Source of the DNA: Chloroflexota bacterium
GTDB lineage: Bacteria; Chloroflexota; Dehalococcoidia; GIF9; AB-539-J10
Assembly: GCA_037444365.1 (NCBI GenBank)
Contig: JBBIMO010000003.1
Coordinates: 10,854-74,853 of the forward strand
DNA: 64,000 nucleotides
Reading direction: 5' to 3'
Shown here: positions 1 through 64,000 of the stretch, piece by piece
Layout: the number at the start of each line of letters is the position of its first letter
Numbering within the stretch: position 1 is the stretch's first letter
Position numbers and translations under genes: made by a program
The notes under the pieces: generated by a model
Seen by the model: the letters and a program-made list of their open reading frames with translations, nothing else
Databases searched by the model: none
What the model was told of the DNA's origin: nothing

Positions 1-14
1 CTATCGAGCTATTT

Positions 15-1007
15 TTGGACAAGAAGTTTTTGGGAAGAGTCTACATAACCACCGACCCAAGAGCAGAACCATACGTGGCGCCATTCATAAGGCTATCAGC
101 CTCGATAGATCGCTCTCTTCTTCTGGGAGGCGCTCTGGCAATCACCATCGCGTTGATATTGACCTTTGTACTGTCACGGAGAATTACGTCACCCATCGAT
201 GCCCTTGCCAACGCAGCCAGACGACTGGGACGAGGAGACCTCTCTCAGAGAGTTCAGCTGCAGGGCGAGGGAGAGGTTACAGCACTGGCTCAAGCCTTCA
301 ACTCCATGGCTGTTGACCTGGAGCATGCCGAACAGTTACGACGGAATATGGTTGCCGATGTTGCCCACGAGTTGAGGACTCCTCTATCCAACATCCATGG
401 CTATCTGGAGGCAATTCGTGATGGAGTACTGGAGCCGGATGCTGCTATTATCAGCTCGCTGAATGAAGAGACAGCTTTGCTTTCGCGACTTGTTAACGAA
501 CTTCAGGAGCTGAGCCTCGTTGAAGCCGGCGAATTGAAGCTGGTTTATCAAACGGAAGACATCGCGAGCTTGATCAAGCAGGCGGTAACTCCCTGGCAGC
601 CACAATTGGCAGCGAAGGACCTTTCACTGTCCCTTGATTTGCCTGACAATCTGCCGTTGGTCAATATTGACTGGCAGCGTGTTAACCAGGTGCTGCACAA
701 TCTTCTGGAAAATGCCGTGGCTCATACTCAGCGGGGAGGCACTATCAGCCTGTGTGCCGAGGCGAAGGACGATTGGGTAGAGGTTAGCGTATCGGACACT
801 GGCGAAGGCATTCCTGCCGAGGACCTACCTCATATCTTTGAGCGCTTCTACAGAGTGGACAAGTCCCGCTCCAGAGCCACCGGAGGTAGTGGGCTGGGGC
901 TTACCATAGCCAAGCGGTTGGTGGAAGCCCATGGCGGAAAAATCACAGTCCAAAGCGTACTGAGAAAGGGAAGCCGTTTTTGCTTCAGCATTCCCGTCGC
1001 ACAATAG
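15..1007 (+). CDS. HAMP-domain sensor histidine kinase (BaeS-like), 5'-truncated by the window edge
   Basis: TM helix, HAMP, H-box [10 protein letters not shown]-box NLLENA, G-boxes DTGEG and GSGLGL; frame is open to the window start. Confidence 0.93.
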
Positions 1008-1060
1008 TGTTCACTGTTGATGCCTGTGTGCTGCTCTTCTGGTCAGCATTACACCAAGGC

Positions 1061-1089
1061 TTGCCTTTTGCCTGGCGCTAGAGTATTAT
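1061..1089 (+). promoter_or_regulatory. sigma70-type promoter upstream of the small membrane-peptide ORF
   Basis: TTGCCT(1061-66)-N17-TATTAT(1084-89). Confidence 0.45.
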
Positions 1090-1121
1090 GGCAGCGAGTC
1101 GCCCGGCAAGTCCTCTACGAT

Positions 1122-1211
1122 ATGAACAAAAAGCTGTTGTTTGGTTTGTTAGCCCTGGGTGTGGCGATGATAGTAGCCGGGTTACTGATAGTGTTCCTGG
1201 GCCTACCTTAG
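1122..1211 (+). CDS. putative 29-aa single-pass membrane peptide
   Basis: MNKKLLFGLLALGVAMIVAGLLIVFLGLP: basic N-terminus plus one hydrophobic helix; promoter-like element upstream; no clear SD. Confidence 0.4.
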   Translation: MNKKLLFGLLALGVAMIVAGLLIVFLGLP

Positions 1212-1379
1212 ATTGGTCTTCCCTGCGGCTCGTTAGTCCTCTGGCGACTCTTGCCGGTTATTCTGTGAGTTCCCGGCAGTATCACTTTGAGAAGTCCACA
1301 CAACTCGTCACTGTTGAGCGGCTCGGGCGTTGCCGTAGGGGATACAGATCCGTTTGGCTCAGGGACGCGACCTACTAGT

Positions 1380-2513
1380 CTACCATTGCACAAACATGGG
1401 CATGACAACATGAACATAGTTGTCGACGCCTATGGGGCGGATTGTTCCCGGGCTCGAAGGAGTTGTGACTTCCAGAGCGACCTGCTCCTGGGGCAGGACA
1501 GATAGAACTTCAGACAGATACTTTACATTAAAGGCGATCTTTGCCTCCTCTCCATCAGTGAGCGCCTCGACTTCGCCGACATTGTCTCCAATTTCTTCAG
1601 CCTGAGCGGACAGAGTTACCTTTCCTGGAGAAAGTTCGCTACCCGGAGTGATGACCAGACGAACTATGCCGCTGGCGTCGCGAGCAAATATCGAAGACAT
1701 CTTGGCAACTCGTAGAAACTCACTAACGTCCACCACAGCCCGAGTGGTATAGCTTTGAGGAATAACCTGTGAATAATTGGGGAATGACCCCTGGATAAGT
1801 TGGGACACTATTTCAGCATCCTTAAGACGGAACAGAATCTGGCTCTTCTTGTCATTTACAGTGATTTCCACGGGCTCCTCTTGCTCGCCAAGAAGACGGC
1901 TGAGTTCACTTAGGGTTCTTGCCGGGATGATAATGGTGGTTTTATCCTTCACTGGTGAGCTAAGAGTTGTTTTGTGGACAGCCAGCCTGAATCCGTCAGC
2001 GGCCACCAGAGTTAAGTGGTCGCCATCGAACTCAGTATTGATTCCGGTCAGCACCGGCCGCGACTCTTCAGTAGCAGCGGCGAAGGCGACCTGCGCAATA
2101 CCTTCTCTCAGGCTGCCTGCCTCAATAGTGGTGGTTACGCCATCGCTTATCTGAGGGATGGGTGGAAAGTCTGTGGCCTCTACACCATGAAAGCGGGCTT
2201 GAAAGTGGCCACTCTTGAGCTCGAGGATGCGGCTGTTGGCGGGAAGATTCATTTCAATCAAGTCATTGGGCAAGGAATTCACAAAGTCGGTGAGCAGGCG
2301 AGCAGGGACGGTTATGTCTCCCTTCTGTTTCACCTTAGCACCAATCCAGCAGGTGATAGCCATTTCCAAGTTAGTGGCTGCTAGCCTCACGCGTGATTGT
2401 TCAGCGGACAAGAGGATATTCTGGGTGATAGGCAAAGTAGATCTGGTGGCTACGGCTCTCCCAACGATGCTTAGCCCCCTGCTTAGGTTCTCCTGAAGAC
2501 AGGACGATTTCAT
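1380..2513 (-). CDS. dnaN: DNA polymerase III beta sliding clamp
   Basis: ATNLE, SRPVLTGI, AADGFRLA, FPNYSQVIP, VVMPM motifs; ATG at 2513 preceded by GGGGAGG. Confidence 0.97.
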   Translation of the reverse strand: MKSSCLQENLSRGLSIVGRAVATRSTLPITQNILLSAEQSRVRLAATNLEMAITCWIGAKVKQKGDITVPARLLTDFVNSLPNDLIEMNLPANSRILELKSGHFQARFHGVEATDFPPIPQISDGVTTTIEAGSLREGIAQVAFAAATEESRPVLTGINTEFDGDHLTLVAADGFRLAVHKTTLSSPVKDKTTIIIPARTLSELSRLLGEQEEPVEITVNDKKSQILFRLKDAEIVSQLIQGSFPNYSQVIPQSYTTRAVVDVSEFLRVAKMSSIFARDASGIVRLVITPGSELSPGKVTLSAQAEEIGDNVGEVEALTDGEEAKIAFNVKYLSEVLSVLPQEQVALEVTTPSSPGTIRPIGVDNYVHVVMPMFVQW

Positions 2514-2541
2514 GATATACCTCCCCTCTCTGAGTAACGAC

Positions 2542-2570
2542 AGTATACTATCAAGAAGCGTAATAATCAA
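2542..2570 (-). promoter_or_regulatory. sigma70-type promoter of dnaN
   Basis: minus strand TTGATT-N17-TATACT. Confidence 0.6.
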
Positions 2571-2706
2571 TCATGGTATTTGACATAATAATCAATTTGC
2601 CGGAGACATACTTCTCTGCACTGACGCAGGCGACCCGGTCTACTTCCTGGCTGCAAGCCAGCACCTTGCCCTCCTTACTCTCCTGATACAGAACATCCCG
2701 CGCCGC

Positions 2707-4230
2707 TTATCGACCGGCAAGCGCCGTTAATTGCCTCAGTCTCGACTCGACTTCTTTGTTCACCATGTCAGGCGTGAATCGCCATGACCAGTTCCCCACC
2801 ACTGTACCCGGAATATTCATTCTGGCTGCGCTGCCCAATCCCAGAATATCCTGCATAGGGATGATGGCGGTATTGGGAGGAGACACAAGAGCCAGCCTGA
2901 TGAAATCCCAATTGATCTCGTGGCCCTCTGTGCCGAGATATGCTAGCGCCACCTGAGTCTCCCTTCTTCTCTCTTCTTGGCTCTGCGTACTATCCTTGAC
3001 ATCATCCCCTTTGAACCAGCCAAGAGTCGTGTTGTTATCATGCGTGCCGGTGTATACCACGCAATTTCGGGGATAATTATGTGGCCTGTACTGGTGAGCC
3101 TCAGGGCCACTACCAAAAGAGAATTGCAGGACTCTCATGCCGGGAAACCCAAGTTGGTCTCTCAGGGCATGTACTTCAGGCGTAATCGTTCCGAGGTCTT
3201 CAGCAATGATAGGCAGGGTGCCCAATGCCTCCTGTGCCGCGCGAAATAGCTTGGCTCCTGGCCCAGGTACCCATCTGCCATTCGAGGCAGTAGTATTTCC
3301 AGCTGGAATCTCCCAGTATTTCTCAAAGCCCCGAAAATGGTCCAATCTGATAATGTCCACCAACTTGCGCGCGGCCCTGAAACGTTCAATCCACCAAGCG
3401 TAGCCATCTCTGGCGATTACATCCCACCGATACAGAGGGTTTCCCCATAGCTGGCCTGTCTTGCTGAAGTAGTCAGGCGGAACTCCTGCCACTACGGTTG
3501 GTCTGCCGCTATCATCCAGATGAAACATTTCGGGATGCGACCAAACCTCGGCGCTGTCAAGCGCAACAAAGATAGGCATATCGCCGATGATCCTGATTCC
3601 GCGCTCCTTGCAGTATTTCCTTAGCTGCAACCACTGCTTGAAAAACTGGTATTGCTGATACTGGTGATAGCATATCTCCCGGCTCAATCTCTTTGCCCAA
3701 TGTTGCAGAGACTTCGCATGGCGCCTCTTGACATCATTTTCCCATGTATTCCAGGTGCTAAAGCCGTGAGCCTCTTTCAGTGCCATAAACAGCGAGTAGG
3801 TATCCAGCCAGGAGGCATTTCGCCGACAGAAGGTTCTGAATCGTTGCCGCTCGCCCCAGGCAGCCCTTCTTTCGAAAACCTCAAAAGACTTCTTCAGCAA
3901 GGGCATCTTGAACCTGATGACTAGGTCATAGTCAACTTTGCCATCGGAAAAAGAAGGTGGGTTTTCCAGGTCAGCTGATTCAAGAAACCCGTCTTGAACC
4001 AGCCTCTCGAGACTGACGAGCAAAGGATTGCCGGCGAAGACTGAAAGACACTGATATGGAGAATTGCCATAGCCTGTGGGACCCAGCGGCAAAATTTGCC
4101 ACACATGCTGCCCGGCGCCAGCCACAAAATCTATGAATTGACGCGCCTCGTTTCCCAAATCTCCTATTCCGAATCGGCCCGGAAGTGAGGTTGGATGCAG
4201 TAGTATGCCACTTTCCCTGAAGAAGCTCAT
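2707..4230 (-). CDS. malQ: 4-alpha-glucanotransferase (amylomaltase, GH77)
   Basis: SGILLHPTSLP, GVPPDYFSKTGQLWGNP, RLDHFRG, IAEDLG, TGTHDN. Confidence 0.97.
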   Translation of the reverse strand: MSFFRESGILLHPTSLPGRFGIGDLGNEARQFIDFVAGAGQHVWQILPLGPTGYGNSPYQCLSVFAGNPLLVSLERLVQDGFLESADLENPPSFSDGKVDYDLVIRFKMPLLKKSFEVFERRAAWGERQRFRTFCRRNASWLDTYSLFMALKEAHGFSTWNTWENDVKRRHAKSLQHWAKRLSREICYHQYQQYQFFKQWLQLRKYCKERGIRIIGDMPIFVALDSAEVWSHPEMFHLDDSGRPTVVAGVPPDYFSKTGQLWGNPLYRWDVIARDGYAWWIERFRAARKLVDIIRLDHFRGFEKYWEIPAGNTTASNGRWVPGPGAKLFRAAQEALGTLPIIAEDLGTITPEVHALRDQLGFPGMRVLQFSFGSGPEAHQYRPHNYPRNCVVYTGTHDNNTTLGWFKGDDVKDSTQSQEERRRETQVALAYLGTEGHEINWDFIRLALVSPPNTAIIPMQDILGLGSAARMNIPGTVVGNWSWRFTPDMVNKEVESRLRQLTALAGR

Positions 4231-4454
4231 GATGCCTTATCCTTCATAAGTTCCGTAGGACGGTCGCCAGGACTCGGATGGAGAAGTCACTTAGTTCGCC
4301 ATGCCTGCGGTTGCCCACAATCGCCGATTATCTTGGAATCTTTGGTCTCATCAGTATACAATATGAAATTAAGAGCAAACAACGCCGGTTGGATGTTGCC
4401 CCAAAATAGGCGGCGACCGAAAATGGAGTTTGGCGTACCCAAGGAGGGATCGAA

Positions 4455-5453
4455 ATGCGGGATGATATGAAGCTTCTGACTCTGGGAATCGACCTCGGCG
4501 GGAGCAAGATACTGACGGCTGTGGTGGACCCTCAGGGCAAGATGCTTTCGAGTGATGAGACGACAACTCCTGCCACGAAGGAGCGCGAAGTACTAATACA
4601 AGCTGTTCTGGACTCGACGCACCGCGCCCTGCATCAGGCAGGTATCACCGTTTCAGCCCTCTGTGCCATAGGGGTTGGCGCGGCTGGCATCTCTAGTCCC
4701 GAGGCAGGGATACTGTTTACCTCGCCAAACCTACCAGCGTTGCGCAATGTCCTTTTCAGAGACATCATGCAGGAGAAGCTCGGTCGAAGAACCTTTCTCA
4801 TCAATGATGCTGACGCCTCTGCCATAGGTGAATTGCATTTTGGTGCCGCCAGGGGTATCCGCAATTTCATCTATGTTACCCTGAGCACCGGTATCGGTGG
4901 GGGCATCGTGATTGATGGCGAAATCTTCACGGGAGCCATCGGCGCCGCCGGAGAGGTGGGACACATGACCATTGACCATAACGGCCCCACCTGCAACTGT
5001 GGAAATAGAGGGTGCTGGGAAACACTGGCTTCAGGGACAGCCCTGGCTAGGGAGGCAAGGAGACAGATTGAAGCAGGGGTCAGAACATCCATTCTGGAAT
5101 GCGCCGGGGGGAACACAGAAAAAATTACGGCTCAGGTTATTCATACCGCTGCTCAGCAGGGTGATAACGTGGCCAAGGAGCTAATTGCTCGGACCGGCTA
5201 CTACGTCGGCGTAGGCCTAGCTAATCTAATAAATATATTCAATCCCGAGCTAATAGTTATCGGGGGTGGTTTGTCAAGCATCGGTGATATGTTGCTCAAG
5301 CCGGCCTTCAAAGTGGCCGGAGACCGGGCATTCAAGGAAGCTTTCCAGGCTGTCCGGTTCTGCCCTGCTGGGCTGGGACCAAATTCCGGTGTGCTTGGCG
5401 CTGCCGCCTTTGCACTCCAAGAGGTGAGAAGGCTTACTCGTCAGCAAACGTAG
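4455..5453 (+). CDS. ROK-family sugar kinase (probable glucokinase)
   Basis: GIDLGGSK, NDADA, GTGIGGG-like motif, EVGH, CNCGNRGCWE; SD AAGGAGG. Confidence 0.9.
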   Translation: MRDDMKLLTLGIDLGGSKILTAVVDPQGKMLSSDETTTPATKEREVLIQAVLDSTHRALHQAGITVSALCAIGVGAAGISSPEAGILFTSPNLPALRNVLFRDIMQEKLGRRTFLINDADASAIGELHFGAARGIRNFIYVTLSTGIGGGIVIDGEIFTGAIGAAGEVGHMTIDHNGPTCNCGNRGCWETLASGTALAREARRQIEAGVRTSILECAGGNTEKITAQVIHTAAQQGDNVAKELIARTGYYVGVGLANLINIFNPELIVIGGGLSSIGDMLLKPAFKVAGDRAFKEAFQAVRFCPAGLGPNSGVLGAAAFALQEVRRLTRQQT

Positions 5454-5480
5454 CGATGCGGCATATCAACAGGTGACGTA

Positions 5481-6473
5481 ATGAATGTGTCCGTTGGCAA
5501 ACTGAGAGGACTTCAACAACTGGCCAATTCCAATGGCATGATGACAATGTGTGCTATAGACCACAGAGGGGCCCTCAGGCGAGCTATGAACCAGAATGAC
5601 CCTGCTGCGGTGAGCTATCAAGATATGGTTAACTTCAAGCTTGACCTTTGTCAGGCGGTAGTACCTTTTGCCAGTGCAATACTGCTTGACCCTGAATACG
5701 GAGCCGCTCAAGCTGTAGCTGCTGGCATAATGCCCGGATCCAAGGGGCTCCTTGTCAGCATGGAGAAGACCGGCTATGCCGGAGAAAGGCGGGCCAGAAT
5801 TACTGAGGTTTTGCCAGGGTGGAACGTAAAGAAGGCTAAGAAGATGGGCGCCTCAGCCGTTAAGCTTCTAGTCTACTTCAGGCCGGACTTGAAAGAGGTC
5901 GCCTCAAAACAACTCGATGTTGTAGCCAGATTGGCTGATCAATGTCTAGAAGAGGATGTCGCTTTTCTGGTTGAGCCGGTGAGCTATCCGACCGAAGAAG
6001 GCGAGGCATTTTCGAAGGAGTTTGCTGAGATAAAACCCGGACTTGTAGTTGAAACTGCGCGGCAGATTACGGCGTTGCCGATTGACGTATTGAAGGCGGA
6101 GTTCCCGGCGGATACCAGGTTTGAACAGGACGAGGGCGAGTTGCTCAGATTGTGCCGGGAATTGAATGAGGCATCCCGGTTGCCCTGGGTGCTGCTTAGC
6201 GCCGGAGTCGACTATGAATCGTTCAGGAAGCAGGTTAAGATAGCCTGTCAGGCAGGAGCCTGCGGCTTCCTGGCAGGCCGTGCTCTGTGGCAAGAGGGCG
6301 CCCGGATTCGTTCCAGGGAAGAAAGGCTCGATTTCTTTCGCAACACAGCTGCTGCTAGGTTGAAAGAGCTAGCTGGAATGGCTGATAGTTACGGCAGACC
6401 ATGGTACTCCAAGTTAGAGGCTGACGACAGCAAATCTCCGCCCGTAGCCGAGGACTGGTACAAAAACTATTGA
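5481..6473 (+). CDS. LacD-family class I aldolase (tagatose-1,6-bisphosphate aldolase-like)
   Basis: AIDHRGAL, AILLDPEYG, AVKLL, DVLKAEFP, LLSAGV, GFLAGRALW. Confidence 0.88.
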   Translation: MNVSVGKLRGLQQLANSNGMMTMCAIDHRGALRRAMNQNDPAAVSYQDMVNFKLDLCQAVVPFASAILLDPEYGAAQAVAAGIMPGSKGLLVSMEKTGYAGERRARITEVLPGWNVKKAKKMGASAVKLLVYFRPDLKEVASKQLDVVARLADQCLEEDVAFLVEPVSYPTEEGEAFSKEFAEIKPGLVVETARQITALPIDVLKAEFPADTRFEQDEGELLRLCRELNEASRLPWVLLSAGVDYESFRKQVKIACQAGACGFLAGRALWQEGARIRSREERLDFFRNTAAARLKELAGMADSYGRPWYSKLEADDSKSPPVAEDWYKNY

Positions 6474-6524
6474 GTTTGCAGCGCCTCCTCTCGAAAGACG
6501 GAAACGTTGAGGAGGACGCGTGTC

Positions 6525-7976
6525 ATGATGAAGCACCATATGAAACGCTCGATTTCTTTTCAAAGGCGGACTAAGATAGTATGTACTATCGGTCCAGCTA
6601 CCAGCTCATCTGCCGCTATTGAGCAACTGATCAGAGCGGGCATGAATGTCGCCAGACTCAATCTATCCCACGGTACCTGCAGCGAACATGCACGTCACAT
6701 CCGGACCGTCAGGAGGCTATCACACCGTCTGGCAATTCCTGTCGCCATACTCATGGACTTGCCCGGGCCGAAGTATCGTACGGGCAAACTGACGAGCGGC
6801 CAAGCGACTCTGAGGAGAGGGGCAGAGGTTATCTTAACCACAAGACAGGTGACGGGAGACGATGAATTAATTCCAGTTGGTTCTTCCGCCTTCGCTCGGG
6901 ACGCAAAAGTGAGAGATACTGTATTGCTCGACGATGGTGCGATGCAACTCAGGGTGATTGAGAAGCAAGGTACAGAGATCAGATGCAAGGTGGTAGTAGG
7001 GGGTATGCTCACCGAGGGACGGGGGGTGGTAGTGCCCGGGATGCGCTTCTCTGGCTCTTTCGTCACGGATGCTATGCTGGAGTGTATTCTCTTCGCTCTC
7101 AAACAGCAGCCGGATTATCTGGCTCTATCTTTCGTCAGCGACGCCAGAGATGTGAGCAGTGTCAGAACCATTCTGCACCAGAACGGCACAGATATACCGA
7201 TCATTGCCAAGATTGAAAGGGGGATAGCAGTCAACAAATTTGACAGTATACTGGTGGCTAGTGACGGCGTGATGGTGGCTCGAGGAGATCTCGGCGTGGA
7301 CATTCCTCTGGAGAGAGTGCCGGTGGTGCAGAAGGAGATTGTCAGGAAATGTAATCGGGCAGGTAAGCCAGTAATCACCGCCACACAGATGTTGGAGTCA
7401 ATGGTGCACGCCCTCAGGCCAACACGGGCCGAGGTCACCGACGTGGCTAATGCCATATTTGATGGTACCGACGCCGTAATGCTCTCTGCGGAGACATCCG
7501 TCGGGAAGTACCCGGTGCAGACAGTCAAAATGATGTCAAGGATTGCTCGGGAAACAGAAAATAGGTTACCCTACGAGCAGATACTCTCCGAAAGAGGGAG
7601 GTGGTTGGAGCAAAAGACGGATGAATTGATAAGCTATAATGCCTGCCATACAGCGCAGACTTTGGGAGCAGCTGCTCTTGTGGCCTTCACACAGTCTGGC
7701 AGCACAGCAGGGCGGGTATCAAAATACCGACCCAGGATGCCTATTCTGGCAATCACGCCTGATGCCAAGGTAGCGGGGAGATTAATGCTGAACTGGAGTG
7801 TTTACCCCTTTGAGATAGCCAAAGTTTCATCAGTTGATCAATTGTTCGCAACAGCGTCTAAGCTTTGCAGAGAGCTAGGGCTGGCAAAGCCTGGTGACTT
7901 GATAGTGATAACCGGTGGCGTTCCTATCGGAACTGCTGGCTCCACAAATCTGCTTAAGGTGGAGAAGATCCAGTGA
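6525..7976 (+). CDS. pyk: pyruvate kinase
   Basis: RRTKIVCTIGP, ARLNLSHG, IIAKIE, MVARGDLG, ATQMLESM, RAEVTDVANA; SD GAGGAGG before ATG 6525. Confidence 0.97.
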   Translation: MMKHHMKRSISFQRRTKIVCTIGPATSSSAAIEQLIRAGMNVARLNLSHGTCSEHARHIRTVRRLSHRLAIPVAILMDLPGPKYRTGKLTSGQATLRRGAEVILTTRQVTGDDELIPVGSSAFARDAKVRDTVLLDDGAMQLRVIEKQGTEIRCKVVVGGMLTEGRGVVVPGMRFSGSFVTDAMLECILFALKQQPDYLALSFVSDARDVSSVRTILHQNGTDIPIIAKIERGIAVNKFDSILVASDGVMVARGDLGVDIPLERVPVVQKEIVRKCNRAGKPVITATQMLESMVHALRPTRAEVTDVANAIFDGTDAVMLSAETSVGKYPVQTVKMMSRIARETENRLPYEQILSERGRWLEQKTDELISYNACHTAQTLGAAALVAFTQSGSTAGRVSKYRPRMPILAITPDAKVAGRLMLNWSVYPFEIAKVSSVDQLFATASKLCRELGLAKPGDLIVITGGVPIGTAGSTNLLKVEKIQ

Positions 7977-8048
7977 TTCCGACGGATAATTCCCTGCAAG
8001 CTCCCCACACAGAGGTCCTGCAGTGTATTGGGGAATAGTTGGCGCGCC

Positions 8049-10019
8049 TTACCGTGACGGTCTTAGGAATACAGCAGCTAGCGGCGGTGAGGTGATGGTC
8101 AAAGTATAGGGACGGCCGTGACAGGGCTTTGGCGCAGCTTCGATCCCACCGAGATTGCCTTGCCCGCTCCCACCATATTCCAGGGCGTCGCTGTTGAGTA
8201 GCTCGCTCCAGAATCCTGGTTGCGAGACTCCAATTCTGTAGTTGAAGTGGGTGACAGGGGTGAAGTTACACACCACGACGATAGCGTCATCCCGAGACCG
8301 CCCTTTGCGCATGAGAGTAATGACACTGTTCTCTACGTCGTTACAGTCAATCCATTCGAAACCTGCCGAATCAAAATCCACCTGGTAAAGGGCAGGCTGA
8401 CTCCGATATACGCGGTTCAGGTCGCTTACCCATTGCTGAAGCCCGGAGTGCGGTGAGTACTGAAGCAGGTGCCATTCCAGGCTCTCATCGTGCATCCACT
8501 CGCGCCACTGGCCAAGTTCGCCTCCCATAAACAGGAGCTTTTTGCCGGGTTGAGCATACATATACCCCAGAACCAGTCTTAAGTTGGCAAACCGTTGCCA
8601 TTCGTCTCCCGGCATTTTCCCCAAGAGTGAACCCTTGCCGTGCGTCACCTCATCATGAGAAAGAGGCAGCACGAAGTTCTCAAAAAAGGCGTACAAAAGA
8701 CGAAAGGTCAGGCTGTTGTGATGATACTTTCGATAGACAGGATCCTTGGTCATGTAGCCCAAGGTATCGTGCATCCACCCCATGTCCCATTTCAGGCCGA
8801 ATCCGAGACCTCCTAGATAAGTTGGACGAGAAACCCTGGGCCAAGCAGTGGACTCCTCGGCGATGGTTTGCACATCAGGCTTCTCCTGGTAGATAACTTC
8901 ATTTAATCGTCGTGAGAAGGCAATGGCCTCCAAATTCTCGCGTCCGCCGTAGCGATTGGGTACCCATTCACCCTCTTTGCGACCATAATCCAAATACAGC
9001 ATGGAAGCCACGGCGTCAACGCGCAAACCATCAACGTGGTATTTGTCGAGCCAGAACAATGCGTTGCTAATGAGAAAGCTTCTCACTTCTTGCCGACCAT
9101 AATTGAAAATAAGGCTGTTCCAGTCGGGATGGATGCCCTGTCTCGGGTCACGATGTTCGTAGAGATGTGTTCCGTCAAAATATCCCAGACCATGTTCATC
9201 ATTGGGGAAATGAGAAGGTACCCAATCGAGGATTATGCCGATGTCATACTGGTGTAGATAGTCAACAAGATACATAAAATCCTGGGGGGTGCCATAGCGA
9301 CTTGTAGGGGCAAAGTAACCTGTCACCTGATAGCCCCAGGAGCCATAGAATGGGTGTTCCATCACCGGCAGAAACTCAACATGGGTGAATCCCAGCTTCT
9401 TCACGTATTCAGCCAGTCTGGGAGCCAGTTCCCGGTAGCTGAGGAAGCGATTCCCTTCCCCAGACCCTCGTTGCCAGGAGCCCAGATGAACCTCGTAGAT
9501 AGAGATGGGAGCATCAAGAGCATTACGAGTGCGTCGCTGCTCCATCCACGCCTGGTCTCCCCAGTTGTAATTCAAATCCCAGACGATGGAAGCTGTCTTG
9601 GGCGGTATTTCGTTATAGAAAGCCAGTGGGTCAGCTTTTTCCACACAATAGCCCCGATGATGAGAGACAATGTAATACTTGTAGATTGTACCCTTGGTCA
9701 CAGAGGGGATGAACCCCTCCCAAACACCCGATTGCCCCTTCGGATGCAATAAATGGCTAAGCTTATGCCAACCATTGAAGTCACCTATGACTGAAACCTG
9801 CCTGGCATTTGGGGCCCAGACGGCAAAATTGGTGCCTTCTACTCCGCCCACCCTTGTGGGATGAGCTCCAAGCTTCTCGTAAAGCCGATAGTGTGACCCT
9901 TCATTAAACAGAAAAAGGTCGTTATTGCTGAGTATGCTCACATCATAGCGCACTGACTGAGCATTCATCTTATCCGTAGAGGATACCGCGTCACTGCTTC
10001 TGTCCCTTTTCTCTGTCAT
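8049..10019 (-). CDS. glgB: 1,4-alpha-glucan branching enzyme (GH13)
   Basis: [41 protein letters not shown]. Confidence 0.97.
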
Positions 10020-10042
10020 TTGCCGATAGGGTATCCTGTCTG

Positions 10043-11449
10043 TTATGCATCCAGCGCCTGTAGATAAAGGTCTTCGTATTTCCTAGCCGAGGATTTCCAG
10101 GAAAAATCCAGCCGCATATTGTGCCTCAGCAGGTTCTTCCACTCCTCCCGGCGGTAAAAGCAGGCCTCAGCTCTTCTTATCGCCACCAGCATTTCCGAGA
10201 CAGTGTAGCTTTGAAACACAAAGCCATTCCCATTCCCTTCGCCCACATCCTTGACTGTATCAGCCAGTCCCCCGGTATGTCGCACCACAGGGATGGCACC
10301 ATAGTGCATGGCGATTAGCTGCCCCAATCCACAGGGCTCGAAGCGAGAAGGCATAAGAAATATATCGCACCCGCCGTAGATAAGACGGGCCAATCGTTCG
10401 TCATTACCAATGAATACTGAGAGACGCTCTGGATACTTGAGTGCCGCTTGGGTGAGCAATTCATGATAATGCTCCCGTCCTTCACCAAGAACAACCAGTT
10501 GTGTTTTTGTTTGTTCAACAACCTGATCAATAGCCTGCAGCAACAAGTCAATCCCCTTCTGGTCCTCAAGGCGAGACACCATGCCAATCAAAGGGACATC
10601 AGGGTTCTGCAACAGGTCACTCCTCTTTTGCAGGGCAAGCTTGTTCCCAATTCTTCTTTCTAGCGCCATCGCATCATAGTTTCTCTCCAGACAGCGATCC
10701 GTAGCTGGGTTGTATTCTTCATAATCAATACCATTAACTATGCCATGCAGGTCATCACGACGATAGTTCAATAATGGATCCAAACCTTCGCCATATTGTG
10801 GTGTGAGTATCTCCGAGGCGTAAGCAGGGCTGACCGCGGTCACGATGTCTGCCAGAAGAATTCCCTGGCTCATGAAGCTGAGCGATGGTCTGGGAGCACT
10901 GACTGGAATGTGCTTCTCCCATACAGAAGAAAGCCCGGAGTCGACGAAAAACTGTTGACCGAAGTGGCCCTGATAAGCAAGGTTATGAATGGTAAACACG
11001 CAAGGTAGCTTGATCCCTGCTTTCTTCAGCCACAAAGGTACCAGGGCGCTATGCCAATCATGGCAATGAACAATATCGGGACGAAAATCAAGTTGGGAGA
11101 GAATGGCCGGGATGGTCAGCGAAAAAAAGCAGAAGCGCCTTATTTCATCCCGGGTATAGATTTCCTCGGTTCCAAAGTGATGGTCATTGTCCACCAGGTA
11201 TACCGGTATTCTCTTTCTTAGCCTAACCGTTTTCAGGGATACTGGTTCAGGATGGCCCATGAATTCGACAGCGAAATCACCCCCTCGAATGTCCCGGACG
11301 GGAATTCTTATGCTACCGTATCTAGGCAATATCAGACATGGCTCATGCCCTAAGTCACGGAGAGCTACGGCTAAAGAGCTTGTGACATCAGCCAGTCCAC
11401 CTATTTTGGCCAAAGGGAAAGCCTCAGCGGCTATGAACAGGATTTTCAT
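10043..11449 (-). CDS. glgA: glycogen synthase (GT5)
   Basis: [32 protein letters not shown]. Confidence 0.97.
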
Positions 11450-11457
11450 TGTTGGCG

Positions 11458-12732
11458 TCAGGCTTTGAGAAGCTCTTTTCCTCCTATGGAACTGCCGCTG
11501 GGAATAGACAGGGCAGAGAAATCACTCTCATTTACGCCAGGGTCAATCTTGCAGTTTCGCCCGACTCTCAGTCCCGGGGGCAGCCTTGCCCCCTTGCCTA
11601 CTACTGTGATGCCACAGTTTAGATGGTCAGGTTCGTCCTTGTTGGGAGTATAGTCATCCCCACAACCAATCCAGCACCCCGGACCAATATTGCATTCCTT
11701 GTCGATGATGGAGCGTTCTACAACAGCACCCTGAGCCACTACGGTATCGTGGAAAACTATGGAGTCGATCACGTGGGCTCCTTCTTCGACATAGACATGA
11801 GGAGAAAGCACGGAGTTGTGCACACGTCCGTTTATGATACAACCGTTGCTCACAAGGCTCCTACTGATTTGAGCCCTTGGTCCCAGCTTTACCGGTGGCA
11901 TGTCGACTGAAAGCGTTCTTACCTCCGTCTCAGGGTCGTAGAGATTGAACAGAGGTAAATCAACCACCAGATCCATATTGGCTTGCCAGTATGCTTCGAT
12001 TGTCCCGACATCACGCCAATAGCCTTGATACGTATAGCCGCAGATACGATAATGCCCTATTGCATCCGGTATTATCTGGCTGCCAAAATCCCGCAAGCCA
12101 CGGCGGTGGGCATCTTGCAGAACCTTGAAAAGTATGTCCCTGCTAAAAACATAGATGCCCATGGAAGCCAGGTTGCTTTTCGGTTGGGATGGTTTTTCCT
12201 CAAAGGCAACCACCTTCCTGTTGTCATCGAGGAGCACAATGCCAAAACGATTTGTCTCATGCCACGGCACCTCAGTCACCCCAATGGTAATGTCGGCTTC
12301 CTGCTGCTCATGAAACTTAAGCATGTCTTCATAACGCATGGTGTAAACGTGGTCCCCTGATAGAATGAGGACTTCGTCAACGCGGCTATCTTCTACGAAC
12401 TCCAGGTTATGGTAAACAGCCTCTGCTGTGCCTTTGTACCAGTGCATCTCTCCGTTGGTGCTCACAAAAGGATAGAGCAAGTTGATTCCTCCGATTACAC
12501 GGTCGAGGTCCCAGGGTTTGCCCACACCGATATGGCGTGCTAACGAGCGCGGATTGTATTGCGGTATGACAGCTACCGTGTTAATCCCGGAGTTGACGCA
12601 ATTGCTCAAAACAAAGTCAATTATGCGATATTTGCCACCAAAGGGAACTGCTGGCTTAGCACGCTCGTGGGCTAGCACACTCAGTCTCTTCCCTTCACCG
12701 CCGGCAAGGATTACGGCCAATGTCTTTTTCAT
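11458..12732 (-). CDS. glgC: glucose-1-phosphate adenylyltransferase
   Basis: [42 protein letters not shown]. Confidence 0.97.
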
Positions 12733-12840
12733 CTAGGCGTCCTCTGACCTAAGCAGGTTATAACAGGGTCATGACTATTGTAACCATTCGGCAATGCTAT
12801 GTCTAATACCATTCAATAGGGCTTCGTCCTATGATCAGTC

Positions 12841-14973
12841 TTACTGGCGGGCGGCCGGTACATACATTCGCTCGATGTATTCTTTCAGCATGCGCCGCGT
12901 ACAGAAGCGAGGTACAATGGAACTTATCGCCTCTTTGATCATACGCACCCAGCCATGAGGCACGCCATTCCTGTCTCGTTGGTAATAGAGAGGTATAACT
13001 TCCTCTTCCAGGAGACAATACAGCGCTGCGGCATCTGACTTATCTTCCCCCCCTGGGTCATATGCTCCGACCTCGGGGCCGATGGACCATCCATTAATGC
13101 CGTTATAGCCCTCGTACCACCAGCCATCGCGGACGCTGAGATGCAGAACACCATTCAGTACTGCTTTCATGCCACTGGTGCCGGAAGCTTCCTGAAGGCG
13201 ACGAGGCGTATTCAACCACACATCTACCCCCTGGACCAGATAGTGAGCCATATGTATGTCGTAATCCTCAACAAAAGCTATTCGGCCCTGAAAAGCAGGA
13301 TCAGTAGCCTGAGTGTATGCATCGTGGAGCAGTTGTTTTGAAGGAGTGTCTGCGGGGTGAGACTTGCCAGCGAAGATTATCTGAACCGGGTGCCATCTAT
13401 TAGTGACAATGCGCTTGAGACGCTCTACGTCATGGAAAATTAACTGAGGCCGCTTGTAGGCGGCAAAACGACGGACAAAGCCGATGGTCAGAGCATCCTG
13501 GTCCAGCAAAGAACCCATAGCCAGCACCTGCCGGGCATTGCATTCACGTTCAGTGGAGCATTGCCGTGCTCGCTCCACCATGGCGCTGATAAGCTTACGT
13601 TTGAGAATTTGATGCACTGCCCAGAGCTCTTCGTCAGGAATACTTAACACAAGGTCTCTAAGATTGGCATCATCATATCTTCTGGATACATCGCGTCCCA
13701 GGTACTTTTCATAGAGGCGGCTCATCTCCCGAGCAACCCAGGTAGGCACGTGAATCCCATTAGTAATATGAGAGATAGGTATCTCGTCCTCTTTAACATC
13801 AGGCCAGAGGCCATGCCACATTTTTCGGGTGATTCCTCCGTGAACTTGGCTAACTGCATTGCGATGGTCAGCCATTCTTAAGGCAAGCGCGGTCATATTA
13901 AAGGCGTCGTCACCGGTGCCATCCTGCCGTCCCAGCTCCAAAAATGCTTCTCTGCTGATTCCCAGAGACTCCCAATAACCGTGAAAGTACTTTTCCACAA
14001 GTGAGATAGGGAAGATATCGTGCCCTGCGGCGACTGCGGTATGAGTAGTGAACACAGTAGCCGCGCTCACCCTTCGAAGAGCCTCTGAAAAGGCGACACC
14101 CTTTTCCACCTCTTCCCTGACACGTTCTAGCGTCATGAAAGCACAGTGACCTTCGTTGGCATGCCACACCGATGGTTTGATGCCAAGAGATCGTAAGACA
14201 CGCACACCACCTATTCCCAGCACAATTTCCTGCTGGATGCGCTGCTCCTGGTCAGCAGCGTAAAGACGAGCACAGAGCTGCCGATCCTGAGACACATTGC
14301 CCTCAACATCACAACATAGTAAATAGAGGCTCTCTTGGCCTAACCGCACCTGCCACACTCCGATATAAATGGGTCTATCACCTAATTCAAGCTGAATCAA
14401 CGGGCCGCACCACTTAGAACGAGGGACCGGATTAATTGGCGTGATAGGTGCCTCATCGAAATCCAATTGCTCATAAACTTCCTCTTGCCAGCCATCGGCC
14501 GAAATATGCTGGTGGAAATACCCCTGTGGGTACATGAAGCCAAGTCCCACAAGGGGCAGCCCGAGGTCACTCGCCTCCTTGCACATGTCTCCTGCCAGAA
14601 CCCCCAGTCCACCAGCATATATGGGAAGGGAGTTATGCACAGCAAACTCCATTGAGAAGTAGGCAACGGGACCGCCTAGGGTATTGGGATAGTTGGTAGC
14701 AAACCAACTATTCCTATTCGACATCTCGGCATCAAAGGCTGACATCACAGAGTCATATAAGTTGAGAAAAGTGGGGTCAGCGACAGCTGCTGTCAACTTG
14801 TCTGTGCTGATCTCCCATAGTTGCTTAACCGGGTTATGCCCGCTTGACCGCCATAGCGAGTAGTCCAGGGCTCGGAACAAGTCGCGCGCCTGTAGGTGCC
14901 AGCTCCACCACAGATTGTTAGCCAGCTCCTCCAGGCGGCCTATTCGTTCAGGTATTCCCGGTCTTGAAGACAT
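12841..14973 (-). CDS. glgP: alpha-glucan phosphorylase (GT35)
   Basis: YFSMEF, YAGGLG, NEGH, RRFAAYKR, PLP motif EASGTSGMKA. Confidence 0.95.
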   Translation of the reverse strand: MSSRPGIPERIGRLEELANNLWWSWHLQARDLFRALDYSLWRSSGHNPVKQLWEISTDKLTAAVADPTFLNLYDSVMSAFDAEMSNRNSWFATNYPNTLGGPVAYFSMEFAVHNSLPIYAGGLGVLAGDMCKEASDLGLPLVGLGFMYPQGYFHQHISADGWQEEVYEQLDFDEAPITPINPVPRSKWCGPLIQLELGDRPIYIGVWQVRLGQESLYLLCCDVEGNVSQDRQLCARLYAADQEQRIQQEIVLGIGGVRVLRSLGIKPSVWHANEGHCAFMTLERVREEVEKGVAFSEALRRVSAATVFTTHTAVAAGHDIFPISLVEKYFHGYWESLGISREAFLELGRQDGTGDDAFNMTALALRMADHRNAVSQVHGGITRKMWHGLWPDVKEDEIPISHITNGIHVPTWVAREMSRLYEKYLGRDVSRRYDDANLRDLVLSIPDEELWAVHQILKRKLISAMVERARQCSTERECNARQVLAMGSLLDQDALTIGFVRRFAAYKRPQLIFHDVERLKRIVTNRWHPVQIIFAGKSHPADTPSKQLLHDAYTQATDPAFQGRIAFVEDYDIHMAHYLVQGVDVWLNTPRRLQEASGTSGMKAVLNGVLHLSVRDGWWYEGYNGINGWSIGPEVGAYDPGGEDKSDAAALYCLLEEEVIPLYYQRDRNGVPHGWVRMIKEAISSIVPRFCTRRMLKEYIERMYVPAARQ

Positions 14974-15059
14974 GTTCTGTAGCTGCTGAGCTACTTGCTC
15001 AGCAACAGTGTTTGATCAACCTCGCAGTCCTTTCGACAGATTCTTTCGGTTGATCGGGT

Positions 15060-15068
15060 ATTATAGCA
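15060..15068 (-). promoter_or_regulatory. extended -10 promoter of the glgP(-C-A-B) transcript
   Basis: minus strand TGCTATAAT about 87 nt upstream of the glgP ATG. Confidence 0.55.
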
Positions 15069-15185
15069 AAACATAGTCTGCGTTATCATGCGCGCATACA
15101 GGCCATGTTTTGATGATCTTGAAACTGAGTTACTTCGTATGCTCGCCTATCTGTAACTCCGCCCGGTTCTGACCAATCACCCTTG

Positions 15186-15194
15186 TGTTATAAT
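15186..15194 (+). promoter_or_regulatory. extended -10 promoter of the DUF5752 gene
   Basis: TGTTATAAT followed by SD GGAGG and ATG 15228. Confidence 0.55.
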
Positions 15195-15227
15195 GTAGGG
15201 TGCCATAGATTTGGGAGGTGTGTGAGC

Positions 15228-15539
15228 ATGTTCAGGAGTTTCAAGATTAGCAAAGAGGAAGCCAGGAGACGTTTAGCGGACGTGCCAGACGATAAACGAT
15301 TCTGGTGTCACGACGGCAAAATTGTTAGGAACCTCAGGGAGCTTGCCAGGGCTTTGAATGACATGAGTGACGAAACCTTCCGATATCATTTGAGCGGGGG
15401 GAGGAACGATTTCAGCAAGTGGATCAGAGAAGTGTTGGGAGATGGCAAGCTGGCAGATGAGTTCAGCAGGGTCAAATCTCGCATGCAGGCAAGCCAGGTA
15501 GTTACGAAGAGCATCCTGCTACTCGAGCGCAGGATGTAG
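15228..15539 (+). CDS. DUF5752-like small protein
   Basis: F-x-C-H-DG..NLREL..MSDETFRYH..NDFSKWIREVLGD pattern; GGAGG SD. Confidence 0.75.
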   Translation: MFRSFKISKEEARRRLADVPDDKRFWCHDGKIVRNLRELARALNDMSDETFRYHLSGGRNDFSKWIREVLGDGKLADEFSRVKSRMQASQVVTKSILLLERRM

Positions 15540-15665
15540 AGATATCATCAGGTTTCGTTGGAGATGGATCATATCGGAGACCTAGAACAAGCTGTGGAAT
15601 GTCGCAATTTGCGTTGTGAAGTCTCGATATGACTATAAAGGCTCAAGAGGACTGGTCTTCCAATA

Positions 15666-16961
15666 TTACTGCGCGAATAGTTTGTCTTCCAGTCTGTTTC
15701 TAATGTCCCTAGCAGCGACAGCACGTCGGTAATATTCCCGTTTGGTTTCCTCCGCAACGCCGCTCTTGATGATGGCCCGATAGGCATTAACGACAGTTCG
15801 CCACTGGTCCAGTAAGCCCATGTGAATGAGGTTGATGTCCCACATTGGGCGACTGCTGGCCCACCACATCTGGCAACTGTGCTCAGCTCGATCCAAAAGG
15901 CCTCGAGCAATCGTGGCAGAGCGTCGGCTTTCCTCATTATCAGCACACTCCAGTGCTTTGTTCACTAGATCAATGCATATACCCAAGTGTTCCCATTGCA
16001 GACGGTGGACCTCATTTTTGTTGTCTTGCCACAATGGATAAAAGTTGCCGCTCTCTATGTCATCGGCTGTGCTGCTCCAGGAAGATTGCCTGGGCTCCAC
16101 CATTGGACCCTGCGGGAAGAGTTCCAGAAGCTGACTGATAGTAACCATCTGGATTCTGGTGGCAGTTTCGCCGTTGGTCAATAGGGAAACGTGTCGTCCA
16201 GCCAGCGCCGTAGCTTGTCTGACCTCTCCAGGATACTGTCCAGATGGTTCCAGCTCCTCGTAAACTCTAGCCAGGAATGTCCTTTCCCAACCCTGAATGT
16301 GATGCCCATAGGTTTCAGCATCCATAGCTGTGACCACATAGATATTCCTCCTTTCGCCCTGCCACTGCTCCAGGTGAGCAATGAATTCCCTGGGTCCTAG
16401 AGCTTGAAAGCTTATCCTGTTGCTGAGCACGTCGTCGCGGAAGAAAACCGCTATCTCCTGCCCATCAGATTTCGCCCTATAGATAAGGTCCACAGGCCAG
16501 GCTGCCCGGCAAGCAATACCGCTGAGAATAGTCCAGCGACAACCTGACTCGATTATAGGCTGCAAAATGCCTTGACTGTAACATAATTCAGGGGGGAAGA
16601 ACCCCTGAGGAGCGTAGGCTCTACCGAAAAAGCGTCGATTGGTCTGCGCGTTCAGGTTTATCTGCCTTTTCACTTCTTCTCTGGGTATCAACGGAAGAAT
16701 AGGATGGTATTTCCCTGTTCCTGTGAATTCAATCTGGCCCATTTCAGCCAGACTTCTGAAGCCTTCGACTATGTCTTTGTGTCCGCAGTCCATCAGCATA
16801 TCAGTCAGGACGCCATTGAAATTCACGGCTAATCTGGCATTGGGATACTCCTCAAAAACATGGAGTAGAGGGCGATAGGACTCATTGCATATCTTTCTGA
16901 GTACCTGCGGCGTTTGCGTCGGTGGCTGGTAGAAATGCAGCAGCTGCGCCCAGTAAATCAT
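15666..16961 (-). CDS. glycoside hydrolase family 57 protein
   Basis: LHFYQPP, ESYRP, HPILPL, FFPPELCY (nucleophile), AMDAETYGHH (acid/base). Confidence 0.88.
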   Translation of the reverse strand: MIYWAQLLHFYQPPTQTPQVLRKICNESYRPLLHVFEEYPNARLAVNFNGVLTDMLMDCGHKDIVEGFRSLAEMGQIEFTGTGKYHPILPLIPREEVKRQINLNAQTNRRFFGRAYAPQGFFPPELCYSQGILQPIIESGCRWTILSGIACRAAWPVDLIYRAKSDGQEIAVFFRDDVLSNRISFQALGPREFIAHLEQWQGERRNIYVVTAMDAETYGHHIQGWERTFLARVYEELEPSGQYPGEVRQATALAGRHVSLLTNGETATRIQMVTISQLLELFPQGPMVEPRQSSWSSTADDIESGNFYPLWQDNKNEVHRLQWEHLGICIDLVNKALECADNEESRRSATIARGLLDRAEHSCQMWWASSRPMWDINLIHMGLLDQWRTVVNAYRAIIKSGVAEETKREYYRRAVAARDIRNRLEDKLFAQ

Positions 16962-17163
16962 CTATACCTCCAGACGACAATGTTACCCAGGTGGCCCACA
17001 GAGGCTGGCAAATCCTGCCTATTCTAGCACAAGTTCAGGTTACAAACGGATGTTTCTATCTGAGCCTGAAGCCTATCGAACGAACTCCGGAAACACAACC
17101 AAGTTACTACGTTCTCGAACGGCTTCAAACCGCCAAGGCAACAGATTTGCCAGGCCGGTGAAG

Positions 17164-18846
17164 TCAGGAGTGCTGGCTTATCCTGCCAAATTCCTTCTCC
17201 AGTTGATGGGCACTCACATGAATCATCGTTGGCCGGCCATGCGGACAGGTACGCGGTTGTTTCGTCATTTCTAGCTGCTTTATTAGCTCTCGTATCTCTT
17301 CGCCGCTCAGTTGCTGGCCAGCTCTGACAGCACCGTGGCAGGCCAGAGACTCTGCTATCTTCTCTTCCAAATGTTTGGGATTCTCCTTGCCGGCTAGGGT
17401 ATCAAGCAGCCCGGTTATCATCTCAATTACATTGGCTCTGGCCATCAGAGCCGGCACGGTCCGTATTAGATAACTTCTGTTTCCGAAGGGCTCGATAGTG
17501 AAACCAAAGGCAGCAAGGAACTCTTTGCTAGCCATCAGGCTCTCTTCTTCTCTGGGGCTAAACTGAATAGTCAGCGGCTGTAGTAATCCCTGAACGTCAA
17601 CCGTCCTCTGTGACCACTGGGTCAAAATCCGATCATACAGTATGCGCTCATGAGCAGCATGCTGGTCAATGAGATACAATCCATCGGGTCCCTCAGCGAT
17701 AACATAGGTATTGGCCAGTTGCCCGAGCACCCGCAAGAGTGGCAGTTCCAGCGTGGGCAACTGTGAAACAACAAATGCCGGCTCGTTGTCCATTATCATT
17801 CTGGGCTTCTGCCACTGCTCTGAGCTGGCCGAGAAAGACACGGTCTTCTGGTTAGCTATAGGACTCTTGCCCAACGCCTCTTCTACAGCTTGCCTTACAC
17901 AGCGAAAGACAGCCTGCTCCTGACGAAATCTGATCTCAGCTTTGGCGGGATGGACATTGACATCTAACTCCTGAGCCGGCAGGGAAATATTGACTACCGC
18001 AAGAGGATGCTGCCCATCCATAAGCAAACCACGATAGGCTTCTTCGGTAGCCCGAATCAGCAAGGGACTGTGTACCCACCTGCGATTGACGAAGAAGCTG
18101 AGATACTTGCGATTGGAGCGAGACGAGGAAGGCGGGCTTGTTAAGCCGCTGACTTCAGCCAGCACATCGTTCTGTTCCACCTTCAGCATCGTCTCGGCTA
18201 GCTCGGAACCATACAACTCCCTTATCACCCCGCGTAGATCTCCATTACCTGTTGTGTGCAGGCTCTGGCGTTTATCAAGAACCAGAGTAAACCTAACCCC
18301 TGGAAAGGCTAGGGCGTACTGACTCACCAGATGGGCGATATGGCTGTTTTCAGTACCAGCTGACTTCAGAAACTTGAGCCGCGCCGGAAAGTAGCGAAAC
18401 AATCTGCGCACGGTCATGGTAGTGCCCTGAGGCCTCGCCCGGCTCTCCTTGAGCACCGCCTCGCCATTCCTCAAATGCAGATAGTTACCAGCAGACTCCG
18501 ACGTTGCTTTAGTGAGGACTTCGACCTCGGCCACTGCGGCAATGCTGGGCAAGGCTTCGCCCCGAAACCCCAGGCTGGAAATCCTGTCCAAATCGTCCAA
18601 ACTGCCAATCTTGCTTGTGGCATACCTGTGAAACGCAAGTTCCAACTCCGATGCCGGAATACCTGTTCCATTATCGCTCACTCTGATCAGCTCGATCCCA
18701 CCACCTTGAGCTTCTACTGTAATTACAGTGGCTCCCGCATCCAGGGAGTTCTCTATCAGCTCCTTGACCACCGAGGCCGGCCTCTCAACCACCTCCCCAG
18801 CGGCAATTTTGGAGATAACCTCTGGCTGCAAAATCCTGATCATCAT
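17164..18846 (-). CDS. mutL: DNA mismatch repair endonuclease MutL
   Basis: KIAAGEVVERPASVVKELIENSLDAGA, GFRGEAL, DQHAAHER, ACH, CPHGRP. Confidence 0.97.
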   Translation of the reverse strand: MMIRILQPEVISKIAAGEVVERPASVVKELIENSLDAGATVITVEAQGGGIELIRVSDNGTGIPASELELAFHRYATSKIGSLDDLDRISSLGFRGEALPSIAAVAEVEVLTKATSESAGNYLHLRNGEAVLKESRARPQGTTMTVRRLFRYFPARLKFLKSAGTENSHIAHLVSQYALAFPGVRFTLVLDKRQSLHTTGNGDLRGVIRELYGSELAETMLKVEQNDVLAEVSGLTSPPSSSRSNRKYLSFFVNRRWVHSPLLIRATEEAYRGLLMDGQHPLAVVNISLPAQELDVNVHPAKAEIRFRQEQAVFRCVRQAVEEALGKSPIANQKTVSFSASSEQWQKPRMIMDNEPAFVVSQLPTLELPLLRVLGQLANTYVIAEGPDGLYLIDQHAAHERILYDRILTQWSQRTVDVQGLLQPLTIQFSPREEESLMASKEFLAAFGFTIEPFGNRSYLIRTVPALMARANVIEMITGLLDTLAGKENPKHLEEKIAESLACHGAVRAGQQLSGEEIRELIKQLEMTKQPRTCPHGRPTMIHVSAHQLEKEFGRISQHS

Positions 18847-18855
18847 CTATAGTAG

Positions 18856-18884
18856 AGTTTACACGGTTTCGTGTATCATGTCAA
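18856..18884 (-). promoter_or_regulatory. mutL promoter with a palindrome in the spacer
   Basis: minus strand TTGACA-N17-TAAACT, 9 nt before ATG; TACACG-N4-CGTGTA at 18860-18875. Confidence 0.6.
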
Positions 18885-18888
18885 CAGG

Positions 18889-21093
18889 TTATGAGGCAAG
18901 ATCGACGTCTTTCTCGATTTTTTCCAGAGGCGCCAGGCTGGCCAGGAGCTTCTTGACACCGGCGACCTCAAAGACCACGGTCAGCTCATGGTCATCTCTG
19001 GTAGGACTGCAATTCATCACTATGCCAGAGCCAAACTTGCTATGACGGACATGGTCGCCAACTTTCAGCGTTACAGCGCTCAACAATCCATCTGAGGGCT
19101 GCAGGCTCTGTCGGAAATCCGAGCTAGCTGCGGGAGATGCGATGTCCTCCCATAATCCTCTGGGAGTTATCAGATGGGGTGAAATGTCCTTGAGAAAGCG
19201 AGACGGTGGATTTGCCGTGCTCCCACCGAACAGGCTCCGACGGTAGCTTCGTAAGAGATAAAGACGCTTCTTCGCCCTGGTTATCCCCACGTAGCAGAGA
19301 CGGCGCTCCTCTTCCATTTGTTCCGGGTCGTCGAAGGATCTTCGGTGTGGGAGAATCCCTTCCTCCAGACCAATAATAAAAACGACTGCAAACTCCAGGC
19401 CTTTGGCTTGATGCAAGGTGATCAGGGTCACAGCATCAGCTTCATCTTCCAGTTCATCTGTATCCGATACCAGGCTGACGTTTTGCAGGAACGTAGCCAA
19501 AGCATCTTTCGGAGCCAGTTCGTTGTATTCGCTGGCAACATTGCGTAGCTCCGTTACGTTCTCCCACCTCTCCTCGCCATCCTCCTTAGCCACAATATAT
19601 TCTCTATATTTGGTGTCCTCCAGTATCTCATCCACTAGACCAGCAAGGCTCAGCTCATGGCTCCGGGCTGTGAGTCTAGCCATAAGACCACCGAATCCAG
19701 CGAGAGCCTGAACAGCGCGCGAGGGACGAGATTGCTTCGCGTCGCTGGCAATGACATCGTGACTCGCCTGTTTTATGGCCTCAAAAAGGGAAGTATTGTT
19801 AGCTCTTGCCCAAAATTGAAGCGTGTCAACGGTCTTTTGTCCAATGCCTCGGCCGGGCACATTTATGATTCGATTCAGGCTGACGTTGTCCTGCGGATTA
19901 TGGATAACTCTGAGGTAGGCAATGACATCTTTAACCTCTTGCCTCTGGTAGAAACGGGTGCCTCCAACAAGTCTATATGGCACCCCATAGCGCATGAAGG
20001 TTTCCTCCAAAGCTCGTGATTGAGCATTAACCCGATACATTACGGCGCAATCCTTGAGTGATATTTGCTCCTGACTAATCAGCCTCTCAATCTCGTTGAC
20101 TACTGATTGCGCCTCTTCCTCTGCACTATAACTTTCAACAACCGATACCGGAACTCCGTCTTCGTTATCCGTCCACAGCTTTTTGGGCTTGCGTAGTACA
20201 TTCGCTGAGATGACGTCTGAGGCCGCCTCTAGAATCGTCTTGGTGGAGCGATAATTTTGCTCCAAAAACACGACTTTAGCTTCGGGGTAATCCCTTTCAA
20301 AGCTCAGGATATTGCGTAGGTCAGCGAATCGCCAGGAATAAATGGACTGGTCAGGATCACCGACCACACACAAATTCCGATATCTTCCTCCAAGCTGCTT
20401 CATAAGTTCATACTGGGCTATGTTGGTGTCCTGAAATTCGTCAACCAAAATGTGGACATACCTCGACTGGTATTTGGTGAGGATTTGAGGATGGTCACGG
20501 AACAACCGCACGGTTTTCATCAACAGGTCGTCGAAATCCGCTGCCCGAGCCTGGTCGAGCAACTGCTGATACCGCTGGTAGACTCTATGAACCACCTCAT
20601 CAAAATAGCTGCTCACCCAGTGGCCATAATCTCCGGGGCTAGTGAGACGACTCTTTGCGGCGCTGATAGCTGAGCGTAGCGCCTGAGGGGCATACTGCTT
20701 GGCATCGAGGTTCAATTCCTCCAGGGTCTGTTTCATCAACCTTGACTGGTCCTCCTCATCGTAGATAACAAAGCTTGACTCAAGTCCGATAGTCTTGCCA
20801 TCACGACGGAGAATTCGAGCACAGATCGCATGAAAGGTGCCCAAAGTCAAAGCCTCCACAGCCTGACCCAGAAGCTGGTCCAGCCTCTCTCTCATCTCTC
20901 GTGCGGCCTTGTTCGTGAATGTAACTGCCATAATGTGGTGGGGACTGACTCTGCAGAGCTTAACCAGATAAGCGACCCGATGGGTGATCACTCGGGTCTT
21001 GCCACTCCCCGGTCCTGCCAGAATAAGTACAGGCCCTTCGATGGCTTCCACAGCTTGTCTCTGAGCAGGATTGAGAGTGGCTAAGATATCCAT
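18889..21093 (-). CDS. pcrA: UvrD/PcrA-family DNA helicase
   Basis: AGPGSGKT, FTNKAA, VDEFQD, GDPDQSIY, QNYRS, TLHQAKGLEF, EERRLCYVGITRA; C-terminal Tudor-like VRHSKFG. Confidence 0.95.
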   Translation of the reverse strand: MDILATLNPAQRQAVEAIEGPVLILAGPGSGKTRVITHRVAYLVKLCRVSPHHIMAVTFTNKAAREMRERLDQLLGQAVEALTLGTFHAICARILRRDGKTIGLESSFVIYDEEDQSRLMKQTLEELNLDAKQYAPQALRSAISAAKSRLTSPGDYGHWVSSYFDEVVHRVYQRYQQLLDQARAADFDDLLMKTVRLFRDHPQILTKYQSRYVHILVDEFQDTNIAQYELMKQLGGRYRNLCVVGDPDQSIYSWRFADLRNILSFERDYPEAKVVFLEQNYRSTKTILEAASDVISANVLRKPKKLWTDNEDGVPVSVVESYSAEEEAQSVVNEIERLISQEQISLKDCAVMYRVNAQSRALEETFMRYGVPYRLVGGTRFYQRQEVKDVIAYLRVIHNPQDNVSLNRIINVPGRGIGQKTVDTLQFWARANNTSLFEAIKQASHDVIASDAKQSRPSRAVQALAGFGGLMARLTARSHELSLAGLVDEILEDTKYREYIVAKEDGEERWENVTELRNVASEYNELAPKDALATFLQNVSLVSDTDELEDEADAVTLITLHQAKGLEFAVVFIIGLEEGILPHRRSFDDPEQMEEERRLCYVGITRAKKRLYLLRSYRRSLFGGSTANPPSRFLKDISPHLITPRGLWEDIASPAASSDFRQSLQPSDGLLSAVTLKVGDHVRHSKFGSGIVMNCSPTRDDHELTVVFEVAGVKKLLASLAPLEKIEKDVDLAS

Positions 21094-21286
21094 GGGGATT
21101 TGCTTGCCATTATAGCATTAGCAGGGGAAGACCCCAATATCAATTGTTCGGGCAACGAATTCGTGACCCATGATTGCCACAACGCAATTCGAACAGATAT
21201 AATCTCACTGTAAGTTCTGCAAATTGCCTGGTGAATCAGCGCAAAACGTCTGACCGTCTGCCCAAACGCAGGAAAAGGGGGTAACG

Positions 21287-22792
21287 ATGAGTAAGTTCAG
21301 TGACTATGACAAATATGATGGCCTTGGTCTGGCGGAGCTGGTGCGCAGGAAGGAAATCAAGCCAGGCGAACTGGTCGGAGAGGCAATAAGCCGCATCGAA
21401 AGACTCAATCCCCAGCTTAATGCAGTAATCTACAAGATGTATGATCTGGCTCGCAAAGCTGCAGACGCAGACCTGCCGGATGGCCCCTTCAAAGGTGTTC
21501 CATTTCTAATGAAGGATATCCTGATGGCTTATGCTGGAGTTCCCCTGACCAACGGCAGCAGATTCTTCAGGAATCTTATACCCGGCCATGATAGCGAGCT
21601 TGTCAAGCGCTTCAAGGCAGCCGGAGTTATCGTCGTTGGAAAAACCAACCTGCCAGAGTTTGGACTGGCGCCAGTAACCGAGCCAGAGTTGTTTGGTCCA
21701 ACCAACAACCCTTGGGACCTGATGCGCACGCCAGGCGGCTCCAGCGGCGGCTCGGCTGCCGCGGTAGCCGCACGAATGGTGCCCCTGGCTCATGCCAGCG
21801 ATGGTGGCGGTTCCATTCGAATGCCAGCGTCTTGTTGTGGTGTGTTCGGTTTGAAGCCAACCCGGGGTCGCAATCCCATAGGCCCCGATTTTGGTGAAGC
21901 GTGGCGTGGGTTACACTGCGATCACGTACTAACTCGGTCGGTTCGTGACAGCGCTGCCATGCTGGATGCCACCGCCGGCCCGGACATCGGAGCTCCTTAC
22001 TATGCCGCGCCACCTGCTCAGCCATTTCTGAACGAGGTTGGCACTGCGCCCGGTAAGCTACGGATTGCCTTCACTTCGAGGCCTTTTCTTAGTGCCGCTG
22101 TTCACACGGATTGTGTGAAAGGCCTGGAGGCGACGGCTCGACTATGCCGTGACCTCGGCCATGAGGTCGTAGAAGCAACACCTCAGATAGACAGTCAAGC
22201 CTTTGCTAGAGCCTTCCTGACAATAGTCTGTGTGGAGACAAGAGTCGCAATTGATGAGGCTGAGGTGTTACTAGATCGCAAAGCTTCGTTCACGGACTTT
22301 GAGCCCAGCACATGGGCAGTCGGCTTGCTGGGCAGGCAGTGCCGGGCGGCTGAGTTCTCCAAGTCTCTCAATATGGTGCAACGGACAGCACGGGACGTTG
22401 GCGGGTTCTTTGAAAAGTACGATGTTCTGCTGACGCCAACGCTGCCCATGCCGCCTATAGCCAGAGGCACCCTCCAGCCGAAAGGGACACAAGCTGTCGC
22501 TATGAAGTTGCTTGGTAGTCTCAATGCCGGCTGGTTGATCAACAGGTTCAGTGGAATGGATGTTCTTGCCCAGCACGTCTTCGAACATATGCCCTACACG
22601 CCTTTGTTCAATGTCACAGGCCAGCCAGCAATGTCAGTCCCACTCTACTGGAACCACGAGGGGCTGCCAATTGGCATGCAGTTTGTTGGCAGATACGGTG
22701 ACGAAGCCACCTTGTTTCGTCTGGCCGGTCAACTCGAAATGGCAAGGCCGTGGGTTGAGCGCATTCCTCCAATCTGTGCCACCGTTAACTAG
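21287..22792 (+). CDS. amidase-signature family hydrolase (not GatA)
   Basis: [41 protein letters not shown]. Confidence 0.92.
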
Positions 22793-22917
22793 CAGCTATG
22801 TTGGCCGTTTGGAGTCCAGGATGCCTGGCTACGGGATGCTGACAATTCCGGGATCAACCCCGTCGGGTTGTGACACAATTGTTCACCCAGAACTATGGCA
22901 ATTTGGCGGTCAATTGC

Positions 22918-22946
22918 TTGAGCTAGCTAACGCTTGTTGTTATACT
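22918..22946 (+). promoter_or_regulatory. rnc promoter
   Basis: TTGAGC-N17-TATACT with TGn extension, 11 nt before ATG 22958. Confidence 0.55.
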
Positions 22947-22957
22947 TAATCCTGACA

Positions 22958-23656
22958 ATGACTGATTGGAACGGTTGCCAGAAGAACCTAGGAATATCTT
23001 TCCGCCAGGAGTCTTTGCTGGAACAAGCGTTCGTGCATTCGTCTTATTGTAACGAGAATCCCGACTTTGCCTGGCCAAGTAACGAGCGTTTGGAATTCCT
23101 CGGCGATGCCGTGCTTAACTTCATTGTTACAGAAAGGTTATACGAAGAGTATCTTTGCCTGCCCGAAGGAGAACTCAGTGAGATTCGTGCTTATCTGGTT
23201 TGCCGGGATACGCTGTCTCACCTTGCCTCTTCGCTCAAGCTTGGTGACTGGCTGTTGCTGGGACGAGGTGAGGAGGCAAGCGGGGGTAGAACAAAGGCCA
23301 GCAACCTAGCTAACGCTATCGAAGCGCTGATCGGTGCCTTGTATTTAGACCAGGGAGTAGATGAGGCCCGGAGATTTGTTCTCAGGCAGCTCAAGCCAGA
23401 ATTGGAAAAGACAAAGGCAGGCAAGATGACCCCAAACTACAAGGCATTGGTGCAGGAGTTCGTCCAGGGACAGAAACGACCAACGCCAGTCTACCATTTG
23501 GTAGAAGCTACTGGGCCTGACCACTGCAGGCAGTTTACCGCCGAAATCTTGGTCGAGGGCGAGTCACTGGGCAAGGGGACGGGAAAGAGCAGAAAAATTG
23601 CTGAAAGCCAAGCTGCAAGAGCAGCCTGGGAAAAACTGAGGAGTAGCCATGGGTAG
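22958..23656 (+). CDS. rnc: ribonuclease III
   Basis: NERLEFLGDAVL, ANAIEALIGALYLD, C-terminal dsRBD. Confidence 0.97.
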   Translation: MTDWNGCQKNLGISFRQESLLEQAFVHSSYCNENPDFAWPSNERLEFLGDAVLNFIVTERLYEEYLCLPEGELSEIRAYLVCRDTLSHLASSLKLGDWLLLGRGEEASGGRTKASNLANAIEALIGALYLDQGVDEARRFVLRQLKPELEKTKAGKMTPNYKALVQEFVQGQKRPTPVYHLVEATGPDHCRQFTAEILVEGESLGKGTGKSRKIAESQAARAAWEKLRSSHG

Positions 23657-23795
23657 ACGAGACTACAGAAAGCGAGAGCCAAAGAAGCCAAAGAAGGGGG
23701 CGCAGAAAGCCAAACCGATTTCGGTACTTGTGCCACAGGTGGAGGTAGAGGTAATAAAGAAGAAGAGGAAGCCCTCTGAGGAATTCGAGGAATAG
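23649..23795 (+). CDS. 48-aa Lys/Arg-rich small protein (absent from the ORF track)
   Basis: MGRRDYRKREPKKPKKGAQKAKPISVLVPQVEVEVIKKKRKPSEEFEE; SD GAGGAG 23638-43; ATG overlaps the rnc 3' end. Confidence 0.65.
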   Translation: MGRRDYRKREPKKPKKGAQKAKPISVLVPQVEVEVIKKKRKPSEEFEE

Positions 23796-23801
23796 ACTAG
23801 G

Positions 23802-24418
23802 TTGGCAGTTTGCCTGGGGCTTTGCCGCAGCGGCAAGCTCAAGCAACGGGTAGATGCCTCTGTTTCCTTGTTGGGGAAGTGCTGCCTATGTCCTCACGGT
23901 TGTGGTCTGAATAGGCTGGCTGGCGATGCCGGCAAGTGCTGCACTTATCGTCAAGCAGCGGTGTCCAGGTATGGACATCACCCCGGTGAGGAAGCTCCAT
24001 TAGTTGGCAGAGATGGTTCGGGCTCTGTATTCTTTGCTGATTGCAACCTTTCATGTCTCTTCTGTCGGAATCATCACATCAGCCACTTAGGCGAAGGCCA
24101 CAAAGTGACCAAACAGGAGCTAGTTTACATAATGCTTTGGCTCCAGGTTAGAGGATGCCACAACATTAAGTTGGCATCCCCAACCCGAGTATTTCCTCAG
24201 ATCCTGGAAACACTGCAGTTATTGGCAAAGCAATTTCCCGTAACACGTACGTCAATATCATGACTCAATACCATCCATGCCACGTGGCTCTGCAAATTGC
24301 AGGTGTATGGCGGCGGATCTCGTGCGCCGAACTTCGTGAAGCACTATCCTTAGCTCAGGGAGCAGGGCTAAGTCGGCTTGATAGAATCCGGTTTGTACAT
24401 ACGTTTCGCAGCCGCTGA
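23802..24418 (+). pseudogene. PflX-like radical SAM pseudogene (internal deletion plus frameshift)
   Basis: N-half: CCLCPHGC, HPGEEAPL, GSGSVFF, CNLSCLFC, GCHNI; C-terminal part NTYVNIMTQYHPC...GLSRLD continues in another frame; central core missing. Confidence 0.8.
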
Positions 24419-24459
24419 AAATGACAGGGAACGGCTCAAAATTGTGACACTAGCTGAGA

Positions 24460-24771
24460 GTGACGAAGGTAATTCAAAGTAACGAAATAGCCGACGTGGC
24501 ACGTCTTTCTGCCAAGGTCTATGGACGGGTGCAGGGCGTCTCCTTTCGTTACTTCGTTAGGGGCGAGGCGAAAAGGCTGGGGCTCACAGGCTATGTCCGC
24601 AACCTTGCTACCGGCGACGCCGTAGAGGTTCAGGCGGAAGGTGAGAAGTCGCAACTGAACAAACTACTGGAACAGCTTGAAGTAGGCCCTCCGACAGCTC
24701 GCGTCGACAGGGTGGAGGCAAGTTGGGCCGACTATTCGGGGCAGTTCGAAGACTTCACTATAAGATGCTAG
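24460..24771 (+). CDS. acyP: acylphosphatase
   Basis: GRVQGVSFR, GYVRN, VEVQAEG, GPPTARV. Confidence 0.93.
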   Translation: MTKVIQSNEIADVARLSAKVYGRVQGVSFRYFVRGEAKRLGLTGYVRNLATGDAVEVQAEGEKSQLNKLLEQLEVGPPTARVDRVEASWADYSGQFEDFTIRC

Positions 24772-24901
24772 AGAGGATCCTAATCACCAAAGCTTGAATT
24801 CAAAACAATATCAGAATCCCGAAGACCAAATGGTCTTGAATTCAGAAATCTGAATTAGCCCGCAGTTTAGACTAAGAATCCAGGTTAGCCAGGAGACCTA
24901 T

Positions 24902-25642
24902 CTAGTCCTCAAGTTGCACTCTGCCCTCGCTAATCAGTTTCAGGTGCTCGCAGTTGATTTCGGCGATTTGAGAAGCCCTGAGATCGATTTCATGAGGTTC
25001 ACCAATCAAAACCTTCCCGTAATCCTCCGCCTCTCCTTTTGTAGGGTCATCAGCATAACAGAACTTCTGACGGGCCTCGATGATGCCCAAATCGAAAGGC
25101 AAAGTGAAGTAGAGGTCGGCAAGGACCCTTTCTATGCCCAATTCATACAGAGCCGCCCAGCCCACACGCCTACCTCTCTTATACTTGCTCACCGGCAGAA
25201 GACTCAAAAGGTTTGCTATACTGAAGTGGCCAAGGCGACCACTAACCTTGAAAGGGGTGACGCTGATCAGGAAGTCACTGCGCAGCACCACGTTGGGCAC
25301 CCAGAAGCTTTCCACAGCATGAAATTCAGCCAGGGGATTCTCCACCTCGATGAAAATTGAATCCCTAATATCGAGCATAAGGACGTGATGGAAGTTGTAC
25401 CCTAGAGCTTGATATATCGGGTAAATCGACTCACCGCTAGGAGTCCCGTCTGCAATGAGGATATCGGCATTGCTAATTTTTCTGATGCCTCTGATAACAG
25501 CATTCAGTAGCTTTGGACTTGTGGTTACGGGATACGGCAAAGGGTAGCCGGCGCAGGGTTTAATCAAAACTCGCCTTGCCCAGGCAAGCTGCGGAGGAGG
25601 GACAAACACGAAATCCGAATCCTTGACAATCATTGTCTTCAT
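24902..25642 (-). CDS. DUF362-like protein
   Basis: VLIKP, PVTTSP, ILIADG, DFLISVTPFK, NL pattern. Confidence 0.65.
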   Translation of the reverse strand: MKTMIVKDSDFVFVPPPQLAWARRVLIKPCAGYPLPYPVTTSPKLLNAVIRGIRKISNADILIADGTPSGESIYPIYQALGYNFHHVLMLDIRDSIFIEVENPLAEFHAVESFWVPNVVLRSDFLISVTPFKVSGRLGHFSIANLLSLLPVSKYKRGRRVGWAALYELGIERVLADLYFTLPFDLGIIEARQKFCYADDPTKGEAEDYGKVLIGEPHEIDLRASQIAEINCEHLKLISEGRVQLED

Positions 25643-25664
25643 AATGACAACCAGATTTCAATAT

Positions 25665-26312
25665 TTACAAAGCCGACTGCAATAGCACAACCTCGCCGGT
25701 AGCGGATAGTTTGTCGCGCTCGAACTCAACCTCACTACTCCTCACTCTTCTGACGTTGTTCTTGCCCTTGAGGAAATCCTCAACGCTGGCCAAGGGATAG
25801 CCACACTTTGGAGTCTTAAAGTGCATAGGGATAACCACCTTCGGTTTTAGTTGATCACATACCTGACTGGCTACAGGAGCATCAATGGTAAAGAAGCCAC
25901 CAACAGGCAGAAACAGTATGTCCACGGCACCGATTTCGGTGACCTGTTCGGGACTGAGCGCGTGCCCTAGATCACCCAGGTGACAGAGCCTTATTCCGTC
26001 TACGGTGAAACAGAAAACAGTATTAGGTCCCCTTTGTTGGCCCTGAGAAGCATCGTGATAGGTAGCAACACCTTTCAACAGAACTTCCTTCACGCTTCTT
26101 TTGCCGCTGCCCTTAACTACTTCAAATCTCCCTTGTACGCTAGACACGTTGCTGTGGTCGCCATGGTCATGGCTCACCAAAACAACATCAGCAGCTTCCT
26201 TGATAGGGGAATAGTTAATACCCCCACCTACAGCATAAGGGTCGGTGATTACCCTCACGCCAGTTCCTGAGGTTATCAAGAAACAGGCATGCCCCAACCA
26301 CTTCACTTTCAT
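25665..26312 (-). CDS. metallo-beta-lactamase-fold hydrolase
   Basis: WLGHACF, TDPY, SHDHGDH, HLGDLGH, IPMH. Confidence 0.9.
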   Translation of the reverse strand: MKVKWLGHACFLITSGTGVRVITDPYAVGGGINYSPIKEAADVVLVSHDHGDHSNVSSVQGRFEVVKGSGKRSVKEVLLKGVATYHDASQGQQRGPNTVFCFTVDGIRLCHLGDLGHALSPEQVTEIGAVDILFLPVGGFFTIDAPVASQVCDQLKPKVVIPMHFKTPKCGYPLASVEDFLKGKNNVRRVRSSEVEFERDKLSATGEVVLLQSAL

Positions 26313-27826
26313 ATCGCATCCTCCTTTCTTGCCCTGCTTGAAGCCAACTCGACCAGAGTCCTAACGCCGAATCCGGTGGCTCCTTTGACATTGTATCCAC
26401 TCTCCTTGCTGGACAGACGCGGGCCAGCTATATCGACGTGAACCCAGGGCCTACCATCAACGAACTCCGCCAGGAAAAGCGCAGCGGTGATAGCCCCGCC
26501 ATACCTGTTGCCAGTATTCCTGATATAGGCAACGTCGCTCTTGATCTGCTCCTTGTACTCGTCAGCCAGAGGCATTGGCCACATCTTCTCGCCGACTCTA
26601 GCCGCAGCCTTCAGAACCTCGTCTATCCAGTCTTGGTCATTTCCGAATACGCCACCGTAGAGGAGACCTAAAGCAACACGACAAGCGCCGGTCAAAGTAG
26701 CCAAGTCTACTAGAGGAGACAACCCTTGCTTCAAGGCATAACCCAAGGCATCTGCCAAGATAAGCCTGCCTTCAGCATCAGTGCTTATTACTTCTATTGT
26801 CTTGCCATTCATGGCCTTGAGTATGTCTCCCGGCTTCAAGGCGGACCCACTAGGCAAGTTCTCAGTAGCGGGAATAACCGCAGTGACGTTAATTCTGAGT
26901 TTCAATTGAGCAATAGCCCCTATCGCTGTCATCACAGCAGCAGCACCAGCCATATCACCCTTCATCTCCTCCATTCCCTCTGATGGCTTGATCGAGATTC
27001 CTCCGGAATCGAAGGTTATGCCCTTGCCCAGAAAACCGAGAGTTCTCTCCGAACCGCCGTCTCCTTTGTAGCTAAGAATCATTAACTTGGGGGGCTGGTT
27101 GCTGCCGGCCGCCACGCCCAGCAGCGCCCCCATGCCCATCATCTCCATGTCCTTCCGGTCAAACACCTTGAACTCCAAACCATACCTGCCAGCTATTTCC
27201 CTAGCTACTTCAACCATCTGGCTGGGTGTCATATAGTTAGCCGGCTCATTAACCATATCCCGCGCCAAGTTGGTTGCTTCAGCCACTATCCTGGCTTTGC
27301 GAATGGCCAGCTCCAGGTGCGGGACTTTCCCCTCTTCTCTTGCCACTATCAGCATCTCTTCGATATCCTGATACTCCGGCTTCTTGTATTTCGCGAAGTT
27401 GTAAAGGCCAAGAAGAGCGCCCTCAGCTATGGCTTCAGCCGAAGCTCCAGGATCAATACCACCTGTTCCAGCACCATGCAGGATTGTAGCTATCCTGCGG
27501 CAATTCGCCTTACGCAACGTTCGACAGACCTCTCCCATCACCGCCCGAACTTTGTCCACGTTGAAGTCCTCACGCCTGCCCAACCCAGCAATAGCTACTA
27601 TCCCTGCCCCGACAGGCCGGGCTTTTCCGAAGGTATGGACAATAGTGACTTCACCAAACTTACCCTTGATCTCACCTCGACTGATGAGAGAAGTGATAGC
27701 CCCGTCCAAAGCATTATCCACAGCAGCAGTAGCACCGCCCGGTTGTGCCACACCTTCGAAAAGGTTCACCACCACGGCATCAGCTTCAGCTTGAGATATG
27801 TCTCCAACTATGACTCTAATGTCCAC
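26309..27826 (-). CDS. pepA: leucyl aminopeptidase (M17)
   Basis: GKGITFDSGGISIK, MKGDMAGAA, STDAEGRL, ATLTGA; GTG 27826 preferred over ATG 27865, which overlaps a -10-like TAAAAT. Confidence 0.95.
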   Translation of the reverse strand: MDIRVIVGDISQAEADAVVVNLFEGVAQPGGATAAVDNALDGAITSLISRGEIKGKFGEVTIVHTFGKARPVGAGIVAIAGLGRREDFNVDKVRAVMGEVCRTLRKANCRRIATILHGAGTGGIDPGASAEAIAEGALLGLYNFAKYKKPEYQDIEEMLIVAREEGKVPHLELAIRKARIVAEATNLARDMVNEPANYMTPSQMVEVAREIAGRYGLEFKVFDRKDMEMMGMGALLGVAAGSNQPPKLMILSYKGDGGSERTLGFLGKGITFDSGGISIKPSEGMEEMKGDMAGAAAVMTAIGAIAQLKLRINVTAVIPATENLPSGSALKPGDILKAMNGKTIEVISTDAEGRLILADALGYALKQGLSPLVDLATLTGACRVALGLLYGGVFGNDQDWIDEVLKAAARVGEKMWPMPLADEYKEQIKSDVAYIRNTGNRYGGAITAALFLAEFVDGRPWVHVDIAGPRLSSKESGYNVKGATGFGVRTLVELASSRARKEDAI

Positions 27827-27918
27827 AGCTATCCCTGAAAAACACACCCATTTCGGAAGATTCATTTTACTTCATTTAGGTAAAGATTTGAAGAGGTCAA
27901 ACGAGGGGAGCTTCCCAC

Positions 27919-28500
27919 TTATCTCTTTGTTGCCCGCGCTATCTTATCGATTGCCGCATTAATGTCGCGCGATATGTCAACAACAAGATGGTTGCCTGAA
28001 ACCTTTTGCCTCCGCGACTTCATCTTGCTGTATACTTCCCACCCTGGTTCTGAGTCATCATCCATAGGTGCATTTTCCGTGCCAGAAGGTGGTGCCGCGC
28101 GGCCGCGGAGATAGCTTCAACCCGCACGGGAATGAGTCTTGCTCCAGCCCTCTGTGCAGGGCGGTAGAGATACTATCGGTGGCGCTCCAGCGAGTTAACA
28201 CCATCAAAGATGACGGGAATTCCCCTTCCCAACAGTTCCCCAATGGGCACGTGGCAGACAGGGGAGAGGTGCTTGGTTTCGTCTTCATTGGTCTGCGGAC
28301 AGGGAAACAAGGTTTTTCGTAGTCTGTCGCCGGCCAGGATGAAAAGAAGGCGTCTTTCCGCTAGATTGCGAAGGAAAAAGGGACTTCACAGTGCCCGGCG
28401 AACCATTGACCAGTGTGAATGGAGGCTCTATCTGCGTCTCAGGTAAGCGATCAAGACTTCGTCCTAACTTCTGTACGTCTTCATTAAGACTGTCTGCCAC
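27919..28500 (-). pseudogene. AAA_33 / P-loop kinase pseudogene
   Basis: degenerate Walker A (GSPGTVKS), frameshift into ...DRLRKTLFP...GIPVIFDGVN, in-frame TAG, second frameshift into WEVYSKMK...VDISRDINAAIDKI*. Confidence 0.72.
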
Positions 28501-28596
28501 ATATCACAATTCTGGTGACGAATCAGCTTGCAAATTGAAATGGTTTCCTTTTCGGTTTTTCGGCATCAATGGCGGGCAGATCTGCGATATTTGAAC

Positions 28597-29670
28597 CTAC
28601 GGCTTCGTTAACCCGACAGTGTTAAGGAATGCAGCCACCACAACTGGATCGAACTGACTCCCAGCACAACGCTTGATTTCCTCTACAATGTCCGTGATGG
28701 ACATTGCTGACCGATACGGTCGGTCGGACATCATAGCATCAAAAGCATCGGCTAAAGACAGAATTCTGGCACCCATTGGTATGTCATCCCCCATGATGGT
28801 TTGATTCAGTCCTCTACCGTCATAACGGTCATGGTGGTGCTCAACCATCTCAACTATTCTCGCATTAACCACCGGCCGCACAATATCGGCACCCACCTGC
28901 ACATGAGTCATAATGTGCTCGTATTCCTCGTGTGTTAGCTTACCAGGCTTGTTCTGCACACTTGGGTCAACCGCGATCTTACCTATATCGTGTAGCAGGC
29001 TCGCCCAGCGTAAATCGTCCATACTCTGCGCAGGCAGGCCAAGCTCATTGCCCAGAGCCAACGCTATTTCAGTCACGCGGCGAGAATGTCCGCCGGTGTA
29101 CTTGTCCTTAGCCTCCAATGCAGATACCAACGCTTCGATCGCACCCCAGAAGAGCTCCTTGATCTCTCTTGTCTGCTCTTCAATCCTCTCCTCCAAGTAT
29201 TGCTGATACTCCCTTATCTCAAGCTGCAGGTGCCTTCTTTCCAGCGCTCTCTTGACTGCTAGAGAAAGCTCCTCCAGGTTGAAAGGCTTGCAGATATAGT
29301 CATCGGCGCCCTGCTTCAGACACTCAACGGCAACGTTAATCTCACTAATAGCCGTAACCATAATAACGGCCGTGTCAGGGTACCCGCACTTTATTTCGGG
29401 GAGGAGTTCAGTTCCTGACTTGCCAGGCATCTTAATATCCAGAACAACCACGGCAATCGCATTGGTCTCCAGCGTATTCAGGGCTTGTTCAGCATTGCCT
29501 ACTTCTTCACACTGGTAGCCTTCTGCTGTCAGCCTCTGCCGAATAAGCCTCCTGATTGGGGCTTCGTCATCTACGATGAGCAGCATTTCTGGACGGTTAG
29601 CCATACCCCCGTTCCTTCCTAGCCAATCTACCTTCGCCAACTGTTCTAGCTCACTTTCGTCTTTGCCCAT
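28597..29670 (-). CDS. response regulator with HD-GYP-type phosphohydrolase domain (RpfG-like)
   Basis: REC (IVDDE, LDIKMPG, KP) plus KDKYTGGHS, LLHDIGK, HHHDRYDG, ADAFDAM, RPYR; TAATG coupling to the kinase. Confidence 0.92.
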   Translation of the reverse strand: MGKDESELEQLAKVDWLGRNGGMANRPEMLLIVDDEAPIRRLIRQRLTAEGYQCEEVGNAEQALNTLETNAIAVVVLDIKMPGKSGTELLPEIKCGYPDTAVIMVTAISEINVAVECLKQGADDYICKPFNLEELSLAVKRALERRHLQLEIREYQQYLEERIEEQTREIKELFWGAIEALVSALEAKDKYTGGHSRRVTEIALALGNELGLPAQSMDDLRWASLLHDIGKIAVDPSVQNKPGKLTHEEYEHIMTHVQVGADIVRPVVNARIVEMVEHHHDRYDGRGLNQTIMGDDIPMGARILSLADAFDAMMSDRPYRSAMSITDIVEEIKRCAGSQFDPVVVAAFLNTVGLTKP

Positions 29671-31925
29671 TATGACACCTTCCTGTCGCCGCTAACCTGT
29701 CCTTCTGTACACGTTATCTGGGGTCGGCTGACGTAAGTAGGCAATTCCACAATAATAGTGGCTCCTTTGCCGGGCCGGCTCACGGCGTATATATGCCCCC
29801 CGTGCTCGGTCACTATGCCGTGGCAGATACTCAACCCGAGCCCGGTTCCTTTGCCCGCCTCTTTAGTGGTGAAAAAGGGATCAAATATCCGCCGGACATT
29901 CTCCGGCGGAATACCCGGCCCATCATCAGCAAAGGAAATCACCACTGCATCGTTCTGTTTTCTGGTGGTGATATTCAGGACTCCTTTGTCATGTGCCTTG
30001 ATCATGAAGTATTCGGCGTTGATGATGATGTTCATGCAAACCTGCTGCATCTGGAAATGATCCACCATGATTTCAGGCAGGTCCGGAGCAAGATGTGTCT
30101 GGATTTCGATACCATTAACCTTGTGTTCATAAGCACGCAATTTCAGCACATCCTCAATGATGCCATTCATCTGGCTCAGTCGCTTCACAGGTGCCTGCTT
30201 CCGGGCAAACGTAAGAAGATTATTGGTGACACTGGCTGCACGCTGAGCCTGGCTGTTGATAAGCCTCAGGTCCTCACGGATATCGTCGGGGAGTTCCTTC
30301 TGCATAAGCAATTGTGAGAAACCGATAATGCTCGTCAGCGGATTGTTGAGTTCGTGGGCGGCGCCTGCTGCCAACTCGCCAACACAGGCCAGCCGCTCAG
30401 TCAGCATAAGCCGCTCGTTTTGCCGCTTCTGCTCAGTAATATCGATAAAAGAAACCAGGCCCGCTAATCTGCCCTCATGCACAATCCTCACACCTGTCAC
30501 ACTCACCCACATTTCCCTCCCACCTCTGGTCACCACTCGCAACTCCAGAGCCCGCCGCAAGTCTTGTTCAACCAGCCCCTTTGACATAAGCTCACGAACC
30601 TTCTCCCGGTCCTCAGGAGAGAAGAAATCGAGCGGATTTGCACCAATGACCTCCTCTGTGGAACTAAATCCAAGAGTTTTGGCAGCGGCTTGATTAGCCA
30701 TCACTACTCTGAGAGCTTCGATGTCAACAACGACCGTGCCAGTGACCGTACTGTCAAACAAAGCTCTATACTTCTCCTCGCTTTGTCGCAATGCCACCTC
30801 CATCGTCCTGCGGTCGGTGACATCGCGTCCAACGCCTCGGAACCCGATGATCTGCCCCTTCTCATTTCGCAGCGGAGAGACGGATGCTTCCACAAACCCG
30901 CGAGTCCCATCTTTGTGGATGACTCTCCAGGGAAACCCTTTGTTTGGTATGCCAGTCTTGTACACTTTGTTAAAGACTTCATATACTGATTGGGCATCAT
31001 CCACAGCCGTGATTTTTTTGTAGCTCATGCCCACCAACTCTTCCCTGGAGTATCCCAGGTTGCGACACACGGCACTATTGAAGAAGGCAAAGTGTCCGCC
31101 GACATCAACCTCAAAATAGCTATCTTCCATCTCCTCCAGAATAGTGCGATACCTCTCTTCAGACTGCCTCAGCGCCTCTTCAATCTGCCTACGCTCAGTG
31201 ACATCCATAGTAATCACATAGACGACCTCTTTGCCTGAAGTCTTCGCGGGTACCACTACGTGGTGGAAGTGTCTTCCCGCTCTTTCGTCCTCGAAAACCT
31301 GGGCTTGCCATTCATCCAAGACCTTTCTCACATTTGCCAGTCGGCGCTGCGCAATCTCCTGAGGCGTCACCTCGAACAACGTCTTGCCAATCACTTCTTC
31401 CAAAGGAATCCCAAGGCTTCTGGCAACTGCAGGATTCGCAGCAAGGTGTCTTCCCTCTCTATCCAGTTGTGCGATGCAATCCGGGGAAGTCTCAAATAGC
31501 AGGCGGTACTTGTGTTCAGACTCTTCCAGATTTTCCTCTAACTGCATCCTCCCGGTGACTTCCATGTAATTCCCCAGAATTGCTGGCCTTCCACGGTACC
31601 GGACGGATTTGACCGCGGCCATGACCCAAACGATTGTGCCGTCCTTGCAGGTCACCCTGAATTGATAGGGCGAAAGCAGCTTTCCCTTCAACATCCTTAT
31701 CGTATTTTCTCTGACCATCCTTCTATGTTGAGGCACCACAAAATCCAGAGCATCCTTACCTATCAGTTCATCCGCCGTGTAGCCCACGGCGATTGGGAAG
31801 GCGGAATTGACATAGCAGAATGTTCCATCCTGGATGATACAGACACCTGCCGGCATTTCCTCGCTGAAGGTTCTGAGCATTCCGTCCTCGTTCGCGGACC
31901 TGACCACAGATCTTGCTGATTTCAT
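29670..31925 (-). CDS. cytoplasmic multi-PAS sensor histidine kinase
   Basis: four PAS/PAC repeats (SEERYR-type linkers), AHELNNPL, DDGPG, FDPFFTTK, GTGLGL; no TM helix. Confidence 0.93.
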   Translation of the reverse strand: MKSARSVVRSANEDGMLRTFSEEMPAGVCIIQDGTFCYVNSAFPIAVGYTADELIGKDALDFVVPQHRRMVRENTIRMLKGKLLSPYQFRVTCKDGTIVWVMAAVKSVRYRGRPAILGNYMEVTGRMQLEENLEESEHKYRLLFETSPDCIAQLDREGRHLAANPAVARSLGIPLEEVIGKTLFEVTPQEIAQRRLANVRKVLDEWQAQVFEDERAGRHFHHVVVPAKTSGKEVVYVITMDVTERRQIEEALRQSEERYRTILEEMEDSYFEVDVGGHFAFFNSAVCRNLGYSREELVGMSYKKITAVDDAQSVYEVFNKVYKTGIPNKGFPWRVIHKDGTRGFVEASVSPLRNEKGQIIGFRGVGRDVTDRRTMEVALRQSEEKYRALFDSTVTGTVVVDIEALRVVMANQAAAKTLGFSSTEEVIGANPLDFFSPEDREKVRELMSKGLVEQDLRRALELRVVTRGGREMWVSVTGVRIVHEGRLAGLVSFIDITEQKRQNERLMLTERLACVGELAAGAAHELNNPLTSIIGFSQLLMQKELPDDIREDLRLINSQAQRAASVTNNLLTFARKQAPVKRLSQMNGIIEDVLKLRAYEHKVNGIEIQTHLAPDLPEIMVDHFQMQQVCMNIIINAEYFMIKAHDKGVLNITTRKQNDAVVISFADDGPGIPPENVRRIFDPFFTTKEAGKGTGLGLSICHGIVTEHGGHIYAVSRPGKGATIIVELPTYVSRPQITCTEGQVSGDRKVS

Positions 31926-31937
31926 TCGTTAGCCCTT

Positions 31938-32156
31938 CTAGTTCCTCCCGGTCACAGCAGAAACGCAGCTGGTTCTTGTCTTGATAGCCTCCACTTGAGC
32001 AAGGCTGAATAGCCGCCATCCTCGCCAGTCCCGGTACTCAACATCAGACACTTTGCCTTCCTTCAGCCATTTGAACAGGGTGTTTCTGCTGATGCCAACC
32101 ATCCGGCAGACCTCGGCCGTCCGGTAATATATTTGGCCATCAATCACAATAGACAT
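31938..32156 (-). CDS. stand-alone MerR/excisionase-type helix-turn-helix protein
   Basis: YYRTAEVCRMVGISRNTLFKWLKEG...RDWRGWRLFS; 72 aa with no effector domain. Confidence 0.8.
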   Translation of the reverse strand: MSIVIDGQIYYRTAEVCRMVGISRNTLFKWLKEGKVSDVEYRDWRGWRLFSLAQVEAIKTRTSCVSAVTGRN

Positions 32157-32193
32157 GGCTTTTTCCAATGAGAATACTCAACTATGCCAGAAC

Positions 32194-32224
32194 ATACTAT
32201 GACGCACATGTAGGTGAGTGTCAA
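32194..32224 (-). promoter_or_regulatory. promoter of the HTH-kinase-HD-GYP operon
   Basis: TTGACA with CATAGT at 17 nt or TAGTAT at 19 nt spacing. Confidence 0.5.
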
Positions 32225-32290
32225 TCACCCATTTGTACCGGTTACTCTGTTACTTTGGTCCTAGCCTGTTCAGAGACTCCCCGGTTGGTT

Positions 32291-32310
32291 TGATATCTGA
32301 TATCTGATAT
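32291..32310. repeat. heptamer tandem repeat (TGATATC)x~3
   Basis: tgatatc tgatatc tgatat. Confidence 0.7.
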
Positions 32311-32591
32311 GGGGCACTGGCCTTGTTTCCTCAACCTTCTGTTCAGGCTGCCCACAAGTGGAGATGCTTCTTCGCATTCCAGACAAAGAGACTGTAATAC
32401 CGTAATAATGGTAACGGCTCGCCAAATCACCCCGTTTCTGCCTTGATCGCCTCGCATGTGCCCTGCAGGGCGGCTGTAATTGCACCATTCCCTGCTGGGC
32501 TGCCTCTTTCCGATGGAAAGAAATCCGGAAATAACCTTTTGTCTGACCCCGCCTAGAGGAACATAGGGCTTACCAAGATACTGAGAGCAAC

Positions 32592-32620
32592 TTGACAGCA
32601 CAGCAGATATATGCTAGATG
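32592..32620 (+). promoter_or_regulatory. putative pha operon promoter
   Basis: perfect TTGACA, 17-nt spacer, TGc-TAGATG (weak -10). Confidence 0.45.
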
Positions 32621-32653
32621 TATATAGGTGCAGCTAAGACGAAGGGGACTAAC

Positions 32654-33118
32654 GTGACAAAGCATAATAATGATGGTGATAAGGGAACGGAGGGCCTTGG
32701 ATCACCTAGAGAGATGCCCAGGGATTTCCTGACGCCATGGTTGTTGCTGCTCCTGCATAACTGGAATATGCACGGCTACCAGCTCATGCAGATGATGACA
32801 ATCTCTGGATTGGCATCCTTCGACCCAACTACCGTGTACAGGGCACTGCGGCGACTTGAGGAAGAAGGGCTGGTAATCTCAGGTTGGGAGACGGGCGACA
32901 GTGGCCCAGCCAAACGCGTCTATTCTATTACAGAAGCGGGAGAGAAACTCCTAGGAACCTGGACCTCAGCGCTGAAGGAATACCAGGGCATACTCGATAG
33001 ATTTTTTGAGCTTTATGCGGAGGCAAAGCAGGCTCGCCGTCCAAAGAAGCCAAGAAAGCCCTCGGGCCAGTCTACCATTAATGATCAAGCAAAAGGAGGC
33101 AAGGACAATGAATGGTGA
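32654..33118 (+). CDS. phaQ: PadR-family PHB-responsive repressor, PhaQ-like
   Basis: MPRDFLTPWLLLLL.NWNMHGYQL..VYRALRRLE..W.T..GPAKRVYSIT..YQ..LDRFFELY resembles Bacillus PhaQ; first gene of the pha cluster; GTG 32654 after GAAGGGG. Confidence 0.8.
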   Translation: MTKHNNDGDKGTEGLGSPREMPRDFLTPWLLLLLHNWNMHGYQLMQMMTISGLASFDPTTVYRALRRLEEEGLVISGWETGDSGPAKRVYSITEAGEKLLGTWTSALKEYQGILDRFFELYAEAKQARRPKKPRKPSGQSTINDQAKGGKDNEW

Positions 33119-33392
33119 ACAGGTACCCAAGCAGCTCCTGGGGATGTGGAAAGGTTCCTGGGAGACCTACGTCAAGACACTAAAAGCCGCAGGGGAGCAG
33201 AGCGACCGCATGTTGGACATCATGCTACAGCAAAGTGAGGCCCTTCAGGAAGAGACGAAGAAGCTGATCAAGGAGTGGGCTAGTAACTACAGAAAGATTA
33301 GCAGAAGCTACCTGGATGCTGTTGAGCAGAACGTTAGCAAGATCGTAGAGACGCTGGAGCCAAAGGAGAAACCAAAGGAAAGAAAGGGCTAG
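33108..33392 (+). CDS. phasin-like PHA granule protein
   Basis: 94-aa amphipathic all-helical protein; SD AAGGAGG; overlaps the phaQ stop, as in the phaQP order. Confidence 0.65.
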   Translation: MNGEQVPKQLLGMWKGSWETYVKTLKAAGEQSDRMLDIMLQQSEALQEETKKLIKEWASNYRKISRSYLDAVEQNVSKIVETLEPKEKPKERKG

Positions 33393-33441
33393 GCACTGAA
33401 TCAAGTCGCTTGTTGCTGATAGCGCAAAGACATAGCCAGGA

Positions 33442-33942
33442 GTGCCGACCGAAGGTACGCCAGCAGAAATGCAGCCAGCAGACTCGCGTTTACTGAAGTG
33501 GTGGGGAGAGTTGCTCATTGGTTGTGCCGCGAATCTTGAAGTACTGAAGCGACTCACTGGGACCGGGGTGGGGACTGAGCAATGGTATGACCTCTGGAAG
33601 TCTGTCCCCGGGGTTCCGGAGCCACCCCTTCCTATTGAGGACGTTGACGAGGCACAACGGATGTGGCTGGCAATATTCGGTGCCGTGCCTCGCCGTGATT
33701 ATGACAATCTTAAGGGACGGCTGGCTGTGGTCGAAGAGGAATGTGAGAAGTTAAGGAGCGCTTTGAACCAGGTTACGCAGGCTATGACGGGTTTGAAGAA
33801 CCTTCCGGAGACAATGGCTCCTTGGCTCCAACTCGCCCAGATGACGATCAACAATCATATGGACTGGCTGAGTGAGTTGGGGAAGAGCTGGCAAGCAGAC
33901 AAAGATAGCCGCCCGGCAAGCGAGGACACAGACTGTTCCTGA
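33442..33942 (+). CDS. hypothetical protein in the pha operon (Trp-rich, coiled coil)
   Basis: FGAVPRRDYDNLKGRL..EEECEKLR coiled-coil motif; same strand, inside the cluster; start uncertain (33442 or 33469). Confidence 0.65.
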   Translation: MPTEGTPAEMQPADSRLLKWWGELLIGCAANLEVLKRLTGTGVGTEQWYDLWKSVPGVPEPPLPIEDVDEAQRMWLAIFGAVPRRDYDNLKGRLAVVEEECEKLRSALNQVTQAMTGLKNLPETMAPWLQLAQMTINNHMDWLSELGKSWQADKDSRPASEDTDCS

Positions 33943-34048
33943 TAAGAAGTGATGTGCCGGGCCTCTGAACTTGTGGCTTGATTGTTGTACGAAACCACCT
34001 GTATCTTTCCTAGCACTGCATAGCAAATAAATAGAAGGATGTGAATCA

Positions 34049-35212
34049 TTGGAAAAACAGACACAACAACCGATAGACGTTGCATCATTGTGGTTCGAGT
34101 GGCAGCGTAACCTCTGGGAAAATTGGATAACTGCCACCGTCAAAGGAACAGAGTCAGCCCAGTCGATGTGGCAAGGGCGCGCTGCCTTGGACATGCTTAC
34201 CGCGTGGCAACAGACCTGGTCGAAATCACTCCCGGCGGTATTTCTCGGGAAAGAGCCACCTGACGGCCTTGGAGCCACTGTCTACAAGCGGTTGTTGGAT
34301 GCCTCCAATGTCTATACCAATCTGCTGGCTTTCTGGGCCAGGTCTTCTATGCTGTTCGCACAGCTGACACCAGGCACCACACCGACCACGGAAAAACTGA
34401 AGGAGATCTATGACGAGTGGGTTAAGGAATATGAAACTGCTATGAGTTCACTCTGGGGCGCTTATTTTCCCAGGGATGCTGAAGAAACGGTCAAGGCTTA
34501 TCAGAGTGCTACTTCTGCTTCCGCTGAATCCGCCTGGATCTTCATGGAACCGTTGCTACGAAACTTGGAACGGCTTCCTGCGATACTAACCAAAATAGCC
34601 AAAGGAGATCCTGGAGCCAGTATCGAACTGACAGGACTGTGGCGGAAGAACTACGAGCTTACACTTGGCAAGGCGCTACGGGCCCCCTCAATGGGCTCTT
34701 TCCGCGAGTTCGCCGAGAAGGTGAACCAGACTGCGGATGCTTATGTTCATTACAACGTAGCTCTCGCTCAGTATTTTGGGCTCTTCTACCAGAGTGCAAT
34801 GGGCGCTGCGGAGAAGGTATTCCAGCGCCTCAGTGAGCTGAAGACCCAGGAGGTCACCCCTGAGACCCTGCGCGAGTCCTACCGCACTTGGTGGACAATC
34901 AACGAAGACGTATTCAATCAGATGTTCAGGTCTGAGGAGTTTACTAGGCTACTTGGAGAAACACTGCGGCAGGGACTCCTCTTCAAGAAGCAGCTGGATG
35001 ACCTCTCAGATGAGATTACGAAGTTCACCAACCTGCCCACTAAGCAAGATATGGATGAGATATATAGGACCATCTACGAGCTGAGAAAAGAGGTTCGCTG
35101 GCAAAGACGTGCAGTGAGAGACCTGGAACGGCGCCTGGGAACCGTTGGCGCCAAAGCCGAGTCGGGCAACAAGGTAAGCAGGACGTCTATACGTCGTTCC
35201 AAGAGAGAATAG
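34049..35212 (+). CDS. phaE: class III PHA synthase subunit PhaE
   Basis: Trp-rich helical protein; PhaE box-like NLPTKQDMDEIYRTIYELRKEVR; YRTWWTINEDVF..FRSEEF; directly upstream of phaC. Confidence 0.88.
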   Translation: MEKQTQQPIDVASLWFEWQRNLWENWITATVKGTESAQSMWQGRAALDMLTAWQQTWSKSLPAVFLGKEPPDGLGATVYKRLLDASNVYTNLLAFWARSSMLFAQLTPGTTPTTEKLKEIYDEWVKEYETAMSSLWGAYFPRDAEETVKAYQSATSASAESAWIFMEPLLRNLERLPAILTKIAKGDPGASIELTGLWRKNYELTLGKALRAPSMGSFREFAEKVNQTADAYVHYNVALAQYFGLFYQSAMGAAEKVFQRLSELKTQEVTPETLRESYRTWWTINEDVFNQMFRSEEFTRLLGETLRQGLLFKKQLDDLSDEITKFTNLPTKQDMDEIYRTIYELRKEVRWQRRAVRDLERRLGTVGAKAESGNKVSRTSIRRSKRE

Positions 35213-35235
35213 TGCGTGGTCAAGGAGAGTTCGAT

Positions 35236-36444
35236 ATGAGCGACAATGTCATAGAGGTAATGGCTAAGGAATCAGCAAGAGTGCAGCAGAAGCTCTTGAA
35301 GGGACTGCAGAACGTGTTGCAAGTCAAGGATGTGGAGACCGGTGCAACGCCCAAGGAGACAGTGTACCAGGAGGACAAGGTCAAGCTCTACCACTACAGG
35401 CCGGCGGGAAAGAGCATCGTTCCGGTGCCGCTGTTGGTGGTCTATGCTCTGGTCAATCGTCAGTATATGATGGATCTCCAGCAAGACCGATCCCTGTTCA
35501 GAAAGCTACTTGAGGCTGGCATCGACCTCTATGTAATTGACTGGGGTTATCCGTCAAAGATGGACAAATACCTGACAATGGAAGACTATATTCTGGGCTA
35601 TCTCGACAATATCGTCAACTTTGTGCGTGAGCGGACAGGCAACGATAAAATAAACGTTATGGGCGTTTGCCAAGGCGGGACATTCGCATTCATATACTCT
35701 GCGCTTCTTCCCCAGAAGGTGAGAAATCTGGTGCTGATGGTTGCACCCATAGATTTTGATACTCGTGATGGACTACTCAACGTCTGGTCCAAAGTCATGG
35801 ATGCTGACCTGATGGTAGATGTCATGGGGAACATACCGGGCGAATTCATGAACCTGGGATTCCTGTGGCTTAAGCCTTTCCAGCTCATTCTCGACAAGTA
35901 TGTGGGGCTACTGGACAACATTGATGACCCTGATGTTGTACAGAACTTCCTCCGCATGGAAAAGTGGATATTTGACTCTCCGGACCAAGCTGGGGAAACA
36001 ATCCGAAAGTTCGTCAAAGATCTCTATCAGGAAAACAAATTGATCAAGGGTGAACTGATCCTGGGTGGTCGCAGAGTCGATCCTAGGAAGATTACTATGC
36101 CCATACTGAACATCTATGGAGAGCAGGATCATTTGGTGCCACCACACTGCTCCTGCTGCGTCGAAAAAGTGGTCGGAAGTAAGGACGTAACCACCAAGGC
36201 TTTCCCTCTGGGGCACATCGGAATGTACGTGAGCTCCAGGTCGCAGAATGATATAGCACCTACAGTCTCGCGATGGCTGACTGCAAAGTCAGCTGTCGCT
36301 CCAGAGGCTGGAAAAGCAATCAGACCCCAACGCATCGTTTCGCGAACAAGGCCGCAGACCGCAGGAAAAGGAACAACCAGAGGCACGAAGCAGAAGAGCC
36401 GGAGAAGAGCGACGGCTTTTGAAGCTTCGCCCTCGGAGGAGTAA
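35236..36444 (+). CDS. phaC: class III PHA synthase subunit PhaC
   Basis: GATPKE, PLLVVYALVNRQYMMDLQ, IDWGYP, lipase box GVCQGG, FLRMEKWIFDSPDQAGE, catalytic D (EQDHLVP) and H (GHIG); SD AAGGAG. Confidence 0.96.
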   Translation: MSDNVIEVMAKESARVQQKLLKGLQNVLQVKDVETGATPKETVYQEDKVKLYHYRPAGKSIVPVPLLVVYALVNRQYMMDLQQDRSLFRKLLEAGIDLYVIDWGYPSKMDKYLTMEDYILGYLDNIVNFVRERTGNDKINVMGVCQGGTFAFIYSALLPQKVRNLVLMVAPIDFDTRDGLLNVWSKVMDADLMVDVMGNIPGEFMNLGFLWLKPFQLILDKYVGLLDNIDDPDVVQNFLRMEKWIFDSPDQAGETIRKFVKDLYQENKLIKGELILGGRRVDPRKITMPILNIYGEQDHLVPPHCSCCVEKVVGSKDVTTKAFPLGHIGMYVSSRSQNDIAPTVSRWLTAKSAVAPEAGKAIRPQRIVSRTRPQTAGKGTTRGTKQKSRRRATAFEASPSEE

Positions 36445-36528
36445 TGGCGGAGCACTCTAGGGACAGGCAAATGCTTCGCTACTACGGGACTTGATACAGA
36501 ACTGGCGAGACCGAGGAGACATACAATT

Positions 36529-36951
36529 ATGAAAGGCAAGACAATCCATGAGATCAAGGTGGGTGACGCCGCTGAGCTCACTAAAACCGTCACCGACGCG
36601 GACGTGGTGCTTTTTGCCGGGATCACAGGTGACTTCAACCCGGCTCATGTGAATCAGGTCTGGGCTGCCAGCACGCGCTTTCGCGGGAGAATTGCCCACG
36701 GGATGTTGTCGGGCGGAATGATCTCTGCAGTTTTAGGCATGTACCTGCCCGGACCAGGTACAATCTATCTGTCACAGGAATTGCGATTTCTCGCCCCGGT
36801 TCATATCGGCGACACGATTACCGCACGAGTGGAAGTACAGGAATTGATTAAGGAAAAGAATCGAGTGCGCCTACGAACTACCTGCCAGAATCAGGATGGC
36901 GTCATCGCGGTTGACGGCACGGCTATTGTCTTAGCACCGGCCACGACTTGA
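36529..36951 (+). CDS. phaJ: MaoC-family (R)-specific enoyl-CoA hydratase
   Basis: hydratase-2 motif FAGITGDFNPAH, RIAHGML, PGPGTIY, FLAPV; last gene of the pha cluster. Confidence 0.88.
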   Translation: MKGKTIHEIKVGDAAELTKTVTDADVVLFAGITGDFNPAHVNQVWAASTRFRGRIAHGMLSGGMISAVLGMYLPGPGTIYLSQELRFLAPVHIGDTITARVEVQELIKEKNRVRLRTTCQNQDGVIAVDGTAIVLAPATT

Positions 36952-37189
36952 GAATACGTAGCGTGTAAACGGACACCCTTCCTCAAGAGCCATTGGGCGG
37001 CAGTTGGCAGATGAGCACGGATTCTGAGTGCACCTTGCACCAAGAGGTAGTATGAACTGCTGAGGAGACTTCGCTGTTGTTCCAGGCTGTTCTGCCTATA
37101 CCCCAGAAGGCCAAGATGCACAGAACCACAGTGCAGCCGGAGATTCCCTCCTTGAGGCAGCGGGAAGCGTTGCGGTGGCAGCCACGATC

Positions 37190-39178
37190 TCATGGCGAAA
37201 TCAGTTCCTCATCTTTTCTTAGTTCGATTATGCGGTCGCGAATCATGGCGGCTTTCTCAAACTCCAGATTCCTGGCTGCTGCTTTCATCTGGGATTCCAG
37301 TTGTTTGATAAGTTGAGCTATCTCCTCCTTGGGAACAGGAGCAGCCAAATAAGGCACCCTTGTCTCAGCTACTGCTTGGACTCTCTCAGCTATGTCCTTG
37401 ATTGCCTTTCTGATTCCCTGGGGAGTTATGCCGTGTTCCCTGTTATAGGCTTCCTGAACCTGGCGCCGCCGCCACGTCTCATCAATTGCCCTTTGCATTG
37501 ACCGGGTAATGTTATCGGCATACATAATTACATGGGCATTTATGTGTCTGGCAGCACGTCCCATAGTCTGAATAAGCGCCTCCTCAGACCTGAGATACCC
37601 TTCCTTGTCGGCATCCAGTATGGCTACCAGACTCACCTCGGGCAAGTCCAGGCCCTCACGGAGAAGATTGATTCCCACCACCACATCATAGACGCCAAGA
37701 CGGAGGTCGCGCAGAATCTCCACTCGCTCCAGGGTCTCTACCTCCGAATGCAGGTAATGAGTCTTAATCTCCATCTCTCTCAAGTAGTCGCTCAATTCCT
37801 CTGCCATTCGCTTCGTCAAGGTAGTCACCAAACAACGCTCGCCTTTAGCGACTCTGTTTCTTATCTGATGGATCAAATCATCAATCTGTCCCTTAACCGG
37901 CTTGACTTCCACCGTAGGCTCCAGTAGCCCAGTGGGCCGGACTAACTGCTCCACTACCTGCTGGCTGCGCTCATATTCATAGGGCTTGGGTGTAGCAGAG
38001 ACATAGATAACCTTATTGATGTGCTTGCCAAACTCCTCAAAATTCAGTGGGCGGTTATCCAAGGCTGAGGGGAGGCGAAAGCCGTAGTCAACCAGTGTTT
38101 GCTTGCGGGCAATATCACCGTGGTACATACCCCTTATTTGCGGCAGGGTCATATGTGACTCATCGATGAACAACAGGAAGTCATCAGGAAAGTAATCGAG
38201 CAAAGTCCAGGGAGTGCTTCCCCGTGCCCGCCGCTGGAGATGTCGGGAGTAGTTCTCCACTCCGCTGCAGTATCCCACCTCCTGAAGCATTTCGATATCG
38301 TAGTTGGTTCGCGCTTCAAGCCTCTGAGCTTCCAGTAGCTTTCCCTGCCTTCTTAACTCCTTCAGCCTTTCCTCCAGCTCGACCTTAATATCCCCGATGG
38401 CTGCCAGCAGTTTTTCGCGAGAGGTGACAAAGTGCTTGGCAGGGTAAATATCCACCTGTTCGCGCTCAGCCAGCACTTCACCGGTTAGAGTGTCAACCTC
38501 CACGATACACTCTACCCTGTCTCCCCAGAATTCGATCCTGAGTGCTGTCTCCTGATAGGCAGGCTGAATCTCCAGGGAATCGCCCCTGATTCGGAACTTC
38601 CCTCTCGTGAAATCATAGTCATTCCTCTCATACTGCATATCCACCAAGCGGCGCAGCAGCTTGTCTCGCTTGTAGTGTTTGTCCCTTTCCATAGTAAGAG
38701 CAAAGCCATGATACTCCTCAGGGGCACCCAAGCTATAAATACAGGAGACCGAAGCTACAATGACCACATCCCGGCGAGTGAAAAGCGACATAGTAGCGGA
38801 GTGTCGCAGTTTGTCAATCTCCTCATTTATGTCAGTTTCCTTTTCAATATACAGATCCGTGCTGGGGATATAGGCCTCAGGCTGATAGTAATCATAGTAG
38901 CTGACAAAATACTCCACGGCATTCTCGGGAAGAAATTCCTTGAACTCCGTTGCTAGCTGAGCAGCCAGAGTCTTGTTGTGACAAATAACCAAGGTTGGCC
39001 TCTGTATCCTCTCAATGACGTTAGTCATGGTGAAAGTCTTGCCACTGCCCGTGACTCCCAGCAACGTCTGTTCTCGGTAGCCTTTGTTCAAGCCCTCGAC
39101 CAGTTTGTCTACCGCTTGAGGCTGGTCGCCGGTAAGATGAAAATCGGAGACTATTCTAAACCGGGGCATCGCGTTCAC
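37190..39178 (-). CDS. uvrB: excinuclease ABC subunit B
   Basis: [40 protein letters not shown]. Confidence 0.98.
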
Positions 39179-39353
39179 TCACCTTTCACAAAAGCAACAA
39201 CTATCAATATATAGGAAACTGGAGAATCTTGCACAACCGAAAGAAGGACATCTTTACAGAAGTCGTTTCAGATCGGGATATTGCTTCAGATGTCAAGCTA
39301 TGCTATAATTGTGCATAGTCAATATGCAATACGAATGAAAGGAAACCGACTAC

Positions 39354-39596
39354 ATGAAGTCCTACGAGGAACTTGTTAGAGAGCAGGGGAAGAGAGAAGG
39401 TAGTTTCTTGTCCGATGTGGGGGAGTTGTCTGATTTTGAGAACAACCTGGGTCAGAGGCGAGACGAAATCCTGTTCAAGATAACCACTGAGATGGAAGAT
39501 ACCAGGAATGCCCTTAGTCAGGTTGAGCAACTCGCTCAGAGGCTCAGGAAGTATCTTGACCGGCTAAAGAACATATATCAGACTCTCTCTAAGTAA
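39354..39596 (+). CDS. hypothetical coiled-coil protein
   Basis: 80-aa heptad-rich ORF; SD AAAGGA; TGCTATAAT at 39301-09. Confidence 0.65.
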   Translation: MKSYEELVREQGKREGSFLSDVGELSDFENNLGQRRDEILFKITTEMEDTRNALSQVEQLAQRLRKYLDRLKNIYQTLSK

Positions 39597-39622
39597 GGTA
39601 AGGTCACGCAAAATACAGTGTA

Positions 39623-41086
39623 ATGCAATCTGAGTCGGAAACATCGGTTAGAGTCCGTTTTGCCCCGAGTCCCACAGGGTATCCACATTTAGGTAACATC
39701 AGGACAGCTCTATTCAACTGGCTTTTTGCTCGCCACCACGGCGGCACGTTCATCCTAAGAATTGAAGATACAGACATTGCGCGTAAAGTGGAGGATGCGG
39801 TGGAAGTGATTCTGGGTAGCTTGCGGTGGCTGGGATTAGACTGGGATGAAGGGCCTTACCTCCAATCACAACGCTTGCTCACCTATCGTGAATTTGCCCA
39901 CAAATTGCTTGATGAGGGGCATGCATATTCATGCTACTGCTCCCCAGAGCGATTGGAGACCATGCGTCAAGAACAGGTGCAACGTAAGCAGCCACCGAAA
40001 TATGATCGCCACTGTCGAGATCTGACACAACATGAAAGAACAAAGGTAGAGGCATCAGGTATTACCCCAGTAGTCCGATTCAAAACTCCTCTCGAAGGTG
40101 AAACTACTTTCTATGACCTAATCTACGGACAGGTGACTTTCAAGCACGATACCTTAGACGACTTCGTTCTGCTCAAGTCCGATGGTTATCCCACGTACCA
40201 CCTAGCTAATGTAGTGGATGACCACTTGATGGCTATCTCACACGTGCTAAGAGCCGAGGAGTGGCTCTCGAGCACTCCTCGCCATGTCTTGCTTTATCGG
40301 GCCCTAGACTGGCAACCTCCGCATTTTGCTCACCTGCCTATGATACTAGGACCTGACCGGGCCAAGCTATCCAAGAGACACGGGGCCACCAGTATTCAGG
40401 AATACCAGACACAAGGTTATCTCCCGGAGGCTATGGTCAACTTCCTGGCGCTTCTGGGCTGGTCTCTTGACGATCGAACCGAGCTAATATCTCGAGAAGA
40501 ACTGACAAAACACTTCTCTCTGGAAAGGGTAGGGAAAACAGCGGCTATCTTCAACAAAGACAAGCTGGAATGGATGAATGGGGTTTATTTGCGGAAGCTG
40601 AGCGCGGCGGAATTTGTCCGCCATGCCATGCCGTTTATGGATAGAGCTCTGCCAAAGTTGACGGCGTGTCCATTGGATCAGAATTACGTCAGCCAGGCTC
40701 TGTCGCTCATTCAAGAACGAGCCAGAACCCTAGCTGAGGTTCCTGAGCTTGCCAGTTTTTTCTTTTCCGACGAGCTGCAATATGATAGAGGCTTGCTTCT
40801 GAAGGGGAGGATGGATGTCAAATCGGCAGCTACGGCTGTCACAATTGCTGCACAGAAGCTGCGAGATATAGCGACCTGGGATGCTACCACGCTTGAAGGC
40901 ATGTTGCGCCCCTTGGCTGCAGAGCTAGACTTGAAAACAGGGAACTTCTTCGGACTGTTAAGGGTAGCTGTTACAGGACGTACTGCGGCGCCACCACTAT
41001 TTGAGACGATGGCAGTACTGGGAAAAGGAAGATGCCTGAGACGACTTGACTTGGCGTTGGAGTTGCTATCAACTTGTTTCAACTAG
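39623..41086 (+). CDS. gltX: glutamate--tRNA ligase
   Basis: RFAPSPTG, HLGN, RIEDTD, KLSKR. Confidence 0.97.
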   Translation: MQSESETSVRVRFAPSPTGYPHLGNIRTALFNWLFARHHGGTFILRIEDTDIARKVEDAVEVILGSLRWLGLDWDEGPYLQSQRLLTYREFAHKLLDEGHAYSCYCSPERLETMRQEQVQRKQPPKYDRHCRDLTQHERTKVEASGITPVVRFKTPLEGETTFYDLIYGQVTFKHDTLDDFVLLKSDGYPTYHLANVVDDHLMAISHVLRAEEWLSSTPRHVLLYRALDWQPPHFAHLPMILGPDRAKLSKRHGATSIQEYQTQGYLPEAMVNFLALLGWSLDDRTELISREELTKHFSLERVGKTAAIFNKDKLEWMNGVYLRKLSAAEFVRHAMPFMDRALPKLTACPLDQNYVSQALSLIQERARTLAEVPELASFFFSDELQYDRGLLLKGRMDVKSAATAVTIAAQKLRDIATWDATTLEGMLRPLAAELDLKTGNFFGLLRVAVTGRTAAPPLFETMAVLGKGRCLRRLDLALELLSTCFN

Positions 41087-41186
41087 AATGCCAAGTCTAG
41101 CTTAGCAGCTGTTTTCCTGGAGGTCTTGTGTAGCTTACCAGAGTGCTCGGAACCGACAATCTCCTGTTCAGAAAGCGTAAAGGGTA

Positions 41187-41202
41187 TTGACAAAGCTTTG
41201 TC
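41187..41202 (+). promoter_or_regulatory. -35 box overlapped by a perfect 14-bp palindrome
   Basis: TTGACA 41187-92; GACAAAGCTTTGTC 41189-41202. Confidence 0.5.
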
Positions 41203-41248
41203 CTTATAGTAACAATATAGGTGGAGCGAAATCAAAAAGGAGGGCACA

Positions 41249-41392
41249 ATGGCAACAGCTTATTGCATGAAGTGCAGGAAGAAGAGGGAGATAGCCAGCC
41301 CAAGGCGGGTTATGCTCAAGAATCGCAGACCAGCCACCCAAGGTGTATGCCCTGTCTGCGGCACAAAGGTATTCAGAATAGAGAAGCGCTAA
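41249..41392 (+). CDS. DUF5679-like 47-aa basic Zn-ribbon protein (absent from the ORF track)
   Basis: MATAYCMKCRKKREIASPRRVMLKNRRPATQGVCPVCGTKVFRIEKR; two CxxC; SD AAGGAGG. Confidence 0.85.
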   Translation: MATAYCMKCRKKREIASPRRVMLKNRRPATQGVCPVCGTKVFRIEKR

Positions 41393-41908
41393 GCATCTGC
41401 ATCACCCTGCTCTCTGAGGAGTCGTGCTCTTCTGGTGATGTCACCGGTGGTTGCGTGAACTCCACAGGACAGATGGGCTAGCCCTCTGGGGTATTGTTAC
41501 CCTGAGGATAGTTGTCCTAGTTTTGAGCAATAGCTCCTGGAAGCGGAGAATGCCGGGGTGCTGTTGTCTCTTACAGTCTACGGTCTTGTCAGTTGTCGCC
41601 CGGATCTCCTGCATCCCATATCCTTTGCAACACTTTTCAGGCTTCCCGCCAGGACTTTTCTGATACCTTTATGACGATACGCCAGCAGACACATTGCCAC
41701 TCGGAGGCGCGTGATTGTGGTTGGATGTCCTGAGATCGGGCTCAATGTTGCCTATTGCAATCGCCCCTCCAGAGTTCTTCTCTCGTTTCCTGGTTCCTGT
41801 GGGCCGGTCTATGTTCATATCTCTGCCATCTCCCGGATTCCGTCTCGATCCTGCAACCACAGACAAGAGCTTTTCATTCACCGTGACTTAGGGTAAACTT
41901 TAGCGAAT

Positions 41909-44356
41909 ATGGCTCAGACATACGACCCCCGTGAAATCGAGAGTAGATGGCAACAGAGATGGGCAGCCGACCACATCTATAAGGTACAGGATGATGATAA
42001 TCGTCCCAAATTCTATGCCCTAACCATGTTTCCTTATACTTCGGGAGACCTCCACATCGGCCATTGGTACGCCATGGCACCAGCGGACGCCTATGCTAGG
42101 TTCAAGAGGATGCAGGGCTATAATGTGCTGCATCCTATGGGCTTCGACGCCTTCGGATTACCTGCGGAGAATACCGCCATCAGCCGAGGCATTCACCCAT
42201 ACGACTGGACAATGAAGAACATTGAGAATATGCGTCGACAACTCAAGAGTATGGGGACAATATACGACTGGAGCCGCGAAGTAATCACTTGCCTGCCGGA
42301 GTACTACAAGTGGACGCAGTGGTTCTTCCTCAAGTTTCATCAGGCTGGTCTGGCCTATCGGGCTAAAGCGCCGGTTAACTGGTGCCCCAAATGCCAGACG
42401 GTTCTGGCTAATGAACAAGTGGTTGGAGAAGGCTCCTGCGAAAGGTGTGGCACGCCTGTGACCAAGAGAGAGCTCGAGCAATGGTTCTTCAGAATTACTA
42501 GATATGCCGAGAGACTCCTCGATCACAGTCGTCTGAATTGGCCAGAACGAATAAAGACAATGCAGAAGAACTGGGTGGGAAAGAGCGAGGGCGCGGAGAT
42601 TTCCTTCCCTCTCGAGCATGCAGGCATAGAACAGAAGGAGATACGGGTATTCACCACCCGACCCGATACTATTTTTGGCGTGACTTTCTTTCTCCTCGCT
42701 CCGGAGCATCCCTTAGTGCCTCAACTGACCAGTCCTGAACGCAAAACCGAAGTATCTGAATATGTTGCGTGGTGTCGTCGCCAAGCCGAATACGAGCGCG
42801 TAGCACTGGGCAGAGAGAAAACAGGTGTCTTTCTTGGTAGCTACGTTGTTAATCCAGTCAACAGAGAGAGGCTGCCTGTCTGGATTGCCGATTATGTATT
42901 GCCGACTTATGGCACCGGAGCAGTGATGGCAGTGCCGGCTCACGATGAAAGAGACCTGGCATTTGCCCGGAAGTCCAAACTACCAGTGCGAACAGTAATT
43001 GCTCCCCCGGGGTCCGCAGGTGAGGCACTGGCAGAGGCATACACCGGTTCGGGTACAATGGTGAACTCTGGGGCGTTCAGCGGTCTATCGAGTGAACAAG
43101 GATATGAGGCAATCTGTACACTGCTGGAGGAAAAGGGTTGGGGCAGGCGCACGGTTGTTTATCGCCTCCGCGACTGGCTTGTTTCGAGGCAGAGATACTG
43201 GGGAGCGCCTATCCCCATAATCTACTGCGATAAATGTGGCACAGTCCCCGTACCTGAGGAAGACTTGCCTGTTATGCTTCCTCCTGATGCGGAATTCAAA
43301 CCGACCGGGGAATCTCCACTGAAGTATTGCCACTCATTCGTCAATACCACGTGTCCCAGATGCTCCAGGCGTGCACAAAGGGAAACTGATACCATGGATA
43401 CCTTCATGTGCTCCTCCTGGTATTTTCTGAGGTATGCAAGCCCTAGGACCAGGGTAGCTCCCTTCAGTGACGCCAAGGTCAAGTATTGGCTGCCAGTCGA
43501 TTCGTATACTGGAGGTGCTGAGCACGCGGTCATGCATCTTTTCTATGCGCGTTTCTTTGTAAAGGCACTAAAGGACATGGGACTGGTTGACTTTGATGAG
43601 CCGTTTACTCACCTATTCAATCAAGGGACCATAATCTACCGCGGAGATAAGATGAGTAAGTCTAGAGGCAACGTAATAGCTCCTGACGAGTATGTGGTCA
43701 AGTTAGGGGCTGACGCAGTTCGTGCATACTTCATGTTCATTGGACCATGGGAGTTGGGAGGGGAGTGGAATGATAAGGGTATTGTTGGCATCAGCCGATG
43801 GCTCAAGCGAGTTTGGGACATGGTGACGGGAAGTTATACCAGCCAATTCATTGATCCTCAGGTTGAAAAGGAACTACGTCATCTCATCCATAAGACAATC
43901 AAGGTGGTAACTGCCGACCTCGAAAACTTCCGCTTCAACACCATGCTTTCTAGCCTCATGGAGTTTAGCAACTACCTGTCCAGGGTTAAAGGGAGCGGAC
44001 TCGTGTCAAGTTCCCTGTGGGGAGAAGCCATTAGCTGTTTTCTGCTTCTCCTCGCTCCCGCCGCTCCACATCTTGCCGAGGAGTTATGGAGCAGGACAGG
44101 GTATTCATACAGCATTCATAATCAAACATGGCCCAAATATGAGGAGGGACTAGCCCAAGAAGAGGAGATTACGTTGGTCATTCAGGTGAATGGCAAGCTT
44201 CGCGACAGGGTTCTTGTACCTGCTTCCATAGGTGAAGTCGAGGCAAGGGAGCTAGCGCTGAGTCGAGACCGGGTGAAGTCCTGTATTCATAACAAGAAGC
44301 TCACCAAGGTCATTTATGTTCCCAGGCGAGTGGTGAACATTGTTGTAGCGTCATGA
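41909..44356 (+). CDS. leuS: leucine--tRNA ligase
   Basis: MFPYTSGDLHIGH, editing domain FTTRPDT / YGTGAVMAVPAHD, KMSKS. Confidence 0.98.
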   Translation: MAQTYDPREIESRWQQRWAADHIYKVQDDDNRPKFYALTMFPYTSGDLHIGHWYAMAPADAYARFKRMQGYNVLHPMGFDAFGLPAENTAISRGIHPYDWTMKNIENMRRQLKSMGTIYDWSREVITCLPEYYKWTQWFFLKFHQAGLAYRAKAPVNWCPKCQTVLANEQVVGEGSCERCGTPVTKRELEQWFFRITRYAERLLDHSRLNWPERIKTMQKNWVGKSEGAEISFPLEHAGIEQKEIRVFTTRPDTIFGVTFFLLAPEHPLVPQLTSPERKTEVSEYVAWCRRQAEYERVALGREKTGVFLGSYVVNPVNRERLPVWIADYVLPTYGTGAVMAVPAHDERDLAFARKSKLPVRTVIAPPGSAGEALAEAYTGSGTMVNSGAFSGLSSEQGYEAICTLLEEKGWGRRTVVYRLRDWLVSRQRYWGAPIPIIYCDKCGTVPVPEEDLPVMLPPDAEFKPTGESPLKYCHSFVNTTCPRCSRRAQRETDTMDTFMCSSWYFLRYASPRTRVAPFSDAKVKYWLPVDSYTGGAEHAVMHLFYARFFVKALKDMGLVDFDEPFTHLFNQGTIIYRGDKMSKSRGNVIAPDEYVVKLGADAVRAYFMFIGPWELGGEWNDKGIVGISRWLKRVWDMVTGSYTSQFIDPQVEKELRHLIHKTIKVVTADLENFRFNTMLSSLMEFSNYLSRVKGSGLVSSSLWGEAISCFLLLLAPAAPHLAEELWSRTGYSYSIHNQTWPKYEEGLAQEEEITLVIQVNGKLRDRVLVPASIGEVEARELALSRDRVKSCIHNKKLTKVIYVPRRVVNIVVAS

Positions 44357-44370
44357 TGAAAAGAAGGAGA

Positions 44371-44827
44371 CTAAGGATAGCATCTATGGTCGCAAAGCTA
44401 TCGGGGAGCGATAATCAAACGCCTTTTGACAAATAAGGTGGCTGTGCCGCAAGATGTGATGATTGGTGATATCAATCCGATGAGGCGCAAGTCATCGAGC
44501 AGGGAGTATAGAGTTAGCGTTCCGGCTGATAACACAAAGGCGACGGCGAAAGTCGGCTTGATTGTTTTAGCAGTTAGGCCTCAGGGCTCACGTCAGGTTA
44601 TGGAAGATGCAAATGATTTGGCGCCCAGGCAGCTAGTATTGTCCGCAGTAGCTGGTGCTAGTCTATCCAATTTGTGTGAAGGCCTGAACCATCCCTGTGT
44701 GGTTCGAGCCGTGCCTAACCTGCCAGCCCAAATTGGGGAAGGAATGACTGTGTGGACAGCAACCCCGCAGACTAATCAAGGGCAAAAAGAACTGGCTCAG
44801 GCTGCGCTGGCAGCTTTGAGCATCTGA
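44371..44827 (+). pseudogene. proC: pyrroline-5-carboxylate reductase remnant (N-terminal half)
   Basis: eroded start and Rossmann motif, LAVRPQ, LVLSAVAG, VVRAVPNLPAQIGEGMT; stops before the dimerisation domain. Confidence 0.8.
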
Positions 44828-44831
44828 TAAG

Positions 44832-45788
44832 ATGGATTCACTTTTCGAATACCGTAACTGTCCCAATTGTGGACAAGATGGTTTTGAGGTGCTCTTTGAG
44901 TCCAGTATGAAGACGGATGATTTCAACGTGCTTTTTGATTATACGATGGAAGGGCATGAGTCTCAAGGAGGCACGGAAGGTTACCTTGTGCCCGGGAAGG
45001 AATGGGGAAGACATGTCAAGTGCAGACATTGCAATCTCATATATATGAATCCAATAGAGAAAGTAAGCAAGACCAATGAATACTACCACAAGGCAAAAAA
45101 CACCCATGCCCCTACTATACGAGAAAGTTACTTGAAGACTGCCGAATCTCAGGTAAGTATAGTTCAAAAGTATGCGACCGGCAAAAGAATCCTTGACATA
45201 GGTTGCGCACAGGGATTCTTTCTGTATAATGCCTCTAAAGCGGGGTATACTACTAAGGGAATTGAAATATCCCAAGATGCAGCAACATATGCCGTAAAGG
45301 AATTTGGCTTGGACATAGAAGCGAAGTCCTTTGAAGAGATCCGATTTCCCGAGAACTATTTTGACGCAGTTACCTTGTGGCAAGTTCTGGAGCACGTGCC
45401 ATATCCGCTCACAGTTCTCAGAGAAGCCCATAGGATTCTCAAGCCCGAAGGTCTGCTAGTAGTATCAACTCCCAACATTGAAGGAATACCAGCCAAGATC
45501 TTAAGAAGGAAGTGGTGGGACATAAAGAGGCTGCATGTCAACCAGTTTAGTACGAGGACCCTTGGAGATACCATCCAGAATGCGGGTTTCAGAAATACAC
45601 GCTCGGTCTCGTATAAAGGATTCGTGAGCTTGTCTATATTACTCACAATGATGCTAAAATACTTGAATGCATATGAGCCGCTGAAATTTCTGTTCAATCC
45701 CGACCATATCCTGGGCAAGGCACTGAATAAGATAATGCTAATATATCCTTCAAATCTAAACCACAGTGTCGTTCTCGGCTTTAAGTAA
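44832..45788 (+). CDS. class I SAM-dependent methyltransferase with N-terminal Cys motifs
   Basis: CPNC, CRHC, ILDIGCAQG, FDAVTLWQVLEHV, LKPEGLL, TPN. Confidence 0.9.
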   Translation: MDSLFEYRNCPNCGQDGFEVLFESSMKTDDFNVLFDYTMEGHESQGGTEGYLVPGKEWGRHVKCRHCNLIYMNPIEKVSKTNEYYHKAKNTHAPTIRESYLKTAESQVSIVQKYATGKRILDIGCAQGFFLYNASKAGYTTKGIEISQDAATYAVKEFGLDIEAKSFEEIRFPENYFDAVTLWQVLEHVPYPLTVLREAHRILKPEGLLVVSTPNIEGIPAKILRRKWWDIKRLHVNQFSTRTLGDTIQNAGFRNTRSVSYKGFVSLSILLTMMLKYLNAYEPLKFLFNPDHILGKALNKIMLIYPSNLNHSVVLGFK

Positions 45789-45811
45789 CAGATGGAGGTT
45801 ACTACTGTTTA

Positions 45812-46804
45812 ATGGCACATCTTTCCTTGTTACAAGGGACTAAGCTTGCCGGAGGGGCAATACGGAACTACATCACTAAGCGTCCCATAGTGGTCTCGTT
45901 TGAGGTAACGCTCTCCTGCAACTGCAATTGCCTCCACTGCGACCTGGGCGGAATAGTCAAGGATGAGAAGCAAATTGCCCCACAAGAGTACAAGGAGATA
46001 ACTCAACGCTTGAAGCCGCTGGCAGCGCAAATATCCGGGGGCGAGCCACTTTTGCGCAAGGACATATTAGCTATAGTTGAAGCTATCAAACAGGGGGGAG
46101 CACAATACGCAATACTTGTCACCAATGGAGTTTTGCTGAATGAGTCCAATTATCTGCAGCTACGGGAAGCGGGGGTGAGTCAATTCTCCGTATCACTTGA
46201 CTTCCCTGATGAGCGTCATGATGAATTCCGACGACGACCAGGTCTCTACAAACGTCTGGAACGCACTCTGCCACAACTGGCAAAGCTTGGCTTCCGTGAT
46301 ATCATCCTGAACACGGCTATAACCAGAGCCAATGTGAGGGAAATACTACCTCTGGCGAGAAAGGCCATTGAGTGGGGGATAGACATATCGTATAGTGCGT
46401 ATACTGCACTGCGGACGGGGAATGGCGATTATTGCCTCAACAACGGGGATGATTTGAAGACTCTGCGCCAGGCCATTGGCGAGCTGATAGTGCTGAGAAA
46501 ACAAGGCATACACTTAACCAATCCAGAACTGACGCTGCGAGATACCCTGAGATTCTTTGAACAAGGACATATGCCGAATTGTAAGGCAGGCGAAAGATTC
46601 CTGGTCGTAATGCCTGATGGAAGCCTAGTCCCCTGTTCACTGCACCGCTGCAAATATGCCACTCGCGAAGAGATGATGAAGGATTTCTCCAGAACCAACC
46701 CCTGCGACAATTGCTACGTCGCCATAAGGTCCTACAGTGAGATGTCACTTTCCAGCCACGTGAAGAACCTCCCCGCGTACCTCCGGCAAATGGTTTTCCA
46801 CTGA
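45812..46804 (+). CDS. radical SAM protein with SPASM/twitch-like C-terminus
   Basis: CNCNCLHC, SGGEPLLR, TNG, VSLD, CKAG..PDG...PC, CDNC. Confidence 0.9.
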   Translation: MAHLSLLQGTKLAGGAIRNYITKRPIVVSFEVTLSCNCNCLHCDLGGIVKDEKQIAPQEYKEITQRLKPLAAQISGGEPLLRKDILAIVEAIKQGGAQYAILVTNGVLLNESNYLQLREAGVSQFSVSLDFPDERHDEFRRRPGLYKRLERTLPQLAKLGFRDIILNTAITRANVREILPLARKAIEWGIDISYSAYTALRTGNGDYCLNNGDDLKTLRQAIGELIVLRKQGIHLTNPELTLRDTLRFFEQGHMPNCKAGERFLVVMPDGSLVPCSLHRCKYATREEMMKDFSRTNPCDNCYVAIRSYSEMSLSSHVKNLPAYLRQMVFH

Positions 46805-46945
46805 GATATATGTTATCAGCGCGTGGCGAGAGTTGTCCGAACCACTAGACACACTAAACAGCAAGCTGGCCCACCATGCGGCACGCCTGGAGCGAGCAGC
46901 TTGCCAAACGAGCACTTTTCAGTGCAATATCTGGTGAGTTCCAGC

Positions 46946-47212
46946 TTAAGTCGCAGCCGGAGTCTTACCAGGATGTAACTTGCGCCACTTGTTTAAGGAT
47001 TGCTCGCGTGTTTCCTTGTGAGCGGGGTCAGGAACGCAACACTCCACAGGGCAAACCTCAACACACTTCTGTGTCTCGAACCAGCCGACACACTCAGTGC
47101 ATTTGCCAGGGTCAATAACATAGATTTCCTTTCCCTCGGTTATGGCCTCATTCTTGCATTCTGGTTCGCAGGCACCACAGCTAATGCACTCTTCAGTAAT
47201 CTTGTATGCCAT
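46946..47212 (-). CDS. YfhL-family 2[4Fe-4S] ferredoxin
   Basis: [11 protein letters not shown] and CTECVG..CVEVCP; SD AAGGAGG. Confidence 0.93.
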
Positions 47213-47248
47213 CTTTCTGTTACCTCCTTAGGTTTTTGGCTGCTAATT

Positions 47249-47761
47249 CTACATCCTAGTTCTGCGAGTAGCAAGCTCTCTAGGCACAGAAAACTTCTCT
47301 CTGAGAGCGGCAGCCACGTGGTCAGGGACCATACCCTCAAGACAGCCGCCCAGCTTAGCCACTTCCTTAATCAGAGAGGAACTAAGAAACTGATATTGAG
47401 AGCTAGTCATCAAGCAAAGCAGCTCAATGTCCGGCGCCAGCTTCCTGTTCATCAGCGCCATTTCGAATTCCCGCTCAAAGTCAGAATTCGCCCTCAAGCC
47501 ACGAATCATGACTCTTCCCCCAATCTGGCGTATGAAATCTACAGTCAGCCCCTTGAAAGCTTTGACATGGACGTTGGAGGAGCCACCTACCGCTTCTTTC
47601 ACTAGTTCTACCCTCTGATCCAGAGGAAATAACGGCTGCTTAGAGGGATTCTCATAGATGCCGACAACTAACTTGCCAAACAAGCCTGCTGCCCTCTCAA
47701 TGATGTCCATATGCCCATACGTGAGTGGGTCAAAGGTACCTGGATAAACTGCTACTACCAT
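47249..47761 (-). CDS. coaD: pantetheine-phosphate adenylyltransferase
   Basis: YPGTFDPLTYGH, IRGLR, DFEREF, LSSS. Confidence 0.96.
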   Translation of the reverse strand: MVVAVYPGTFDPLTYGHMDIIERAAGLFGKLVVGIYENPSKQPLFPLDQRVELVKEAVGGSSNVHVKAFKGLTVDFIRQIGGRVMIRGLRANSDFEREFEMALMNRKLAPDIELLCLMTSSQYQFLSSSLIKEVAKLGGCLEGMVPDHVAAALREKFSVPRELATRRTRM

Positions 47762-47763
47762 AG

Positions 47764-48312
47764 CTAAACCTCCTTCTGATATATGAAAACAAAAGTGTCA
47801 CCGTAGCGGCGTTGCTTAACAAGATGAAGTCCCTCATAGGCGGAATCCAAGGGAAACCGGTTTCCGTGACAAAGAACAAGTGCAGAGTTTTGCCCGAGCA
47901 ATTTCGACTTAGCCAAATTCGCTAGTAAATCATCGGCGGAGGGGTCAGAGTAGGGCGGATCCGCAAAAATGATGTCATAAGTACTGTCAAGAAAAGAGAC
48001 TGCTCTGTTAACACTACAACAGTAGACGTGTGCCCGCTGTGATTCCCCTATTCTCCCTAAGTTGGTTCTGATAATGTCACAACAACCTCTTCTGTGGTCA
48101 ACAAAGTCCACCCATTCAGCCCCGTGGCTCAAAGCCTCAATACCCAACGCACCAGTCCCAGCGTATAAGTCAAGAACCCTGCGCCAATTTACCCCAGTGC
48201 TCTCCAGAAGAGAGAATATGGCTCGCTTTGCCACGCCGGTTGTGGGTCTAATTGAGCGCCCTGGCAAAGTCCTCAGATGAGTCCCCTTTACTTTTCCCCC
48301 AGTAACGCGCAT
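47764..48312 (-). CDS. rsmD: 16S rRNA m2G966 methyltransferase
   Basis: MRVTGGKVKG, IRPT, LDLYAGTGALGIEALS, DPPY, YGDT; upstream of coaD. Confidence 0.93.
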   Translation of the reverse strand: MRVTGGKVKGTHLRTLPGRSIRPTTGVAKRAIFSLLESTGVNWRRVLDLYAGTGALGIEALSHGAEWVDFVDHRRGCCDIIRTNLGRIGESQRAHVYCCSVNRAVSFLDSTYDIIFADPPYSDPSADDLLANLAKSKLLGQNSALVLCHGNRFPLDSAYEGLHLVKQRRYGDTFVFIYQKEV

Positions 48313-48392
48313 TCTTGTTGACCCGCGGCGGTGACCTTTTAGCACTATAGTATATTACCATTTCGCCGTTCAGTTCAAGTATGCTGACCTTG

Positions 48393-48421
48393 TTGACTGA
48401 AAGGGTGGTATGTTCTATACT
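48393..48421 (+). promoter_or_regulatory. clpC operon promoter
   Basis: TTGACT-N17-TATACT. Confidence 0.6.
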
Positions 48422-48449
48422 TGAGTCCAAAATTACGAACGAGGCTGAT

Positions 48450-50909
48450 ATGAGCACTGGATTCGAAAGGTTTTCCGAAGGAGCTCGCAGAGTATTGACG
48501 CGGGCGCAAGGAGAAGCGCAGCGTCTGGGCCACAATTACATTGACACTGAGCATATATTGTTGGGGGTAGCCGGTGAGGAGTTAGGGACTGCGGCTAAAG
48601 TCTTAGCTAACTTCGGTGTCTCAATGAGCAAGATTCAGGCGGCTGTGGAATTTGTAATTGGCAAGGGAGAGCGCCGAGCTACCAAAGGGGAGGTTGACCT
48701 TGCTCCTCGAGCAAAGAGGGCAATTGAGTTTGCCGTGGATGAGGCGCGTCGTCTCAATTCCAGCTACATAGGTGTCGAGCATCTGTTGCTGGGACTATTG
48801 CGCGAAAGCGAAGGGGTAGCTTTCAGCGTTTTGGAGAGTTTCGGTATTACCTTGGAACGCACGCGTGATGAAGTAAGTCGAGTTGCCAAGCAGGAAACCA
48901 CGCGAGCCCGCACCGCAGGTCGCGTAGCCACGCGGACACCGACTCTGGATCAGCTTGGAACCGACCTAACCGCCCTAGCGAGGGCGGACAAACTTGATCC
49001 CATTATTGGGCGTCACAAAGAGATTGAGCGCATGATTCAAATACTGAGTCGACGTACCAAGAACAATCCCGCGCTCATAGGCGAAGCCGGTGTGGGCAAG
49101 ACAGCCATTGTTGAAGGGTTGGCCCAACGCATAATAGCTGGGGAGGTTCCTGAGGTCCTGCAGGGAAAGAGGATAATAGCCCTGGACATCGGGGCCCTGG
49201 TAGCAGGAACAAAATACCGTGGTGAATTTGAGGAGAGGCTGAAGAAGGTTATTGAAGAGGAAAAGGCTGCCGGTAATTGCATCTTATTCGTTGATGAAAT
49301 GCAGACTATTGTGGGGGCCGGGGCTGCAGAAGGGGCAGTTGACGCGTCTAATCTCCTGAAGCCCGCGTTGTCACGCGGCGAGATTCAGTGTATCGGTGCT
49401 ACTACGCTGGACGACTACCGCAAATATGTGGAGAAGGATCCGGCTCTGGAGCGGCGTTTCCAACCTATCTTGGTAGCGGAACCTACTATGGAGGAAACTC
49501 TGGAGATATTGCGCGGCATCAAACACAGATATGAAGAGTTTCACCAATTGGATATAAGCGATGAGGCCATTCAGACTGCGGCTACACTAGCTACCAGATA
49601 CATAGCTGATCGCTTTCTACCCGATAAGGCTATCGACCTGGTGGATGAAGCCGGCTCTCGGGTACGAATCAAGCGCGGTAGTGCTCCTATTGGATTAACT
49701 GAGGCAAGGCGGGCTCTAGAAAGCGTCCGCAAAGAGAAAGAGTCGGCTATCGCAGCTCAGCAGTATGAGTATTCCGCCGAGCTGCGCGCTCGTGAGGTGC
49801 AGCTGATAGAGAAGATTGAGACTATGGAGAAGGAGTGGCGGACTAAGCGGGAACAGGGTCGACCTGTGGTTACCTCAGAGGATATTGCCGAGGTAGCTAG
49901 TATGTGGACAGGCATACCTGTAGTGAAGCTGACGATCGACGAGACGACCCGTCTCTTACAGATGGAGGAGGCTCTGCACCGCCGCATCATAGGCCAGGAC
50001 GAAGCCATAAACACCGTGGCTAAGGCGGTAAGAAGGGCTAGAGCCGGGCTGAAGGACCCGAAGCGTCCCATTGGCGTCTTCATATTCCTGGGCCCAACTG
50101 GAGTAGGGAAGACTGAATTAGTAAGAGCTTTGGCCGAATTCATGTTTGGTAGCGAAGACGCTCTGGTCAGGCTTGATATGTCGGAATTCATGGAACGTCA
50201 CACCGTGGCCCGCCTGGTCGGAGCGCCACCCGGCTATATTGGCTACGAGGAGGGTGGGCAGCTGACTGAGGCAGTAAGGCGAAAGTCCTACTGCGCTATT
50301 CTTCTCGATGAAATCGAGAAAGCACATTATGATGTGTTTAATATCCTGCTCCAGATTTTCGATGATGGTCACTTGACCGATGCCAAAGGGCGCAGGGTCG
50401 ATTTTCGTAACAGCATCATCGTCATGACCAGCAATGCCGGCGCTGAGCTTATCAGGCGTGATATGAGCATCGGTTTCTCCTCTCATATTGAAGGAGAGGG
50501 AAAGCAACACATAGAGTACGAAAAGATGAAGGACAAGGTGCTTGGCGAGATGAAGAAAATCTTTCGGCCTGAGTTCCTTAACCGCATTGACGCCACTGTA
50601 GTGTTTCACGCTCTAGACAAAGTACATATCCGCCAGATTGTTGATCTGATGCTCAACCAGGTTGTTGCTTCCCTTAGTGAGAAGAACGTCACTCTGGAAG
50701 TGACCGACGCAGCGAAAGATTTCATAGGCAGCAAGGGTTACGACCCGGTCTTTGGAGCCCGTCCTCTACGCCGCACTATTCAAAATTTGGTCGAAGATCA
50801 GCTATCCGAGGCTTTGCTGCGTGGTGAATTCCTGCCTGGTGACACTGTGATGGTGGATTGCGTGGAGGAGAAAATTGTAATGAAACTACTGGTTAAGGAG
50901 AGAGTATAA
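48450..50909 (+). CDS. clpC: ATP-dependent Clp protease ATPase subunit
   Basis: Clp N repeats, [11 protein letters not shown] domain, GPTGVGKT, ClpP-docking IGF. Confidence 0.97.
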
Positions 50910-50911
50910 AT

Positions 50912-51133
50912 ATGCCTAGAGAAACAATCGAAGCGCCACTACCGGGAAAGATAGTCCGGGTTGAGGTCACTGTGGGAAACACGGTGCAGGAGGGCGGCGT
51001 GATTTGCACGATAGAAGCCATGAAAATGGAGAATCCTATACTATCTCCGGCAAAGGCGTCAGTTGTAGAGATAGCGGTGTCACCCGGCCAGACAGTCAAG
51101 ACCGGAGCAAAGCTAGCCGTTATCGACTACTGA
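50912..51133 (+). CDS. stand-alone biotin carboxyl carrier protein
   Basis: APLPGKI, EAMKM biotinylation motif. Confidence 0.9.
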   Translation: MPRETIEAPLPGKIVRVEVTVGNTVQEGGVICTIEAMKMENPILSPAKASVVEIAVSPGQTVKTGAKLAVIDY

Positions 51134-51151
51134 ATATCTTGACCAGGGGAC

Positions 51152-52579
51152 TTGAAATCTAGCAGTCAGGACAAATCCAAGCTCAGAAATGTATTCGTTT
51201 GTCAACAATGCGGCAAGGAAAGCCCTAAGTGGTTGGGGCGTTGTCCTGATTGCCAAGCATGGAATAGCTTCGTAGAATCCAAGATCACCACTTCCCGTGA
51301 GCCCAGACGGGTCTACTCAACAGGCAATACACCCCAGGAGCTTTCCCAGGTAGAGAAGGCCGACTTTCCCCGTTTTCGCCTTGGTTTCGAGGAAGTGAAT
51401 CGAGTTCTGGGCGGTGGCTTAGTACCAGGGTCTCTGGTCCTGGTTGGCGGCGAGCCGGGAATAGGCAAGTCAACACTTCTGCTCCAGGTTTCGGCAATGA
51501 TGGCAGCAAGCGGTAAGGTCGTTGTCTATGTCTCAGGTGAGGAATCTATTAATCAGGTCAAGCTGAGAAGCGAGCGTCTCAATATAACAGGCAAGGGCAT
51601 TTACTTTCTCTCTGAGGCCGATGTGTCTGCAGTACTAGAATGTCTGGAGCAAGTGTCCCCTGGTCTGGCCATCATTGACTCTATCCAGACTATGTATCTG
51701 GAGGATGTCGCAGGTACGCCAGGCAGCATTTCCCAGGTGCGCGAATGTACGTGGGCTTTGCAGCGATGGGCCAAGCAGCACGACGTGCCTCTTGTAATAA
51801 CGGGTCACGTGACGAAGGAAGGGGCTATCGCTGGTCCAGGAACGCTCGAACATATCGTTGACGTGGTGCTGTACTTCGAAGGCGAACCATTTAGTAGCTA
51901 TCGTGTGTTGCGCAGCGTGAAGAATCGTTTTGGTTCCACCCACGAAGTGGGGATATTTGAGATGAGCGATAGAGGACTGATAGAAGTAGACAACCCCTCT
52001 CGAGTCTTCCTGTCGGCATATAAGGATGGGAGCATGGGCTCAGTCGTCGTGCCTGCTCTTCAAGGAAACCGCCCGTTACTGGTCGAGATTCAGGCTTTAA
52101 CGACTCCTAATAGTTTCACTCCACCAAGGCGCACCGCAAATGGCGTTGATTTCAATCGACTACTGATGATAATTGCCGTGCTTACCAAGCGCGCCGGATT
52201 GAAGCTCTTCAACCAGGACATTATAGTTAATGTTACTGGTGGCCTAAGGATCGACGAACCAGCAGTTGACCTAGGAATCGCCTTGGCCATTGCCTCCAGT
52301 TTGCGCGATGTTAAGCCAGTTTCAAACTTGGTTGCCCTGGGTGAGGTGGGACTGAACGGAGAACTGAGAGGGGTGTCACAACTGGAAAGGAGAGTTGCCG
52401 AGGCCATTCGCTTAGGTTTTGAGTCTTGCCTCATGCCCAGGTTGAAATCGAAACCAACACTCGACTTAGCCGGCATTCAGTTGCTTCAGGCTGGCTCGGT
52501 CTCCGAAGCACTAAGGCTGGGACTCACAAAGGAAGGGAAAATGCAGAAGGCAAGAGGCGAAGATGCAGAGCAGGAATAG
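51152..52579 (+). CDS. radA: DNA repair protein RadA/Sms
   Basis: CQQCG..WLGRCPDC, GEPGIGKST, KNRFG, Lon-like C-terminus. Confidence 0.97.
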   Translation: MKSSSQDKSKLRNVFVCQQCGKESPKWLGRCPDCQAWNSFVESKITTSREPRRVYSTGNTPQELSQVEKADFPRFRLGFEEVNRVLGGGLVPGSLVLVGGEPGIGKSTLLLQVSAMMAASGKVVVYVSGEESINQVKLRSERLNITGKGIYFLSEADVSAVLECLEQVSPGLAIIDSIQTMYLEDVAGTPGSISQVRECTWALQRWAKQHDVPLVITGHVTKEGAIAGPGTLEHIVDVVLYFEGEPFSSYRVLRSVKNRFGSTHEVGIFEMSDRGLIEVDNPSRVFLSAYKDGSMGSVVVPALQGNRPLLVEIQALTTPNSFTPPRRTANGVDFNRLLMIIAVLTKRAGLKLFNQDIIVNVTGGLRIDEPAVDLGIALAIASSLRDVKPVSNLVALGEVGLNGELRGVSQLERRVAEAIRLGFESCLMPRLKSKPTLDLAGIQLLQAGSVSEALRLGLTKEGKMQKARGEDAEQE

Positions 52580-52655
52580 AGATTTCTGCACTTTCAACTG
52601 TCAGTCTAGTTTCTTTGTCCTTGGTTTTTGACCTTCAGAAGCGGACTTCGGAGGT

Positions 52656-53348
52656 TTGAAGTTGGAGTCTAACAAGATCGGTGCAGTCATAGTCGCTGCC
52701 GGAGCTAGCAAACGGATGGCCGGCATAAACAAGCTCTTTGCTCCTCTAGGTGGAAAGCCTCTATTGACATGGTCGGTGGATACCTGTCACAGATGTCGCC
52801 TGGTTGAGCAGATAGTCCTGGTGTTGAATGACGAGGATTTGGCCCGGGGGCGAAAACTGGGAATGGAGAGAGGCTGGTTCAAAGTCACGTTGTGTCCGGG
52901 TGGCGCCCGGCGGCAGGACTCAGTAGGGGAAGGGCTCAAGAGAATAGAGGATTGCGATTGGGTCATGATTCAAGATGGTGCTAGGCCGTTCTTGACTCTA
53001 GACTTGATCGAAAACGGGCTGAAGGCAGCAAGAGAAAGTGGCGCGGCCATACCTGCGGTTCCAGTCAAGGACACTATCAAGCTTGCCGATAGAAGGAACT
53101 TGATCAAGAGAACGCTTAATCGTGACAGGTTATGGATGGCGCAGACTCCGCAGATATTCAGCTTTGATATGATAATAAGGGCCCATGGGAGGCTCGACGT
53201 GGAGGTCACCGATGATGCCGCTATCGTGGAACGTTTGGGACACAAAGTGAAGCTCTATATGGGCGATTACAGAAACATAAAGGTAACCACGCCTGAGGAT
53301 TTGGCATTGGCACGTATCATCGCAAGAGAATGGAAAGAGAAGAGTTAA
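52656..53348 (+). CDS. ispD: 2-C-methyl-D-erythritol 4-phosphate cytidylyltransferase
   Basis: AAGASKRM, RQDSV, DGARP, AQTPQ, TDDA, NIKVTTPEDL. Confidence 0.95.
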   Translation: MKLESNKIGAVIVAAGASKRMAGINKLFAPLGGKPLLTWSVDTCHRCRLVEQIVLVLNDEDLARGRKLGMERGWFKVTLCPGGARRQDSVGEGLKRIEDCDWVMIQDGARPFLTLDLIENGLKAARESGAAIPAVPVKDTIKLADRRNLIKRTLNRDRLWMAQTPQIFSFDMIIRAHGRLDVEVTDDAAIVERLGHKVKLYMGDYRNIKVTTPEDLALARIIAREWKEKS

Positions 53349-53824
53349 GAGTCGGTATTGGCTGGGACAGCCACCCACTGGTCTCGGGTCGCAGGCTTGT
53401 TCTGGGAGGTGTGGACATACCTCATGACAAAGGCCTGTCCGGGTGGAGCGATGCTGACGTGGGGATACACGCCATAATAGATGCGTTGTGCGGTGCCGCC
53501 GATTTAGGCGACATCGGCACCCTATTCCCCGCCGGTGAACCAGAATACAAAGATATTTCGAGCCTGGTCCTGTTGCGCAAGACCAGCGAGATGCTTGGAG
53601 CCAAAGGACTCAGGATAGTTAACATTGACGTTACCATCATGGCTCAAAACCCCAAGCTGACACCATTCATCTCTGAAATGAGAAGGCGCATTAGTCAGGC
53701 CTTGGGCATGGATTCAACACGGGTGACGGTCAAGGCCACTACTACCAATTGCCTGGGCTTCATCGGCAAAGGAGAGGGAATGGCTGCTCAAGCCGTGGCT
53801 CTGGTGAGGGGAACCGGCAAGTAG
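53330..53824 (+). CDS. ispF: 2-C-methyl-D-erythritol 2,4-cyclodiphosphate synthase
   Basis: RVGIGWDSH, SDADV..HAIIDAL, GDIG, VKATT. Confidence 0.95.
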   Translation: MEREELRVGIGWDSHPLVSGRRLVLGGVDIPHDKGLSGWSDADVGIHAIIDALCGAADLGDIGTLFPAGEPEYKDISSLVLLRKTSEMLGAKGLRIVNIDVTIMAQNPKLTPFISEMRRRISQALGMDSTRVTVKATTTNCLGFIGKGEGMAAQAVALVRGTGK

Positions 53825-53897
53825 ATTGCCTGTGTCTTGCAAAGGCACAACCATTACAACAACGGAGTGCAATCAAGAGACAAAAGTAGGCAGCGAA

Positions 53898-54494
53898 ATG
53901 ATTATTGTTGGTCTAACAGGAAGTGTGGGAAGCGGCAAAACGACGGTAGCAAATTTCCTCAAAGAACTTGGTGCCTATATAGTTGATTGGGATGAACTGG
54001 CCCGGCAGGTCACCCGTCCGCACTCCAAGGTTTGGAAAGAAATAGTAGAGTATTTTGGGAAAGGCATTATGAATGACGACCTGACCATCAATCGCCAGAA
54101 GCTGGCGGAGATAGTATTCTCTGACAAAGAGAAGGTGGAAAAACTGAATCAGATCGTTCACCCCGAGGTGTTCGACGAAGATGAGCGTATCACAAATGAG
54201 ATCAAGAGTCGTGACCCGAATGCCCTGATTGTTAAGGACATTCCGTTGTTGTTTGAAGTCACCCGTCCCATACCTGTGGACAAGATAATTGTTGTCTCTG
54301 CTAGTGAACAGACTCAATTGAGACGATTACAGGAAAAGGGCATGAGCATAGAAGACGCCCGGAACAGGATAAAGTCCCAACTTCCTCTTGACAGAAAGAT
54401 CAAGGCTGCCGATTTCGTTGTGGATAATGACGGTACGCCAGAAGAGACAAGGAAACAGATCAAGGTGATATACTCTCTGTTAAGGGGAAAATAA
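53898..54494 (+). CDS. coaE: dephospho-CoA kinase
   Basis: GLTGSVGSGKT, LNQIVHP, IPLLFE. Confidence 0.93.
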   Translation: MIIVGLTGSVGSGKTTVANFLKELGAYIVDWDELARQVTRPHSKVWKEIVEYFGKGIMNDDLTINRQKLAEIVFSDKEKVEKLNQIVHPEVFDEDERITNEIKSRDPNALIVKDIPLLFEVTRPIPVDKIIVVSASEQTQLRRLQEKGMSIEDARNRIKSQLPLDRKIKAADFVVDNDGTPEETRKQIKVIYSLLRGK

Positions 54495-54522
54495 TCCACA
54501 GAGAGTACCGGCAGGAGGTGAT

Positions 54523-55536
54523 TTGGTGAATCAGATCGAGCCAAGACTAGAGAAAGCGTTGAGGAAGGTGCTTGTCCCCGGGATAAGCCGCAGCCTGATG
54601 CAGATGAACCTGGTTCGAGTTGCTGAAATCAACGACGGCAAGGCGAAGCTAGCCCTGGCCTCGACTGCTATCCCTGTTCAATATCACGACCTGTTGAAAG
54701 ACCAGGCGACAGCAGCGGTCAGCAAACTTTCAGGGGTGAAAGAGGTAGAGGTTGAATTTGTCCAGGTCAAACCCAAAGAGCTTAACCGGATCGAGAAGAT
54801 AATAGCGGTCATGAGTGGCAAAGGAGGAGTCGGCAAATCTCTGGTGGCTAGCCTCCTGGCTACTTCTTTTGCCCGCGACGGCAAGGAAGTGGGCATACTG
54901 GACGCTGACATCACTGGCCCCAGTATTCCCAAGATGTTTGGACTGAATGCTCGCCCTGCTGGCAATGAGACAGGCATTTTGCCCATATTGTCGAGGTCGG
55001 GAATTGAGATCATGTCCATGAACCTGCTCCTGCCTGATGAAAATGAAGCGGTTATCTGGAGAGGTCCTCTCATGTCCAGAGCCATCACACAGTTCTGGGA
55101 GGAAGTTCTGTGGGGCACGCTAGACCTCCTAATAATAGATTTGCCTCCTGGTACCGGGGATGCGCCGTTGACAGTGCTACAGGCAATACCAATCTTCGGG
55201 GTAATTGATGTTTTTACCCCTCAGGAGTTGACTGAGATGATAGTCAAGAAGGCAATAAGGATGGCACAGAAGATGAACATCCGAGTGTTGGGAGTAGTGG
55301 AGAACATGAGTTATCTGATATTGGCCGAGACAGGTAAGAGGCTGGAGGTCTTCGGCAAGAGCAAAGGGGAGGAAATGGCCAGGGCTTCCGGGTCTCCCCT
55401 CTTAGGCAGACTGCCCATCGACCCGGAGTTAGCCAAATTGTGCGATGAGGGCAAAATCGAGAAATACAGTTCAGATGCAGTGTCTGAGCTTGCCGCTAAC
55501 GTGGCCAAAGCCCTAGATGGAAAGCACCAGGGATAG
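54523..55536 (+). CDS. Mrp/NBP35 (ApbC-like) ATPase
   Basis: SGKGGVGKS, DADITGPS, IWRGP, DLPPGTGD, VVENMS. Confidence 0.93.
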   Translation: MVNQIEPRLEKALRKVLVPGISRSLMQMNLVRVAEINDGKAKLALASTAIPVQYHDLLKDQATAAVSKLSGVKEVEVEFVQVKPKELNRIEKIIAVMSGKGGVGKSLVASLLATSFARDGKEVGILDADITGPSIPKMFGLNARPAGNETGILPILSRSGIEIMSMNLLLPDENEAVIWRGPLMSRAITQFWEEVLWGTLDLLIIDLPPGTGDAPLTVLQAIPIFGVIDVFTPQELTEMIVKKAIRMAQKMNIRVLGVVENMSYLILAETGKRLEVFGKSKGEEMARASGSPLLGRLPIDPELAKLCDEGKIEKYSSDAVSELAANVAKALDGKHQG

Positions 55537-55595
55537 CTATGCAGATGAGAGCCGTCGGGCTGATGATGAGACCGTCTCTGCGGAGGGCGTAGAAA

Positions 55596-56069
55596 ATGAC
55601 CGAGATGTTTGACAATGCGTTCGCTGAGCTTGAGCGATCCATCATGGAGGACATGAGAAAGACCCACTCCGAGAAAACAATCGATCACTTTCTGAACCCC
55701 CGAAATCTGGGCAGCATTCCCACTCCCGATGGATTTGCCAGCATCACTGGTTTGCATGGTAATGCTATGGAAATATATCTCAAGGTGAAGAATAACAGGA
55801 TCACGAACGCGTCTTTCTGGACGGATGGCTGCGGGTGCAGCATTGCCTCGGGCAGCATGGTTACCGAGTTAGCCAAGGGGAAAAGCGTCGTGGAGGCCCT
55901 GAAGATCACTCAACAAGATATCCTGGATGCCCTGGGGGGCCTCCCGGAACATGACCTCCACTGCGCTGCTCAGGCAGCTAATGCGCTTAAGGCGGCGCTC
56001 AGAGATTACCTGGCTGTCAACAAGGAACCCTGGAAACGGGTCTACCGAGGCGGCCACGGTCACAGGTAA
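55596..56069 (+). CDS. IscU/NifU-N-like scaffold protein
   Basis: DHFLNPRNLG, FWTDGCGCSIASGS, LGGLP..DLHCA. Confidence 0.88.
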   Translation: MTEMFDNAFAELERSIMEDMRKTHSEKTIDHFLNPRNLGSIPTPDGFASITGLHGNAMEIYLKVKNNRITNASFWTDGCGCSIASGSMVTELAKGKSVVEALKITQQDILDALGGLPEHDLHCAAQAANALKAALRDYLAVNKEPWKRVYRGGHGHR

Positions 56070-56115
56070 GCGACATGGTCAAAGCAACGACAACTTGGTC
56101 AGTGAAACCTGAGCC

Positions 56116-56580
56116 ATGAGAAAAAGGCAAAGCCTGGAACTCCAGCCCATCGGGATCATTCATTCTCCTTACCAGAATACAGGGAAGGTCCCCTGCCAAG
56201 GCCGTAGAAGCAGGAAGATATGCCAGATCGAGTTATTCAAGGAGTATGAGCAGGGCTTACAGGATATCGAAGGATTTTCTCACATCATCATAATCTATTG
56301 GTTTCACAAGTCCCAGGGCTTCCATCTGTTGGTTGAGACGCCCTGGGACGACATTCCACACGGTTTGTTCGCCACGAGATCTCCGCATAGACCCTGTCCC
56401 CTGGGATTGACCGTAGTGGAGCTAGTGGCCAGGGAAGCGAACATCCTCAGTGTGAGAGGCCTGGATGCCGTAGATGGGACACCGCTATTAGACATCAAGC
56501 CACACATCCCTGGACTGGAAAAAGGGTCGGTTGTCAAAACTGGCTGGCTGGAAGGCAAGCTTGGAAAAAAGAGATGCTGA
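56116..56580 (+). CDS. tsaA: TrmO/TsaA-family tRNA methyltransferase
   Basis: PIGIIHSP, GFSHI, GLFATRSPHRP, GLDAVDGTPLLDIKP. Confidence 0.9.
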   Translation: MRKRQSLELQPIGIIHSPYQNTGKVPCQGRRSRKICQIELFKEYEQGLQDIEGFSHIIIIYWFHKSQGFHLLVETPWDDIPHGLFATRSPHRPCPLGLTVVELVAREANILSVRGLDAVDGTPLLDIKPHIPGLEKGSVVKTGWLEGKLGKKRC

Positions 56581-57389
56581 CAGTAACTCACATTATCATA
56601 CTGCTGGCGACAGGGGCAGGTGCTGGCTTCGCCAGCGGACTGCTCGGGATCGGTGGCGGCGCTATCATGGTTCCCATCAGCTATTGGGTTATCCTCGCTA
56701 TGGGTATCTCTCCGGACATTGCTATACGAATAGCCTTCGGGACAAGTCTGCTGGTGATTTTGCCCACAGCCATAAGTGGCAGCTGGAGCCATAATAAAAG
56801 GAGTGCAGTTCGTTGGAAGACAGCCTTGGTTCTAGGCTCATGTGCCCTGGTTGGGGCTCTGGTCGGAGCTACTCTGGCTGCCCGCCTCCCTGGCGAAATA
56901 CTGAAGATAGGTTTTGGAGGATTCGTTCTGGCAGTCGCCTTATGGATGGGGCTGGGAATATTGCCCAGGTTGAGCAGAGAGAACGAACAACCACGGGAGA
57001 ATCTCTGGCTTGTGGCGGCTTGTGGCTTCCCGATAGGGATGGTGACAGGACTGACGGGGCTTGGTGGCGGGGTGTTGATAGTCCCTATGCTGGTGTTAGC
57101 ATTGAGCTTCCCCATGCACCTCGCCGTGGGAACATCGGTGGCTTCCATAATACTTGCCAGCCTTGGCGGTATTGCTGGCTATATCGTAAATGGACTTGGA
57201 GTAGCTGGCCTGCCGGGTTATTGCCTGGGATACGTAAGCCTGCCCATATGGCTATGTCTGGCAGCCACCAGCATACCCCTGGCCCAGCTTGGAGCCCGAG
57301 CAGCGCACACCATCCCAGCCAAACCACTGAAGTACATCTTCGTTGCTTTTATGGTCTACACGGGCTTAAGAATGATTGGTGTACTTTAG
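56574..57389 (+). CDS. sulfite exporter TauE/SafE (TSUP) family transporter
   Basis: GLLGIGGG...GTSL and GLTGLGGG...AVGTS duplicated motifs; multiple TM helices. Confidence 0.92.
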   Translation: MLTVTHIIILLATGAGAGFASGLLGIGGGAIMVPISYWVILAMGISPDIAIRIAFGTSLLVILPTAISGSWSHNKRSAVRWKTALVLGSCALVGALVGATLAARLPGEILKIGFGGFVLAVALWMGLGILPRLSRENEQPRENLWLVAACGFPIGMVTGLTGLGGGVLIVPMLVLALSFPMHLAVGTSVASIILASLGGIAGYIVNGLGVAGLPGYCLGYVSLPIWLCLAATSIPLAQLGARAAHTIPAKPLKYIFVAFMVYTGLRMIGVL

Positions 57390-57452
57390 CTTTGCAGGCG
57401 TTTTTGAGCCTGAAGGACGCACGAAACCGATGATGAGGGCAGACTCACTGGT

Positions 57453-58691
57453 CTATCGCAGTACACTGCACAGAGGCTGTAGAAACGCGAACCGAGCGGC
57501 GTAAAGGCAAACGAGGAGCAACATCCCCAGAACTATCAGTATTGTGCCACCCACCGGTCTGGTATACCTTGCGTATCGCTCTCCCAGGCTTGAGCTCGCA
57601 GCCAAAGCCGCTGTACCGAAGATAATAGTATCGTCAATCATGAAGAAGACATCATATACCAAGATGTAGGCATAACGTTGAAACGTAGTCAGGCTGGCTT
57701 GGGACAGTGCCCCAGTGAAAGTCGTGGGGACCACCCAGGAGCAAGCAAATTCGACGGAATTTACCACAAATGCCAGGGCTATAATTCCCACTATCGTTCC
57801 CAGGGTTATCGGGGAGGACACAATCTTCTGTGCCCTGGTCATGGTCTTTGCTCGAGAGTCCTGGTCGGTAACTTTGCAGACAATCGCCCCTTTTGTCTGG
57901 ACAAATTCCTTCATCTGCAGTATTCCTCCACCTAGAGCTACCAGCCCAATGACAATTGTCACTGGCTTGACGTAACCAAGGAGTCTGCCAACCAGCTGAA
58001 ACCCGGTAAGCTGCGCTGCCATGAATACAAAGTACAGGATTCCCGAAGCCAGAACAAAAGAGCCAACAATCAGCCATATTCTCCTTCTATCCCTCAAAGT
58101 CGCCACCAGGGATATGAGGTAAACAAGCACCCACATGGCACAGGGGTTGAAGCCGTCCACAAGCCCCAGAACTACCGCCAGACCCAGAAGCGAGTAACCT
58201 GCAGGGTCTATTTTCCCTATTATGGGCAGATTGACTTCGCCTCCGTTATCTCCGCCCGTATCGCCTGCTGGTTCCGGGCAGTTCCCAGCCAGACATTGCT
58301 GTAGAGCCTCCTCAATGGCTCTGCCAGTTGTCTGCTCGGATTCCCAACCACCAAACACTTGATTCCCGAAGATTGTTATGGGAAAGGCTGGCTCGTCTTC
58401 TACACCGCGCTCCGCAAGCATTTGAGACAATAGGGAGTATGCTTGAGGCACAGTGCAGTCGTGACGTGTAATGTTGATTGAGTACTTAGCTTCTAACTTC
58501 TTGTTAAATGGCTCTTGTTCCTCACAGTGTGAGCAGCCGGGGAGGTAGAAGAAATTGATGTCACCTATATCTGACATTCCCCGGCTCGTGAATCCTGCGA
58601 CTATTCCCACGACGATCAGTGATATGATCAGATATCTCTTGAAGCGGTCCCGGAAGGTTGTTCTGAAGAAAGTGGTCACCCTGTTGGACAT
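57453..58691 (-). CDS. thioredoxin-like domain fused to a DsbD/CcdA-like membrane domain
   Basis: N-terminal TM, FYLPGCSHC, cis-Pro FP, GLVDGFNPCAMWVL, VEFAC, about 6-7 TM helices. Confidence 0.8.
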   Translation of the reverse strand: MSNRVTTFFRTTFRDRFKRYLIISLIVVGIVAGFTSRGMSDIGDINFFYLPGCSHCEEQEPFNKKLEAKYSINITRHDCTVPQAYSLLSQMLAERGVEDEPAFPITIFGNQVFGGWESEQTTGRAIEEALQQCLAGNCPEPAGDTGGDNGGEVNLPIIGKIDPAGYSLLGLAVVLGLVDGFNPCAMWVLVYLISLVATLRDRRRIWLIVGSFVLASGILYFVFMAAQLTGFQLVGRLLGYVKPVTIVIGLVALGGGILQMKEFVQTKGAIVCKVTDQDSRAKTMTRAQKIVSSPITLGTIVGIIALAFVVNSVEFACSWVVPTTFTGALSQASLTTFQRYAYILVYDVFFMIDDTIIFGTAALAASSSLGERYARYTRPVGGTILIVLGMLLLVCLYAARFAFLQPLCSVLR

Positions 58692-58790
58692 TGATTAATA
58701 CAACCTCAGCTGTTTAGGATATGCCGTGTGAACGGCACAAAACATACGGATCTTCGCTGGGGAGCCTATCTCTCTAGCTAGCACCGCCAT

Positions 58791-59750
58791 CTATCCTGCG
58801 CAGCCGGGGAAAGTGCATGAGTTGCAGCTAACCACCTCCAGAATGACGTTCATAGCCCCCCTATTACCAGCACTATCAGACACCGTCACCGTGACTGTAA
58901 CTTCGTCGGACGTATTCGGGGCGGTCCAGGTAATCATAGAGCCCCCTCCAGAAACCTCGCCATCCTCCCATGACCATTCGTAAGATACCTCACCACTCGT
59001 GTTTGCAACGACGCACTCAATATCGTACTTCTTCCCCTGCCCGACCTTATATCCCCACGAGTATGCCTTCAGAAAGCAATGCCCATAACGATCCTTTGTG
59101 ACGCGCAGGGCTTCGATGATCGGTGGTTGCTCCAGCGCTACACTAATGGGCAATGTTCTGGTGACCGATCCGCCATGGCCGTCGCTGACGACAACTGTGA
59201 TATTGTATGTGCCCACCGTCTGGGGGGCAGACCAGGTCACTTTACTTCCGGTGCCAGAAACATCACCTCCGTCGGCTGACCATTCATAGCTCAATTTATC
59301 TCCATCAGCGTCTGAGGCATTGCAGGTCACATTAAGACTGACCGCAGGTAAGGTCCAGTTCGCGCTGGCTACCAGACTGCTGATGGTAGGCACATTGTTG
59401 CGTTTAACTGTAATAGTGACATTAGCAGTGACTGCGCCACCGCGGCTATCCAGCGCGATGACGGTGACATTGTAGGAGCCAGCAGAGCCAGGAGCAGTCC
59501 AGGTAACCACGGGTCCTTTGCCACTTATCGTGCCTCCACCAGCTGACCAGCCATAACTTAGCTCGTCGTCATCGGGGTCTGTAGCATTACACACAATCTG
59601 GCAGGTTCCCCGGGGAGGAACTCTATCCGGCTCAGCTTTCAGGCTGATGATAGCCGGGCGATGATTCTCCAGCGCGGCAGAAAACAGCATTGTGAGCAAC
59701 ACTGTTGCCGCCACAACTCCCACGACTATCAGGTACATTCTCTTATTCAT
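58791..59750 (-). CDS. secreted/anchored Ig-like (PKD/cadherin-like) repeat protein, 3 repeats
   Basis: N-terminal hydrophobic segment; repeats CNAxDxDxDxLSYxWSAxGGxISGxG..VTWTAP; C-terminal CNSC. Confidence 0.82.
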   Translation of the reverse strand: MNKRMYLIVVGVVAATVLLTMLFSAALENHRPAIISLKAEPDRVPPRGTCQIVCNATDPDDDELSYGWSAGGGTISGKGPVVTWTAPGSAGSYNVTVIALDSRGGAVTANVTITVKRNNVPTISSLVASANWTLPAVSLNVTCNASDADGDKLSYEWSADGGDVSGTGSKVTWSAPQTVGTYNITVVVSDGHGGSVTRTLPISVALEQPPIIEALRVTKDRYGHCFLKAYSWGYKVGQGKKYDIECVVANTSGEVSYEWSWEDGEVSGGGSMITWTAPNTSDEVTVTVTVSDSAGNRGAMNVILEVVSCNSCTFPGCAG

Positions 59751-59939
59751 CAGTTTCTCCCTCGTTAGGCCTGGTCATTCAAGCCGCTGTCCAAAGCTCA
59801 TATATTATCACTTTCAAAAGGTGATGAAAACTAGCGTCTGAGGAACCCGTCGGGCTATCTTTCATATAAAAGAGTGCCATGCAACCACTGTAAGGTCATA
59901 CTTGCTTCTGTTGAAGATTCCATCAATCTCGCGGACTCA

Positions 59940-60599
59940 TCAAAATTCACATTCTGAGCAGGTCACCACTTCCAGGATCACATTCTTCCTAATCCAATTG
60001 CCCACGCCATCGAACACTTTCGCAGTGACTGTCACCGTGCATACCATATCTGGAGCAGTCCAGGTAATCAAGGAGCCATTGCCGGAAATACTGCCGCCTG
60101 TACACGACCATTCGTAGGCTAGTTCTGGCGTCCCTGAGGCAATGCACTCAATGCTATAATTGTATGCTTTGGCGACCTTATACCCGAGACGACTCTCCTT
60201 CAAGTACTTGTGCGCGGCAGTAACGTTCAAAGTTTCAATCACTGGCGGAGGACCGTTTGACGCAACGACAGTTATCAATCCTGTTGCGTTCCTGCCCTGA
60301 CTATCGTTGACGACAACGCTGACATCGTACATGCCAACTGCCTGGGGAGCCGTCCAATTTACAACTGCACCCGCGCCAGCAATACTACCGCCACTGGCTG
60401 ACCATTGATAGCTCAAATCATCACCCTCGCGGTCTGAAGCATTACAAATCACCTGGAGACTACTTAAGGGAGCAGTCCAGTAGTTTGGCTTAGCTTCCAG
60501 GCTGTTAATAACTGGCGCGAAGTTGCCAGCGCAAGACGAAGCCAGGAGCAACACTCCCACCACCGCAATTACCATGGTTGCAAGGCTTCTTCTATTCAT
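59940..60599 (-). CDS. Ig-like repeat lipoprotein, paralogue of the adjacent gene (2 repeats)
   Basis: lipobox-like LASSC; same repeat consensus; C-terminal VILEVVTCSEC. Confidence 0.82.
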   Translation of the reverse strand: MNRRSLATMVIAVVGVLLLASSCAGNFAPVINSLEAKPNYWTAPLSSLQVICNASDREGDDLSYQWSASGGSIAGAGAVVNWTAPQAVGMYDVSVVVNDSQGRNATGLITVVASNGPPPVIETLNVTAAHKYLKESRLGYKVAKAYNYSIECIASGTPELAYEWSCTGGSISGNGSLITWTAPDMVCTVTVTAKVFDGVGNWIRKNVILEVVTCSECEF

Positions 60600-60726
60600 C
60601 AGCTTCTCTTGTCGAACCCTATACCTGGCTCAACATACACCATTCTACCACTGTTACACCTGTCTTGCTAAGAGGAATTGTACCACCCGTCGTACGCCGA
60701 CCTAAAAGACCTCCGCCGCCCTGCGA

Positions 60727-61566
60727 CTACGCCGTTGGAATCACCTTTATTTCGTCTCCCACTATTGCGCCCAGAAAGTCACAGGCGCTTCCGTCCCTGA
60801 GAGATACCTCAAGGTAGCCGCTGCTGCCCATGATAGCCATTATCCCCTCTCCCTGTGCATAGTAGTGGCTAATACCTTGAATAGAGCAACCAGCCACCTC
60901 AATCCTGACATCTTTTCCAGACAGAGCATTGCTCTTGACATTGCTGATCAACGTGCCAAAGTGGTCAATATGTATGACTCGACCAACCAGAGCACCCTCT
61001 AAATCAACTGACGGTTTGGGAATAGGAAGTATATGCAGGGAGTTGATTTTCTCCCCGAATTCATAAGGAGAAATGCCTAAGGAAAGGCCTGCAGCCACCG
61101 GAGCAAAAATGTCCCTTCCATGGAAGGTAGGGCTGACCGGATGCCGCCAGAACCGAGGGTCAGTAATAGCTGCAGCTTCAAGACCTTTCTTGAACACTAC
61201 CTCCTGAAGGTCGTGACTCTGCTCGGTCGGTGAGCGACTTTCCACGGAGAACAGATCATCGATTACGTAGCTAAGGATGCCATTGTCCGGGCCGACAAAC
61301 ACGGCCACAGGCGTCTTCAGTATTACCCCCCGGCGCTCACTACCCACGCCAGGATCAACAATAGCCACATGCACTGCTTGCTTGGGGAAGTAACGGTAGG
61401 CGACGCTCAGCACAAAAGCAGCCTGCAGGATATTCTGTGGCTTAATAGAATGACTGATGTCTATGATATTAGCTTCAGGATTGATGCTCAAAACGGCACC
61501 TTTCACAGCAGCGACATAAGCATCGTCATAACCGAAGTCGGTGGTCAGAGTTACTATGGAACCCAT
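60727..61566 (-). CDS. DUF62 SAM hydroxide adenosyltransferase (chlorinase/fluorinase superfamily)
   Basis: LTTDFG, VDPGVGSERR, GPDNG, TFHGRDIFAP, IDHFG, GSSGYLEV. Confidence 0.92.
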   Translation of the reverse strand: MGSIVTLTTDFGYDDAYVAAVKGAVLSINPEANIIDISHSIKPQNILQAAFVLSVAYRYFPKQAVHVAIVDPGVGSERRGVILKTPVAVFVGPDNGILSYVIDDLFSVESRSPTEQSHDLQEVVFKKGLEAAAITDPRFWRHPVSPTFHGRDIFAPVAAGLSLGISPYEFGEKINSLHILPIPKPSVDLEGALVGRVIHIDHFGTLISNVKSNALSGKDVRIEVAGCSIQGISHYYAQGEGIMAIMGSSGYLEVSLRDGSACDFLGAIVGDEIKVIPTA

Positions 61567-61575
61567 CTAAAGACA

Positions 61576-61791
61576 CTAAGCCTGGGTAGCAATTAGGGTA
61601 GCAAGGACAACAAGCGCGACAGCTAAGATGATAGTCAGCTTGAAAAGGGTGCTTTCTATGCCACGCCGTGTGCGATACACCGAGTCAGCCTGCCCACCCC
61701 CTATGCCCCCACCCCGCAGTTGAAATAGCACAGCAGCAACTAAGGCTATTGATATCAGCATCTGAGCAACCATAAGATAAGTCGGCGGCAC
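61576..61791 (-). CDS. secG: preprotein translocase subunit SecG
   Basis: two TM helices joined by a Gly-rich loop, RTRRGIESTLFKLT. Confidence 0.85.
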   Translation of the reverse strand: MPPTYLMVAQMLISIALVAAVLFQLRGGGIGGGQADSVYRTRRGIESTLFKLTIILAVALVVLATLIATQA

Positions 61792-61792
61792 T

Positions 61793-63229
61793 TCATTTAC
61801 CTCCTAGTTCCTTGATAATAATCTCTCGTACCATGCCCGGATTGGCCCTTCCCTCCGTGGCTTTCATTACCTGCCCTATGATAAACGTCAAAGCTCGTTG
61901 TTTCCCAGCGGCATAGTCTGCCACTGCCTCGCTACTATTGGCCAGCACCTGCTTGACCACTCCTCTTATTTCAGCGGCATCGCCAATCTGGCTGAGCCTC
62001 TTCTCCATCACAATCTCGCTGGCGCTCTTACCGGTGTGGAACATCTCCTCCAGCACTACTTTGGCTACAGGTCCGCTTATAGCCCCGCTATCCACCATGC
62101 CCAGCATTTGCGCTAGATGGTGCGGCTTCATTCTAACATTTTCAACCTCAGTATTGGTAGCGTTAAGCAACCGGCTGAAATCCCCCAGAAGCCAGTTGCT
62201 AACAGACTTCGCCTTGCTGGAATCCATCAGCTTAACACACTTTTCAAAGTAATCCGCCATCGGCTTTGAGTTGGTCAAAAGACTCGCATCGTACAAGGGC
62301 AAGCCATACTCAGCCATGAATCGGTCTCTGCGTGCCTCGGGCAGTTCAGGGAGCCTGGCTCTGATTTTCTCTATCCAGTCTCGATCCAGAACCAGTGGAG
62401 GCAAATCGGGTTCGGGAAAATACCGGTAATCCTGAGCATACTCTTTGGTTCTCTGGAGCACCGTTACGCCTGTCTCCTCTGCCCACCCTCTGGTCTCCTG
62501 TGTCAGTTCTTGTCCTTCGTCAAGCATTTTGGCCTGTCGTCTCGCCTCGTACTCCAGGGCCTGGTAAACAGCCTTGAAGCTGTTCATATTCTTGACTTCC
62601 ACCTTGGGCAGAAGTTTCCTGCTATTCGACGGACGCAGGCTGATATTGGCATCGCATCTGAAGCTTCCCTCCTCCATATTAGCGGTGGACACTCCCAGAT
62701 AACGCAGGATGTTGTGCAACCTGACAAGATAATCCCTCGCCTCGTCAGGAGAGCTTATCTCTGGCTCACCGACAATCTCCATCAGAGGCACGCCGGAGCG
62801 GTTCACATCTATCAGACTGTGATCTCCCCTGTGCAGCAATTTGGCTGTATCTTCTTCAAGATGCACCCTGGTGATGTTGATCCTCTTCCTGTTACCGTTG
62901 CTATCAATGGTCAGCCAGCCTCCTTTCCCGATAGGGGCATCATACTGCGAGATCTGATAACCCTTCATCAGGTCAGGATAGAAGTAGTTCTTGCGGTCAA
63001 ATTTGGTGTACTCAGGGATTGCGCAATTCAAAGCCAAAGCAGTCATTACTGTGTATTCTATTGCTCGCTCGTTGATCACAGGGAGAACACCGGGCATGCC
63101 CAGGCAGACGGGGCAGACGTGGGTGTTAGGCGCAGCGCTGGCATAGTCAGCGCTACAGCTACAGAACATCTTGCTCTTGGTTAGTAGCTGGGTATGAACC
63201 TCCAGGCCAATGACTATTTCATAGGTCAT
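61793..63229 (-). CDS. gatB: Asp/Glu-tRNA amidotransferase subunit B
   Basis: IGLEVH, FDRKNYFYPDL, HLEED, RCDAN, YRYFPEPDL. Confidence 0.98.
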   Translation of the reverse strand: MTYEIVIGLEVHTQLLTKSKMFCSCSADYASAAPNTHVCPVCLGMPGVLPVINERAIEYTVMTALALNCAIPEYTKFDRKNYFYPDLMKGYQISQYDAPIGKGGWLTIDSNGNRKRINITRVHLEEDTAKLLHRGDHSLIDVNRSGVPLMEIVGEPEISSPDEARDYLVRLHNILRYLGVSTANMEEGSFRCDANISLRPSNSRKLLPKVEVKNMNSFKAVYQALEYEARRQAKMLDEGQELTQETRGWAEETGVTVLQRTKEYAQDYRYFPEPDLPPLVLDRDWIEKIRARLPELPEARRDRFMAEYGLPLYDASLLTNSKPMADYFEKCVKLMDSSKAKSVSNWLLGDFSRLLNATNTEVENVRMKPHHLAQMLGMVDSGAISGPVAKVVLEEMFHTGKSASEIVMEKRLSQIGDAAEIRGVVKQVLANSSEAVADYAAGKQRALTFIIGQVMKATEGRANPGMVREIIIKELGGK

Positions 63230-63240
63230 AGCTTGCGCCC

Positions 63241-63269
63241 AGTATACCAGTGTCGCCTCATAGAGGCAA
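63241..63269 (-). promoter_or_regulatory. gatB promoter
   Basis: minus strand TTGCCT-N17-TATACT (TGn extended), 11 nt before ATG. Confidence 0.55.
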
Positions 63270-63282
63270 GAATCCAGCCGAA

Positions 63283-63311
63283 TTGATTTTGACTCGGGGT
63301 ATTGCTAGAAT
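63283..63311 (+). promoter_or_regulatory. tRNA-Ala promoter
   Basis: TTGATT-N17-TAGAAT with TGc extension, 7 nt before tRNA position 1. Confidence 0.6.
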
Positions 63312-63318
63312 TGAATTC

Positions 63319-63394
63319 GGGGATATAGCTCAGCTGGGAGAGCACTGCGTTCGCATCGCAGGGGTCGGGGGTTCGAATCCCCCTATCTCCACCA
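63319..63394 (+). tRNA. tRNA-Ala (anticodon CGC)
   Basis: acceptor GGGGATA/TATCTCC with G3:U70; anticodon arm CTGCG-TTCGCAT-CGCAG; GTTCGAATC; encoded CCA. Confidence 0.97.
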
Positions 63395-63442
63395 TGAAAC
63401 TCGGGAAAGCCAGCTGTCCCGCCCTTCGGGAACTGTCACCTT

Positions 63443-63595
63443 TCATACCAGATCCGAGTGCTCTTTGACAGCTCGATGTATTTCATGCCGAAGCTGGGCA
63501 TCGTCAGGATAGCCAAACAATCCCCCCAGTCGCTGTTTTGAGATTGTTCTTCTCTGATGCGCCATTACAATAGACTTTGGACGCCGCCCCGCCAT
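63443..63595 (-). pseudogene. MazF/PemK toxin remnant (C-terminal half only)
   Basis: MAGRRPKSIVMAHQRRTISKQRLGGLFGYPDDAQLRHEIHRAVKEHSDLV matches the PemK QxRTIxKxRL region; TGATG-coupled to the upstream gene. Confidence 0.72.
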
Positions 63596-63861
63596 CAACC
63601 TATCCTCCGAGCAGTTTCGGCGTCTGCAGTTCGAAAGGCAGCCTCGACATCGTCAATGTCCTTGAGCAACAAAGTGTCTCTGGCCCCGCCTTGCCATAGC
63701 CTTTGCCCTGCCTGTCTCTGCAGTTTCCTCAACTCCCTGCTCAACGCTTGCTCAACCAGAGCATTCCTGCTGGGTGCCATCCCTTGAGCCATCATCTCAT
63801 CTAAGGCTGCCGACACGTCAGTATGCAGGTTAAATGTAGCTTTCTTTGTTTTTCCTCGCAC
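63595..63861 (-). CDS. ribbon-helix-helix (CopG-like) antitoxin
   Basis: KATFNL..V..ALDE...SRNALVEQAL; acidic C-terminal tail; upstream of the toxin remnant. Confidence 0.78.
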   Translation of the reverse strand: MRGKTKKATFNLHTDVSAALDEMMAQGMAPSRNALVEQALSRELRKLQRQAGQRLWQGGARDTLLLKDIDDVEAAFRTADAETARRIG

Positions 63862-64000
63862 ATACCTGCCACACTCTTTTATCTAACGCATCCTTCCATA
63901 ATGGGCAACCAGTACTTGGAAGTACATCTGTTGAGAGTCTCTAAATGCATCACGGGTTAACAAACGCCGCAAAGCAACCATGAGACTCCGGGGCACAGAG

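What the first reader, a model, noticed from the sequence alone, without database searches (positions are those of the whole stretch)
32654..36951. Hybrid polyhydroxyalkanoate operon (phaQ-phasin-orf-phaE-phaC-phaJ) in a probable Dehalococcoidia genome
Seen: six co-oriented genes with SDs or overlaps, and a PhaC with an intact Cys-Asp-His triad. Known: PhaQ/PhaP regulation was described in Bacillus with class IV PhaRC synthases, whereas class III PhaEC is typical of Allochromatium, cyanobacteria, sulfate reducers and haloarchaea. Inference: this locus joins a Bacillus-type regulator and phasin to a class III synthase plus an extra unknown subunit, in an anaerobic lineage I do not know to store PHA. 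It is the best candidate here for an undescribed system.
Basis: partly seen in the sequence, partly recalled or inferred. Interest (0 to 1): 0.85.

Follow-up and report, generated by a model that had tools for sequence, protein, structure and literature searches.

The report
Acquired PHA storage operon in Dehalococcoidia
A small subsurface Dehalococcoidia-type bacterium carries an apparently intact six-gene operon for making the storage polyester PHA, which looks like a horizontal insertion because none of the related species in its genus that were searched has it, and which pairs a PhaQ-like repressor and an unnamed helper protein with a class III synthase.

Summary
Six co-oriented genes lie at 32654-36951: a PhaQ-like PadR repressor, a small phasin-like protein, orf3 of no known family, class III PhaE and PhaC (Cys-Asp-His intact), and a MaoC/PhaJ hydratase.

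The contig is not chimeric. Both flanks are syntenic with same-genus genomes, where only 143-236 bp separate them, and independent contigs of the likely source run bridge both junctions. The operon is therefore a ~4.8 kb insertion between a small HTH gene and uvrB. PhaC was found in 0 of 51 other genus genomes and in 4 of 119 family genomes.

The architecture is not unique. phaQ-phasin-(orf3)-phaE-phaC recurs in one other genome of the family, one other of the class, and at least 16 of 80 metagenome contigs. PhaQ-like genes accompany PhaC in 53 of 64 PhaC-positive class genomes, mostly as class IV-like phaQ-phaR-phaC. The orf3-phaE-phaC(-phaJ) core is shared with Syntrophales MAGs.

orf3 is a small all-helical family. 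Predicted contact with PhaEC has only weak support, and orf3 is missing from 2 of 7 clade members.

Most likely function: PHA synthesis fed from beta-oxidation enoyl-CoA through PhaJ. I found no paper describing PhaQ with class III synthases or PHA synthases in Dehalococcoidia. Verdict: a new variant of a known kind, of moderate interest.

The parts
32364..37193 (.). Inserted segment (~4.8 kb) carrying the whole operon. It is absent from the same-genus genomes compared.
   Evidence: window DNA 27000-42000 was compared with 40 same-genus genomes. Among the listed matches the flanks match at 68-86% identity and nothing matches between about 32365 and 37190 (236 weaker matches were not listed); homology to G053, G056 and G045 ends at 32268-32363 and resumes at 37194-37209, with only 236, 197 and 143 bp between the flanks in those genomes. 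GC is 0.51-0.53, the same as the flanks.
32592..32631 (+). Promoter/operator region upstream of phaQ: TTGACA at 32592-32597, a degenerate -10, and one intact operator half-site (32618-32631).
   Evidence: in the alignment of the window with 11 related loci, the -35 TTGAC is invariant and N17, CATAAT or TATAAT and the palindrome are closely conserved in the 10 loci with PhaQ identity of 73% or more; inverted-repeat arms of 13-16 nt are 85-94% complementary in L213, L109 and L110, but no inverted repeat is detected in the window. By my reading the window's arms are 9 of 14 complementary; the simple promoter scan did not flag this site.
32654..33118 (+). phaQ-like PadR-family repressor (154 aa, GTG start).
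   Evidence: TIGR02719 129.5 bits, below the 139.35 cut-off. 96 homologues, some named by their sources as coming from Chloroflexota or Dehalococcoidia.
33108..33392 (+). Small phasin-like protein (94 aa) with a basic tail.
   Evidence: 12 of 18 family members hit PF05597 Phasin below threshold (best E 7.6e-4) and 5 of 18 hit Phasin_2. One JGI record names a homologue as a phasin; the nearest Atlas clusters are unnamed.
33469..33942 (+). orf3: a conserved, all-helical accessory protein of about 157 aa with no known family (an alternative GTG start lies at 33442).
34049..35212 (+). phaE, the class III PHA synthase subunit E (387 aa, TTG start).
   Evidence: Its C-terminal part also hits PhaR TIGR02132 weakly (E 1e-5).
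35236..36444 (+). phaC, the class III PHA synthase catalytic subunit (402 aa from ATG 35236; the ORF opens at GTG 35212), with a basic C-terminal tail of about 50 aa.
36529..36951 (+). phaJ-like MaoC-type (R)-specific enoyl-CoA hydratase (140 aa).
   Evidence: A GDFNPAH hydratase motif is visible in the translation (the motif itself is recalled, not from a call).
31938..32168 (-). Left flank: a small HTH gene, followed by a PAS histidine kinase and a response regulator with an HD domain. These are native, not part of the insert.
   Evidence: 67-73% identical copies in G053, G056 and G045. (Pfam gave no family for the small gene; the HTH reading is mine).
37190..39178 (-). Right flank: uvrB, native.

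Best explanation
This is an apparently functional PHA storage operon that was acquired horizontally. PhaE and PhaC form a class III heteromeric PHA synthase. PhaJ hydrates enoyl-CoA from the host's large beta-oxidation gene set to (R)-3-hydroxyacyl-CoA, which is the synthase substrate, so no PhaB reductase is needed. The small phasin-like protein and probably orf3 coat or organise the granule; orf3 may touch PhaC. The PhaQ-like PadR protein represses the operon from a palindromic operator that overlaps the promoter and, by analogy with Bacillus megaterium PhaQ, is titrated off by the polymer.

The cassette is a mosaic. The phaQ-phasin front end is typical of PHA loci in this Chloroflexota class. 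The orf3-phaE-phaC(-phaJ) core is shared with Syntrophales. It landed as one ~4.8 kb piece between a small HTH gene and uvrB in this one lineage of its genus.

Shown here: gene identities, intact catalytic residues, purifying selection, the insertion, the recurrence of the gene order, and the host's beta-oxidation genes. Inferred: polymer synthesis, substrate routing through PhaJ, PhaQ's response to the polymer, and the role of orf3.
For: Family assignments and the catalytic triad.

Purifying selection: dN/dS of 0.09-0.23 for five genes against G344.

Insertion: the flanks are syntenic and adjacent in same-genus genomes. PhaC was found in 0 of 51 other genus genomes and in 4 of 119 family genomes, G000 included. 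In run X1, which may be the source sample, Logan contigs span 31607-33810 and 33793-38000 without a difference, at an even depth of about 8. A 157-bp contig of a second sample (X2) crosses 32309-32465.

Cassette recurrence: G344 has phaQ-phasin-orf3-phaE-phaC at 72-83% identity in a different genomic context. G099 has phaQ-phasin-phaE-phaC. 16 of 80 metagenome loci found with PhaQ carry PhaE downstream in class III order, and 6 of 80 carry orf3.

PhaC tree: a clade with SH-aLRT 100 holds the window, G344, G281, two metagenome contigs and two Syntrophales MAGs (48 of the 118 available rows were used). In the PhaQ tree the rows cluster by the synthase type next to them (3 label changes against a shuffled mean of 11-13.5).

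Operator: a palindrome conserved across related loci overlaps the -10.

Host metabolism: 13 acyl-CoA dehydrogenase matches, 5 crotonase, 3 3-hydroxyacyl-CoA dehydrogenase, 2 thiolase over cut-off, no PhaB over cut-off, no reductive dehalogenase.

Analogy: Syntrophomonas wolfei, an anaerobic beta-oxidiser, makes PHA and raises a PHA synthase, an acyl-CoA dehydratase and PhaR in syntrophic growth (PMC4324140, passages read). B. megaterium phaQ lies upstream of phaP and is co-transcribed with it (review PMC9049629, passages read).
Against: There is no experimental or RNA evidence.

In the window itself the operator's left arm and the -10 are degenerate. One search detects no inverted repeat, and by my reading the arms are 9 of 14 complementary. 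The promoter scan did not flag the site. Regulation, or even expression, of this copy may therefore be altered.

PhaQ (129.5 bits against 139.35) and PhaE (TIGR01834 95.6 against 154.95) fall below NCBIfam cut-offs. The phasin call rests on sub-threshold hits and on context.

No PHA depolymerase was found over cut-off, so how the polymer would be mobilised is unexplained.

The genome is a MAG (92.9% complete, 1.7% contamination). Run X1 may be the source sample, so its contigs are an independent assembly, not independent data.

The direction of transfer between Syntrophales and this family is unresolved: the tree has an open trifurcation.
Confidence: 0.75

Rival explanations
1. The cassette is ancestral to the family and was lost repeatedly. 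The window keeps an old locus rather than having gained a new one.
For: Three other family genomes in three other genera have a related PhaC (G344, G281, G463). The insert's GC equals that of the flanks. The nearest PhaC (83%) is in the same family.
Against: PhaC was found in 0 of 51 other genus genomes. The relatives have a tight gap of 143-236 bp at the exact site. G344 and G281 carry the cassette in different genomic contexts. Syntrophales sequences sit inside the same PhaC clade.
Confidence: 0.12
2. Assembly or binning artefact: the pha genes belong to another organism (for example Syntrophales) and were joined to a Dehalococcoidia contig by mistake.
For: The nearest named PhaC sequences of full length are from Syntrophales MAGs (72% and 67%). 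PhaC was found in no other genome of the genus.
Against: Both flanks on the same contig are syntenic with same-genus genomes. Logan contigs bridge both junctions at an even depth of about 8, and a second sample's contig crosses the left junction. PhaQ, the phasin, orf3, PhaE and PhaC are 72-83% identical to those of a same-family genome. Composition is uniform.
Confidence: 0.03
3. The operon is silent or decaying in this host: it was acquired but is no longer properly expressed or regulated.
For: The left operator arm and the -10 are degenerate compared with 10 related loci. No depolymerase was identified.
Against: All six ORFs are intact and the catalytic residues are present. dN/dS is 0.09-0.23, although this averages over the whole divergence from G344 and cannot exclude recent relaxation.
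Confidence: 0.1
4. orf3 is a true third subunit of this clade's class III synthase, needed for activity, rather than a phasin-like accessory protein.
For: orf3 lies immediately upstream of phaE in 5 of 7 members of the PhaC clade, including two Syntrophales MAGs that lack phaQ and the phasin. Complex prediction of orf3 against PhaC plus PhaE gave weak support: score 0.45, best control 0.00 (that mark was reached by 58 of 80 solved complexes and 2 of 110 mismatched pairs, but at 0.60 or under by only 7 of those 80 and by both mismatches); the runs agree in at least 54% of contacts; partner pLDDT is at least 58; replacing PhaC gave 0.00.
Against: The tool itself says a pass this weak is more often wrong than right without a strong prior. 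L128 has no orf3, and in L110 a second phasin copy sits in orf3's place, so orf3 is dispensable within the clade. hhalign against PhaE gives 9% probability. There is no fold match.
Confidence: 0.2

Closest known systems
Class III PhaEC PHA synthase (as in Allochromatium vinosum and Synechocystis; these examples are recalled, while the family models TIGR01836 and PF09712 were tested)
   Same: Adjacent phaE-phaC. PhaC of about 400 aa scores over the TIGR01836 cut-off and has the Cys-Asp-His triad. PhaE scores over the Pfam cut-off.
   Different: It is preceded by a PhaQ-like repressor, a small phasin-like gene and orf3, and followed by phaJ, all in one operon. PhaE scores below the NCBIfam subfamily cut-off. 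PhaC has a basic C-terminal tail of about 50 aa. None of the 80 named-genome class III loci nearest to it had a PhaQ hit within 6 kb (0 of 80 at E<=1e-5).
Bacillus megaterium phaQ-phaP with class IV phaRBC (review PMC9049629, passages read)
   Same: A PadR-type PhaQ-like gene lies directly upstream of, and co-oriented with, a small phasin-like gene. In the related loci a palindrome overlaps the promoter, as expected for an autoregulated repressor.
   Different: The synthase partner is PhaE, not PhaR. All genes form one co-directional operon rather than two divergent ones. There is no phaB. The phasin is unrelated to the Bacillus PhaP models. PhaQ scores 10 bits below the equivalog cut-off.
Syntrophales MAG loci L008 and L009 (orf3-phaE-phaC, with phaJ in L008)
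   Same: The same PhaC clade (SH-aLRT 100). PhaC is 72% and 67% identical, PhaE 44% and 38%, orf3 32% and 40%, and phaJ 53% in L008.
   Different: No phaQ and no small phasin lie upstream. L008 has a different 215-aa protein, with no NCBIfam hit, downstream of phaJ.
Syntrophomonas wolfei PHA cluster Swol_1241-1244 (PMC4324140, passages read)
   Same: An anaerobic beta-oxidiser with a PHA synthase beside an acyl-CoA dehydratase and a PHA regulator; it is a functional analogue for storing beta-oxidation intermediates.
   Different: A different phylum and a differently named regulator (PhaR). I made no sequence comparison with it.

Membership tests
Class III PHA synthase, PhaC subunit | Scores over the curated TIGR01836 cut-off across the whole model | tested here: met
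   488.7 bits against 365.3, model positions 3-349 of 350; 489 bits in the genome search.
Class III PHA synthase, PhaC subunit | Lipase-box Cys plus the Asp and His catalytic residues | tested here: met
   C153, D306 and H335 are invariant in 118 of 118 aligned homologues. The Cys box and the Asp-His pair align with solved class I synthases. Which residues are catalytic is recalled knowledge.
Class III PHA synthase, PhaE subunit | An adjacent gene matching the PhaE models | tested here: inconclusive
   PF09712 129.3 bits against 25.7, which is met. TIGR01834 95.6 bits against 154.95, which is not met.
Class III PHA synthase | Polymerises (R)-3-hydroxyacyl-CoA | not testable with these tools
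   Needs expression and an enzyme assay.
PhaQ (PHB-responsive PadR repressor, TIGR02719) | Scores over the equivalog cut-off | tested here: not met
   129.5 bits against 139.35. None of 401 class genomes reaches the cut-off.
PhaQ (PHB-responsive PadR repressor, TIGR02719) | A PadR winged-helix domain, with the gene upstream of and co-transcribed with a phasin gene | tested here: met
   PadR 60 bits against 27. The gene overlaps the phasin-like gene by 11 nt. Co-transcription is inferred, not shown.
PhaQ (PHB-responsive PadR repressor, TIGR02719) | Autoregulation through an operator at its own promoter | tested here: inconclusive
   The palindrome overlapping the -10 is conserved in related loci, but it is degenerate in the window (one search finds none).
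PhaQ (PHB-responsive PadR repressor, TIGR02719) | Binds PHB granules and is released from DNA by them | not testable with these tools
   Needs EMSA and granule-binding assays.
Phasin (PF05597 / PF09361 / Bacillus PhaP) | Scores over a phasin model's cut-off | tested here: not met
   Phasin_2 15.7 bits against 24.9. 12 of 18 family members hit PF05597 only below threshold (best E 7.6e-4). No Bacillus PhaP model hit at E<=0.1.
PhaJ, (R)-specific enoyl-CoA hydratase | A MaoC dehydratase domain of about 140 aa with the hydratase motif | tested here: met
   PF01575 84.3 bits against 27. GDFNPAH is present in the translation; the motif definition is recalled.
Class IV PhaRC synthase | A PhaR small subunit (TIGR02132) beside PhaC | tested here: not met
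   Only the C-terminus of PhaE hits TIGR02132, at 25.6 bits against 148.4. orf3 gives no hit.

The most novel reading that the evidence does not exclude
orf3 defines an unrecognised third component of a class III-type PHA synthase complex. It contacts PhaC and is specific to a clade shared by Syntrophales and small-genome Dehalococcoidia. PhaQ-type control is the class-wide mode of PHA regulation in Dehalococcoidia, which would make PHA storage a mobile, plug-in trait of subsurface anaerobic beta-oxidisers.
Probability: 0.2. Interest if true: 0.6.

Novelty: new variant of a known kind. Interest (0 to 1): 0.45.

Why it matters
PHA regulation by PhaQ is described in print only for Bacillus with class IV synthases (review PMC9049629, passages read). 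A 2020 study of Chloroflexota stated that only Chloroflexales possess phaC (PMC7332563, passages read; its supplementary tables could not be seen).

The window adds a compact, self-contained class III version with an unnamed accessory protein, caught as a clean insertion into a 1.4 Mb genome.

If the operon is active, it would show that carbon and reductant storage can be gained as a single cassette by streamlined subsurface anaerobes. It would also offer a small and unusual synthase set (PhaE, PhaC, orf3, PhaJ) for study. All the parts are of known kinds, so the surprise for a specialist is moderate.

Tried and rejected
orf3 as a PhaE or PhaR paralogue: rejected on present evidence. hhalign gave 9% probability, and there was no TIGR02132 or Pfam hit.

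Fold of orf3: the AlphaFold2 model is all-helical with mean pLDDT 77.5. Foldseek against the PDB found no match at E<=0.001, so it says nothing about function.

Protein Atlas: only unnamed clusters for orf3 and the phasin. One cluster at score 0.85, in which 26% of members carry PF09712, is a lead only.

A profile of the phasin family against PDB sequences gave nothing below E 0.16.

Simple promoter and terminator scan: the counts are no higher than in shuffles, and the phaQ promoter was not flagged.

Expression: no RNA holder was listed among the sequencing runs. This is no evidence either way.

Contig cover in X2-X4 is patchy. Holes in it prove nothing.

Reductive dehalogenase: none found in a genome that is 92.9% complete.

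PHA depolymerase: no match over cut-off.

The literature search used badly chosen terms and returned only irrelevant papers.

The paper by Lee et al. 2004 on PhaQ is not held, so the B. megaterium operator could not be compared.

Supplementary Table S1 of PMC7332563 may list the genomes behind its 'only Chloroflexales' statement.

I did not run an AU test or a species-tree reconciliation, so the direction of transfer is left open.

G299 is an unpublished genome. It is one of the 64 PhaC-positive and one of the 57 PhaQ-positive genomes, and it is the source of locus L209. No claim depends on it alone.


Full report
**What is there**

One search lists six co-oriented ORFs between 32618 and 36951. 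Pfam and NCBIfam identify them as follows:

| Gene | Coordinates | Evidence |
|---|---|---|
| PhaQ-like PadR protein | 32654-33118 | PadR 60 bits (cut-off 27); TIGR02719 PhaQ 129.5 bits (cut-off 139.35) |
| Phasin-like protein, 94 aa | 33108-33392 | Only Phasin_2 at E 0.078 |
| orf3 | 33469-33942 | No family |
| PhaE | 34049-35212 | PF09712 129.3 bits (cut-off 25.7); TIGR01834 95.6 bits (cut-off 154.95) |
| PhaC | 35236-36444 | TIGR01836 488.7 bits (cut-off 365.3) |
| MaoC-type hydratase (PhaJ-like) | 36529-36951 | PF01575 84.3 bits (cut-off 27) |

The longer ORF from ATG 32618 begins inside the conserved operator.
- PhaC residues C153, D306 and H335 are invariant in 118 of 118 aligned homologues. 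The Cys box and the Asp-His pair align with solved class I synthases.
- Against the copies in genome G344, the five shared genes give dN/dS of 0.09-0.23.

**Whose genome it is**

- The window lies on contig C3 of a 1.42 Mb assembly of 39 contigs, 92.9% complete with 1.7% contamination.
- Its UvrB is 78% identical to that of a MAG titled 'uncultured Dehalococcoidales bacterium'. It is 60-63% identical to those of two Syntrophales MAGs and an Anaerolineales MAG.
- Sources name the nearest PhaQ homologues as coming from Chloroflexota or Dehalococcoidia bacteria.
- No reductive dehalogenase was found.
- The genome has 13 acyl-CoA dehydrogenase matches, 5 crotonase, 3 3-hydroxyacyl-CoA dehydrogenase and 2 thiolase over cut-off. 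No acetoacetyl-CoA reductase scores over cut-off.
- The runs that hold the sequence are labelled subsurface metagenome.

**Insertion, not chimera**

- I compared window DNA 27000-42000 with 40 same-genus genomes. Among the listed matches, both flanks match at 68-86% identity and nothing matches between about 32365 and 37190. A further 236 weaker matches were not listed.
- In G053, G056 and G045 the two flanks lie on one contig, 236, 197 and 143 bp apart. Homology to the window ends at 32268-32363 and resumes at 37194-37209.
- TIGR01836 found no PhaC at E<=1e-30 in 51 other genus genomes. It found one in 4 of 119 family genomes, the window's own included.
- In run X1, which may be the source sample, Logan contigs cover 31607-33810 and 33793-38000 without a difference, at a depth of about 8. 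A 157-bp contig of a second sample covers 32309-32465.
- GC content is the same in the insert and the flanks.
- The flanks hold native genes: a PAS histidine kinase, a response regulator with an HD domain, uvrB and leuS, plus an ORF at 39623-41086 that I read as gltX from its translation, without a family search.

**Recurrence of the gene order**

- Among the 80 named-genome loci nearest to this PhaC, covering many phyla, none had a PhaQ hit (0 of 80 at E<=1e-5). Only two Syntrophales MAGs had orf3; they carry orf3-phaE-phaC, with phaJ in L008.
- A metagenome scan with a PhaQ alignment returned 80 loci. In 16 of them PhaE follows in class III order, and 6 carry orf3. Many of the rest are short contigs that end after phaQ or the phasin gene.
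- In a sample of 401 genomes of the class, 64 have a PhaC-like match at E<=1e-30 and 5 score over the cut-off.
- The four other genomes over the cut-off are arranged as follows:
  - G344 (same family): phaQ-phasin-orf3-phaE-phaC at 72-83% identity, with other flanks and no phaJ.
  - G281 (same family): phasin-orf3-phaE-phaC-etfBA.
  - G099: phaQ-phasin-phaE-phaC.
  - G084: phasin-phaJ-phaE-phaC.
- The sub-cut-off PhaCs are class IV-like. In L199 the order is PhaQ-like (105 bits), PhaR-like (TIGR02132 65 bits) and PhaC (341.6 bits).
- Among 25 such loci, each with 1.5 kb flanks, 13 have PhaQ beside PhaC and 17 have the PhaR-like gene.
- PhaQ-like matches at E<=1e-20 occur in 57 of the 401 genomes. 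By my comparison of the two handle lists, 53 genomes have both genes, 11 have PhaC only and 4 have PhaQ only. Related genomes are not independent observations, so I claim no statistics from these counts.

**Trees**

- For the PhaC tree I chose 48 of the 118 available rows. These were 44 near or representative rows and 4 class IV-like outgroup rows; 70 rows were left out.
- A clade with SH-aLRT 100 holds the window, G344, L110, L128, G281 and the two Syntrophales MAGs. Inside it an open trifurcation leaves the direction of transfer unresolved.
- A second clade (SH-aLRT 99) holds the other PhaQ-linked class III PhaCs of the class.
- The PhaQ tree (40 rows, 128 columns) is weakly resolved. Its rows cluster by the synthase type beside them.
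- Together these support a mosaic: a class-typical phaQ-phasin front end joined to an orf3-phaE-phaC(-phaJ) core shared with Syntrophales. In its full form the cassette moves as a unit.

**Regulation**

- Upstream of phaQ in the 10 related loci with PhaQ identity of 73% or more, the motif TTGACA-N17-CATAAT (or TATAAT) is conserved. A palindrome is centred on the -10. Its arms of 13-16 nt are 85-94% complementary in L213, L109 and L110.
- The window keeps TTGACA (32592-32597), the right arm (32618-31) and a Shine-Dalgarno sequence before GTG 32654.
- The window's left arm and its -10 have diverged. One search finds no inverted repeat. By my reading the arms are 9 of 14 complementary.
- This counts against intact PhaQ control of this particular copy.

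**orf3 and the small protein**

- orf3 has 16 near homologues. Only 23 cluster representatives among 1.84 billion proteins match its profile at E<=0.001.
- It has no Pfam family. Its model is all-helical with mean pLDDT 77.5, and it has no fold match.
- hhalign against PhaE gives 9% probability.
- Complex prediction of orf3 against PhaC plus PhaE gave weak support:
  - The score was 0.45 and the best control 0.00. That mark was reached by 58 of 80 solved complexes and 2 of 110 mismatched pairs.
  - At 0.60 or under, the mark was reached by only 7 of those 80 solved complexes and by both mismatches.
  - The runs agree in at least 54% of contacts, and partner pLDDT is at least 58. My own alignments were used, so the calibration holds only roughly.
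- orf3 is missing from L128 and is replaced by a second phasin copy in L110.
- I therefore favour a granule- or synthase-associated accessory role over an obligatory subunit.
- The 94-aa protein has 33 homologues. 12 of 18 aligned members hit PF05597 Phasin below threshold, and 5 of 18 hit Phasin_2.

**Literature**

- The review PMC9049629 (passages read) describes PhaQ only for Bacillus, with phaQ upstream of phaP and co-transcribed with it.
- PMC7332563 (passages read) states that only Chloroflexales possess phaC among the Chloroflexota genomes it examined.
- PMC4324140 (passages read) reports that PHA metabolism is important in the syntrophic beta-oxidiser S. wolfei.
- PMC10406867 and PMC11704145 (one passage each) did not bear on the question.
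- No paper in the library holds PhaQ together with Chloroflex*, or Dehalococcoidia together with 'PHA synthase'. Searches for PhaQ+PhaE+polyhydroxyalkanoate, Dehalococcoidia+polyhydroxyalkanoate+PhaC, Dehalococcoidia+polyhydroxybutyrate and Chloroflexota+PhaE+PhaC returned nothing describing this arrangement (listings seen).
- The library lacks most subscription journals, so this is not proof that the arrangement is absent from print.

**Verdict**

This is a real, intact class III PHA operon under purifying selection. It entered this genome as a ~4.8 kb cassette. It has a PhaQ-like regulator, a phasin-like protein, an unnamed accessory protein and a PhaJ that fits the host's beta-oxidation metabolism.

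Noticed in passing
L199 (G254:C14:145917-149933) and 24 similar loci, L187-L211: Many larger genomes of the same class carry a class IV-like module, phaQ-like, phaR-like and phaC. In L199 the scores are TIGR02719 105 bits, TIGR02132 65 bits and TIGR01836 341.6 bits. PhaC-like genes occur in 64 of 401 sampled class genomes. This disagrees with the statement in PMC7332563 that only Chloroflexales have phaC within the Chloroflexota.
   Followed up: partly
window 36290-36444, 35150-35212, 33050-33118, 33360-33392: PhaC, PhaE, PhaQ and the phasin-like protein all end in short Lys/Arg/Pro-rich tails; the PhaC tail is about 50 aa. Similar tails appear in some homologues. Their role, for example nucleoid or polyanion binding, is unexplained.
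   Followed up: no
L212 (G281:C20) 8197-10014: In the same-family genome G281, two ORFs that I read by eye as electron-transfer flavoprotein genes etfB and etfA (no family search) follow the phasin-orf3-phaE-phaC cluster directly. If so, this links the cluster to acyl-CoA oxidation.
   Followed up: no
L008 7664-8311: The Syntrophales locus has a 215-aa protein with no NCBIfam hit directly after phaJ. It may be another granule-associated protein.
   Followed up: partly
L010 (1960-bp contig of a MAG titled Dehalococcoidales; genome G057): A partial PhaC 76% identical to the window's lies on a very short contig of a MAG whose UvrB is 78% identical to the window's. This may be a further carrier of the cassette, but the contig is too short to place.
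   Followed up: partly
window 28597-32168 (- strand): A small HTH gene, a histidine kinase with four PAS domains and a response regulator with an HD domain form a conserved signalling operon whose upstream region was split from uvrB by the insertion. The operon's promoter region (32169 to about 32363) is kept.
   Followed up: partly
G000:C6:3245-4009 and G000:C1:99356-99754: One crotonase match and one acyl-CoA dehydrogenase match elsewhere in the genome each contain a single in-frame TAG. I did not examine them.
   Followed up: no
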